Assembly (NCBI RefSeq): GCF_964204645.1 | Contig: NC_134033.1 | Location: forward strand, 5,046,231 to 5,110,230 | Origin: Tubulanus polymorphus | Taxonomy: Eukaryota; Animalia; Nemertea | Direction: 5' to 3' | DNA length: 64,000 bases | In this document: piece by piece, positions 1 through 64,000 of the stretch | How positions within the stretch are numbered: the stretch's first letter is position 1 | Layout of the letters: every line of letters begins with the position of its first letter | Program-made: the position numbers and the translations under genes | The notes under the pieces: generated by a model | What the model saw: the letters and a program-made list of their open reading frames with translations, nothing else | Database searches by the model: none | Told to the model about the DNA's origin: nothing

Positions 1-324
1 TGCAACCGGCCCCTGATATACCACCATGCCCCCTATACCACCAAAATCGCCCTGCACCGATGTGGGCGGTATATCGGGATTAACTATTAGATATCTATGT
101 CTATTTGAATATATTCTCTATATCAATAGGAATATAAATTTGATTATAACACTAAAAACCGGGAAAGACTACGTCTATTATGATAAAGCTATATTTAACG
201 ACAATGACTAAACGACTACACTGTATCAATTTGTTTCGAAGCTCTGTATCGGAACGACATTACTGACGTCACGTCGCAGTCGACCTGAACCCACCTACTG
301 TATCTGATTCTCGATTATCTTCGC

Positions 325-3300
325 TTATTCGCTCGCTGTTTTGGAGGCTTTGGAGGTTTGACCCAATTTGAATTCCGCTCGACACATATCGAACACTCGT
401 TTGTTGACGATAAAAGCCAAGAAAACCAGACAACCTTGAGACGAGTTCAACAAATTGAAGAAATACCAGAGATAATCGTTATTTACGAACGACGCTACGA
501 ACCCGACCACCCACGTGACCACAGTCACTAAAGCCATCCGGTAGAAAATGAATGTGGTCGTTCTCATCTGTTTGGCGTTAGATGAAGAAGTGGCCATCGC
601 GGAAAATGACCGGTGAATGCAGTAAACTGTAGCTACGAATAGAATTATACTGACCAGATCGATAATACCGATCGGTAGAACGAACGCCATCAATAGGGAG
701 AAACTGGAACTAAACCAACAAGTAACGGGGCTACCGTAAACCGCACCGGAGTACTGAGTGGTATCGGTGTTGTGTAGGACGATACAGGGTCCGACAATGA
801 GGAATGGAGAAAACCAAACTGATAGTAGATAGTACAGTAACGTCTTAGGAGAATCGACCAGTTTACGAACAGCAGAAAATGTTGTGAACATGTGAACAGA
901 AACAGCGGCCATAGACGCGAAAACAACCATCCAAATATAGTGTTTAACAGCGGCCATCGACACGCATAGTAATCGATTATCAACGCCGACCAGGCTGGAA
1001 ATATGAAGAGTTTGAGCCACTGCGAGAGTTATACAGAGATTGACGATGAGTTTACCGGGAAGAGTTCGCAGATCGGGAATATTCAAATAGGTTACCACCG
1101 TTATCACGAGACTGACGACGGATAGACAGCTACAGGTGAAGGTTATCAGAAAATCTCGATCGGAAAATAACGAACTGACCGTTATTTTGAATTTTGAATT
1201 GTTTTGTTGTCTGCAAACCATGGCTCCTGTACTAGAATACACTCGCACGCAGTCGATGATTTTAGTGGAACATTTACTCGATTTTACTATTTTCGTTTTT
1301 CCGTCGTCGCTGGTGATTTGAAAAATTCTGTAATATTTGAAAGACTGGTTGGACTGGGCTAGAAACGAGTTACTTCCGGTTTGGGCCATATTATTTTCTA
1401 CGTCTGCCTCTGTATCGATGACGTCACAGCGAGTATTCTTAGTCAAACTCGTAGTCGACAACTCGTAACCGGAAATGGTCACCAGACTGCCATCATTACC
1501 GAATTGACACGTGATCATCGCCTCATATTTGCTCAAGATTGATTCCATAGTGACGTCACCGAGAAACTCTTCGTGATTGGTAAGCGTGAAGTCGCGTCTG
1601 TACAATGACGATTCATTGCTTAAAGATGATAAACTTCCTATTTCTGTAATCTTTGATTTATGGACATCGCCGCAGACTTTCACTTTGAAATACATCAATT
1701 CATACCCGAAGTTTTTCATAACAAATCGCTGAGTTTCGTTAAACGTAATAAAGAAAGAGAAATACACGCGTACGGATATTCTAGGCCATTCGTTCTCAAC
1801 AAGCCGACAGACGGCGTTGTCTTCGACGGTACCCAGGAGCCGGTATCCACGTATACAGTCGTATCCGCGACATCTACGCGTCTCCTGGTCAAATATTTCG
1901 TTTGTTTCCGAGCAGAGAAAGTCTTTCGGCGCCCACGAGATGACGGGCATTCCCGCAGTTCGAAATTCTACGCCGTTCGCGAGACTGAAATCGAGTAAGA
2001 TATTCAAACCGAATGTTTTTTGGCCGGTTAGATCATAATTACAAACTAAGGTCGATTCGTTTAAAACACTGTCACTCAGTTCACATTTCATACAGTAATA
2101 ATTACGGTATGTTTTCACCCGTCCACCGACTACAGCTGATATCGGGTTAAACACCCGTCTGCATTTAGACCTTAAGTCTTGATCTGCTGACTCGTTGCAG
2201 TGTGACGTCACGGGTAGGTTACTGCGCATGCACGGTTGTAAAACCATGCGAACTTTCCTGTGATGCGCGTAAGATAAACGACAATCTTCGGGCAGCCGAA
2301 CCTTCGCGGTATCGTCGCTTAAAGACGCGTTGTGCACGCTCGTGATGACGTCATCGATTCGTGTTGTGTTAGTGCACTGCAGGACGAGACTAGCCGGTTC
2401 GTATCGAGTGTCGTTGAACCCGTGACACATCGCGCAATACATATTCTTAAAGGGAAGCCAGTCGTCGCTGTAGACGGGAATCGTCGTAGCTAGATTACTG
2501 GACGGCGATTCGCAATAGCGACGCACGTCTGAATTCAAGTCGAAATCACTCGGGCATCGACCGATCGCTATAAAACCTTTTGACTGATACGTCTCGATTC
2601 CGATTCCGTATATACAGTCGGTCCATTGAATTTGTTGTATCGTTTTTTTCGTCTCAATTCGTCCGCGTCGCTTCTTATGACGCACTTTCCAATCAGGTCA
2701 CAACAGTTGTTGAACAGTCCACAAGTACATAAATTAGCCAAACAACCCGTGACTGGACAAACTCGAACTAAATCACCATCTTCATCTATTTGCTCTGATG
2801 CCACCTTGTAATCTCCGATCAGTTGGCTGTTTTTGTTGTCGCCTCTTTCGGGAATTTTTCGACCAGGAATCCCACGTGCGTTACCCGTTATCCCAGTTCC
2901 GGGAATCTGTCTACTCGGCATTCCAGATTCTGGAAATCGTTGGGCCGCGATGAAATAATCTGAAATAATCATGCGGCTTTTAGTTTTGTTTTTTTGATAA
3001 AACACTTAATACGCAGACCCCCGTTTTCTCCCTGCCCCTCGCCACTTGAGCCGCGACCACACGAGCGTTTTTCTTTCGAAAAAATCTTGAACGAATTTGC
3101 CAAATCTTACTTAACCCTGGGATACCCAAACATACTTCTGACAGTAGGGCATACCCCATATTTATTTTTTTTCAGTTCATTTGGGTCTCCTATGACCAAT
3201 CAATATCAATATTGGGTATATTTTCACATCAACATGCTTTTTGCGAGGGGTCACATATGACCCCCAACTGCTTCATTATTAGTTAAGAGTACCTAAATAT

Positions 3301-6263
3301 TTTCAGAGAAACTTCATAATATGAAAAAGTGCATCCTTTAATGCCCAGTGTTCCATATATGACCCCAATTCGTTGATTGAAAACGTACAAGCTACGTTTT
3401 GGCTATGGGTCATATATGACCCCTTGGGGAAGGGTGGTAAATTTAATTTATGGAGCGCCACCTGGTGAATTTTCTACTTACTGACAAGGCTCATATATGT
3501 TATTGGGATTTTTAGGTAGCACACGTGATTTATAAACAGTTGTCAAAGTTAAAGGTTATCGCAGAGGATGGGAATTTGATTAGCTGGAATTGAGTATTCA
3601 ATTCAATTTTGCGCAATTGCAAGGGTGTTATGTTTTTCCACTTAACTGAGGATGATATTACATCTCACATAATTGAACAACGACAAATTACGACAATTCA
3701 AAGTTATCACATGAGGTGTGGCCTATTGCACTTTGATATACAACTATGTGTTAGATAATTCATGAAATAATAATGCACTAAATTGAAAGGTTCAATTAAA
3801 ACCAAGACCTTTCGGAACGCCCTGATCTCCGAGAGAAAATGCACAGATTCCCAGGTCATTCTTGTCTCCAATTAGTATTTAGAAACGCCTTTGATACAAA
3901 ATCCTTTACTTTTCAATTTTTTCCTATATTCCTTCAGTAGAATAAACACACTCAAACGCGCTGAACGAATAATAAGAACCCACTATCTACACGATACATT
4001 TTTTTTTAAATCGGGAATTTATCTAATCAAATATTAAAACAACGCGACCTCGAACTCACCCTAGAGATCATCGCCAGGCGTTCAAACTCCTGGATGATGA
4101 TCCCAAAGGTGAGATCGAAATGTCGCGTACTTTTGATTATTTGGCTGAATAAATTTACGATTTTAACTCTTTCGAACATGTAACATAGTGTATACATGCT
4201 AAAGGCCTGAGTATATCGTTTCTTTTGATTTTTTGATTAAGTAAACACTTTCAATCTGTACATCGTGGGATTTCATCTCGTGATTCCTCCCACTTGTTTT
4301 AGAAAAACCCTTAACCCATTGGTCAAAAGACCAAAGAGCATATAGTTAGAAACAATCAGACATTTGAATAGCATTTCTACCCGTTCAAACATGTCGATAC
4401 AATATCGTAATTTCTAAGTGAAAAACGTTTTTTTTAAGAATAATTAAAATCTGACTAAACAGATCCGCTCGAAAATTTAGAACCGAATCAGTCTTTTGGT
4501 TCGTCTAAAATGGTCAGTAATCTAAAATACTCAACAAATTCAGGAAAGATCTGGATCAGTTTCGTATGGTGGCTGATTCGAGCTATTCTAAAAAAAAATT
4601 CGACCGATGAAACGATTAAACAATTTTCATATTCGTTTTTTTTTATTTAACGCGTGGGAATTCAAAAAGTTTGGTTTGTCTCGCGCGATTGAACGAAAAA
4701 TATTGAATTCTCGCGCGGGAAAACCGCCAGTGTGAAAATTTTTTGACGCCTTATAAAACGTTACCATTATGAAACCTAAACAATGTTAACCATTCAGCGT
4801 CATTTTACAAACGACAGCCGTAAATCGATGTGCAAAACGTCACAGGTCTATGTGTACACAAACAAGCTATCTGGCAAAATATTATTGACATTGATGTAGA
4901 ATGGCTTCCTGTGATTATATAATGACCTATATTTGAACGTCGAAATGTTATATTGCATTGAATATCATAAGAAGACGTATTGTAATAGTGAAGGATGTAT
5001 GATTATATCAGAAGCGGCAGGCATAAATAGAAATGATAAGTAAATCGGATTATTCGGTTAAATGGCGGATGTATACACGATTTGGAAGTCTGATATAAAA
5101 GTCAGACCCTGACGTGGGCATGCCGGTGGAATGACGAAGCTATCTACGATGTGTGTAGGGCCGGTGTGAATTTCATCAGCGGCTACAAGCGGTCAATATG
5201 AAAATGTGTAAACATATAATTTCAATATTCAAACGTTTTAGAAAATATGTTTGATATTAGGAGTATGCAGGTTTCGTGAGATTAGCAATTTATAATAGCA
5301 TAGCTGTCATATACGGCTCCGCGTTCTCTGATGGCTTGTGAATTAGGTGACAATTGAATTCAATTCTTTATTGATCCTTATTACATTGAAATTCCGGGAT
5401 AAAATTCCCAAATTCAATAAATACAAATTTTAAAATAAATTAATACAACATACATGACACACGGGTAATTCATACAGAACAACATAAGCATGTTATTTTA
5501 AATGACAATGTCTACCTCAACCCACCCAGACTCAACTCTAGGATATCGAGTGACAGCCAAACCCGTGGCCCGGGCCGGCTGGCTAGGCCACACGATATGT
5601 TCGAAGTCATGATGAAGCAGACATCAGAAGAGCTCGTTCTTCAACCATGGAGGCTATGAAGTTGCAGACCAGCTTAGAGGTATAAGTAAATGAAGTCGGT
5701 CGCAAGTTCGCGATCAATTATTGAGAATTTTCATTAAAAAAAATTTAAACTACTACTAGAGTCGAAAACCTGTATCATCTACCCAATCGCCAAATCTCAT
5801 CATTTCCCAAATTTCTTAAAACTTCGATTTCAAATTTGCAATTCCACATTAGCTTAGCCCAGAAATTCTACATTTTTTTCGCAGGCGTCAAATAATTTTC
5901 TTAAATTAATTTTCTTGTTTATCGTTGCTCTAGCCGTACAGAAAATGTATTATTATGGCCCGAATCAGCCACCGTAGCTTTTGGTTGGTCTAAATACGTC
6001 AGTTTTGAAAAAGAATGGGCCGATTTAGAACGAGCCATTCGCAAGTTGTGCACCCTCGGTCCGTTCTAAATTCGAACGGACTAAATTTACACAGACTACA
6101 TTTTTACGGACTAAATTAAGTAACACAGTGTGAACATGGCTGATATATGCGAATCTCTAAATCGTAAACTTTCCCCGCAAGAAACTAACGAAATAGTTTT
6201 TGACCTACCGGTGCAGACGATCAAAAGAAGAAGAAATCGATCCACGAAGGATTGGCGCGACAT
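325..6263 (-). CDS. Secretin-class (adhesion/Methuselah-like) 7TM receptor with SMB-like and Cys-rich ectodomain, copy 1; two exons; 1-nt frameshift in exon 2
   Basis: Exon 1 at 6263-6209 encodes MSRQSFVDRFLLLLIVCT+G and ends at a phase-1 donor (gtaggt). The acceptor tttcag precedes 2959, and exon 2 runs 2959-325 (DYFIAAQRFPESG...). The ectodomain has CPVTGCLANLCTCGLFNNCC and two K/RNxYCxxC motifs. The 7TM region has LRTLPGKLIVNLC, CWF and LLNSSQGCLVF. T7 at 2643-2649 corresponds to TTTTGTTT (8 nt) in copy 3, so the frame shifts; restoring 1 nt gives 896 aa. Confidence 0.88.
4008..4163. mobile_element. Degenerate palindromic MITE-like element in the intron of receptor copy 1
   Basis: Imperfect ~155-bp inverted repeat: aaatcg...cgcgac..tcgaactcacc..gatcatc..ccagg pairs with cctgg..gatgatc..ggtgagatcga..gtcgcg...cgattt. 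Confidence 0.55.
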
Positions 6264-6290
6264 CTCAAACACAACTCGATTGGCAACTCG

Positions 6291-6328
6291 TGAATGAGAT
6301 CGAGTAGAACGACTTTTGCCATCTTATA
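6291..6328 (-). promoter_or_regulatory. Putative TATA box plus Initiator of receptor copy 1
   Basis: On the minus strand, TATAAG at 6328-6323 lies about 33 nt upstream of TCATTCA (6297-6291), which is about 30 nt upstream of the ATG at 6263. The duplicate at 25413 reads TATAAAAG with similar spacing. Confidence 0.5.
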
Positions 6329-6414
6329 CGGTTAGATATCGTAACCTGTAATTATCTTTACCAGATATCACAGGCTGTTCGCGAGGCATAATAATAATAT
6401 CATTGATCATAATG

Positions 6415-6717
6415 ATAATGATTATATGTGTCTTATACAGCGCTAAAGCTGCTCAGAGCGTTTTAGATTTTACGGTATTAATACCCCAACCATTTTGATA
6501 CCCTAACATGTATCAGTCATCTCTCCCAGGAGAGACGTAACAGCCTAGCTAGCCGCTTAGGAGTCATCTATCAGACCCTGTACCTGTTTTCTCCTGGGTG
6601 GAGAGAGGCAATGAGGATAAGTGTCTTGCCCGAGGACACTACGGTAATGTACGGGGTTCGAACCCACGACCTGGCTTCCCTGAACAGCCGAACGCTAAAA
6701 CCGCTCCGCACAGAGGC
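6415..6717 (-). mobile_element. tRNA-derived CORE-like SINE
   Basis: On the minus strand: A-box-like head, B-box GGTTCGAACCC, a CORE-like centre (gtgtcctcgggcaagacactt...ctctccacccagg), an L2-like tail (aaacgctc...agcgctgtataa) and an ATT-rich end. A second copy lies at 25025-25325. Confidence 0.8.
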
Positions 6718-6838
6718 GTGGATACAGAAGTCCATCATATCGAGTGCCCATACTTTAACTTTCGAACACCATCGAGCTAGGGCTCTGGATCCGCCCCTGA
6801 TTGTAACTATAGGAGTTATGCTCCGTTGCCGGAGATCT

Positions 6839-7520
6839 CTATTTCGCAGCGCGACAAGCTGAAGCACAAACACCGCCACACATAACTAGAAACTGTCTCA
6901 GAATTTCGCGTCCGAAATAAATATACAGATAAAAATTCATGGAGTAATTCAGTGACTTTATTAGCGCGCTTAACTGATATGGGATATCTAGAGTCTGATT
7001 TACACCGGGTATTAGATAAATCAGGACCAGTATGACGCATAGTGGGATTGAAGTCACGATGAAGAACACTCAGACCGAAGCCACCATTATCGTGGCTTGA
7101 TTGGCGCTCGAGTTCGATTTACTGTTCTCGACTTTTTTCTTCATCTGATTTATACTATAGAAAAAACAAGCCGTGAAGAAAATAAGGCTTAAAGTCGGGT
7201 TGAAACCTTGTATCGTGACGATGAATAGATAGGTGACCGTCATTAGAGTGGGATCGCTGAGGTAACAACCGTGTATATCGTCGTAACTGTTAACGGTCAA
7301 TAGAAACAGACTTATACCGGCGCAGATGACGAACGTTAAAAACGCCGTTAATGAAGTCTTAGTCGGTGTCCAAAAACTGGGACCCGAAAACGGAAATCGG
7401 ATGATACAAAGACGCTCGACCCCGATCATAATCAGGAGACTGGGTGCGTAGCAACAGGTGGTGTTGTTGAAGAACTGTTGACCCGCGCAGAGCAACCAAG
7501 AGTTCAGGGGTATACAAATA
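6839..7520 (-). pseudogene. Rhodopsin-class (FMRFamide receptor/Srw-like) GPCR pseudogene, TM3-TM7 only
   Basis: ORFs 7070-7495 and 6839-7069 are in the same frame and separated by a TGA in TM6 (IMVASV*VFFIVTSIP). Motifs GVERL and NYSMNFYLY are present. No TM1-2 is recognisable upstream. Confidence 0.8.
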
Positions 7521-8138
7521 TAGCTTTGACCCTAGACCTAGTCTAGTGTTCAGTCATTGATTTTTATATACTCTACTTACGGGTTAAATTTAAAACAGTG
7601 TCTTAACCGTGTTCAAATTAAGCAAATCTTGCATTAAACCTCGTCGAAATATAGAAATGGCGCCAGGTATAGGTCTCTTTTTCCCTTTTGAAAAATGTTG
7701 TGTGAAAAAAAACAAGGAAAAATTCTGTTTTTGTATGGAAAATGAATATGTAGAATCCTTTCACTTTTGTGTGAAGAAATGTAAAAGTTTCAGAATCTTG
7801 CATCTCATCCCAGGTTTAGATAGAGTGCTATATGTAGTTAAACATTCTGTAGAATTCAAAAAGCCTCGGTGGTCTAGCGGGAAGACGCCGCGCTAGCAAA
7901 TAGCCGGTCCGGTTTCGAATCTTGCTCTATTTTCTCTTCTCCTTTCTCAACACTTTCCTACTTCGTGACTCATGGTTTGGCCTAGGTCTATAAAAAATTC
8001 TATGAAAATAAGTTTTTCTCGTGTTGACAAAAAATATCAGTGCTGTCTGTATCGGTTTTTTGCGAAAGTTCAATGTACCTTGAACTTGGCGCCCGGTTCG
8101 TGCGTCCCCTGTGGAAGGTGCTTGCCCGCGTATGTTTT

Positions 8139-9245
8139 TCAAGCGCGGCCGGGTTTACATTTCTGCGTCGTCAACTCAACGACAGCAAGTCTGAATTTAC
8201 TGTTAGACAAACAATAGACTAGAAAGTTCATACACGAATCGACCACGGTCAGACCGATGGCGATTTTCCGCTGAACCATCCGCGACTCGTACACGTTTAG
8301 ATCAGCTATAGGAGTGTCCGGTATGGCGAAACCCGCGCGCTGCATCCGTCCGATAAACAGCAGCGATTCACAACCGACGAATACTGCGACGAGAGCGAAC
8401 GACATTCTCAATGCGCGCAACTCCAACGTGTTGGAAGTTTGATTCTTTATCGCCGCCGAACGACTTTTCCCGATACCTGAAAATTTGTTCACGATCAAAG
8501 CGACGATCAAAACGACGTTGACGGCGAACAGCGCGATCATCGGAGCGATGATGTTGATTAGGGTGCCCTGCCAGCCTTCCAGACGAGCTTTCCAGTGACC
8601 GAAAATGCGATGGAAAAAAGGGAAAAACCTGCCTTGCCCGAGAGTAGGGGAATAGTGAATACATCGCTGCGGCACGAGTGCGCGGTCCAAAATAAACGAC
8701 GGAATGAAACACAAAAAACTGAACACGGTCAACAAGAATATAACACAATTGACGACTTTCCGCGTCCAGAACACTCGTGATTTCAACGGGAAAAGCGTAA
8801 TTACGAGTCGTTCCAAACTGATCAGAATAACACACCAGTTTCTGATCAGCTGGAAGATGTAAAACGGTCCTAAAGCGACCTGCGTGAATTCCCAGCCGAA
8901 AAACCAGTCGTCTATACGCAAAACGGTGTCGCCTAGATGTACGTAGAGGTGAATCGCGCGTAGAGGATACATGACGAACACGCTCGACGAGTAACATATG
9001 TCGAAAATCGCGAGAACTTTCAGTAGATAGTAGATATCCTTGTTCATCTTTTTCAAGACTAGAATCGTCGTGACGTTCAAAACGACGCCCGATATCGTGG
9101 CCGGTCCATAGAAAAAGATGTACAGATAAACGCTGATTTTATACTCTAAACGGATGGGCAGTTCAGCTCGGGCCTTATCGCAAACTCCGAGATAGACTCG
9201 TTTTGTGGTAATAGTCGACAGAACGGTGGTGTTTGAGTCAGCCAT
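8139..9245 (-). CDS. Intronless rhodopsin-class GPCR, FMRFamide receptor/Srw-like, 368 aa
   Basis: ATG at 9245 (MADSNTT, with an N-glycosylation sequon). Seven hydrophobic segments. Motifs GVVLN, LAIFD, SLERL, FVGCES and DSCMNFLVY..NSKFR. Confidence 0.92.
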   Translation of the reverse strand: MADSNTTVLSTITTKRVYLGVCDKARAELPIRLEYKISVYLYIFFYGPATISGVVLNVTTILVLKKMNKDIYYLLKVLAIFDICYSSSVFVMYPLRAIHLYVHLGDTVLRIDDWFFGWEFTQVALGPFYIFQLIRNWCVILISLERLVITLFPLKSRVFWTRKVVNCVIFLLTVFSFLCFIPSFILDRALVPQRCIHYSPTLGQGRFFPFFHRIFGHWKARLEGWQGTLINIIAPMIALFAVNVVLIVALIVNKFSGIGKSRSAAIKNQTSNTLELRALRMSFALVAVFVGCESLLFIGRMQRAGFAIPDTPIADLNVYESRMVQRKIAIGLTVVDSCMNFLVYCLSNSKFRLAVVELTTQKCKPGRA

Positions 9246-9870
9246 CGGTTGTCTAGCAGCTTCTCGCGCCCATTGCAACTTTACCCTCTGAAATATCACC
9301 CGCCTAAACTTGTCGACGTCAGTCAGTATACCCGCCTATTTTCAGTAGCAGGTAGAAATTTGTAAGACGACTGACTGCACGATGGTATATGTTGTCTAAC
9401 CCGGAGGTGCAAGTTGATCGCAGGCCTATTCTAAATTATACAGCCACCGCTTCTGAACTATATGGAATATGAAGCTTGTTATTTTCAAAACTATATATAT
9501 GCATATATTCTTGTTCATGTTTAGCAAGTTTCAACTCGGATATTGGCTTATATAACGTTGAGATGTTGAGACTCGATAAGGCTGTATGTATGGTAAATGT
9601 CTCTTGCAGGGGTTGCATCGTCAATGAAAAACGACATTTTCTTCATACGGTTTTTGCATTCTTGCTAAATCCTCTTGTTGCGTGTCTTTTTTCGCAAAGC
9701 CGAACACTTCAAAAAATAACCTACGTTACCAAATCTTGAGGAATAGACAAGTAGAAATGTTTGCAGTTTCAAAGCGGTAAACTACGCCAAAATCAGTACA
9801 GTTTGGACCAGGATTTGTTTTTACCCAATAAGACTGCTACCGAGTTAAATAGTGTATAGGATGAAACTAT

Positions 9871-9873
<3 letters not shown>

Positions 9874-9950
<77 letters not shown>
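9874..9950. repeat. (AT)n microsatellite
   Basis: Uninterrupted AT dinucleotide run of about 77 nt. Confidence 0.97.
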
Positions 9951-9954
<4 letters not shown>

Positions 9955-10069
9955 CAGAACCACTGAATTAACGGTTTACCAAGCAAGATAAACAATACTG
10001 ATTTAGGAGGAGTCTACAGTAATTGGGGTATGAAAGTGATTCAGACGCTTCCTCGAAATTTGAAATTTA

Positions 10070-11503
10070 CACCGATCGATAGAACGAACGCCATCAATAG
10101 GGAGAAACTGGAACTAAACCAACAAGTGTCGGGGCTTCCGTAAACCGCACCGGAGTAGTGAGTGGTATCGGTGTTGTGTAGGACGATACACGGTCCGACA
10201 ATGAGGAATGGAGAAAACCAAACTGATAGTAGATAGTACAGTAACGTCTTAGGAGAATCGATCAGTGTACGAATAGCAGAAAATGTAGTGAACATGTGAA
10301 CAGAAACAGCGGCCATAGAAGCGAAAACAACCATCCAAATATAGTGTTTAACAGCGGCCATCGACACGCATGGTAATCGATCATCAACGCCGACCAGGCT
10401 GGAAATATGAAGAGTTTGAGCCACGGCGAGAGTTATACAGAGATTGACGATGAGTTTACCGGGAAGAGTTCGCTGATCGGGTATATTCAAGTAGATTACG
10501 ACCGTTATCACGAGACTGACGACCGACAGACAGCTAAAGGTGAAGGTTATCAGAAAATCGCGATCGGAAAATAACGAACTGACCGTTATTTTGAATTTTG
10601 AATCGTTTTGTCGTCTGCAAACCATGGCTCCTTCACTAGAATACACTCGCATGCAGTCGGTGATTTTAGTGGAACATTTACTCGATTTTACTATTTATGT
10701 TTTTCCGTCGTCGCTGGTAATTTGAAAAATTCTGTAATATTTGAAAGACGGGTTGGACTGGGCTAGAAATGAGTTACTTCCGGTTTGGGTCATATTATTT
10801 TCTACGTCTGCCTCTGTATCGATGACGTCACAGCGAGTATTCTTAGTCAAACTCGTAGTCGACAACTCGTAACCGGAAATGGTCACAAGACTGCCATCTT
10901 CACCGAATTGACACGTGATCATCGCCTCATATTTGCTCAAGATTGATTCCATAGTGACGTCACCGAGAAACTCTTTGTGATTGGTAAGCGTGAAGTCGCG
11001 TCTGTACAATGACGATTCATAGCTTAAAGATGATAAACTTCCTATTTCTGTAATCTTTGATTTATCGACAACGCCGCAGACTTTCACTTTGAAATACATC
11101 AATTCATACCCAAAGTTTTTCATAACAAATCGCTGAGTTTCGTTAAACGTAATAAAGAAAGAGAAATACACGCGTACGGATATTCTAGGCCATTCGTTCT
11201 CAACAAGCCGACAGATGGCGTTGTCTTCGTCGGTACCCTGTAGTCGATCCCCGTAAACAGCCGTATCCGCGTCATCTACGCGTCTCCTGGTCGAATATTT
11301 CGTTTGTTTCCGAGCAGAGAAATTCTTTCGGCGCCCACGAGATGACGGGCATTCCCGCAGTTCGAAATTCTACGCCGCTCGCGAGACTGAAATCGAGTAA
11401 GATGTTCAAACCGAATGTTTTTTGGCCGGTTTGATCATAGTTACAAACTAAGGTCCATTCGTTTAAAGCGCTGTCACTCAGTTCACATTTGATACAGTAA
11501 TAG
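10070..11503 (-). pseudogene. Secretin-class receptor copy 2; pseudogene truncated at both ends
   Basis: Highly similar to copy 1 over about 667-2102. It has a 2-nt deletion near 11246 and an AAA>TAA nonsense codon at about 10695. Homology ends abruptly in TM5 (~10070) and in the ectodomain (~11503). Confidence 0.92.
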
Positions 11504-11895
11504 TAAAAAATCCTGATACTCCCCCCCCCCCAGGATTACATCAGGCTTTCCGTAGACGTCGGTGATACGTGGGGACGTAGGAATCCTAAGGTATCGAAAT
11601 CAAGATTTTGGGAGTCGAATATCTGGTCATGGTTATCATTCCTCATTCGCATGAAAAGTCGCTTTCCTGGGCCACATTTAACCACCAGAAATGCAAGTCA
11701 GGATTGAGTTGAGAGACATGAAAGTCTCGAATAGAAATCAAACGTGATTATAGATCACTCAGTTCAGTTTTTAGTGGGTTTCTTATACATTGAAAGAGTG
11801 TACACTGTATCCTGAACGATTATCATATGCCAAACTGCATTACATATCCTGAATCATCATCAGAGCAGTGTAGCCCGATCAGCACAAAACAAACG

Positions 11896-12874
11896 AAACA
11901 AGGCAATTCGATACTACGTATCTATGTCCCCCGCGATAGCCAGTAGGGAATGAATGACCCCCGAAGACACTAATCTTTGGTATAGAAAAATGATGAGTGT
12001 ATCCATGGATAACCATACTATGAAATATCATTTTCCTGCTATGTAATTTAAGAATTGAGTTTACAGGGTTTTAGGCAAACGACGTTTACCAACCTTGACC
12101 TTTGACCCTAGAACTCCAAAATCACTAATGCACATCCTCTCCCCAGGGGTAATCATACTATGAAATAGCATTGTTCTGTTATTAATGGTTCTTCTTGGAT
12201 CGTGTTTCCAAGCTTTCATATGAATAATATCTAGTGACCTTGACATTTTTCCCCAAAATCAATAGGGCACATCCTCTCCCTAGGGGTAATCATGCGATGT
12301 AATATCATTGCATTGCTATCAACAGTTCTTTCTGAATCACATTCACGACACAAGGTTTCACATGAATGACCTGAAGTGACCTTGACCTTTGATCCTTGGA
12401 GCCCAGAATCAATAGGGCACATCCTCTCCCTAGGGGTAGTCATACTACGTAATATCATGGTCCTGCTATCAACGGTTCGTCTTGAATCGCGTTCACAAGG
12501 TTTCACATGAATAACCTGTAGTGACCTTGACCTTTGGTCCTTGGACCCCAAAATCAATAGGGCACATTCTCTCACTAGGGGTAATCATACTGCGTAATAT
12601 CATAGTCCTGCGATCAACGGTTCTTCTTGAATCGCGTTCACAAGGTTTCACATGAATGACCTGTAATGACCTTGACCTTTGGTCATTGGACCCCAAAATC
12701 ATTAGGGCACATCCTCTCCCTAGTGGTAGTCATACTGTGTAATATCATAGTCCCGCGATCAACGGTTCGTCTTGAATCGCGTTCACAAGCTCATGCGGAC
12801 GGACGGACAGACGGACGGACGGAGGCGGATACCAAGTCCCCAGCTCGCGGCCTACGCCGCGCGGGGGACAATAA
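11896..12874 (+). mobile_element. Helentron-associated non-autonomous element (HINE/DINE-1 type) carrying a ~145-bp tandem array
   Basis: Subterminal inverted repeats tgtcccccgcg (11925-11935) and cgcgggggaca (12860-12870). End hairpin cgcggc-ctac-gccgcg. (GGAC)n microsatellite at ~12796-12822. About five ~145-bp units anchored on gtgaccttgaccttt. A-rich insertion site. Confidence 0.85.
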
Positions 12875-14294
12875 CAAGGATTAGTTTATAAATCAAAGAG
12901 CAAACAAAGTGAACGAGGCCTCGGACTCTTCATCTACCGGGTTAAGAAGCCTAGAGTTTAGTGACTGTACCTGCCTGCACTGTGGATAATTGGACTGTTC
13001 GCTGAGTGGCGGGTCTGTATGAATTCTGTTGATAATAATTCAAGAAATTACAAGTAATCATCTTACACGATTTAATCGAATTTTTCCAAAAATCGAATAA
13101 TGCTCGAATTCCTAGCTGTTAAACCTTACACATTGTCAGAGAGCCAGAAGTGTGTTGTATTCATCAACCATCGAAACGAGCATCGACAAACTAACTTGAA
13201 ATGAACATTTAAATTATATTTGAAGAACAAGACTGATTTTTCCACGGGCTCCAGCGGTTGGATCATCGATTGTCACCGTAAAGTTACCGAGATGTGGGGG
13301 AAACGCTGACTTTTATGAATTCATGAGTTTGATAAATTGATCCGAGTTAATGTTGAAGAATGGCATCTTATTAATGATTTTAATTAGGATCGTCAACGCG
13401 CGTTGTGGTTCCTGATGTGGCTTGATGAGCTTGGGAGGAACTACGTAATTCACACATTAGTCGTGCTGCATCGTCACAATATATAACTAATTTCGACCAC
13501 GTTCACTACATAAGGCGTGGAGCCACTTAATGGTGTCTTAGTTGATATCCGAATATCATGATTAGGTTGTTCGTGTAATCATCGAGGTCTAATGAACATG
13601 GCGTAGCCGGGGGAGACAGTTCACGTGTGAAATTCATCGAACTCCATTTTTGTGCGCTAAAAATATGCTTTAAATATTAAGGGATATCCGAGCACTTCCC
13701 GACCTTTTGAAGCCCTTTGTCAAGTTACCTATTGGACAATTTCGACAGCGGAATAATTAACACGCAGAAAGCACATAGAGACAAATATTCCCTCTATTTT
13801 TAGGTTTCTCTTTTACACTAGAATTTCAGTTTCGTAAATGTCTACTAGACAACGACTAAAGTTCTAATTGTACAGTTAGTTTAGATAAACAAATAAATTT
13901 GGGAGTCATCGTTCAGAGAAACCCCGGGCCACGCGATGACTATAGTCTACACGGACGAAAACGAAATCGCCTCGTAAGAATTCAGCGAGATGAACGTCAA
14001 AAACTCCGATTCACAGAAGATTTGACCTGAAAAGTGTCACTAAAACTTACGTCGTCGCAAATACATTAAAGTATTACGTCGCTGTAGAAATATATATGTC
14101 GGGACGTTATTACGTTGCAAAAAAAACATGCGTCGGTGCAGCGCTCATATTTGTTACATTCATCGCGTTAATTCCCACATAAGGATTGAGTTGAGACACA
14201 TGAACAGAACGGTGATTAGACAGTTTAGTTTAGTTTAGTTCAGTTTAGAGGATTTGTATTCAAAGAAAATGACAGTGTACTTTTGCCTGCGAAC

Positions 14295-14352
14295 GATTTT
14301 GATGCCAAACCGCATTGCATCTATAAATGCAATGCGGTTTGGCATCAAAATC
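14295..14352. repeat. Perfect 26-bp inverted repeat with a 6-nt loop
   Basis: gattttgatgccaaaccgcattgcat-ctataa-atgcaatgcggtttggcatcaaaatc. Confidence 0.95.
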
Positions 14353-15455
14353 TCTATCAATCATAGAGTAATGGAGCATGAGCAAGAAAATAACGAATTA
14401 ACAACGGTCAGTTAAAAAAATCGAAAAGCGAACAGAGTGAGCGCAGTGTATGTACCTGTCATTGACACTTCACCGGGAGGAGAAGAGTACCTTCAGCGTG
14501 GATGATTGGATTGAATGGTAGGTGATTTATTTGTTTTACAATAATATCATAAAACAAATATATTATATTCAACCCCCAATATACCACCCTCGAATATCTT
14601 GCATTTCAAGATTATGAAAACAGCAAATAATCATTTAATACGTATCTCATGCCTCACGTTGCACATCCAGAGAAAGTCGAGCAGAAGTAGAATAACTAAT
14701 CTTTCTTCTTTTTAAGAACGAATGATGGTTGATTTTATTTCCTCACTGTGAAACCTTACAAATTTGTGAATGACTGTCGGATGTCTAACTAATGAAATAT
14801 ATTAAAATGTAGAACACCTGGACATGGGCTATCAGGATTTTTATGCCCACGTGAAAAGGGGAGGGGGCAGACAAACTCGTTCGGGTAATTGGAGTTACGC
14901 TAGGGCTTATACATTGCACTGATCGAAGTGGTGACTTGGCAATTTCTCTTTGTTATCGTTCATTTAATACAAAGAAATATTTTCTGCGTTTCAAGCGAAT
15001 TTGTTTCAAAGCGGCACTTTCGGTGGAGAGAGGCGTGGCCACGGAAGAGGCGTGACACGACTATCAATCACATTGATGTGTGACCCGCAGCTCGCGTATC
15101 TCCCATCGCATATTAAATCACCAGAAGATTCTTACCGCCGCAATCTGGCCCATGAAAACACTTTTACTGACGATATCGGATTATTTATAACTGATCGAGA
15201 ACCAAAAACTTGCATTTTCGAAAGCTGACTTTTTCTATAAGAACGGGAATTTACATTGTGTGCTCTTTGCAGCGACGTCATCGTAGAGTTTTCTAATTAA
15301 TTTCATAACCGTGTATAAAAACTTTTTACCGAAGATCCGTCGTGAAGCAGCCGTGTGTGGATCGTGAATCACGCGAACAAGAAGAAAACATCAATCAAGT
15401 AATTGAACTTTGATGAGATATATTCACGAGTTGAAACAAATACGTCGATAAAGAA

Positions 15456-16550
15456 ATGAACTCGACTTCAAATAACGCGAATGAAACTTATCCCCAAGAA
15501 CGACACCTCTATGGCGCGTCCTGCTACTTCTATTTTGTCTATCCAGTGGATTTGGTGAACACTATGAACCGGTCGATAAAGTGGGTACACATTGTTTGCA
15601 CCTCGTTCTTTATTGTCTTCGGTCTGATGATGAATATCGTATCATTAATCGTTATGATGATGCCGAAAATGCGCAAGAGCTCGTTCGCGGTCTACTTGGC
15701 AGCTCTAGCCATAAGCGACGGCGGTAATTTGATGCTGCACAGTATTTTCTGGATTAATTACATCAGCGCCCTTTCGGGTAGACCGTTGGTCATCGTGGTC
15801 TTTGGAGGGTTCGCAAAGAGCTTTATGAAATACATAAGTATGTATTTTGCCGCTTTGAGCAGTTGGTTAGTAACATTGATAAGTATTGAACGTTTTATCG
15901 TTGTCTGTTTTCCGATGTCAGCGTCGCGTTTGTATCGCCGTGGATCGGCCCGTGGCGCCACCTGTTGCACGGTTCTAAGCGTCCTTTGCGTAGTGTTAAT
16001 CGACGGTTCCCTGCGTCCATGGATGAACTACCACACCAGTTGTAGGATACCCAATCGACGCCGCGACTCACGCGCTTTAGGGACTCTAATGATGGGCTAC
16101 CTGCCTTTTATCATTATAACGTTTTGTTGCGTGAGTATAGTCGCAGTTTTGAGACTCCGCAGTGCTAGAATGCCGATCGCCGCCGTCAAATTAACCAATA
16201 ACAGAGTTACTCGACTTATGCTTCTCGTAATGCTCGTTTTTCTCGTTCTGTTATTTCCTACTGTAGTTACTCTTACTCTAGTAACCGTGCTCCCACACTT
16301 GCGAGAAGTTCTGCAATTGGTATCGAGTTCAATGTCCGTCATTCTTTCAGAAATAAGCTATTCGGTCAATTTCCTCATTTACGCATTGGCCAGTCGAAAG
16401 ATGAGGGAAGCGTTTGCTGAAAAGTTTCTTATTTGGTCGACAGATGGCACTCGTAGCAACATCCGATTAAGGGATCGAATGAATAACAAAATTAAGTCCA
16501 AAGAGACAACGGACTCTCCTACACCCGCTATTAATGCTAGTGAACCTTAA
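15456..16550 (+). CDS. Intronless rhodopsin-class GPCR, FMRFamide receptor/Srw-like, 364 aa
   Basis: N-glycosylation sequons at the N-terminus. Motifs GLMMN, LAALAISD, SIERFIVVCFP, YLPF and SYSVNFLIY. Confidence 0.93.
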   Translation: MNSTSNNANETYPQERHLYGASCYFYFVYPVDLVNTMNRSIKWVHIVCTSFFIVFGLMMNIVSLIVMMMPKMRKSSFAVYLAALAISDGGNLMLHSIFWINYISALSGRPLVIVVFGGFAKSFMKYISMYFAALSSWLVTLISIERFIVVCFPMSASRLYRRGSARGATCCTVLSVLCVVLIDGSLRPWMNYHTSCRIPNRRRDSRALGTLMMGYLPFIIITFCCVSIVAVLRLRSARMPIAAVKLTNNRVTRLMLLVMLVFLVLLFPTVVTLTLVTVLPHLREVLQLVSSSMSVILSEISYSVNFLIYALASRKMREAFAEKFLIWSTDGTRSNIRLRDRMNNKIKSKETTDSPTPAINASEP

Positions 16551-17574
16551 AGGCCATCGATCTTGTGTTTGACGTGGAAGCAGATGAATGAACAACGTTT
16601 TAGCAAGAATCAGTCTCAATGAATATACACGAAATGTATATTTACTGGATGTAGAAGAAAATCAGAATCGTTGGAAATATAAATAAATGTTTGCAACGTT
16701 AATGTCACGAAAGCGGTTGCTCTCTTATTGTCATATTTTAACATTAGGCATTCAGAAGTTTTGGCTGAAATAGGCAGAAATACAGGTATCCATCTCCAGC
16801 ACCCCTGGAAACATGCACCATTGTAAGGTTAGGTCATATCGACCAGGTTTTGAAAATGTGTTGATTAAAGATCTCATCTGGTACGTAATTGATTTTAGTT
16901 ATGTACACGTTACCGTAAAACGGGGTGAATAGGAACAGGCAGAGGGAAAAGTTTTTTCTCTCCTCATATGAACTTTAACGTTTGACAAATTAATTCTAAA
17001 TTCTTTTCAAACTTTAGCCACAACGCTAGCTAAGAAAAAACACAGTAAATTATGGAAGTCAATAGGAACAGGCACATCTCTATGAAAAAATATATGTTCC
17101 TTTTCAAATTTTGATAAGTTGAATTTACTACCTTGTACCACTTGGTCATATGGACATGATATTTTCTGTAATCCAGCCAATATTGGGTTCTACGTTAGGT
17201 ACACGTATAACATGTAAATGACTGCACCGGTGAATGTATGTTCTAAAGTTAATGTTGATTGCTGATCATGAAACAATTAAACCGGTAGTGCCAGCAGGTA
17301 CACAACCAATTTTCGACGTCGATCCTGCGTTGAAGACTGTGATGTCGAAATACTAACGTGGATTTACGTCGATGGTTTTGTTTGTTGTAAGCTGGCGTCG
17401 CTTTACTAGTTAATTTCAATGTTTTATCGACGTGGGTTAAAAACAAAGTTCTTTTCGACTAAAATTATTCGATCGACGTAATAACGTCGCGGACATCATA
17501 CCGAAACAAAAACATGGAAAATGGTCACGATCATACATAAAGAAAGATTAATCATAAATATTGGTTCTAGATTT

Positions 17575-17800
17575 GGTTGCCCTCACAACGCGTTGTTGGG
17601 GCATGCTGTATTCACTTCGTCGTCCGTTCATCTGTCCGCAGTGTTTTCCGTGCCCTAGCACCTAAACCCTTTGACAGACTTTCTTTAAATTCAAAGAGTT
17701 GTGTTGTCCTTGGTTAGTATCTGATTAGATTTTGGGTCCTGTAGGTCCAAGGTCAAGGTCGCAGAAATCCATTTTGTGAAATTCATTTCTGGGCTCTAAC
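17575..17800. mobile_element. Degenerate HINE-like fragment
   Basis: Hairpin gccc...ggggc, then a cgtccgtt/ctgtccg microsatellite remnant, then caaggtcaaggtc, which is the reverse complement of the gaccttgacc array motif. Confidence 0.45.
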
Positions 17801-17976
17801 TCACAGATAGTTTAAAATAACTAAATGAAATTCCATACGGATAGGATATTCTATTCTTAGCGTGGGTAAGGCCACAGCAAAAGAAAACCCTGTTTCTCGG
17901 GCACGAACGACCCGACTCGATATTTCGCCATTTCAAATAATCATTTCCAGAAAAAATATAATTGCTTATGAACGTC

Positions 17977-18525
17977 GCCACCGGGTATACCCAACCAAGG
18001 ACCGGTTAGTCTAACTTGTTGTTTACAGCAACCGGGCCAGATTCAGACCGTATAACATTAGATTTATCTACTAACTGGTAGTAAAAATCTGAACCGACTA
18101 ATAACGCTACATTGAAAGAATTTGAACCACTGTTCACGCTATGTGCGAATGTTATACCCTTGAACTCAGGAATCCTAGAAAACGATGTAACTTGAACTGA
18201 CATAGGTTTAGTAATAACAGGGACAACTAACGCATCAAGCTCAAAAGGTTCCTCTTCGACAGAAATAACATTCAAAGTAATAATTATCAACTTCTTTGAA
18301 TCCTGATGATCTAGCATCAAAACCAGAAAAGTTAAAAAAATTCTCGTCTCTTCGTCTTGAAATTGATCAAATTATAATGATTGGGTTATGAATGACCTCT
18401 GAGATCCGTCATCAAATAACATTCCTGTATTTTCAATAATTATCTAACAGGAGACAGTTGTCACAGCAGCAACAGCAGTTTTTAATAAAACCGAACCGTA
18501 CGATTGCCCTTGAATAGTAGTACAG
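17977..18525 (-). mobile_element. BEL/Pao LTR retrotransposon fragment (aspartic protease, DUF1758-like region)
   Basis: Minus-strand translations VLLKTAVA, LFDDGSQRSFIT, ALVVPVIT and LLVGSDFYYQLV...GPVAVNNKL(GWV), interrupted by stops and frameshifts. Confidence 0.8.
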
Positions 18526-20450
18526 TAAACTGTGGCCAGGTCGGATCTGGCCGAGTCGTATATAACCACTCAACTCGGCGGCGGTGCAATATAAAAAAAA
18601 TTCAGTTTCCTATATGAAATAATGCTTTCGTATTCTCGTAGCAATGTCTCAATCGTTTTCGTTACTTACTGCGGCTAAGTCGTATATTCTGAACGACCAT
18701 TGGTCTAACCAGTATTATTCAATCCCCAGTAAATTCAATGACAATTTGTGACCGGACCAATAATGCTCGTAGGGCCGGCGTTGACCGTTCGAAACAGTAA
18801 ATGAATTCTGCGGGTGGGTTCGAATCCCGGATAAATGACACTGACAGCAGAACGATTGCTGGCATGCGAGGTGGCACCCGACATGTGAATGCTGACCAGG
18901 GGATTTCCCGGCTACAGAATTAGATAGGGTTAATCGATCGCACATCAGACAGATGATACAAGCCACGAGCAACCAAAAACTGATGTTACTTATTTAAATA
19001 GTACACATTTGATTATTTATTTACGTTTATTTCTGCATATAACAGTTTTTACAGTGAGTAAACCCTATATTAGCAACCATAGTCCTTAAATTTGAATTTG
19101 TAACTTGTAAATGTTTAACTTAACCATTTTGCCTATAATGTACTTGTACCTTGGCACTGGAACTTATATTATAATGTATATTAATATTCGGAATAAACAT
19201 CTTTATAACTGCAAAAAAAATAGTCCTTAATGAATGAGTTCCAAAATATTTAAAAAAAAAATGGTCCTTCAGAGTCGGATTCCAACCATGTCGGACGAAA
19301 CTTAGGCGAAGACTGTAGTACTGGTTATAGCCTGATCTGAAAAATCGACGCTTAAAGATGCAAGATTCTGGTTTCTTTAATTCCGACCCAACTGTTGACT
19401 GTTGTAACTTAATAGACTCATTCGAATCGATTTTAACATGTAAGCCAACCGGGATTTTCGACAGGTTTGCTCCACGTAAACTAGTATGTTGGGAAACTGA
19501 ACATGATTTATATTTTATTTTGGAAACAAAATCTTATACAAATATATACAAACGTAATACACGTAAATATAATACACGTGTAAATGTGACAATATAAGGT
19601 TATATTTGGGTTCATTATTTAATTGTTCACCTACGAATAAGATTCAATGAAACGTTTCGATATTCCGAAAAATTTGATAATGTTATTTAAGGACAAAACG
19701 ATTCGCGTGAGCAATGAAATCATCAAAATCATCATCTCAAATAATCTCAATCGATTTTTCAAAAACTACAAATTACTATGATTTTGAGAGTATTTTGATA
19801 TTGTTCTGTGAGCTCTCTAGAAAGTAGAAACTAGTTTGGATAAACATTCTGTCTCATGAAAATATGTTGAACCAAAAGAATCCAGGAGTAATTCAAGAAT
19901 TCGTCAGTAGGCCGATCTCGAAGAGTTCGTTAACCTAAAGAATCGAGAATTCCAAACACTTACAACTATATCAACATGATACATATCGTTATGAAACCAC
20001 CACTGCTGCTACACTAACAGATGGTTTTTTTTTGTAAAACTAGGTTTATAAAATCAAAGGCTTTTATACCGTTGAAGATATCAATGTAATAAATCATTTC
20101 ACGTTTATACATTTCGTCTCTAAAACGCTTAAAATTCATCCATTGTGTAAAACTAAACTTGAGTCGTCTACACGTGTTACAGTTGTTCGATGACTTTTAC
20201 GCGCGTTGCGATGAAGAAACTACTCGGTACCACCGAATCAATAACGAATAGCGAATAACGTATGACGATTAACCAATAGCGAATAACGTTTAGCGATTGA
20301 CGAACAGCGTGGCGGTCCAGGAATTCCGTACGGTTCAGGTTTTCAAAAAGAGAGAGATCGTGAAAATATATACATACAAGCATTCATAGAATGTGCATAT
20401 TACGCATTGGTAGGTGTTCCATTTCATAGATTACAGGTTTCTCTCTCACG

Positions 20451-21515
20451 ATGAATTTCAGTTCGCAGACGACTTCACTACTCTCTACAACTACTAGAAA
20501 TCCCTGCTCACCTTACTTATTCCAAAACGTATTGTCAATCAGCGTAAAACTAGCTGGAGGTTTTCCTATCAGTATCGTCGGAATAATTTTGAATAATTTC
20601 AGCATTGTGATTTTACGTCGCCAAACTTCAAATCACATATCGCTCTACATTCTGCGATGTCTGGCAGTGGCTGACATAATCTTTCTTACATTTCACATAA
20701 TTCAAGAACCTTTTCGTTTCATTGTCTCCGGTTTGACCCAGGGTAGTCATATGTTCGTGATTCCTACGAGTATGAGTTGGGGTGTTCGGCCATGGATCTA
20801 TCGGGTAGCTTGGTTACCGAGAACCTCAGCGCAAGTGACAAGGAACTGGATAACTGTACTACTAGTTTTAGAAAGGTCCTTTTCTATCGCTAGGCCATTC
20901 TTCGCTAGAACTCATTTCACAATACCAAGGGTAAGAATTGTAGTTTGTTGTTTCTATATTATTTTTGGTATCTTAGGCTCTCCATTGATTATCGGTACTA
21001 CAGTAGGTATCTGGTTTTATGACGAATGTAATAAAGTCGTCATAAAATCCATCCGCGGAGCAAGCGATCCCATACGAAAATACTTCCTCACTGTATTTAT
21101 GTGGATTGATGACTTTCCTAGTCCTTTGTACAAAGAAATCCTGCCTGCCTTAATGCTAATAATTTTCAACAGCCATCTGATATGGACTCTGAGAAAGATA
21201 AGTTCTAGGAGAAAAGAAATGACACACGAAGGCGAACAAAGGCTAGACGTGAAAGCTATCAGGATAGCTGTAGCTATTGTTATTCTGTTTATCGTCTGTG
21301 AAATCCCTGCTTCGTTCCGATCTTATAACGAATTCATCGGTCGCTTCGTCAAAATGCCACCTATTAAATACTCTCACACCATCTATACCCTTCAAGAACT
21401 GTTTACCGATCTTTTACCGACCTTAAACTCGTCTGTAAATTTCTTTATCTATTACTTAGCAAACGATAATTTTAGAGGAACTGCAAAAAAACTGTTGAGA
21501 AGGCGGCCGATTTAA
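20451..21515 (+). CDS. Intronless rhodopsin-class GPCR, FMRFamide receptor/Srw-like, 354 aa
   Basis: Seven TM segments. Motifs GIILN, LAVAD, RNWITVLLVLERS, FIVCEIP and NSSVNFFIYYLANDNFR. Closest in motif pattern to the 8139-9245 receptor. Confidence 0.93.
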   Translation: MNFSSQTTSLLSTTTRNPCSPYLFQNVLSISVKLAGGFPISIVGIILNNFSIVILRRQTSNHISLYILRCLAVADIIFLTFHIIQEPFRFIVSGLTQGSHMFVIPTSMSWGVRPWIYRVAWLPRTSAQVTRNWITVLLVLERSFSIARPFFARTHFTIPRVRIVVCCFYIIFGILGSPLIIGTTVGIWFYDECNKVVIKSIRGASDPIRKYFLTVFMWIDDFPSPLYKEILPALMLIIFNSHLIWTLRKISSRRKEMTHEGEQRLDVKAIRIAVAIVILFIVCEIPASFRSYNEFIGRFVKMPPIKYSHTIYTLQELFTDLLPTLNSSVNFFIYYLANDNFRGTAKKLLRRRPI

Positions 21516-22499
21516 ACTCCGTCGAGCGAAACAGATATATTTTGGATCCGTCCAGGCTTTTTTAGATTTCAGAGCCCCATCCCCAACGCCATATTTGACG
21601 AGAATTTAACATGTGTGATTGCCGTTTAATCACTAAACCAGTTGAATTAAAAAGATGGAATAGAATTTGCAAAAATCACTCTGGATACTTAAAGTTGATG
21701 AGAACATAAAAATAATGATTAATGCAACGTGAGCCAGGTACTTTGAAATGGATGTTGTCATTGCGAATTTATTAAAAGAACTGTTGAAGGTCTCTTTAAA
21801 ACTGCGTACATTAATTACTTTTTTTAATTAATTAATTTTTTTAGAACATCAAATCTCTATATAGATTCAATTAACCCGATTGCCTTCTTTCTTACACTTT
21901 ATGTCACAGTATCACTATCTCCGACGATCTTAGTTATTACATAATAAGCAAATTGCGATACTTTGTGATATTTGCTAACAGTATGAATTCAAGCGTATAT
22001 GCGGCTTTGTGTGATATGTAATACGTATCATAGCGAATGGACAACGAGAGGGTTGTGAAATCGGAGGAACTGACTCCGTGGAATAACAATATACCGAGAT
22101 CTACCTACCTAGAGTCGCCGTGACAGAAATGAAACAGCGCGAAATGGCTTCAAAATTATAACTTAAAAAGTTCGTAGCCACTATTATCTACATATATAAT
22201 AATTGTAATAAATCGTTGAATCTAATTCTGTCTTCTGTAATGAATTTCTATGTTCGCAATAAAACACTGATGTTCACTGGTACGAAAAACAACCGCTTCT
22301 ATTACGAGATTATATGAAATTGAGAGGAGACCTCAAAATAACAAGAAACGAGTGATTTGAATCATCAATTAAAAACCGCGTCTTCTAAAAATACATCCGA
22401 GAAATATCGACATCAAAACAAAATCGCGCGCCCAAAATCAGCTCAAATACCAATGAAATAGTTTACCCATATAAAACCAGAAAATCTAGGTTCCACAGG

Positions 22500-23720
22500 A
22501 ATAGGGCCCGACCGAAACCGGCTGTCTGAACCTGAAACCAGTTGTACGTAAGTAAATGTCATTTGTATTTCATAAGAAGTAGAGTTCAACTCTTCAACTC
22601 TTCATCTTACTCAAATCACACTTAACTCACAAACTGTCAAAAATGTCCAATCAAGTTCAATTGTAAATAAATGCAACTTATTGTTAAAAGGTTCCACTTA
22701 AACTTACATATTCTGTATTTTATATCAACAGCTGAAATTATGTTTTAATTTAAAGATCTATCAACTAAGTATTCTAACCTAACCTATATATTCGGCCTAC
22801 CCATTCAGGCTAGGTTTTGGGGGTAGGGAGGAGGATACTGAAATTGAGAGACATGATATACAGGTCACACCGGAAATCTTCAGTCACTCTGTCATCATCA
22901 TTCAACTTAAGGTTCAATCTACTGTGACTAGGGGATCTTGATCTTCTCACTGAAGTAGAACATACAGGCCGCACCTGAATCGGGCCACTCTGTTGTGTGC
23001 TGGGGGTGAAGACACGTACTCTGTGGCCCAATCTTCTGGGTTCTTGTCTCAGCGATGACCCTGAAATTGTCATGTTTATTTCAAGTAAAATATTTACATA
23101 AAAGGCGTTGTCTTATAAAACAATACATTTGAAAAATCTGAAATTCTGTAAAAATAGAAAAAAACCTGAAAACAGAGAGAAACCCTGGAATAAAAGAAGC
23201 ATGGAATACAGGAACATGAAATAAAGATATGAGGCATAAGTAATAAACAAACTGCTATTTCTATCTGTAGACCCAGAGACCCACAGGACCCTGACGTAAA
23301 TAACACCCTATTTACTAATTAACGCATTTTATTTAAAATTGTATTAATATTCATGCATTTCTATAACTTACTAACTCACCGAGTAAGTTCCTAAACTAAT
23401 TAAACCTATAAAACATAATTTCGACTGTTAATGTTTTTCTAACTTACAATTTATCCAATCCTGTGTGTGTAATGTATGAATCCAATGATAATCCTTGAGT
23501 CAATTTGAATCCTTGTGTTTTTTATAACAGTTCAGTTCATTGAGCACAGTTTATATCAATCCGGTAATTAGTTTGAGCGCGATTTCATTCCAAATAAATC
23601 CTGAACAATAATACAATTCAAATTCCATTTAATTTCCAGTAACGGCTCAGTTTTTGAGAACGGTTTATCTTTCATCCATCCAGAATACATCCTAATATGT
23701 TCACAAGAGGGGTCTGCTTG
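22500..23720 (-). mobile_element. Highly degenerate LINE remnant
   Basis: Scattered minus-strand words: LYIMSLNFS (APE endonuclease start-like), RYWKLN, ISAVDIK and a GFR stretch. No continuous frame. Confidence 0.3.
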
Positions 23721-24390
23721 TTTTACGGGAGACAGTTTGAGCACCTCTTTTCAGACTGGTTAACCATACACCATCGCGATAACCTCTAGGTGTGAACATA
23801 TACAAGACACCCAGTTGTAATAATCTGTGCGAACGACAAGAATTGTCGAACACAATGAAGTTTCATATTTCATATTATCTAACTATTGGGGTCACTGGTC
23901 ATAATCCATCTTCGCTCTATAAACTGCGCGGCGACTCTAGTGAAGAAATCAATCTATTCTGAACTGCATGAAGTTTATATCGGTATAAATCATAAATCTC
24001 TGATAGCAAAATGATTTAATTTGAAAATTGAATTATTAAAATTGCCGCGAAAACCAGCTTCCAAAACTTCATCATCAATGATTGGACGCATAATTAGTCA
24101 TACTCGTCGATGATTGGCTAATTTGTACGAAATATGCATAAACTGGATGATTTACGTAAGTTCTCAGCGGACCCGATATTTACGCGGGAACCTTACAAAT
24201 GGTTCCACCTTCTTAGGAATAAAAGTTCCATTACTTCTGTGAAAATCCACCCTCCGAAGACATGGCTGACTTCAGCCCCGGAAATCCAGGAAGAAAGACA
24301 CTGAATATTTGGATGGATGAAAGCTGTGGGTACTGGAGTGTGTAATGGGTAGTGTAGTGTGATCTGTGTGCATTTGTGGCCAGCACACAG

Positions 24391-26040
24391 ATCACATTGT
24401 TCATTGGGTTTAGTCCAGGACTCGCGAGATTTTCAACAACACGGAAGTAACGTGTAATAAATGATGACTTGAATTGCATGACTACCTACCACCCCTCATT
24501 ATTGTTGGAAAACTAAACGTTCCGCACGACTAAAAATTAGTAATAATAATCAATAACATTTTAGGAATGGCCAGAATTTTAACTTAGGTTCTATCTCTTT
24601 TTTATTTTACAATTGCGATTGGTATAATTTTTTTTAAACGGCCGTTAAGGCTTCATGTTTCGTCTGCAATTCACTGCAAATAGTTACGCAACTACGCACA
24701 TTTCAGTGTTTTTGGCAGCTGTACACTCAATCGGCACCGTTCGTGACTAGCTTCACTGCGGAATTATCATTAATCAACATCGCCATATCACATCATCATT
24801 TTATATTGTGCCTTAAAACCCTAACAGCCGAAATAATTGAAATACACACACGATTTCTATCATTGAAAATTGAGAGAATGGCCGTGTTTGTGTTCTGCTG
24901 CTTCACGTAAATCCCGCGGGGTGGCGCCACCGCGCGGATAGGGGCCTATACGTCCAGAGCCCTAGCTTGATGGTATTCGAAAATTAAAGTATGGGCACTC
25001 GATATGATGGACTTCTATATCCACGCCTCGGTGTGGAGCGCGGAGCGGTTAGAGCGTTCGGCTAATCAGGGAAGCCAGGTCGTGGTTTCGAACCCCGTAC
25101 ATTACCGCAGTGTCTTCGGGCAAGACACTTATTCTCATTGCCACTGTCCACCCAGGAGAAAATGGGTATCTGGCCTGATAGATGACTCCGACTATTGCTC
25201 CCCAGGGAGAGATTACTGATATATGTGAGGGTATTAAAATCATGGTTGAAGTATTAATACCAAAAAATGTAAAGCGCTCCGAGCTAGATTTAGCGCTATA
25301 AAAGACACATATTATTATTATTCTCATCATCATACTGGATATTGCTGTTATTATGCCTCTCGAACAGCCTGTCATATCTGTAAAGATAATTACAGGTTAC
25401 GATATCTAACCGTATAAAAGGGCAAAGTCGTACTACTCGATCTCATTAACGAGTTGCCAATCGAGTTGTGTTATTTCTGCATTATCACATTTTTCATTGG
25501 GGTTTGGTCCAGAACTCACGAGATTTTCAACAACACGGAAGTAACGTGTAATAAATGATGACTTGAATTGCATGACTACCTACCACCCCTCATTATTGTT
25601 GGAAAACTAAACGTTCCGCACTGACTAAAAATTAGTAATAATAATTAATAAAATTTTAGAAATGGCCAGAATTTTAACTTAGGTTCTATCTCATTTTTAT
25701 TTTACAATTGCGATTGGTATAATTTTTTTTTAAACGGCCGTTATGGCTTCGTATATCGTCCGCAATTCACTGCAAATAGTTACGCAACTACGCACGTGTT
25801 TTTGGCAGCTGTACACTCAATCGGCACCGTTCGTGACTATTTGTGGAATTATCATTAATCAACATCGCCATATCACATCATCAACTTATATTGTGCCTTA
25901 AAACCCTAACAGCCGACATAATTGAAATGCACACACGATTTTTATCATTGAAAATTGAGAGAGTGGCCATGTTTGTGTTCTGCTGCTTCGCGTAAATCCC
26001 GCGCGGTGGCGCAACCGCGCGGAGTGGGGCCGATACGTCT
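24391..26040 (+). repeat. ~560-bp direct repeat pair (24391-24956 and 25484-26040) flanking an inverted copy of 6268-6789
   Basis: Both units start atcacatt..tcattggg..gtccag..cgagattttcaacaacacggaagtaacg and end ggggcc.atacgtc. Confidence 0.92.
25025..25325 (+). mobile_element. tRNA-derived CORE-like SINE, second copy
   Basis: Head gcctcggtgtggagcg, B-box ggtttcgaaccc, gggcaagacactt, and tail aaagcgctc...agcgctataaaa + (att)n. Confidence 0.8.
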
Positions 26041-26293
26041 AGCGGCAATATCGTTCTTGACTCCTTGAAAGGAATTGTCGCCCATAGGGCTGATCAGGTC
26101 AGGAAGGTCCGATGATTTTTTTCATCTAATAATTTCACTTTTCTCTTCCTACATTTGATTATCTATAACACGCGGATATATTTACTCTATTATCAATGCA
26201 TCTAAATCTATTAAACTTCCTCAACCAGAGCGATTGTTTTGGCTATGTATATACGACGGGTATAGGTGAATCAATCCTTTCTATATCACGACG

Positions 26294-29200
26294 ATGAAGA
26301 CGCGTCTGTTCTTTATTATCTGCACAGTTTTGTTGCAACTGGGAAATTTATACAACACACAAACATCTGGAGCTGAAAGTAAGTTACTGCAGCCGCCATT
26401 ACTCGATTTTGTGATTATATTTCAGTCAGATTTGCGAATTCGATGACGTTAGCTGTTTAATAATAGATTTACTACAGGCCCTAAATGTAACCTGACAAAA
26501 CAACAAATATAAACACATCTGGTTGACTTAATTTCACATGAAGTTTGTATCTTGATGTCTGGTTTGATAAAAAACGAGTCGCTTATATAATCACCTCACT
26601 AACCAGGGGCGGAGTCAGACGTCTGAGTAGAGGGGTCAAGTGCAGTTTTTTCCCAGGTATCTCATATATTTCAATGAAAAATACATTCACCGTGTGCAGT
26701 GATTTCCGGCAGACGCCGCGAAACAGAAATCGATAAAGATTTGAATCATGGTTAATTTCATCATTAATATGATTCATGTTTATATTCATTTGTTTCAGTA
26801 ATTTACGGGACGCCTCATTCTGCTCGAGATGCAAAACCCGACAATAAAACGCAAGGAGAAACGATTCGATATACTTGTAAAATAATTGGCAGAAATTCTA
26901 CAGTATCATTCCAAGAGAAGAGAAACGGTTCGGAACAATGGTTAACAGTTCCAGACGACCAGCTTAACAAAACTAAAGACAAACAGAATGTTGAGTTGGT
27001 TGAGCTAAAATTCCAAGCAGATTTCAAACGACACAATGGATCTTCATTTAGATGTCTTGTAAATGAAAGCCCAACAGATCCGGAACCTATTCAGTTTGAT
27101 CTGATCGTAGTTAAACGAACTGGTAAGTAACCGTTTGAGTTGCTTATTGAAATAATCAAATTATCTAGAACATTAACTTGCATTCTTGGTTTTCCTAGAA
27201 ATATCATAGAGTCAAATTGAGCTGATAAAATGTCTGATATCTGGTGTTTGTAGAGTTCGTTTTTAGCCCATTTTGGACTTTAGTCCCAGCGGGCTAGTGC
27301 GTTCACTTTTCGTCCGTAGACGGGATCCAGTTATTTTGACGAAGTTTCAAGACTGGCAGCCATTGTTGTTCGCCAAAATCAGCACTTTTTCCACATTTTT
27401 CAAGTTTTTAAGGGAAATTTTGAAGAGACTTTTATCAATTATCGTGGTCTTTCGTAAATGTTTTCATCCCCCAAAGGGCCCATCAGCACGAGAAAAATTT
27501 GGCCGATAGGACTCAAGATGGTCGTCCTCTGACCTAGGCGCTACAAATATCAATCGATGTAGATTTTAATTGTGGTTAGTTCCATCATTAAATGATTGAT
27601 CTCACTATCAGAAATAATCTGAACACGAAGCATGGGAGGGGTTCGATAGCCTCTAACACCCCACCCCCCCCCTCCTTGGATTTTCTTCTGATAAGTTATT
27701 CGAAGTTTGACCGAGTACTGTGCTGGGGAAGGCTATTTAATGTGTACTGTGCTATATATTTATATTCATTCGTTTCAGAAATCATTCCAATGCCAGATCT
27801 CAAAGGAAACCCCGACAGTAAAACACAAGGAGAAATTGTAAATTACACTTGTAAAATTGTCGGAAATTTTAATGCAACATTAACATTCCAAGAGAAGAGA
27901 AGAGCTTCAGAACAATGGGAAACAATTCCAGACGACAAGCTTCACAGAGCTAGCAAAAAGAATGTCCATTACGTTGTGCTAAAATTCCAAGCAGATTTCA
28001 AACTGCACAATGGAACGTCTTTTAGATGTCTAGTAAAGGAAAGCCCAACAGATCGGGAACCTATTCAGTTTGATCTAATCGTACTAGTTAATCGAACAGG
28101 TAAGTAACTGTTTGTATAGCGAATTGAATAAGTTAAACAATTTAGAACATTAAAACTTGCTTTCTTGGTTTTCCTACAAATATCAAAGAGTCAAATTGTG
28201 CCGATAAAATGTCCAATGTCTGGTGTTTGTTGTTTCATCCGTAGTTTCATTTTCTTTTAAAAATGTCCCTGGTCAAGTGCTGAACACATGCGGAGAATGG
28301 ACGACCAATTTTTGAAAGTATTCTTTTAAAGAATCTCATGTAAATATCATCTGTTTCGACATCGAATTTACTTTTTTTTCACGCATTATTTTCGTTGGAC
28401 CGCGGTTTGTTGCCTCCTCGTTGATGTATCTATTCCGTCCGTTCCTCCCGTACAAGAATAAATTTTGTGTCAACCATTTTACGGCTCTCAGTTTTAAGAG
28501 TCAGATTTCGTTGATTTCACTGTCTGGGCCCAGTTCCACACTTGTGAATTAAGAGTTGACTCAGAGTTAACTCATTGAAAATGAACTAAATTAACTCAAG
28601 TTAACGCTAACTCAGAACTGTGGAACTGGATGCTGAAGCACTGTTGTCTGACTGGCCACGCAGGAAGTATTCTTTATTAGGCGCCGCATTCATAAACGGA
28701 TCTCATTTCGTGTTTGTTGTTCATTTTATGCGAAAAGGCACATCGATTTACAAATCAGCTATTTTGCGTTCCGGGTACTATACTTAGTTAACGCGAAGAT
28801 CCAGCATAAGGTTTTCTAGAATTTTTGCACAGTCAAAAGAGTGAAAAAATTGCCTAACATCATTAACTTCATCAGGTGACGGGTGGAAACCAATGGCATT
28901 TACTGAAAAATAGTCTAGGAGGAGGTATGACATCATGTGACCAGTGATAGTTGATAACTATTAGGCGTTACTACGGTGTTAAATGCATATTTGTTCATTA
29001 CGGAAAACACTTTTTTCCAGGCTACTTTGAAAGCAAAACCACACGCAGTGAAAGTTACTTTCAAAATGTAGTTTTTTTCTCTCATTTCAGATGATTCAAG
29101 TTCCACTCAAATCCCGACGACTGAAACCACTACATTCGGGTCAGTATTCATTTCGAGCTAAAAATGTCCGACGGAAAAGGTTCCTAGACGATGTACGGGT

Positions 29201-31033
29201 TCCTGTTGTTTCGTAACAACGGCTGATACTAGACTACGTATCACACTCTGCTTTGCGGTCTATGTGTTTTGTAAAAATAACTTGATTCGATATCTCGCTT
29301 GTCTCTGGTTTCCGAATAAGAATCACGTGCTGGTTGGTGTATTTATAATGCTGATGTTTAGATGTGTCGGGGTCAATGAAACTGGAATTGTAATAAAAAC
29401 TGGAACATTCACTAATTATTCATGTCGTTTTCTACCATCAGCTGAAAATTTGGGAATAAAGGCAATCGCAAAATATGTGACATCGATGCCGCTACCACCA
29501 GCCCTGCTTTTGTTCAATTCTTCTCTGTTAATTAGTTTTTTGATTGTAAATTTCGTGCTTTTCATTCAGAGTTCGCCTGGTTACTACTGAAGAAAAGTTT
29601 CGCTCGAAAAACAAGGTCATTATGAATTTAACTTATAATATCAAACTTTCATGTGTAATATAGCCCCCGGATCCATCGCACAATTAATACCCACTTAACG
29701 TGGGGTAAAACAAAACAAACTTTGGAATAATTATATACATAAAATATAATTTTCATCACCTTAATATTTATTTATATATTCATTTTTTTTCTCAGACTGA
29801 CCCAACCGTCCAACCTACACTGGGCCAGACTGACCGCACCACACATGACTGGACCATGACGATAGTTTACATCATTAGTGGAGTTATCGGTTTCCTCCTC
29901 ATCATCGTTATTATCGTAGTCATCGTTTGCAGGTATTTTACTAAACTAACACGGTAGATTTCTGAAGAGATTATAACTATGTCTGATTGGACCGAAGTTC
30001 AATATCAAGGTCGATTGTAGAGCTCTATAACTAATGATAAGCGGTTGTCGTTAGTTCCAAGTCGAGTTTGTCGGTGACGTCATGTATAAATGATAACGTA
30101 ACCGCGCGCGTGTCTACTTACTTCGAATCGAACATACACGACAAATGTTGCTATTATATTGTGGGCTTTCCTGACAAAATGGCTGATAACCAAAAAAACT
30201 AGTCACATTGGCTTTATGTCACAACAAATATCCGATAACGAACGTGATAAAGCATTTTGATTTTTTAATTGATCGGAAAACAGGTTTTCGTAAGGTAGGC
30301 CTACTGGCAGTACATTAAACTGTTCAAATTCCAATAAAAAATGTCGAAGTTCCAATTTTCTCTAATTATTCTTCAAAGTAATGACGACTTTGATAAACTC
30401 ATAGGAATTGCAGAGACGGATCAATACACGAGCTTTTTATGCGCAGTTAACTCTTCTTTTTCAAGAGGTTTTTCTAGATGCGGGCTTTGCGGTAAATGAT
30501 CTGAACAGTATGATCTCTGATCAAAATCTTACATTATTTCAACATTTCTTTCTCGCTCGATTTCTTCAGCGCAAAACTACCCATTTTTCAGACGCAGACG
30601 ACTTTCCAGTGGAGATCGTGTGGACACTACACCCGAGTCTACAACACCGCAGCAACAAGTCGAGATGGTGTATGGAGTCAACGACGAGTTGAATGATGTC
30701 ATAGATTCGGGTAACGAAACTGACATACCACACACCAGCAATCAGAAAGTTACTACAGATCCGTGCGTGGATACTGAGGCCACAAACAACAAATATACGA
30801 CTCCTTATATGGATATGGGAGCAGGGGGAGACACGCATAGAGATCAGTTCTCGAATCCCGAACCTTTCGTGACGTATCATCAGTTAACGGAAGATACTGG
30901 TGAACCTGTGAAAGATGATATTCAACATTATTCTTACGCTTCTGTTGAATATACTCATGATCAATTTCCCTTAAGGGCTGCCACTGGACAAACAGTAACT
31001 GATTGTACATACACAAAACATACTAGGTTTTAA
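26294..31033 (+). CDS. Type I membrane receptor: signal peptide, 2 Ig domains, Thr-rich stalk, TM, ITIM/YxxM tail (467 aa, 7 coding exons)
   Basis: Exons: 26294-26378 (MKTRLFFIICTVLLQLG...), 26799-27122 (Ig1), 27779-28099 (Ig2), 29091-29139, 29570-29615, 29796-29932 (TM IVYIISGVIGFLLIIVIIVVIVC) and 30592-31033. All introns are GT-AG with compatible phases 1,1,1,2,0,2, totalling 1404 nt. The donors of the two small stalk exons (gtcagt, gtcatt) are weaker. Confidence 0.87.
27261..27550. mobile_element. Interspersed repeat (HINE-like) in intron 2 of the Ig gene
   Basis: Its start, ttttagcccattttggactttagtcccagcgggcta...ggatccagt, matches 62384-62470. It is absent from the paralogous position in intron 3. 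Confidence 0.6.
28524..28635. mobile_element. ~110-bp MITE, copy 1
   Basis: Inverted termini ccagttccaca...tgtggaactgg around the core aactcattgaaaatgaact. Related copies at ~36784 and ~51779. Confidence 0.75.
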
Positions 31034-32379
31034 TATATCGTTTCAATGGTTACAACATCTGCTAAATGAAATCGACTAAAACTACTTTATCGAAACAATA
31101 ATTGATTTCACATTTAGCATATGATAATAGACCAGGTGTCTAGTTTGGTTTGAGTCTCTGACTTGTGCAGCAGACGGATGGGGTGTCAGATCCGTCCACA
31201 TCACTGCACCACGCAACTGATGAACTGGGCTGTCCATAACATTCTCCCTTTAAAAAGGACATCACCAAGAAATATCGTTAATCTTTAGCAAATGTTTACT
31301 TTGGTCGAATTATATTCAAACTGTAAATTGAAATTCCAATGATTAATCTTCAAAAATTAATCTTAAAATCGTTACCTTAAATAGAGTGAGCATGAAGTCA
31401 AATAGTCATTTGTAGCTTAACTAGATTTTTTTTAGCAAGTATGAGCTTTGTCGAAAATTTGGTAATGTTTATAAGACAAGGAATGCTTTACGTAGATAAA
31501 AAAGATTTTCAACAAGGATAGACACAAAATAGATATAATTGTCGAACAGATATGTAAATTGATATAATATAGTATTATGTACAATCAGACTTTGTGCTGA
31601 AAAACCATCGTGAAAATTACAGCTGGCATCAACTGTGTGTAACGAATCACAAAAGAAGAGAAAGATAAAGATAGAAAAGTCACTTTTTATGTTAATAGTT
31701 CATTGGTTATCTCGCTTGCCGCAAACTCTTAACGTTTTTGGCATCGTTTGACAACTATGACGTCATGCCAATGCTAGTTAAATTGTTCGAAAGTCGTAGT
31801 AAAAATAACGCCGACGCTTCTCATTTTCGTAGTAACTACAAATTGAAACTCCGTTTACGTTAAATATTAGACACAGCTGAAAATGACTAAACATAATGTT
31901 TCGATTATCCCCATCAACAAAGCGTCGCCAGATTTATGATTTAATGGTCCACAAAAGTTATTTCATCACATATTTGCTCGTTAATTGCTACCAACATGCA
32001 TGTATAACTGGCTTAGATTCAGAAATCTAAAAATGAAACTTCTGGGTATAACGAGGTCATGCGCCACTTAAATGTAGATATAGTCGTTCTGGGAAACCCA
32101 GAAATAATTTTGAAAAAATAAACGGCAACCCGAATTCGATTTTATTCTATCACGCCGTAACTCGTAAGTTTAAACACGGTTCACAACTCGAAAGTAAAAC
32201 GGATCATAATAGCGACACGAATACGAATACGCTCCAAACATTTCCATGGTAAGAGGATGGAAAAAACGGTACTTAAAAATAATTACATAAACGTTAATTA
32301 AAGCATTTAAAACTTCATAAACTGAACTCACATTCTACCGCAGAGGTCTCGACATCTACCGCAGAGATTCAGAATTACG

Positions 32380-32515
32380 ATTTAGACCGGACCTGGTACC
32401 AATTTCTGTCTACACACATACGTAGATTCAGACTGGTCCAAAATTTGGACCGAACCTGGTTCCTCTTTTAGAACCAAATTTAGACCGGTCTAAATTTCGT
32501 CTTGTGAACGCGCCC
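32380..32515. mobile_element. PIF/Harbinger-like MITE end
   Basis: Ends tgtgaacgcgccc followed by TTA (terminus GGGCGCGTTCACA on the minus strand). Internal tttagaccg/ggtctaaa repeats. Related remnants near 4470-4590, 5960-6140 and 36680-36760. Confidence 0.4.
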
Positions 32516-33527
32516 TTAGAATAAACCGAATTAGTCTTGGGTCTAACGACAACCGTTCCTGGTTATACTCCCAAGTAGGCATTTGGTCGGGAGCACTCGG
32601 AGATCTTCAGTGATGATGAAGAAATGCTTCGAAAATATTAACAGCAAGAAAAAGTATACAACGACAAAAACAATATTTATTATTTCCACAGAAAATCCGT
32701 GGACACACATTTCATGGGGTCGTGGGTGGTCGTGTACGTACGGAAGTGGATACGTAATGTCCTATCTATATGAGGTACAACCAAAAATTATCACGATTGA
32801 TCAGGATTCGCAATTGAGATTCACTTGGGGTAAATTGATGAATATGTACGAACAAACTACATTTTATCAAAAAACGCATTTGTCTTTTTAGTTTTTATTA
32901 GGGATTTTTTCATGGTGTGGGTGGCATTTGACTTTCTTGAGAAACTAGTTTGTCGTGTGGTCTTAGGCTACCAACCGATGACTACTACGATCAACGTTCG
33001 TTATAACGCCAAACATACTTAATGTGGTCGCTCACTTAACGCCATCGTGTTTCAGAGAACAAATCTGCCAAATCCAACACAAACGAAAATTTTATTCTGT
33101 ATGAGATGTCAATTTTGTTATAATGCGGTGTGTTCAATTGGTCCCAATAGTGGCATTTAAAGGACTTCTACTGTATATCCATACGACACTACTTTACGTG
33201 TTTGACTACATCTATATTATGAACATAAGTTAAATGAATCACATTTGACTAATGCCCTACCGTAGCAATTTGTTTCGAAGTTCGACGATAAGTAGATACT
33301 GTTACTTTTTTTATTGTGTCTACATTTTCCGAAGCTAACTTTCTATGAGTACATTTAAACGACTGTAAGACATCTCTAGAGAATGCTGAGCAGCAGGTTT
33401 GACTAGTTTGCCATCTTTAGGTAATACAAGTTATGAATCTGTCTTCAGTCTGGTAACCACGCCTATACCTATTAGATAACATCGTCCCGGGCATGAGACC
33501 ATCGGTTGAAGAGTTCTTTTAATCTAC

Positions 33528-36500
33528 TCAATTTTTGGCGGCTCGACTAAAATTGAATTTCGCTCGACACATATCGAACACTCGTTTGTTGGCGATGAAA
33601 GCCAAGAAAACCAGAAAACCTTGAGACGAATTCAACAAATTGAAGAAATACCAGAGATAATCGTTATTTACGAACGACGCTACGAACCCGACCACCCACG
33701 TGACCCCGGTCACTAAAGCCATCCGGTAGAAAATGAATGTGGTCGTTCTCTTCTGTTTGGCGTTAGATGATGAAGTGGACATCGCGGTAAATGACCGGTG
33801 AATGCGGTAAACTGTAGCTACGAATAGAATTATACTGACCAGATCGATAATACCGATCGGTAGAACGAACGCCATCAATAGGGAGAAACTGGAACTAAAC
33901 CAACAAGTAACGGGGCTTCCGTAAACCGCACCGGAGTACTGAGTGGTATCTGTGTTGTGTAGGACGATACAGGGTCCGACAATGAGGAATGGAGAAAGCC
34001 AAACTGATAGTAGATAGTACAGTAACGTCTTAGGAGAATCGATCAGTTTACGAATAGTGGAAAATGTAAGGAACATGTGAATAGAAACAGCGGCCATAGA
34101 CGCGAAAACAACCATCCAAATATAGTGTTTAACAGCGGCCATCGACACGCATAGTAATCGATTATCAACGCCGATCAGGCTGGAAATATGAAGGGTTTGA
34201 GCCACGGCGAGAGTTGTACAGAGATTGACGATGAGTTTACCGGGAAGAGTTCGCAGATCGGGAATATTCAAGTAGATTACGACCGTTATCACGAGACTGA
34301 CGACGGACAGACAGCTACAGGTGAAGGTTATCAGAAAATCGCGATCGGAAAATAACGAACTGACCGTTATTTTGAAGTTTGAATTGTTTTGTCGTCTGCA
34401 AACCATGGCTCCTGTATCAGAATACACTCGCACGCAGTCGATGATTTTAGTGGAACATTTAGTCGATTTTACTATTCTCGTTTTTCTGTCGTCGCTGGTG
34501 ATTCGAGAAATTCTGTAATATTTGAAAGACGGGTTGGACTGGGCTAGAAACGAGTTACTTCCGGTTTGGGTCATATTATTGTCTACGTCTGCCTCTGTAT
34601 CGATGACGTCACAGCGAGTATTCTTAGTCAAACTCGTAGTCGACAACTCGTAACCGGAAATGGTCACCAGACTGCCATCATTACCGAATTGACACGTGAT
34701 CATCGCCTCATATTTGCTCAAGATTGATTCCATAGTGACGTCACCGAGAAACTCTTCGTGATTGGTAAGCGTGAAGTCGCGTCTGTACAATGACGATTCA
34801 TTGCTTAAAGATGATAAACTTCCTATTTCTGTAATCTTTGATTTATGGACATCGCCGCAGACTTTCACTTTGAAATACATCAATTCATACCCGAAGTTTT
34901 TCATAACAAATCGCTGAGTTTCGTTAAACGTAATAAAGAAAGAGAAATACACGCGTACGGATATTCTAGGCCATTCGTTCTCAACAAGCCGACAGACGGC
35001 GTTGTCTTCGACGGTATCAAGTCGACGGTATCCACGTAAACAGCCGTATCCGCAACATCTACGCGTTTCCTGGTCAAATATTTCATTCGTTTCCGAGCAG
35101 AGAAAGTCTTTCGGCGCCCACGTGATGACGGGCATTCCCGCAGTTCGAAATTCTACGCCGTTCGCGAGACTGAAATCGAGTAAGATGTTCAAACCGAATG
35201 TTTTTTGGCCGGTTAGATCATAGGTACAAACTAAGGTCGATTCGTTTAAAACGCTGTCACTCAGTTCACATTTCATGCAGTAATAATTACGGTATGTTTT
35301 CACCCGTCCACCGACTACAGCTGATATCGGGTTAAAAACCCGTCTGCATTTAGACCTTAAGTCTTGATCTGCTGACTCGTTGCAGTGTGACGTCACGGGT
35401 AGGTTACTGCGCATGCACGGCTGTAAAACCATGCGAACTTGCCTGTGATGCGCGTAAGATAAACGACAATCTTCGGGCAGTCGAACCTTTGCGGTATCGT
35501 CGCTTAAAGACGCGTTGTGCACGCTCGTGATGACGTCATCGATTCGTGTGGTGTTAGTGCACTGCAGGACGAGACTAGCCGGTTTGTATCGAGTGTCGTT
35601 GAACCCGTGACACATCGCGCAATACATATTCTTAAAGGGAAGCCAGTCGTCGATGTAGACGGGAATCGTCGTAGCTAGATTACTGGACGGCGATTCGCAA
35701 TAGAGACGCACGTCTGAATTCAAGTCGAAATCACTCGGGCACCGACTGATCGCTATAAAACCCTTTGACTGATACGTCTCGATTCCGATTCCGTATATAC
35801 AGTCGGTCCATTGAATTTGTTGTATCGTTTTGTTTCGTCTCAATTCGTCCGTGTCGCTTGATATGACGCACTTTCCAATCAGGTCACAACAGTTGTTGAA
35901 CAGTCCGCAAGTACATAAATTAGCCAAACAACCCGTGACTGGACAAACTCGAACCAAATCCCCATCTTCATCTATTTGCTCTGATGCCACCTTGTAATCT
36001 CCGATCAATTGGTTGTTATTTATGTCGCCTCTTCCGGGTATTTTTCGACCAGGCATCCCACGTGTGATACCCGTTATCCCAGATTCGGGATTCGACATTC
36101 CAGATACGTTGAGACGCGATGAAACGATCTGAAATAATCGGGCTATAGTTACCTTTCATATAACATATAAACATATAACGAACTCCAGTTTTCTCCCTGC
36201 CAACAACCCTCGTCAATAAATGATCCTAAACTGTACTTCAAACGCAATTTATGCACAGATAAAGTCCAATATGACGCCATTCAGCGCCATCAAATTTTGG
36301 GTAAATTTGCAAAATCGAAATAAAAATTCGATGAAATTACAATTTCTTGTAACCGCGTGCTCCCAAATGACGACATGTTGAATGGCATGAACCGCGCGTA
36401 ATAATCAGGCTATCAGGCTATTTTCCCTTCTTCCCTACCATAAACCCTCCATTGTGCGTTAAAGAATATTCCAGTTATCAAAAAGGCTTAATTAAACGAA

Positions 36501-37418
36501 TCCGGAATTGACCAAACGTCTTTTCTTTACCGACGGTTTAAAAGAGTTTGTACTCGTATTAGCATGAGAGAATACAATATATAAATCTTTGGATCGTTAA
36601 CATTTCCCTGTAAGATACAAAATGATTATTGAATTACACCAACCGACAAGCCATTTATAATTTACGCAATGAGAAATGACCAATTCGAAATTTTAGAACG
36701 GATCTTATTTGATCTTCGTTAAGAATTGTGTGAACGCTTGGTCCGTTCTATTTGATCACGGAATAAATCTCCAAACGAACTTTCTGTATCCAGTTCCAGA
36801 GTTCTAAAATTAATTCGACTCTTAAGTTAGAACATTGAAAATGAACTGATTTTAACTCTAAGTTAACTCTATCTCACAGCTGTGGACATGTGCTCTGAAT
36901 AGTTAAGTGTGAAAAGCTGCTAAATATAGTTATTTCTTCCACGTAAATAAATTTAAAAAAAAAATTATTATTTTGTTCTGATGTTTCAACTGGATAATCC
37001 ACCCATATTCAGAGAATTCTTCGAAAGTGAGATTGTGGGTGAAATAACTACAATCCAGACCGAAAATAGACTCGAATATCTGCAACCATGATAACCACGC
37101 TGCTAGTATCGAGGTTTCTATAAAAATGTACAAAGAGCAAGAGACTAAGAGAGAAAGAACAAGAGATTGCCAAGAGAGCAAAAAATATGTTTTCCATTAT
37201 TCTTGTTTCTCTCGCAACTTCCTTTCAAGGGTGCGTTGCCTTTGGCCTTTGCTTGACCGTAGTAAAAATACCGTCTCAATTTTTGTTCTGTTTGTAAATA
37301 TTCTTAACGTACTTTCTTATGAAATGAATTGAAATTAACGAATAGTTTAACTCGACTTACCGGTGCAGACGATCAGAAGAAGAAGAAGAAATCGACTTAC
37401 GAAGGATTGGCGCGACAT
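33528..37418 (-). CDS. Secretin-class receptor copy 3; exon-2 ORF intact but out of phase with the canonical signal-peptide exon
   Basis: Exon 1 at 37418-37361 encodes MSRQSFVSRFLLLLLIVCT+G with donor gtaagt (phase 1). The acceptor precedes 36128. An 8-nt deletion relative to copy 1 near 36105 puts the 856-aa ORF in phase 0. An internal phase-0 donor TTC/GTAAGT at 37401/37400 would restore the frame. Confidence 0.85.
36784..36898. mobile_element. ~110-bp MITE, copy 2 (degenerate)
   Basis: ccagttccagagtt...cattgaaaatgaact...agctgtgga. Confidence 0.65.
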
Positions 37419-37619
37419 CTCAACCGTGCACAGAAAAGACTCGACTGCGAATCGTAAATGAAATTGAGCTGAACGATTCTCAACTTAGATTTATCGTGTT
37501 CGGATGAAACAAGAAGCCGAATGCGTGAATCAAAAACGGTTGGAAGTTTCAATGGACGTGTGTGATTTTAATTTCCTTTTATACACAAACGTTGAAATGC
37601 GCTCAATACTCATCTATAT

Positions 37620-37812
37620 GAACATACATGACAGGTGTAACATTAATTCGGATATAATTTCACAAGATTCAATAGTAAGAGCTGATCACGCAGGGCGAAA
37701 CCTCGTGAATATTTGTATGGGTTGTGATTTACTAATACTAAATGGCAGATCTCACGACGACAAAAATTGTGGCAAATACACATTTCGCCAGCCGAAAGGT
37801 AAATCGTTATGA
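37620..37812 (+). mobile_element. LINE (CR1/L2-group) apurinic endonuclease fragment
   Basis: DHAGRNLVNICMGCDLLILNGRSHDDKNCGKYTF..KGKS fits the N-G-L-C-LxILNGR-D-G-T-GS pattern of LINE APE domains. Confidence 0.75.
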
Positions 37813-38079
37813 CGCAACGCTGGACTTCAATAGATCACCGATCATCATCTAAGACTCTTTGCGCACCGGAGAATGTCGGAAATTGTAAATAGGCTTAAAT
37901 TACAGTACTATACTATTATATTACAGGTACCAAATCAACCAAAATTGTTCAAATTCAAAACCATTCAAATGTCAAAATAATCCTCTCTTTCATAATTGTT
38001 GTATATAAGCTCCGAATAAATGTTCTCAGTCAGTCAGTATACAGAACCCAGGTCTTGTTACGTCAGTCGTTCACCAACA

Positions 38080-38210
38080 GGCTGGCCGTTCTATTTTTAC
38101 TGATCAACTCGTCTCCGAATCCGCTTCTTTATACAATACTAAATATCGATATGAAATCTAATCGTGAACGCAATAAACGAGGACTAGGATTGACGAAATC
38201 CAGTAAATAA
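38080..38210 (+). pseudogene. Orphan TM7/C-terminal fragment of a GRL101-like receptor
   Basis: Near-identical to 49773-49903 (LAVLFL.INSS.NPLLYTIL.IDMKS.RERNKR.LGLT..SK*). Confidence 0.9.
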
Positions 38211-40104
38211 ACAATATAACGCTGCATCTATATTCACGTAGTCACGTTCGAATCCGATCCGTTGAAACCGTTTCCTTTTTCCAAAACGTTACGATTCAAA
38301 TTTCTCGAATCGATTAATGTTCTTACGAGATAAAGAATAATTCAAGCAATGCGTATTTTTAAGTAATCATCTCAAGTCGATTTAATCGATTTCTAAAAAT
38401 CCGGTTTAGTTACTGTTTATTCAACTCACGAAAAATACCAGACCACCTGATATCTCTACTTTTAGTGGTTTTTCACATAAATTGAAAATAATTTGACATT
38501 AGAAATAGTAGTTTAATTGGAAATGAACCAGAAATTCTTCTATTTTTTTAAGAATAGTTTGATAAATTTCTGGAGTTGTTGGGAATAGAAACTACTCTCA
38601 AATAGGAGATGGAGTCCAGTTTGAAAATAGGGGAAAATTAGCTTTTCGACTTCGAAAATAGAAATTTATATGAAAATAACCTATAATTTCAACCGATTTT
38701 GAGAGGTTCTTTTTGATATTTTTGGTGAAGCTCTTTAAATAGTAAAAACTACTCTCAAATAGTATTCGTTGTCAGATATGCAAACTAAATCAGTTCGATC
38801 ATACAGATCTGAGCAAATGTATTTTTTTCAGTAAACCTTAATCGTTTGTGCTAAATATATGCGTCTTAGAAAGTGGTCCAATCTAGACTTACATTGACTG
38901 GTAACGCTTTATGACGGTTTCTTTTTCCTACGAAAATATTGAACAAACTTCTGTTTACTTTTTTGAAAACAGTTTTTTAATTTCAAGCGTAAACAACAAC
39001 TACATAATAACTAAACACACAAATCATCGATTCTGTAATTCTAGTTTTAGTTCAGTAGAGCGCGGTTCATTAGTTCAAACGAAATTTACCGAATACATAT
39101 TTCGTTGCCTATTTAGCTACTTCTCGTCATTGTTTCGTTACGGGTTCGAACCCGGAATCCGGTGCAGATCGTGGACGGGTCTTGTTTCCCTGAACAGCAG
39201 GAAGAATGTTTATCTCATTATCAATGAAAAGTAGGTATCCAAAAATGCATGATAGAAATAGGATATTGGTGATAGTTTGGACAGAGCCATAAAGACTGTT
39301 GAATCAGTAAGGTCAGTCGGATCCTCAGCCAGGCAGGGCATCATTATATATAAGAAACTGAGTGGTGATAAAAGTCGAACCTCTTTTTGGAACTGGATCG
39401 TGACTGGACGAGATAGGACGGACTGACAACTTGTTCTCGGAAACGTTTTTTTAGCTTGATTGTTCAGTGCTCAACGCTCATTGTTGCTCGTTTAAGATCC
39501 ATGCTTATTATAACGATGGTAGATTATAAAGGTACAAACTGATGTTCGAGCAAAGTTGCATGCAGGTTTTAAGCCGTCGACCTAGGTACAACAATATTTT
39601 AGCCACGGTCAGTGATAACAATATGATTCGATTTTCGGATAAGTGTTTACACTGGAAGTCCATTTGTCGATGTCTTCAATGAATGAAATAGATATTTTAA
39701 ACAGAAATGAACGAAGCGTATTAGCTCAATCTACGGGCTTCGCATAATGCCCTTTGGCTCATCGTACATTTTCGGTTTTTGCCAAGGGCAACGTCTTCTT
39801 CTTACGAACTAGCGCTTTGCGATAAACCACAATCCAGTCTCAGGACAACTCAACACAGCTGCTGGGCTGTGTGGTAATCAAGAATTTGATTCTAACAATG
39901 ATGGATCTTCCTTTTAGTGCCCTGAGGTAAGAAATTGGTGAGCTTTTGTCATAATCCAGTAAAAATGTTAGTAAACTCGTGACAGTGACCAATAGTGACA
40001 AAATAAAGCATTTTTTGATTCTGACGTTGGTCTTTAATTTGTTTCACAAATTATAGGGCAAACTTTTCAATATCATGTTGCCACACGTACGTAGCATACA
40101 TGCT

Positions 40105-40395
40105 TTACAAGCAACATTTCCCAGCAAGGGAAGGGCAACAACTCTGGTCTAAAGAGAAAAACCAATACGTTCCCCACTGGCTGTTGCACAGGCATTTAAT
40201 TCCTCTCTTTTGAAAGTCAACTTCTGAAAAAAAAAACACGAAGCGTTAAATGGAATTGAAAACAGTATGAAAAATAATTTAATCTGATTGCATGTGTGAA
40301 CCCGATGATTTTCAAGAATTACCTTCATTTGCGGCGGTAATCGCTCCAATGACCATAAACAAGGCCAAGGCGATGAACAGAGTTTTAGTGAACAT
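40105..40395 (-). CDS. Secreted prepropeptide with an APETx/BDS-like (beta-defensin-fold) six-cysteine mature peptide, 63 aa
   Basis: Exon 40395-40323 encodes MFTKTLFIALALFMVIGAITAANE+G with donor gtaatt (phase 1). A 99-nt intron ends in a long T tract + cag. Exon 40223-40105 continues EVDFQKR-GIKCLCNSQWGTYWFFSLDQSCCPSLAGKCCL*. ATTAAA lies on the minus strand at 40038-40033. Confidence 0.88.
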
Positions 40396-42199
40396 ACTGA
40401 AATACGTTACAGTGTTACATAAGATAAAAAAGAGTAACAAATTCATAGTTCCTGTGATGAAATACGGGATCAGTCGAAATGAGTGAACTAAAACCTCACA
40501 ACTCAAAAACTGACCAAAAACAATTATGGGAGAACTGGATCCGCAGTCAAATAGCCGATTCAACTGAAGTGGGTCAGAATCAGATAGAACTCACGCTACT
40601 TGTGAAATTGGAACCGTGAACCATTTCAGTAGCGAATGATAAAACACACCAGAAAATTAATTGGTTACAAATCGCGGAGCTGTACATACCTTGTCGTGTG
40701 AATCGAGCAAACAATATTATACAGTATAAAATGCCATTCTTATACATTTTCAAACCATTCATATTCCCCCTGACAAATCATGTGATTTATCATCATAATT
40801 ACTTGTGAACAGAGAACTGCACGTAGAGCCTTGCGTCATTAAACACTCTAGAATTAGCGATCAGAAAGTGAAAATTCAAACTCCACACAGTAGCTGCCTT
40901 ATGCGGTAATCTATTTGTTTCTTACAATGGGGGATCTACCTTTTAGGGCCCTCTTGGTTTACCCCTGACTTAAGAAAATTCACGATTCTGACAATTGGGA
41001 TCATAAATGGACTATACGTATTTCAATGACTTTACATAAACTATTAGTATGGATTATATACTTCTAACCGATGTTACCGATATTTCAATGAAAAAGCAAT
41101 ATGTATCCGACATTAGACTGAGCAGATTATCTCGGACTGATATCATTAATCGCCGTTACTTATTCAAATATCCATAAATGAGATTTCAGAATACTATTAA
41201 TAATCCTATACAATGCATGATTTTGACCAATCATTATCCGTCGTTTAGTGATATCAGATTATGAACGGATTATATAATATTCAACTACTCGGCGTCAACC
41301 ATTAATACGGATTATATTTCATAGGCCGTTGATTTGATAGATATTATTTATGCATCCGACTAAGTAGCTGATTATTCTAGACTGATATCACCAATCATAC
41401 TTTATATAACTAATCATACTTTACATAACATATCTCACTATCCACAGGTCTATACATTGTTTGATATGAACGATTTCCACAATCGACGACTAATCTCGAG
41501 TTGAGACATCGAACAAGACTTTCGTTTGACTGATCGTTGACCTATAAATTCAACTTTATACCCTCTTCTACCCCCTTACATTCTGACCCTAGATATAGAT
41601 AAAATCAGCCGGGCGCGACGCAAATTCAAACAAGAGGACCATACGGTACATATTTTCGAAGATAGTGTTTTAAATTGAGTAAATAGTAGTGAGTGGATGC
41701 ATGAGGGGAGATGTCAGTTTTTATCAGCGAAAACTAATTCACGTTTCCAACAAAGAATTGATGATTAGTTCCCTAAAGACATAATAGTGTTCTTATTTTA
41801 GTTTATTTCAATGAGAAGATCTATTTCGATAATGAAATGCGTGGCTGGCGATGTACTGTACTGGTAATAGCACATAGGCCTAATCTGCCTTCCCTACAAA
41901 ACATAGTGTAATCGCCCAACCATACATAACCCATCCTCGTTTCGATGATGGTATAGTCCACACAATAAGCCAATGAAGCCAGTGTTCTCGCTGTGTGTGA
42001 GATGTTTTAATGAATGAATGGAGTTCATGTGACAGACACTACTACTGAGTGGTAGTTTTAATTACGGAAAAGAACACGTGATAACACAAGAATGCACTTA
42101 AATTGGCTCCAAAAATCCTCAAAACTTCTCCCTTTGAGCTTCACGCCTGATGTGTTCGTTATTATATCTTTTTTTCTTCTACGCGCGCCGTACAGTTTA

Positions 42200-43412
42200 T
42201 TTTTCGTCAATCTGGGTCGGCTTGTGTTAGCCTCGCTATGTGTATACAGCACTGCTGTCTCTAGCCCCCTACATGTGCTAACTCGAGGTATTCCCGATAG
42301 TACAACATCTTCGCATTACCGCTTATTTTCATGGAGAAAATCCCTCACTCGCAATGCTTTCAAAAAATAAAATCCGGGCTAGCGACAGACATACCCTGCA
42401 CAGACAACCCTTTCGATCCTCTCCAGTGTAAACCACGAACTGCGCAGTTTCCATGCACTACTTACAAATGTATTAGTACGCGAGCACCTGTGAGGATAGT
42501 GATGGGGATAACACTTCAGTGCTGAGTAAAACCGATATAGACAATTCACTGACAGGTAGGCCCTTCATGCGCCTCAAAAATTTCCATAATTCATCATTAT
42601 TTTGGAAACCTCACTACATGATAGTAATAGCTAGGATCATGGATACAGGCAAATGTCGCGTTACAGACAATTGTTTATCGGATTATCAGTTCTATATAAT
42701 ACAGCATTATGGGACTATATTCATGGCAGTAGAGATACTATGTATGGGTGTTTTTCGGTGAGCGGCGGGATTTTCACAAGCGACGATGCCTATATGTTCC
42801 TCGACCATAAACATGAGAACAATACATTTCAAAGATAAAAACTTATGATTTGGAATCAATTACTATTTTTACATTAAATTTTTATTCAAAAGCACTTCTC
42901 GAATATTTTTGTAATCAAAAGTATCAACCTATCAACGATATTTGCTTTTCAGTTTGGGGCTGCTTTTTGTCACCAGTTTATGCTGCATTCATCATCGATC
43001 AGAATGAAAATATTTATATCGTGAAGAAAAGAATCAAAAGTAGAACTTGGAATTACATTCAAAATGATTTTCAAAATAAAAGCGAATCGTATAAAAAGTA
43101 ACACAACTACTATCCATTGGATTAGGGCGCACTCAAAAACGTAGGAAGTTGATTTACCTCCGTAAAACTCATTACAATATTCATCCGCTCACCCAGTTGT
43201 GGATTACACGTAAACCTGATATACACACGCCTTCTAAAGCGTGAGATGCACTTTTGATTAGATGAACCAATAATGACACATACATGTATGTACCGATATA
43301 CTACATTTTGTGATTTATATAACGAAAAATTTTTAATCACAGGCAAAAAGTCGATAAACATCCATTGAGTTTATTAAGGAACTTGGTCAGGGTTTTTTTA
43401 TTCTAATATTGG
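42200..43412 (+). pseudogene. Possible degenerate 5' part of the GRL101-like gene (signal-peptide-like and CUB-like remnants)
   Basis: RLVLASLCVYSTAVSS resembles the end of a signal peptide. NYYPLD*...IFIRSPSCGLHVNLIY...TCMYRYTTFCD resembles a CUB core. Ends at a gtaaat donor. Many stops. Confidence 0.3.
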
Positions 43413-44039
43413 GTAAATTACATATTTGGATGCAAAAGCCTTAAGTAGAAGAATATGAAACGTGGTTTCTGTATTGTAGGTGGCGCTACTGGAAAACTTA
43501 AGAAATTACCTTGTAAAATAGTATTTGTTCGATGATTACAGATGCTGAACTGATATTATAAATTGCACTCAACTTTTTAGAACACGAGAGAGGTCACCTG
43601 TCTTAGAAAACTAAACAATTGACTATAATATATTTAAGAATATAAATGAAACCAGTTTATTGATTATCAAGTTACGATTGTTTCGAATTCTAAACTCTAA
43701 ATCTCAACTCTACCCCCACTCACTCCACTAGTTACATATATCATTACACGGACGTGCGGGTAATTACTGTCATACATCACGTGATTAAACAGATAAAACG
43801 TGTTCAATCACCACAACTAGATTATCAATGATAAAAATGAAAAAAATGCATTTTTGAAATTTTGACGGTATGGAAAGATTATTCGGCGAAATTTTCAAAC
43901 CTTAAAACGATAAATAAAGAAACTTTAAGACTTGAATATGTGGTTTAAAGTTATCGGCATCTGTCACAGTCCGTTAGAACATTTTTTCGATGATCAATTT
44001 TGATTATGTTTTGATAAAAGCTAAATCATGATTTTCCAA

Positions 44040-47000
44040 GCATTTAGTTGGTACATACGCTATCAGTGGAATAGTGTTTCTTCAAAAAGATCCCGCCGAA
44101 CAAGACCTAACACGCCACATTCAGATAGATACATGCGCTTCACTTAGCTTCAACTCAGTTATTATATTGACTGAAGAGTGAATTGTCGAAACAGATATTG
44201 ATCGGGATGCCAGACGGGTTTGCAATGAATTTAACGTTTATACAGATAGATTTCAGATTATATCCTGGAAAGGATCCAATGAAAACTCGTCCTCAAATTT
44301 ACGACGGATGGAACAGCACCAGTGAACCTATAGCTCTTATACGAGAACAAACCGGGCATCCACCTTCATCGTTTTATACTAAAACCAATAAAGCACGTTT
44401 TGCGTTCATTTCAAATAGATGGTCGTTTACGTCGCAGTTACTCGTGCAAGTTTACAAAATATGAGATTGGAACATCTCTAACCCGTTAATTCAAGTCTAT
44501 AATAAATCAGGACTGCTCACTACAATTGATGGAATACCACATATAGTAACTCAGTCTAAACACTTATACTGCTGGTCTACCACAGTCGATGTTCTGCAGT
44601 ACGTCGTCTTTAACTGGACACGTGATCTCGTCTCGTCACCAGGTGTCGTTGGGTTATATAAACAGGAAGGGTTACGTATTGTGAGAACTGATATTTTACT
44701 CAGTTTTAACCATCTTAAATCTCTGTGTGTAAAATCAGACGGATTTCTCGTGATTCTGTGCGTTCTAACGACATCGGATTTTTTAAGATCGAATTTGAAA
44801 ATAGAATTTGAAGTGAAATCAATGACAATATCAGACGTCTACGTCAACAAGCCATGGATATCGGTAAGTTTTGTATAACGGTTTTTTTCAAATTAATTTT
44901 GATTAATAGTATTAATTTAGATTTTGATTATCATCTTGACGCATTTGAAATCTGCCATAAACACGTTACGTTAATTTTTGACAAATCCATGAAATAAACG
45001 GATAATGAATACCATAGTAACAATGAACTCTCATTTGTCATTATGTCAACTACCCACTGGTTAACACTAGCGAAACCTCGAACGTTTGGTCCAATAAATA
45101 CATGTTTACACAAACTAATTTATAATTACTTGGAGAATTGCAACTCCTCAAAATATCATCGATATTCTTTCGTTATATTCGAAATTATCCCTTTGTTAAC
45201 ATGCAATGTTTTAATCAATCATCTTATATTTTAGAGATCAAACGCATTGACACGTTTAACAGCTTATCGACTGTTCCCGAGTTCAAAGAATACACTGTAT
45301 CGTGTTACTACATTACACGTAAACTGGAAAGTGAACATCTATGAAGAACAGTTGAAGCTAACAGTGCTATCAGAAAACTGTGATCGAGCTGGTTTTTATA
45401 TATATTTGATGGTAGTAATTTCACAGCTAGAAGCTATGGTCCGTGTTGTCCTGGTTCATACTACGGTCGATCTGTCGTCAGCCTGATTACATCAGGTGGA
45501 CCGGTTACTGTAGTAGCATACGCTTATTACTATAACAATCAGTTAACAGTTGGTAGCTCATCTCTAGAATTTGCTCCTACTGATTGTGATGGTTATGTTC
45601 TACAGGAAGAAGAACGTGAAATCAATATGACGTCACACTGTCTCGTGATTACACCTGAAAATCGACGCCATCGCTTGAAAAATATCCACATATTATCAGA
45701 ACACGAATATCAAATTGACCGATGTTTTCTCAAGATGTCTTGGTCATGTGATCAGTTTCTGAGTTTGAGTAATCAGTTTCGTAATAACAGTCTCGTATTA
45801 AACACCGTAGATTTCACAGTTAATGAGATTGGATTCTGGCAGAGACCACTAATAGTTACACTACGTCCTAAATGTTTAGGAGTGAAAAGGCGATATTTTG
45901 GATTTGCCAGCCCCCCTCTTGTCAGCTGGACTAAAGATAATTGTGGACTTGTGCAGTCACCGAACTACCCGGGCTGGTCAGGAGGTGCACCAGAAACTAT
46001 TTCCTATCAATTTAAAAACCCGATACATCAAAATATATTTCAATATTACCGATTTATTGTCAAATTTATCGGATCAGTTTCATGCCAAACAAGCGTTAGG
46101 AACGCGGATGATCCAATTTTGTTCATACAAGTGATAGGTTACAACATTTTCTTTAATGGAAAATATTTCAAAAATATTGAAGCCAAACATGAAATTAGAA
46201 TATGTGAAAATAACGCTGCGCGGGGACTTATATTTTATAGCTTGACAGATAATTCCCTGCTTTTTGAAGTGAAGAATAAAATTCCCACCTTTCAAATACA
46301 ATATACTTTACGCGAGTCGTTACCGATTAAACATTTCGATGATTTCTACTGTAAACAAGGATTTCAAGATTCAGGAATTTCCTGCATCAAATTCATCAGA
46401 GATGAACGTCTGAATTGGGAGAACGCTGAAATATACTGTAGACAGAAGTACGCGGGACATCTACTCAGTATTAACTCAGAACAGGAAATGATTTCCATCA
46501 AAAGATTATTCGCAACAGAACTTCTCCGAATGGCGTACACATTAAAAGCGCTCATAATGATGATTGGATTAAAATGGCAGGTAATACACAAATGTACACA
46601 AATATGAATTAGAGAAAAGATATTTGAAAGTAATAATCATTTTCTTTTTTTCGCGAAACAGAATGGTTATTACATGGACTGACGGTAAACCATTGAGCTA
46701 CACAGAGTGGTATAAACCTGTTATTAATGAAACGATACCAGAAGTTATTCGAGGATTGATATCTCCGCTGAGAAAACAACCGATAAAGGACGTCAATATG
46801 CCGTGTACGGCGATGATACTGAATAATCCACGAGGATCAGCGAACTGGGTTCGATTCCCGTGTCAAATCGAGGAGACGAACACGACATTCATTTGTGAAT
46901 CTGAGAGAATCGACATCAAAAACAAACACAATTCAACGATAAACGATGCGAACAATTCAATAAATACAGACTTAAATAAAACCATTGAACAAACGATTCC

Positions 47001-49903
47001 CGATGTTGATTTAATTAACTCAACCTGTCCAAGAGGTTGGGTAACCATTTCTGGATAATGTTATCAAATACTAACCGACTGGAAAAACAATCGAGGTTTG
47101 AATATTCGGAGTGCTAGAGAAATGTGTCACAGTATCCGCGCAGAAATAGTAAGAATCACCTCAAATAGAGAAATAGATATGAACAATTTGATCAGCGAAT
47201 TTCGATATCGACATCAAGATGGCGATATACTGACAATGGACCGTGACGGATTCAAAGTTATCGAACCACTGGTGACCAGAAATGAAATTACTTATATTCA
47301 ATCAGTTAAATGGTTATTTAAACCTTTCGATAATACAAAAGATAATGTGCATTCCGTGTTGTGTACCTATAATGTAACTGATGAAGAGTTAGCTTCTGGA
47401 AGCGGTTGTAAATCGCGGCAGTTTGAATGTAACGATCAAAGATGTATCAGCGACCATCGCGTATGTGATACCAGACACGACTGTCAACACGGTGAAGATG
47501 AACTCAATTGTACGGATATCAATTTACACAGTCAGTTCCGCTGTAACGATGGACAGATTATATCGATTAGCGGTTTCTGTGACTTTATGAGAGATTGCGT
47601 GGATGGCTCGGATGAGAACTCGTGCTATCATCCGCAGTGTTTATATACGCAATATCGCTGTTCCAATCACCAAGGCGTCGATAGTTATAAACGATGTGAC
47701 GGACTAGCCAACTGTAAAGACGGTTCCGATGAGATCGGATGCACTGCCGAACTTTGTCAGGGGTTCTCGTGCGCGGACGGTGAATGTATTAGTTCTCAGT
47801 TGTATCGGGATGGTGCCGTGGATTGTAGCGGAAGTCTCGAAGAAGACGAATTGGTCACTAATATGACAGTGAATCCCGAGATATACTGTAATAATGACAA
47901 TCACTGTACGACTCGTTTCACAGATCTGTGTAAGGAATCGGATGAACAAAGATGTTCGTTCAATTCTCCTCGCTGTTATTCCCGACACGAAAGGTGTATT
48001 TTAGAAAGGATGCCGATTGGTTTCCCGGTATGTAGAAATCTTGAACATATACTCGCGTGTAATGACTTCGAATGCGAGGCTGGTACTGTAAAATGTCTGG
48101 CATCTTACTGTATACCGATCAGACCCGTTTGTGACGGTCGATCCGATTGTCCAAATTCAGAAGATGAACGAAACTGCGAGACTTGGTCGTGTCCGGGAAT
48201 GTTTAAATGTGGCCAGGAAAATCGATGTATTCCGCAATCTGAAGTTTGCGACGGTGTCGTAAATTGTGAACATAACTCGGATGACGAGTCATACTGTAAG
48301 GTCACGTGTCCTGAACGTTGTAATTGCCGGGGTCTTTTCATCGATTGTGAAAATGCTGTTTTATCAGATATTACTGGTCGTTTTATAAAATCAACTCGAG
48401 TTTTGATTTTGTCGAATAACCGAGTCGTATTTAACGAGTCGACGTTCAACTCTTTCATTTATCTTCGTTTTCTCGATATTTCGGGCAATAATTTGTCTTA
48501 CATCGTTCCCAATGCGTTTTCTAATCTAAACAATCTTCACACATTGGACCTTACTCACAACCGCATAGCATCATTATCTGCTAATACATTCGCAGGTTTG
48601 ATCGGTTTAAAAGAACTATTTCTTGTCGGAAATCCGCTGCAACATTTTAAAGACGGTAGTTTTCGAGGTCTGACATCACTTCCTGCCCTTGATCTTCACG
48701 GACTTTCTATATCGGTTCTCGGTGAAAATGTATTTAAAGGTTTATCCACATTACAGTCGTTAAATATCAGCAGTAACAAAATTTTTCTGGATTGGTTGGA
48801 CTTGAAATTCTTGACCTCGTCAACAATTTTTGAGTAATATCCGTAGAAAGAAACGTTCTAGGCGATCTTATATCATTGAAATACTTAGCATCGGATGCTT
48901 ACAAATTCTGCTGCATGGCGCCGAATGTTGACCGATGTCTTCCCGAAGCTGATCAATTTTCAACCTGCTCTGACCTGATGGGTAACACTGTACTGAGAGC
49001 CATCATCTGGATGATCGCATCTTTCAGTTTTCTTGCTAACAGTATCGTTATCTTATTTCGTATTCAAGCTTTGCGGATGAAATCCTCCGGAACACGTAAC
49101 ATATCTTCAGATATCCTCATCATTAATATTGCCGGTTGTGATTTTCTGATGTCGGTCTATTTGTTTTTGATCGCAGGAGCTGACCACGCGTTCAATGGTA
49201 TTTATTATCTGAATTCTGAAACTTGGACGAATAGCTCATTATGCCGTCTCAACCGGGATTATTGTCACCGTTTCGTGCGAAGGTTCCTTAACTTTCCTCT
49301 TAATTCTAACGCGTCAGAGATATTCAAATATCGTCAACCCGTTTTCGGGAAGTCCAATTATAACTCCAATACGTTATCGGTATTTGCTGCATTTGTTGGC
49401 TCGTTATTAGCACAGTTTCTATTCTACCGCTGTCATCGTCGTCTTACTTCGGAGACAATTTTTAAGGTACAACCGGAGTTTGTTTGCCTATGAATTTACT
49501 AACGATTGACGTCAATGGCTGGGACTATTCATTCGCTATTTTTGCCTTGTTTAATGCGGCAATATTGGCTACGATAATGACGACGTACGCTCAGATGTAT
49601 AGACTCGTATCTGGAAGTAGGTCGGGCTCGGGTAGAGCCGATCCTACCGAACTGGTTTTAGCTCGAAGGAGTTTAGTAATCAATCTTTGTAATTTATTTT
49701 GCTGGCTACCGATAATAATCGTTCAGTTTTGCGCCGTATTTTCGGTCGAGATACCGAACCAGGTGGCCGCTTGGCTGGCCGTTCTATTTTTACCGATCAA
49801 CTCGTCTTTGAATCCGCTTCTTTATACAATACTAACTATCGATATGAAATCTATTCGTGAACGCAATAAACGACGACTAGGATTGACGACACCGAGTAAA
49901 TAA
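44040..49903 (+). pseudogene. GRL101-like LGR pseudogene: CUB-like repeats, 2 C-type lectin domains, ~7 LDLa repeats, LRRs, 7TM
   Basis: CUB motifs (FAMNLTF..IYDG; CGLVQSPNYP), CTL motifs (NWENAEIYC..GHLLSINS; CPRGW), LDLa repeats (CDG..DC.DGSDE), LRRNT CPERCNC, hinge DAYKFCC..DQFSTCSDL, and a 7TM ending PINSSLNPLLY. In-frame stops at 44462 (TGA), 47056 (TAA), ~48831 and ~49462. Frameshifts near 45400, 46672, 48782, 49251 and 49381. Confidence 0.9.
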
Positions 49904-51778
49904 ACACTATGAATATATCTATGTTTAATATTTCATGTTTCACCTACGTATCTTATTCAATGAAACGTTTTGATATTCCAAAAAATATGATTATGTTATT
50001 TTAGGACAAAAACCAATCGCAAGCAAACAGATCATTGTCAAAAACAAATAATCTCAATCGATTTTTCATTCAAAGCCTTGTGTAGTGACTCTTTATTCAA
50101 TTCGACAAGAAACATGTCTAGACCTGACCACATGGTATCTGTAATTGTGGTGGAATCTACCAGAGTAATTCGACGTCAAAAATAGTCGTTTAACTAAAAA
50201 TGAACTACTAGAAATTATTCGGATTTTGAAAGTATTTTGATATTGTTCTGAATGGTTCCAAAGCATTTTCTATTAATGAAAGTAAGTGTAGTGAAATGTG
50301 CAAATGGGGAAAAATGACCTTTTGTGACTTGAAAAATAATTAAAATAAAAGTGAACTGTCAATTATTTGGATTTTCAGAGTGTTTTGATATTCTTGGGGA
50401 AGTAAGTTGATCTCATTAAAAAGTAGAAACCACTCTCAAATATTAGTCGTAGACTGGACTTAACAAAGCAAACCAAATCAGTTCGACCAAGCAGGTCTCA
50501 GGAAATAGAATTTTTCAGTAAACGCTATGCGCTTTAGAAAACAGTCAAATCTGAGCCTATAGATTGACTGGTAAAAAGTTACGACGATTTTTTTCTAATG
50601 AAAATATTGAAAATTTGCTAGTTTTTGCAAAACGTTTTTTTTATTTATTTCGAAGACAACAACAATATTAGCTAACCAAAAATATTCGATTCTGCATATT
50701 CGGCTCACTGAAGCGCGTCTCTTAACTCGGAGCGAAGAACTGATAAATGAAGAAATGAGAACACGCGCCATTGAAATGTTATCAGTGTTGTTTATGGTTT
50801 CGTGAAATGTTTTTTTTTCAAATTCGTGATTTTATCGATTTCGTTGCGCGACACGTTCATTGAGAGCTGTGTTTATATGGACTATGGACTGTTTATATGG
50901 ATGGGTTAGAACTGGATGCGCGCCGGACAGACACATTTCAGCACAAACGATAAGTTTAATTGTTTTATACATTGTAACTTACGTATTTAAACAGCAATTA
51001 TCACGTGACTCTAAAACTCTGTTAGCTTTCTGATCAAGTCACTTGCAGCTTTCGTATCCACGAGTTCAAAGGCAGTAACAAATTAGTCAGACAAGAGACA
51101 ACGACAGAAAAAAAGGATGTTTGGTAACGTAAAATGAACCCAATATTATTTTTACTTTTTTAGAATTGTTTCACATCCTACGGAATAGTTAAGAATAGAA
51201 ACTACTCTCAAATAGAAATTTGAAGCCAAATCTGAAAATAGGGAAAAAGGGCCATTTCGACTTCGAAAATAATAGTATTATTGAAGACCAGTTTTTGAGA
51301 GTTACTATAAATATTTTAAGCTCTTTGAAATAGTAGAAACTAGTCTCAAATAGGAAGTCGTTGTCCGATCCGCAACCAATACAGTCGTGGATCAGACGCG
51401 CGAGCAGTGGATGATTTTAAAGAAATTGAAAAATGGCCGAAAACTATGTTTCATGTAGAATTTCTGATTAAAAAATGAGATTTCAAAGAAGCCAACGAAA
51501 AATGAAATGAGTCGAAACGGCGGAAAAATTCGTGCACTAAAGCAAGCGCAGGAGTATTTCGTCGCCATAAAAAACCGTTGCAACAATTTGTGTATACATT
51601 GATACCTAGTTTGAGGGGTTCTGTGTGAGTCGATGCGCACACAGAGCTTGTCTATTTGTAGTTAGATATTAAGAGTTCTGCTTTCTCTGGAGTCACGCAC
51701 TATAATTATATAAACTAGAATAAGGGTTGTAGAGGAGCCTATGTTAACCCGGTTTCCAATCAACAAAACCTAAAACAC

Positions 51779-51890
51779 ATGACCCAGTTCCACAGTTCTG
51801 GGTTAGGATTTGGTTAAGAGTAAACTCATTGAAAATGAACTATTTTAACTTTGAGTTATCTCTAACTCACAACTGTGGAACTGGATCCAG
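51779..51890. mobile_element. ~110-bp MITE, copy 3
   Basis: Terminal inverted repeats ccagttccacagtt...aactgtggaactgg, with the same core as 28524. Confidence 0.8.
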
Positions 51891-52479
51891 AAGTCACATT
51901 ATGGGTTATTCATACAGGGACTCGTTTACCCGATGAAGCTGCTCGAAGCTACTATAGTTGCAAAAGCCCGTGTCTAGCTAAGACTAAAATACAATACTGT
52001 CTGTCTTTTACATGTTACTAAACGAACAAAACAGTTTTATGAAACTTGATATAAGCGGTTATCTGACCAAATTCCTACAGCGGATTTTCATACAGAAATA
52101 TTCCTAATTTTTCATCCCATTAAAGGATAAAATTACTACAAAGTTACACATTTGAAACTTTACAAATTAGCCATATAGAAATTCACTCTGTTCCTTGAGT
52201 GAGATTTGAGTGAGATTTGTAAAAAAAGTGACAGTAGTGGATGGAACTGTAAATATTGCAAAGCAAAAGCCGTGACGGTTATTACTAATTTAAAAATGTA
52301 TTGCTAAAAACGCTTAGCGTTTTGAGGCGTGACGCATCTGCTGATCATACAGTATATCAATGACATCATTTGATGTTATTGCTCTGCTGGGTTTTGTATG
52401 TTACATAATCAAAACGATACAAATCAGTACAAATGATATTTTGTGAACGCGGCCGAGCTTAGAGATATAACGTGTTATA

Positions 52480-53795
52480 ATGATGGTTTCGTGCATGATT
52501 TTGATTTTAAACTTCAGTTTATTCACTGGAACCAAACTACCGATAGGTAAGAGACGTATTGATAATTTGTGATCACGTTTACAGTATATTTCAATTCTTA
52601 TATACAGCATAGTTTATGTATCCAATCTCATCACATCTGAAATACAAATAAAACTGGTCTGATGAGAAACATGATTCTACAACTTACTAAAGAGACCTTA
52701 TTTACAACTCTTATTCCACCGTCTACAGTAGACTGCCATCTGAATCTTTCCAGATGGCAATAGTGAAGATCTCTAAACAAGAGTATGGAAATAACATAAG
52801 TCATGGCCCGGAGAACTTCCTACTTTTTCAGTATTTCAATTAAAAGCATTCCAACAGAAATTTCGTTATTTGGGTCTTATTTGTTCTCATGTGTCGTATG
52901 ATTTACGATGATTTTGTGGCTGTTTTCGAATTCGAAAAATATTTTCAAATAACTTTTCTAGACACGTGTGGACCTCGGGAAAGGCTCCGATGGAACATTA
53001 TCGCGGGGAAGAGACAAGTAGGAAACATATATGTTTGTAGTAAGGCTTCTGCTATGAGACAGTGTATGTATCAATGCGCGCATCATACACAGTTTCTCTG
53101 TATGTCACTCTGTTATCACCGATCAACTGAACTCTGTTGTATTCATCCTGAAAGTAGATTCACTCGGCCGGATTTGTTCCGAGATGGGTCAGCGTATGAT
53201 TATATGGATTGGTACTGTGAACGTGCAGATGAGTTAGGTATGTAAACCCCTAAACCTGTTTAATCGAATATTCGGTTTAATCGCTGGATTGTAGCGAGTC
53301 TGACGAATTCTGAAAAGTGGCCATTTTCGGAAAAATTTATATCAGGCTCTGATTAGTGCTTAATTTGCAGGTAAATCCTGGTAATGTTTGAAAATTCCCA
53401 TCGGATTAAAGAATAAAACGCATTTAAAAGTTAGAAATTCCGTTGTTTTAATTTTTGCTGACAAAAAGCAACTACGATTATTCTAGCAAGGTTTATGGTT
53501 TGTATATTGTAAATTTAATTTCGAATATTTTGTAGTTTTTCTGATTGATACCGGTTCAAAGAATCTGCCTTCGCCTGAAATCAACCCACTCGAACCAGTC
53601 GCAGCAACAGCGTCCGGGAATAACTGCGGTTTGAAATGTCTTTGGAATCGTGAATGTGATTTGTTCGTCATCAAACGACAAAAAAACATCGTCAAATGTC
53701 GTTTATATAATACAGATCTGATTGCCGTTGATCAATGGAAACAATCCACTGATGAAATGATCTTTAAGGATGAGTCTAGATTCCGACACCTGTGA
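52480..53795 (+). CDS. Secreted protein with two PAN/Apple domains, 200 aa, 3 exons
   Basis: Exons: 52480-52546 (MMVSCMILILNFSLFTGTKLPI+G, donor gtaaga), 52962-53237 (QCMYQC..FLCMSLCY..LCCIH..YDYMDWYC) and 53536-53795 (NCGLKCLWNRECDLFVI..VKCRLY). Phases 1-1, 603 nt. Confidence 0.82.
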
Positions 53796-54981
53796 ATATT
53801 CTAATCATGCATATAATAATTAATTTACTTTGAAAGCTTTGATGTTAACAAATTACGATAATTCAATAATATGTAAATATTGCGATATGGCAATTAAGTG
53901 TAATCAAACGTTTGCAGTCATTTCAATAGAAATTTCAAAGGGCATTCTATCCTTTAGGAAGATTTTTTGGTAATAATGAATTCATGCTATTGTATACTGT
54001 TGCTGCCATCATATATGATATGATATACCTATGTTAGTGGGTGTAAATGTGACAAAATGATGGTGATTTTATCAATCTTAGATACGTACACTACGCGTAT
54101 AACGGCACTGAACGCACGCACGTGTTTGTTTTTATTAACAGAGATATTGTCATGAATAGCGCTGATCGCGTTGTGGGTGAACTACGTTATCGAAGAGAAA
54201 ATAACTGAATGACTGATTTTGGACCAATCAGAATGTTTTTTTTTTCGGTTAGCCAGATCCCAGGTTGTTATTCATATACAAATGTAGCATTTGGTTTATT
54301 AATCACGAAAAGTACAATTTCTGTGGCGTATGTGTACTTTATGAAATCAGGTCACAGTTCATTAGATGTCATTGAAGATTGAGAAATATATCGCTCTTAC
54401 GTTCATTAATTTTATTATTCGTCCCGTGGTTGAAACACACAGAGACAAAGCTATATATCGGTGTTAAATACAATTTCAAATTCACATTTTAAAGAACGTT
54501 CTGTTTTGGTCTTTATTTTCTGACTTTTGATATATAGACTGTAGGTACCCAGTATCATAGGTACCACCTATAAACAATTTTGATTTTATAACCGATACCT
54601 AGGATTTCGGTTCGGATTTTTTATTTTGTACCCCGAGCTATCGTGACAAGTACTTGTACCTATGAGTAAGCCGTATACCAACAAATCTATTTCATCAGCA
54701 GGCAATTTCTAAAACTTCCCACGCGAATAAATTAGTTGATCAAGATACAAGGAGATATGTTAGTAAACTATATAGAATGAAATAGTTGTGGCTAATTTCG
54801 AAATTTCGTTAAACACATCTGATATCGCCCCGGAAATTACCATAAATTTTTGATTTTGATTTCCCTCTTTTTTGTATTGTCGATTGGTTTCAATAATAAT
54901 CATCAAACAGTTCGTATCGTTGGTCTCTAGGATACGCGCCGTGACGTTTTAATTAGTAAAGTTATTACTACAAAACACTCG

Positions 54982-55183
54982 TTTGAGGCGTGACAAATCT
55001 GCTAATCATACAGTACATCAATGCAGCTATCATTGAATGTTATTGCTCTGGATGAGCTTATCATTTTAAAATATTAAAACATGAGATACAAATCAGTTGA
55101 AATAATAATTCAGAGACCGCGCATACAGCCACATATTGTTATAATGTTTGTTTTGTGCATGATTTCCAGTTTCAAGGCCAGCT
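54982..55183 (+). other. Paralogue of the PAN-gene upstream region and first exon
   Basis: Matches 52321-52500 (tttgaggcgtgac..atctgct.atcatacagta.atcaatg...gttataatg...gtgcatgattt). The frame 55081-55183 is open and ends at a possible phase-1 donor gtaggc. Confidence 0.6.
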
Positions 55184-56220
55184 GTAGGCTGAGCCTATTA
55201 CTATACAAATGGAGCGAATTTAAATGCCCTTATGAAAATGGTACACGTGTATTTAGCTAAATACACGTGTAATACACGTGTAATATGAAATTACACGTGT
55301 ACTTTTGACGTGTATTTTGAAGTACATGTGTAAAACACGTGTATTTCTAAAATACACGTGTAGTTTGGACATGTAATTTGAATTACACGTGTACTGAAGA
55401 TGTGTATTTTGAAATACACGTGTAACTTAGGACGTGTATTTTAAAAACACGTGTAAATTCATGTGTGGCTTCTGAAATACATGTGCAATCTGGATGCATG
55501 TACTAGGCTAAATTATACATGTACCTTGTTTCTCATAATTGGTCAATTTTGTGAACTGCAATAAAATTTGTAATTACATCATTTAGCTTCACATGATTTC
55601 ATAAAAAGTAAGATTTTGCATGTAATGTTCGGAGAATTGAAGGAATCTCCTGTCTTTATAATTGTTTGATCCTCATTTAGTAGTTTTTTTCCAGGATGCC
55701 GTGTCAAAAAAGTCATGTTGTTTCTCCTGTATTGACTAGATTGGATCCTGTATGAATGAAACACATGTCTTTGTTGCCCCCTGAATAAATCCAAAAACTG
55801 TTTCACAAAAATCATGATCTGAACAAAAAATTTTGGATATTTCATTTATTATCAAGATAACTAGAGGCTTAGGGGACTGCCCAAGCCTCGAATTACAATG
55901 TTATTTATGAAAAATGTTGAATATATTGCTGTCACCAGCTCCAAGTGTTCTGCTTTCCTTGTAGGCCCATTCATTAATTTTTCTAGCTAGCTCTTCTTAG
56001 CCGAGGAGTCTTTTCAGTTGTTCATTAATGGGCATGTACACAAAAAATGTCCTTTTTCCTCTAATGTTGCCTTATCATACTGTATATCACATAATGAACA
56101 TTTGTATCATACCTGCAGTTTTTTGAATAATGTCTGGTTCAAGTCCAGTATAGCGTGGAATAGTTCCCCGCTCAAAGATACATTTTTAGAAAAGGAGTAA
56201 TTCGGCTACGTACTTTTCAA

Positions 56221-57008
56221 GACAAACCGACAAACCGACATACCGACAAACCGACAAACCGACGAACCGACGAACCGACAAACCGACATACTCGTATTCC
56301 CTCGATCCAGCCACGGGTAATCCACGGAAAAACCCTGTCCCTCGATCCTAGCCACATTATATAAGGGTAATCCACAGAACCACGCAGCCCCTCGATCGCC
56401 ACATTATATAAGGGTAATCCACGCAACCACGCAGCCTCTCGATCCCAGCCACTTTATATAAGGGTAATCCACGCAACCACGCAGCCCCTCGATCCTAGCC
56501 ACTTTATATGAGGGAAATCGGCGGGTAATCCACGCATATACCCAGCCCCTCGATCCTAGCCACTTTATATGAGGGTAATCGGCGGGTAATCCACGCATAT
56601 ACCCAGCCCCTCGATCCCAGCCACTTTATATAAGGGTAATTCATGCACCAAACAGCCCCTCGATCCCAGCCAATTTATACAAGGTTACATACCCAGCCCC
56701 TCGATCCCAGCCACTTAACATAAGGGTAATCCACGCATACACGCAGCCCCTCGATCCCAGCCACTTTATATCAGGGTAATCCACGCAAGGATTTGTCGGT
56801 TCGTCGGTTTGCCGGTATGTCGGTTTGCCGGTATGTCGGTTTGTCGGTATGTCGGTTTGTCGGTATGTCGGTTTGTCGGTTCGTCGGTTTGTCGGTATGT
56901 CGGTTTGTCGGTATGTCGGTTTGTCGGTTCGTCGGTTTGTCGGTTCGTCGGTTTGTCGGTATGTCGGTTCGTCGGTTTGTCTGTATGTCGGTATGTTCGA
57001 ACGTCCCT
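56221..57008. repeat. Nested foldback insertion: (CCGACAAA)n arm, ~38-49-bp minisatellite, (TTTGTCGG)n arm
   Basis: The 8-bp repeat arms at 56221-56290 and 56791-56995 are reverse complements of each other. The central units contain ccctcgatcccagccactttatataagggtaatccacgca. Confidence 0.9.
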
Positions 57009-57019
57009 ATGGCGTAATG

Positions 57020-57400
57020 TCGTAAGATTCAATCAGTCCAATATTGGCGGATTAATTCCAAATACCAGTCCAATGTGATAAGTCCCTGCTGGAACTTTTT
57101 AATGCTATAATGGACTTGAGCCTAATGTCTTATATACAGCGCAGTAATATTTGTTCACCTCCGCACATAGAGAAAATCTTTTCAAAATAGGCATTTAGAA
57201 CTGCGTAGAACCGCTTCTCAGTAACAGTAAATTCAACCGATCCAACAATCCAGTCAAAATAGTTTATGTGGATCCAGCTTCGAGGGAGAACACCTGGGGA
57301 GAACGTCATAATAGTAGTAACAGCCCCACGAAGAGTCACCTCAGCATTTGTGTGGAGAGGATCATCTATTTCCATCAATGAGCTGTGGCTGCAAAACAGA
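57020..57400 (-). pseudogene. Possible degenerate EnSpm transposase N-terminal remnant
   Basis: DDPLHTNAEVTLRGAVTTIMTF and a downstream KYYC in another frame resemble, from memory, the PLYxxAxxT...HYYC start of animal EnSpm transposases. Broken by frameshifts. Confidence 0.35.
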
Positions 57401-57779
57401 TTAAACATTGTGGTGATTGGTCAAGTTCATATCGGATGAGTAGATTGGCAATTAAGATTGCATTCACTTTAGTCATAAGGCACTGTATTACTAACTTACG
57501 TCGTCACAACCATTGTCTGCATTATTGGTGGATTGTGGCCATTTTCAATTCTTAAATCTTCCAGATTCTCAAAATCAACTTCTTGAAAAATCGAAATGTC
57601 CATCATTTAGCAACATATTACCATCTACAAAACAAGAAGTAATTTGAGAATAAATTATTATCAAGCATATAGAACTTAAGGCTACAGTAGGCCTATACGT
57701 AGGTTGATTTCCAGCTAGCGATTTCGTAGCCTATTGTTGCGATGAACAGTAAACCTCATGCATAACGTACCAGATCGGA

Positions 57780-58399
57780 CCTGGATTTTTTGTCTGTAAG
57801 GGCTTATATACGAAATACATAGCATTGTCTATCATACATTATCCATTATATATGTATATACCATATTTTGTATGTTATACACCATATTTTGTATTTTAAA
57901 TTACACGTGTACTGAAGATGTGTATTTTGAAATACACGTGTAACTTAGGACGTGTATTTTAAAAACACGTGTAAATTCATGTGTGGCTTCTGAAATACAT
58001 GTGCAATCTGGATGCATGTACTAGGCTAAATTATACATGTACCTTGTTTCTCATAATTGGTCACTTTTGTGAACTGCAATAAAATTTGTAATTACATCAT
58101 TTAGCTTCACATGAGATTTCATAAAAAGTAAGATTTTGCATGTAATGTTCGGAGAATTGAAGGAATCTCCTGTCTTTATAATTGTTTGATCCTCATTTAG
58201 TAGTTTTTTCCAGGATGCCGTGTCAGAAAAGTCACGTTGTTTGTCCTGTATTGACTAGATTGGATCCTGTATGAATGAAACACATGTATTTGTTGCCCTG
58301 GATTTTTTGTCTGTAAGGGCTTATATACGAAATACATAGCATTGCCTATCATACATTATCCATTATATATGTATACACCATATTTTGTATGTTATACAC
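57780..58399 (+). repeat. Internal duplications within the EnSpm element (B-A'-B' arrangement)
   Basis: 57899-58300 duplicates 55381-55780; 58297-58399 duplicates 57780-57882. Confidence 0.92.
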
Positions 58400-59329
58400 A
58401 TAAAAAGTATGTGGTACAATGCGATCGTCCAATATACAGACACTGAGACAGACAGAGGCCATCCCCTCAATTAGAACTGAGCCCGCTTGTAAAAACTAAC
58501 AACATTAACATTAAACTAAACAATTGGCCTATGCAATTGCATAATTCTCCATGTCTCTTGTTTGTCCTGTCAACTTTATTGAACTGTCAAACCAATAATA
58601 TACTTGTTTAACATTGAATTGATAAGAACCAATAAGGTCAATTTGATTTGCTTAGATTTAAAATGATCTTACCTCCAAATGTTTAACATGTAGGCCTACT
58701 CGCGTATTTTAACTGGCCTTCTACTTGCAATTTCTTTTTCAAACTCCATGCTTGCAAAAGACGAATTCGGTTGGTATACATCGATATTTACGGGTAATTT
58801 TTCCACTAAAAAGTGCATCTTGATGTTATTTGTCTTCCATTTTGGAACACTACTAAAATGAAAACCTCACTGACGAACTGACGAGCTCCGATTAAATGGT
58901 TTTCAATGAACAGAAAAACAACCTAGACAAAATAATCTCATCTAGATGTTGAATTAAATAGTAACAGGCCTTATTCATGCACCGTTTTGTCTATTTTTAT
59001 AACTTACTTAATTGATTTCGCCTTAGCTTCATAATAACTTAGTATAAGTTATTTTTACTAATTAAATATCACTAATCACGGTTATTCTTAAATTCTAAAA
59101 GAACTAAAATGCAGATGTAAAACTTATTAATAATTAAATAATTTATTTCAATTAAACTCCCAAGCACCCCTGCGTGGTGGCAGCCATATTGCCATTGTTA
59201 AGCAACACGTTTTCACGCCATTTTCACAGGCTTTCACGATCTATTCGTGATCTATTCACGATCTATTCTATTCTCATAATGATTGCAAAACGCATTAATG
59301 GATGACAATGTAATATGTAATAGATGAAA

Positions 59330-60910
59330 TCTAAGTGACGGACGCTTCGTCACCGCAGCTTGATTTAATTTTCACGACTAAGATTAAGAAATCATAACAA
59401 TTCGAAAACAACCTCGTTCACGTATGGAGTGTAACAAAAACACTCAAAATAGTGTCAGTGACTAAAGGAACACCGAGAAAATTAATTGTTGTCAATGAAA
59501 CTGGAAAGAAACTCTTACTAACTCTTAAAGTCTATCAATTTTATTTCGATGTTGAAATTGTTCTGTAGATTTGGGCCCCGAGCATTAAATTATTGAAGAA
59601 ATTAAATCAATTCTTATTGTTAAGCTTGGAAAAATGAAAACTGATGCCATGTAGTTAAGTGGTGGGGGAAAGAAGATGAAACTTCAACTTTAAGGTTCGA
59701 TTAATTTCTGGTTATTAAAAATTTTGGCTTATATTTTGATTAGGAAAATTATGACGAACCTGTTCATTTCATCTGTAGATCAAATGAAATTAAATTTTCT
59801 ATGAAAATAACTTGACCCATTTCTTAACTAAATATAAACTGGTGTTTGGCTACCCGGGACAGGTCGGTTTACTACTGCTAAAAAGATTACTATTTCGATT
59901 TGTATCAGGAATTTTTCAATGGTTTATGAACCACTTTGTAAAACCCGAAATGTTAAAACCGACATTATGGTGAAACTGAGACGGTTTGCAAGATTGAAGA
60001 ATTTGAGCTGGTGTTAATTTAGAAATGAGCTCCATTTGAAAAGTAAAGGAAGACGAGAAAAAATGAAAGACACGTTGAAACACTTCGATCGCATAATTTT
60101 TTTCTGCCAGAAAAAAAAAATCGAATAAATTATCAGCAGTAAAATTTAAATGTCAATACAAAAATTGATTTCTCTCGCAAAAAATATTTATTTGTTTCTT
60201 ATTCTCGGGGGTATGTCGAGTACCGGGAATCTAAGGCTCAAAATTAATAGTGCACGTGGCCAGCGGTACCGAATTCCTTATTTGGTGAAAGAAGGGGCGG
60301 AGACTAATGTTTTTGCCGACCGCGATGTCGCTGCTCCGCGGAGCGAGACCGTGCCGCCTTGAAATTTTAAGCAAATCGTACGACAACGCGACTCATCGCA
60401 GTTTTAGGGTCATTAAACTTGATAAATGATCACATATTTCAGCGCTGCGGCTGGGGTTGACTGTCGCATGCGCGTGCGAGAGCGTAATTCTCCGGGATTC
60501 GAACCTGCGATGGCTGGACCGGGCCCCGGCGCGTGGTTTGTTTATTATGAATTCGCTCCCCGTTGCTTCGGGAATTTCAGCTATTTTCGAACTCGTTCGA
60601 TCAACGCGGTTCATTGTTAAACTATTCATCGACCCAATCTTGTTCGAAATTTCATGAAATAAATAAATTCTGAAATAACCCGATCCATAAATTGCCTTAT
60701 TTTAGTTATTTCGCTGCCGGATTTTAGCGTGACGTAATTCTACTTCCGATTTCCCCATGAACTTCAAACCGGACGTCAAGTGACGTCATTTTTTTCTGAC
60801 TTTGTCAGCTAGTCAGAATCGGTTAAGAAGACACTTCGTAGTAACCACATATACGCGTTTACCAAAGGGACGTCCTCCGGGCGCCTTCGGCGCCCGGCGT
60901 CCGTCTATAA
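59330..60910 (+). mobile_element. Helentron-like non-autonomous element nested in the EnSpm element
   Basis: Subterminal inverted repeats gacggacgc (59337-59345) and gcgtccgtc (60897-60905). End hairpin ccgggcgcc-ttc-ggcgcccgg (60877-60897). Start hairpin gtgacg...cgtcac. Confidence 0.6.
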
Positions 60911-63539
60911 TAGGGGATCATTGACAACTGGACCAAAAGTGACACTGCTTCTTTGTTTGAGGTGAAACACATAGTGGATCATTGAATGATTAGATTCATT
61001 TAGAGTGGATTCCAATGGAAGTGGAACAGAAAAAGTCGAAGGCCATTTATTATCCCGCGTTTAAAGGACGCGTTGTGGATTGTTCAGGTATGATTATTGT
61101 TATGTACATGTAGTAAAGTAAAGGTTTATTGTGTTGGGCTTCAGGCCACCACAAGGTCACTAAAAGAATATGTTTATTGGAATGAAAACTAACATGACTA
61201 AGTAAATATTGTAGGCCTAAAAGTATTGAATTGAATTTGAATTAGTTATAGTTATTAGGAGGCCTTAAATGATTGAATGCCCAGTGAAAAAATTGTGAGT
61301 GATCATTCCAATCGTGAGGGATAAAAATGGAGTGTCTTTGGTGTTTATTCATCGGTCCAATCTAAAAACCGCAGGGTCATTTTGATTTTGTTGTGCGCCC
61401 ATCATCGCCATTAAATTTGTATGCTGGACATGAAATTAGGAGTTTCGCTGTCGGAGTTTCGATTGGGGACAAAAACGACGTTAGTGCAATCAATTCTTGA
61501 CCATTTTTTTTCAAACTTTATAGGGTCTACACCAATAAGAATTGATCCAATGACCGACACTATAAAATTGGAATTCCCATTTTTTGGCTTAAAAATGTGT
61601 CCACCAGGGGATTGTTGGAAAACGATGTTAGTGCGAGAGAGCCTTCAATTCTCCACTGATTTCTCAACAATGACAGTGTGATGAAAATCAGGTATTTACA
61701 TAATAGATTATATGAGCGTCAAAATGGTTTTAGTGTAGATTACAGCGTGAGCATTGTTAATTCTTCTCATTTAAGGATGCCTACTCACTATTGGATGATA
61801 CAACAGCTGCTGCCATACGCTGATTAGTCGGAAAACCTAATACTGTTGGGTGCATGCATGCTGTCGTCCACTCATTTAAAAGAAGAACTAATTGTCAAGG
61901 CATTGGACTGGATGCGATGCAATGAAAGTCTTCCATGAGGAAAAAAGTTGGACCCAAACCGGGTCAGCTAAATAATACGTAAGTACATGAATTCAATATA
62001 TAATGGCTAGCGTTCATTTGTTGTTGATTTACAGGGGCGAATCCAAGCTGGAAGAACGAGGGTTCAGCTCTTATGAAAAGGGCCCTAGTCAATACAGGTC
62101 TCCCGGTGTGAAACGGTAGTTTGGGGTTTGTGCACTTTGATCATAGGGTGGATTTTTTCTCCTGTGATTCAAAAGGGCACTTGGTCAGAAAAGGGGAGGG
62201 TTTAACGTTTAATATGGCTCGAGGCGAACAATCACCGTGTCCTGATGCGTTGGGTGATTCAGTCGAAGGACGTGTTGGATTCGGGCGATTCAGTCGGCGC
62301 AGACCCTGACAAACTAGGTGATTTTACCGACGATTTCATTGCACAACATAAGTGCTCGACGAAATTGCCTTATGTGTCCCCAGCTTTAGTCCATTTGAGA
62401 CTTTAGTCCAAGCGGGCTATTGCATTCACCCTTTGTTCATCTGTTGTTGGAATCCAGTATTTTGGGAAGTTTTAATACTTTTGATATTTAAGTTATACAT
62501 ATATCTATCCTAGCCATGTCTCCAGCCCAAAACTGGTCCGAATCAAGATGGCTGCATTGGCCAACTGCATTGGCCATTTTCATTCCCCAAAATCATCACT
62601 TATGAAGATGCTTCAATCTTGACACAAGATGGCCATCATGTGACCTTTTTGTACCCAAAAAGGTCATTTTTGCCTTGTAGCTGCCTAATGGTTTGCAATT
62701 TTTCTTTGAAATTTGTAATGGGTGTACATTCTTAACAATCTAAAACATACGAGACAGATTTTTCGATCAGTCAAGCGTGACACATTTGGCAGCCATCTTA
62801 GTGTCATCAGTTCTTATTCATAGAAAGAAAAAGGTTTTTGAAGGAAAATATCAACAGGTTTTGACTTATAGTCTTGATATTTGATAATTGTTACCACTGT
62901 TGTAGTATTCATCTCATGTGGAATTGGGGTTACCCAGGTTTTTGTTCTCACCACCAGGGGGGTTGAATATTGAATTATATAAGGGTCATTCATTTATTAC
63001 GCACGCATTAGGAGTTTCAATGTCCTGTTTCTATTTTATTATGTTGATTGGTTAGCATTCGAAACCATATGGGCATGGTGTCCCTAGACCCCTTGTTTTT
63101 CATCAGGTGGCGTTGAACATTGAAATTTCCAGATTGTCAAGCATTTCACCATATGGCTTAAAATCAAGTCATTGAAGAGTGCAAAAACTGTTAACTGTTA
63201 TATGCAGAAGACTCTTAGAAAAAGCTACAGAATTCAATCATCATCCCAAGCAGCTGAATTTGAATTATTTATCCGGGTAAAGAAATCATTGTATACTTTT
63301 GCTTAATTTTTTCAAATGGTTATCATTTCAGAACAATGTCGAAAGGAGAAGGGTGCGAAAGAGGCCAACATAAGACATGCCATAACTCAAAGATTTATAA
63401 AATTTATGAAGATGAATAAATCAGTTAGTATGGAAAATGTGAATCTCTTGAGTACGTTCATTCTAAACAGCACATGGATTAAGGAGATTTCCTCACATGG
63501 TGGTTTGATTTGAATTCAACAAAAAATGGCAATTGAAGA

Positions 63540-63870
63540 CACATGTATTTAGCATGAAGTACACGTGTAAGACACGTGTAATATTGGATGAAATACACGT
63601 GTAATTAGGATAAAGTACACGTGTAATACAAGATGAAAAACACGTGTAATAAGGATGAAGTACACGTGTAATACACGTGTAATTTGGATGAAGTACACGT
63701 GTAATTAGGATGAAGTACACGTGTAATTTGGATGAAGTACACGTGTAATACACGTGTAATTTGGATGAAGTACACGTGTAATTGGGATAAAGTACACGTG
63801 TAAAATTGGGCAAATTTTACACGTGTACTTGAAATACACGAGTATTTTCATTTACAATTACACGTGTACC
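63540..63870. repeat. Subterminal array of palindromic TACACGTGTA (11/22-bp period)
   Basis: About 15 CACGTG cores counted by eye here, and about 9 in the left array at 55242-55455. Confidence 0.93.
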
Positions 63871-64000
63871 ATTTTTGTAAGGGTGGCATGGTTTCCAGAG
63901 CAAAGGCTCCTTGTCTGTGCAACTGAGCATATATTCATACAAATCCTTCATTAAGAAATTATCCATTCTCGAAACTCTATGAAGCTGAATTTTGAAAGAG

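Follow-up and report, generated by a model that had tools for sequence, protein, structure and literature searches.

What kind of signal, if any, would be sent by a small Ig-type receptor with a tyrosine-rich cytoplasmic tail in an animal whose recognition systems have hardly been looked at? The question is raised by LOC141911117 of the palaeonemertean Tubulanus polymorphus, a gene with seven exons that is intact and lies at 26294-31033 (+) of the 64,000-nucleotide stretch of DNA analysed here (the window). The gene is already in RefSeq, where it is nameless (an "uncharacterized protein"), and our literature search found no paper on receptors of this sort in nemerteans, T. polymorphus included; it is a real but unstudied gene, and the first-pass annotation of this DNA was right to call it undescribed. 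Ig-fold receptors that cross the membrane once and end in a tail with tyrosine motifs are familiar, and invertebrates commonly show lineage-specific expansions of them; as such, the gene itself is unsurprising. What is useful is its family context, which comprises a divergent Ig domain that is invisible to Pfam, a tail module of tandem PI3K-type docks that has been shuffled onto several ectodomains, and an indication, no more than a hint, that the amino acids of the membrane-distal domain are changing fast. The reading towards which we lean, with a confidence slightly above even, is that LOC141911117, a member of an expanded T. polymorphus family, encodes a recognition receptor that signals through phosphotyrosines and offers a dock of the PI3K type.

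Gene structure and transcription

The exons total 1404 nt, or 467 codons and a stop, and the translated model is identical to the 467-aa database protein of the locus (P0174). All features lie on the + strand. Exon 1 (26294..26378) carries the start codon and a hydrophobic N-terminus that reads as a signal peptide (residues 1-28 and the first base of codon 29). Exons 2 (26799..27122) and 3 (27779..28099), both of phase 1-1, encode the membrane-distal Ig-like domain 1 (D1) and Ig-like domain 2 (D2), respectively, and are followed by the Ser/Thr-rich stalk of exons 4 (29091..29139, identical in paralogues) and 4b (29570..29615). Exon 5 (29796..29932) holds the end of the stalk and the transmembrane (TM) helix (29850-29930, residues 294-320), and exon 6 (30592..31033) the RRRR stop-transfer sequence, an acidic, Thr- and Tyr-rich tail of 147 aa with eight tyrosines, and the stop codon (31031-31033). 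The TM window is the hydropathy maximum of the protein (3.46, residues 301-319), and its helix contains no charged residue and is followed directly by the arginines. With 11 N-glycosylation sequons in the ectodomain, the product is, as predicted from its sequence, a 467-aa type I membrane glycoprotein in which signal peptide, two tandem Ig-like domains, Thr-rich stalk, single TM helix, RRRR and tail follow one another, and this is the two-Ig receptor layout that the first-pass annotation had described. A Pfam search with full-length P0174 returned a sub-threshold match to TMEM154 only, across the stalk and TM, which we took as compositional and set aside; in searches with single exons, the TM exon gave sub-threshold matches only and the tail exon gave none.

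Spliced contigs from one public run (X4) carry five of the gene's six splice junctions, joined GT..AG at 27122/27779, 28099/29091, 29139/29570, 29615/29796 and 29932/30592, and so join the Ig exons by way of the stalk exons to the TM and tail exons. It was these contigs that revealed the 46-nt exon 4b, which restores the frame to give 467 aa. The joint between exons 1 and 2 is absent from the RNA joints listed for X4; the same junction is used by a paralogue, P0001, in its RefSeq model. The complete model proposed from the first reading of the DNA is thereby borne out by exon sum, database identity and RNA. The X4 contigs carry paralogue-type variants, for instance at 26891 and 27971, and the RNA evidence therefore covers the near-identical subfamily and does not point unambiguously to the LOC141911117 copy. 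LOC141911117, or a copy at least 98% identical to it, is transcribed. Another run that was guessed to be RNA (X5) contained nothing of the gene.

Divergent Ig-like domains

D1 and D2 are 64% identical to one another (E 3e-47). The exons that encode them gave no Pfam match even at E<=10, and a sequence-profile search of the PDB returned no Ig chain, only weak spurious matches (toxin repeats, HA33). An AF2 model of D1 based on a 32-sequence family alignment (pLDDT 82, pTM 0.72) folds into a beta-sandwich of Ig topology with strands A', B, C, (C'), D, E, F and G, and the best 50 Foldseek matches to this model are all Ig domains (TM up to 0.66). Similarly, VIA-align retrieves Ig domains only (Z 9.4-10.6, rmsd 2.1-3.4, 79-95 residues aligned), although a structural likeness of Z about 10 is common to many unrelated Ig domains. 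The top neighbour is the Ig domain of BTLA (Z 10.6), and the best neighbours include the adhesion Ig domains of Rst, SYG-2, DLAR, NPTN and CD147. Structure prediction, which had been suggested as a check on the two Ig assignments, thus supports an Ig fold for D1.

Among the 32 family domains, the cysteine pair of strands B and F (Cys26-Cys85) is invariant, and the sequence H-N-G-x-x-F-R-C, before and at the second Cys, is nearly so. The position of the canonical strand-C Trp, some 12 residues after the first Cys, is occupied by Phe or Tyr (VSFQ, VIYQ), and the invariant Trp of the family domain (W47) lies 21 residues after the Cys, past strand C. The domain as it occurs in one relative (P0003) scores 22.9 bits with Pfam C2-set_2, above the 21-bit cutoff, and outside T. 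polymorphus the family profile reaches hemicentin-like and I-set/Ig_3 multi-domain proteins (E 1e-33 to 1e-10, as partial summed matches). Judged by the model, the domains of LOC141911117 are divergent Ig-fold domains, I/C2-like in character.

The T. polymorphus family

At least 65 related Ig exons are clustered on C9, C6 and C19. A homologous tail is found in 15 proteins (the query included), all from T. polymorphus; no full-length relatives were found outside this species, and the full-domain profile matches (E<1e-30) are likewise all its own. The relatives (LOC141910843, LOC141907468, LOC141907918 and others; P0010-P0014, P0167-P0176) have an Ig-like domain 41-96% identical to that of LOC141911117 and share with it the exon phases, TM and RRRR, the acidic Tyr motif, YxDM units and the YSYA-T/S-V block. 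Whereas LOC141911117 has two Ig domains and one YxDM unit, the relatives mostly have a single Ig domain and 2-12 YxxM motifs, and some of them have other ectodomains or other tails. The homologous tail is joined to other ectodomains in P0167, P0172 and P0175, and as such it behaves as a selected signalling module.

Tyrosine motifs of the cytoplasmic tail

The tyrosine motifs noted in the first reading were all found in place on the + strand: VYGV (30668-30679), YMDM (30806-30817), VTYHQL (30869-30886, residues 414-419), YSYASV (within YSYASVEY, 30929-30952) and CTYTK (31004-31018, read directly). Three tail features are conserved in the family, namely a membrane-near acidic tyrosine motif, YxxM motifs and a C-terminal tyrosine block. 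VYGV is a degenerate copy of the first ([VI]-Y-[DE]-[DEV]-[LP]), which is present in 14 of 14 family proteins examined and is interrupted in LOC141911117 (VYGVNDEL); in three of six close paralogues its Tyr is His. YMDM, invariant in the six close paralogues, represents the YxDM unit that is repeated in the family and occurs once here, a motif of the PI3K p85 SH2 type. The relatives carry from 1 to 12 YxxM copies, set in 14-residue tandem units, and YxxM occurs in every one of the 14 family tails examined. YSYASVEY belongs to the C-terminal block (YSYA[TS]V[EQ]Y in P0010, P0011, P0014, P0167, P0169 and LOC141911117), and a YMNP site of the relatives reads FSNP here.

When the tail of LOC141911117 was shuffled, the ITIM pattern arose at a rate of 0.147 and YxxM at 0.154, so neither is above chance in this single gene, and the weight of both motifs comes only from the family-wide comparison. 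By that comparison the PI3K-type YxxM, claimed for this gene from the outset, is kept throughout and characterises the family as a whole. The first-pass annotation had stressed VTYHQL as a canonical ITIM and had proposed an inhibitory receptor, in which the phosphorylated site would recruit a SHP-type phosphatase and damp an activating pathway; in a variant of this explanation, the C9 two-Ig subfamily would form the inhibitory branch of an activating multi-YxxM family. We regard inhibition as unlikely in either form. VTYHQL does fit [ILVS]xYxx[ILV], and its Tyr and +3 Leu are kept in more distant relatives, in which the aligned site (before a TEDT-EP block) reads TKYLQL, TTYLQL, RTYLQL or RYMNL; in addition, YxxM copies, YMNP and an uninterrupted acidic Tyr motif have been lost in the C9 subfamily, and the V at -2 has been gained, changes in the direction that an inhibitory derivative would be expected to take. 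However, this V is confined to the near-identical C9 copies, the informative relatives having T or R, and the site is missing altogether in P0010, P0168, P0171, P0173 and P0176. The invariance of the motif in the six close copies is uninformative, because their tails are 94-99% identical. The match is also a lone one, of a sort expected in 14.7% of shuffled tails, since the protein has no second ITIM or ITSM, and the 14 family tails contain no ITAM and hence no ITAM-bearing partner. In two relatives (P0169 and P0171) a Glu lies close to where the TM meets the cytoplasm, the kind of charged residue that had been sought in paralogues along with ITAMs, yet these two keep long YxDM tails. What is conserved in homologues, therefore, is YxxM, the acidic Tyr motif, the YSYA block and the Tyr and +3 Leu of the ITIM site, but not its -2 residue, and the claim of an inhibitory receptor is left unsupported.

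A different use of the same tyrosines is conceivable, since YMDM, YHQL and YASV all fit the pattern Y-x-x-hydrophobic. LOC141911117 would then be an adhesion- or scavenger-type surface protein with YxxPhi sorting and endocytosis signals of the AP-2 type in place of phosphotyrosine docks, a role that would suit its predicted small, heavily glycosylated two-Ig ectodomain with a mucin-like stalk, as well as the adhesion Ig domains among its best structural neighbours. We consider this improbable, as up to 12 tandem, near-identical 14-residue YxDM units in the relatives are unlike the organisation of sorting signals, and the tyrosines have strongly acidic surroundings, as those of tyrosine-kinase substrates typically do.

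Variation among recent copies

Recent duplication has produced five or six two-Ig copies, of which LOC141911117 is one. Across five recent paralogues, D1 shows 16 nonsynonymous and 0 synonymous differences, as compared to 34 and 17 in the rest of the CDS (Fisher p 0.007) and 8 and 8 where the same domain is arrayed in tandem on C6 (p 0.002); the lack of any synonymous change among the 16 has a binomial p of 0.02. These counts suggest fast evolution of the ectodomain at D1. Relaxed constraint could be the source of much of the pattern, because nonsynonymous changes in D1 are about as dense (0.064 per site) as variable sites in introns (0.058), and the identity among the copies is mosaic, such that gene conversion complicates any dN/dS reading. 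Polymorphism drawn from public reads was rejected, as at 90% likeness the reads of paralogues fall on LOC141911117; the read "variants" at 26891, 27090 and 27971 are exactly the paralogue differences.

The density comparison would also be consistent with LOC141911117 being a redundant recent duplicate that drifts under relaxed constraint, its motif content without current function. The remaining coding sequence has an omega of approximately 0.6, the subfamily has lost motifs that are conserved elsewhere (with the VYGV Tyr replaced in three copies), and a copy at a distance of 170 kb shows 100% identity across the 5' 3.8 kb. Nevertheless, we hold such drift to be very unlikely: five two-Ig copies and one one-Ig copy keep their reading frames and splice sites intact, spliced transcripts of the subfamily exist, and drift would not predict that all 16 changes in D1 are nonsynonymous.

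Comparison with known receptor systems

The family shares the same or nearly the same motif (YMDM, YIDM, YINM), in an acidic cytoplasmic context, with vertebrate YxxM receptors and adaptors (CD28 YMNM, ICOS, DAP10 YINM, CD19, ErbB3, PDGFR-beta/KIT YMDM, IRS), and the multiple copies in the relatives are comparable to those of ErbB3, IRS and CD19. CD28, ICOS and CD19 have Ig-fold ectodomains too. The likeness is that of work-alikes, founded on what is established about SH2 specificity. Sequence homology was not detected, the significant full-length matches all being from T. polymorphus, and the family has no kinase domain, its repeat is a 14-residue minisatellite-like unit, and its docking is predicted. 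With the vertebrate ITIM receptors (SIRP-alpha, LILRB, Siglecs, PD-1, BTLA), LOC141911117 has in common a type I Ig-fold architecture and one match to the ITIM pattern, but here the ITIM is single, non-conserved and without an ITSM partner, and there is no sequence relationship.

The Alr proteins of Hydractinia are a lineage-specific, clustered and expanded type I family whose Ig domains escape standard sequence models and were recognised by structure prediction (PMC9546547). They combine a V-set D1 with I-set D2/D3 and an Fn3-like spacer; the core disulfide is missing from many of them, and ITAM or ITIM motifs occur in some of their tails (Huene et al. 2022, PMC9546547). The T. polymorphus family resembles them in its lineage-specific clustered expansion, its type I topology and its Ig domains missed by sequence models, whereas LOC141911117 has two similar I/C2-like domains, an intact disulfide pair and no Fn3-like part, and belongs to a different phylum. 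No homology was detected with the family profile, whose full-domain matches at E<1e-30 are confined to T. polymorphus, and architecture sets the two apart as well. The kinship of architecture with SIRP/LILR/Siglec receptors and Alr that the first reading had drawn thus finds no sequence link to any of them. We know of no allorecognition phenotype in nemerteans.

Proposed function

Phosphorylated Y-x-x-M, and YMDM especially, is the preferred ligand of the p85 SH2 domains and provides docking sites in PDGFR-beta and KIT; the preference was reportedly described by Songyang and colleagues in 1993. It is reasonable to postulate that the membrane-distal Ig domain of LOC141911117 would bind a ligand, that clustering of the receptor would allow phosphorylation of the tail by a cytoplasmic tyrosine kinase, and that the resulting phosphotyrosines would recruit SH2 proteins, with the family-conserved YxDM site serving the class IA PI3K regulatory subunit and the conserved Y-x-Q-L and YSYA-S/T-V tyrosines serving further SH2 partners. 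The net signal would more likely be activating or co-stimulatory, in the manner of CD28, DAP10, CD19 and ErbB3, than inhibitory. Counting against a PI3K dock, LOC141911117 keeps a single YxxM, by itself a 15% chance event, and has lost or degraded motifs of its relatives (the acidic Tyr motif and YMNP); furthermore, YxxM also fits the YxxPhi endocytic pattern.

Given the expansion of the family and its fast-changing D1, an immune or self-recognition role is plausible. One could go considerably further and imagine a nemertean paired-receptor system, in which multi-YxDM members activate, the C9 two-Ig subfamily (with LOC141911117) is a derived inhibitory branch whose YxxM, YxN and acidic-Tyr sites were lost as a canonical ITIM was acquired, the ligand-binding D1 is under diversifying selection, and the Ig domains of relatives are wired to a transmembrane NACHT (NLR-like) effector. 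We give this scheme little credence, though if true it would represent an independently evolved system for self/non-self or pathogen recognition in Spiralia. To our knowledge, there has been essentially no work on immunity or cell recognition in nemerteans, and the family would give a concrete entry point to both, as well as a natural test of how YxxM copy number tunes PI3K recruitment. The genome of T. polymorphus does encode the p85 inter-SH2 region (PF16454), in two adjacent exons at 27.96 Mb of C2 that score 49.6 and 39.1 bits, above the cutoff.

Results

The first-pass annotation described a two-Ig receptor of 467 aa at 26294-31033 (+), and this model is borne out. Direct reading of 26000-31400 gives a signal-peptide exon, two exons of ~322 nt, short stalk exons, a TM exon and a final exon of 442 nt, with canonical splice sites throughout; the seven exons total 1404 nt (467 codons plus the stop), and their translation exactly matches P0174, a protein already present in RefSeq, where it is unnamed. 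The coordinates assigned to the tyrosine motifs were also all correct. When public sequencing runs were compared with 26200-31300, contigs from run X4 were found to skip exactly five introns on the + strand, each with GT..AG ends (27123-27778, 28100-29090, 29140-29569, 29616-29795 and 29933-30591), thereby linking the Ig, stalk, TM and tail exons and uncovering a 46-nt exon at 29570-29615 (exon 4b). The introns are covered in runs X1 and X2, which lack these joints, so X4 contains cDNA. The exon 1-2 joint is not among the X4 joints listed; it is used in RefSeq's model of the paralogue P0001. Because the X4 contigs carry paralogue-typical bases (e.g. at 26891 and 27971), transcription is shown for the near-identical subfamily and not specifically for the window copy.

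A RefSeq isoform of P0001 (at 4.50 Mb on contig C9) ignores the exon 4b donor and terminates ~20 residues later, giving a two-Ig form that lacks the TM helix and is presumably secreted, and an equivalent read-through in the window gene (29616-29663) would likewise stop, after 15 codons. Introns 2 and 3 contain very high-copy repeats (27226-27567 and 28423-28764) at which the summed contig depth reaches 315,000, versus ~150-500 in the vicinity, and where loose ends and back-joints are numerous; the repeats are probably SINE- or MITE-like elements.

Neither the membrane-distal domain D1 (exon 2) nor D2 (exon 3) has a Pfam match, even at E<=10, and a sequence-profile search of the PDB with the domain returned no Ig chain. 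In an alignment of 32 sequences of the family domain, the Cys pair is invariant and spaced 59 residues apart, the second Cys is preceded by a nearly invariant H-N-G-x-x-F-R-C, Phe or Tyr occupies the canonical strand-C Trp position, and an invariant Trp is present ~10 residues away from its canonical place. The structure prediction suggested at first pass returned an Ig fold: AF2 on this alignment gave seven to eight strands (pLDDT 82, pTM 0.72), and all 50 of the matches listed by Foldseek against the PDB are Ig domains, including MyBP-C C1, CD96, IgNAR V, BTLA and NPTN. Alignment by VIA-align gave Z scores of 9.4-10.6 across 79-95 residues. Furthermore, the copy of the family domain in P0003 clears Pfam C2-set_2, and the D1 and D2 exons are each phase 1-1, the usual state of exons that encode Ig domains. 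As judged from sequence and modelled structure, D1 and D2 are divergent yet genuine IgSF domains of the I/C2 type.

The family profile, searched against 1.84 billion representatives, gave 15 matches below 1e-30, 14 of them over the full domain. Ten of these 14 were checked by name and all ten are T. polymorphus proteins, while the other four (P0004, P0006, P0012 and P0014) fit T. polymorphus genomic copies by sequence. The fifteenth match is to multi-Ig proteins such as hemicentin-1-like, which persist further down the list; the unnamed proteins among them are I-set/Ig_3 arrays by Pfam.

The TM helix (residues 294-320) contains no charged residue and is followed by RRRR and a tail of 147 aa with 25 acidic residues, 31 Ser/Thr and 8 Tyr. 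Shuffled versions of this tail contain the ITIM pattern in 14.7% of cases and YxxM in 15.4%, such that neither motif is significant alone, and it is comparison with relatives that decides. A word-based search using a relative's tail found 15 proteins (query included), all from T. polymorphus, and the relatives' sequences display three conserved elements. The first, a membrane-proximal acidic Tyr motif, [VI]-Y-[DE]-[DEV]-[LP] (IYEEL, VYDEL, IYEDP), occurs in 14 of 14 proteins and is similar to Src-family SH2 and substrate motifs; the window gene carries it in interrupted form (VYGVNDEL, with VYGV at 30668-30679), and the VYGV tyrosine is replaced by His in three of six close copies. The second consists of tandem 14-residue units around Y-[MI]-D-M, giving 1-12 YxxM per tail, of which the window gene retains one (YMDM, 30806-30817). 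The third is a C-terminal block, Y-M-N-P ... Y-x-Q-L-T-E-D-T-D-E-P ... Y-S-Y-A-[TS]-V-[EQ]-Y, which is wholly absent from several family members and whose YMNP (a Grb2-type YxN) reads FSNP in the window gene.

The tyrosine of the proposed ITIM, VTYHQL (30869-30886), is that of Y-x-Q-L in the C-terminal block. This tyrosine and the +3 Leu are kept in relatives; the ITIM-defining residue at -2 is V in the C9 copies only and T or R elsewhere. The first-pass reading of an inhibitory receptor acting via its ITIM, of which the form of interest would make the window subfamily a derived inhibitory branch, thus depends on a single match that is at chance level and not conserved, and we regard it as a minority hypothesis. 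ITAM-bearing paralogues, which that annotation proposed seeking, were not found among the family tails examined. In P0169 and P0171 the TM helix contains a Glu within its cytoplasmic end (…IIMAEIIMRR…), and both proteins retain long YxDM tails.

The YxDM-repeat tail is also found on other ectodomains. In P0167 (contig C6) it is joined to a non-Ig N-terminal domain of ~140 aa, PLAT-like by eye and with no Pfam match at E <= 0.001, and in P0172 and P0175 it accompanies a different Ig-like set, without the window family's Ig domain. The tail thus acts as a signalling module that can be moved between proteins, and its distribution suggests spread by exon shuffling. At C6:18349780-18371299, the RefSeq models P0007 and P0002 fuse an ectodomain (N-terminal Ig_2, the Ig domain of the window family, TM helix) to cytoplasmic NACHT and NLRC4_HD2; the product would be an Ig-NACHT (NLR-like) protein spanning the membrane. 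The last of the TM and juxtamembrane exons stops at 18355607, and between it and the NACHT part, a single 2.7-kb exon at 18368621, lie a 12-kb intron and one 42-aa exon; the models may for this reason be chimeric.

At least 65 exons in the genome of this palaeonemertean match D1, one-Ig variants among them. Contig C9 carries five two-Ig copies, which share the full seven-exon structure, with both Ig exons 100% identical in one copy 170 kb away; C6 holds large clusters of D1-like exons (18.2-18.4, 20.4-20.6 and 21.7-22.8 Mb), and C19 a single copy. Identity among the C9 copies is mosaic. Between window 26000-31333 and the paralogue 170 kb upstream (C9:4901500-4909500), the 5' 3.8 kb shows about 0 differences, with no substitution from the 5' flank through intron 2 (~2.1 kb) and just 4 differences in intron 3, whereas further 3' intron 5 diverges by 3.7% and the tail exon by 1.1%. 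The pattern is indicative of recent duplication and gene conversion, or of an unequal exchange.

D1 varies among the five two-Ig copies at 16 nonsynonymous and 0 synonymous sites (binomial probability 0.02), the remaining CDS at 34 and 17 (Fisher p 0.007); for the same Ig domain in a C6 tandem array the counts are 8 and 8 (p 0.002). From these figures, amino-acid change in the membrane-distal domain appears to have accelerated; positive selection is not proven, the D1 nonsynonymous density (0.064) being close to the variable-site density of introns (0.058) and gene conversion being evident among the copies.

Discussion

The best-supported reading of the window gene is an IgSF recognition receptor, confined to this lineage, whose signal passes through docking at phosphotyrosines, with the PI3K-type YxDM as the core output of the family. 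D1 would bind ligand, the tail would become phosphorylated and SH2 proteins would in turn be recruited; the net signal would more likely be activating or co-stimulatory than inhibitory. A p85 inter-SH2 domain is encoded by two adjacent exons at C2:27959921-27960302, above the Pfam cutoff, and this gene is likely the worm's class IA PI3K regulatory subunit.

Our literature search found no paper on the window protein or on nemertean receptors of a similar kind. In concept the closest analogue is the Hydractinia Alr family (PMC9546547), although its architecture differs from that of the window gene and no homology to Alr was detected.

The surroundings of the Ig gene are rich in GPCRs and prone to duplication. 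Three related long single-exon ORFs, at 325-2685 (-) (786 aa), 10041-11171 (-) (a fragmented copy) and 33528-36098 (-) (856 aa), each combine a Cys-rich N-terminal region with a 7TM end, and on that basis are predicted to be paralogous GPCRs of the adhesion- or secretin-like kind. Rhodopsin-type GPCRs are represented by several intronless ORFs (8139-9299, 15456-16550 and 20451-21515), and an LDLa/LRR GPCR-like gene is located at 45627-49903.
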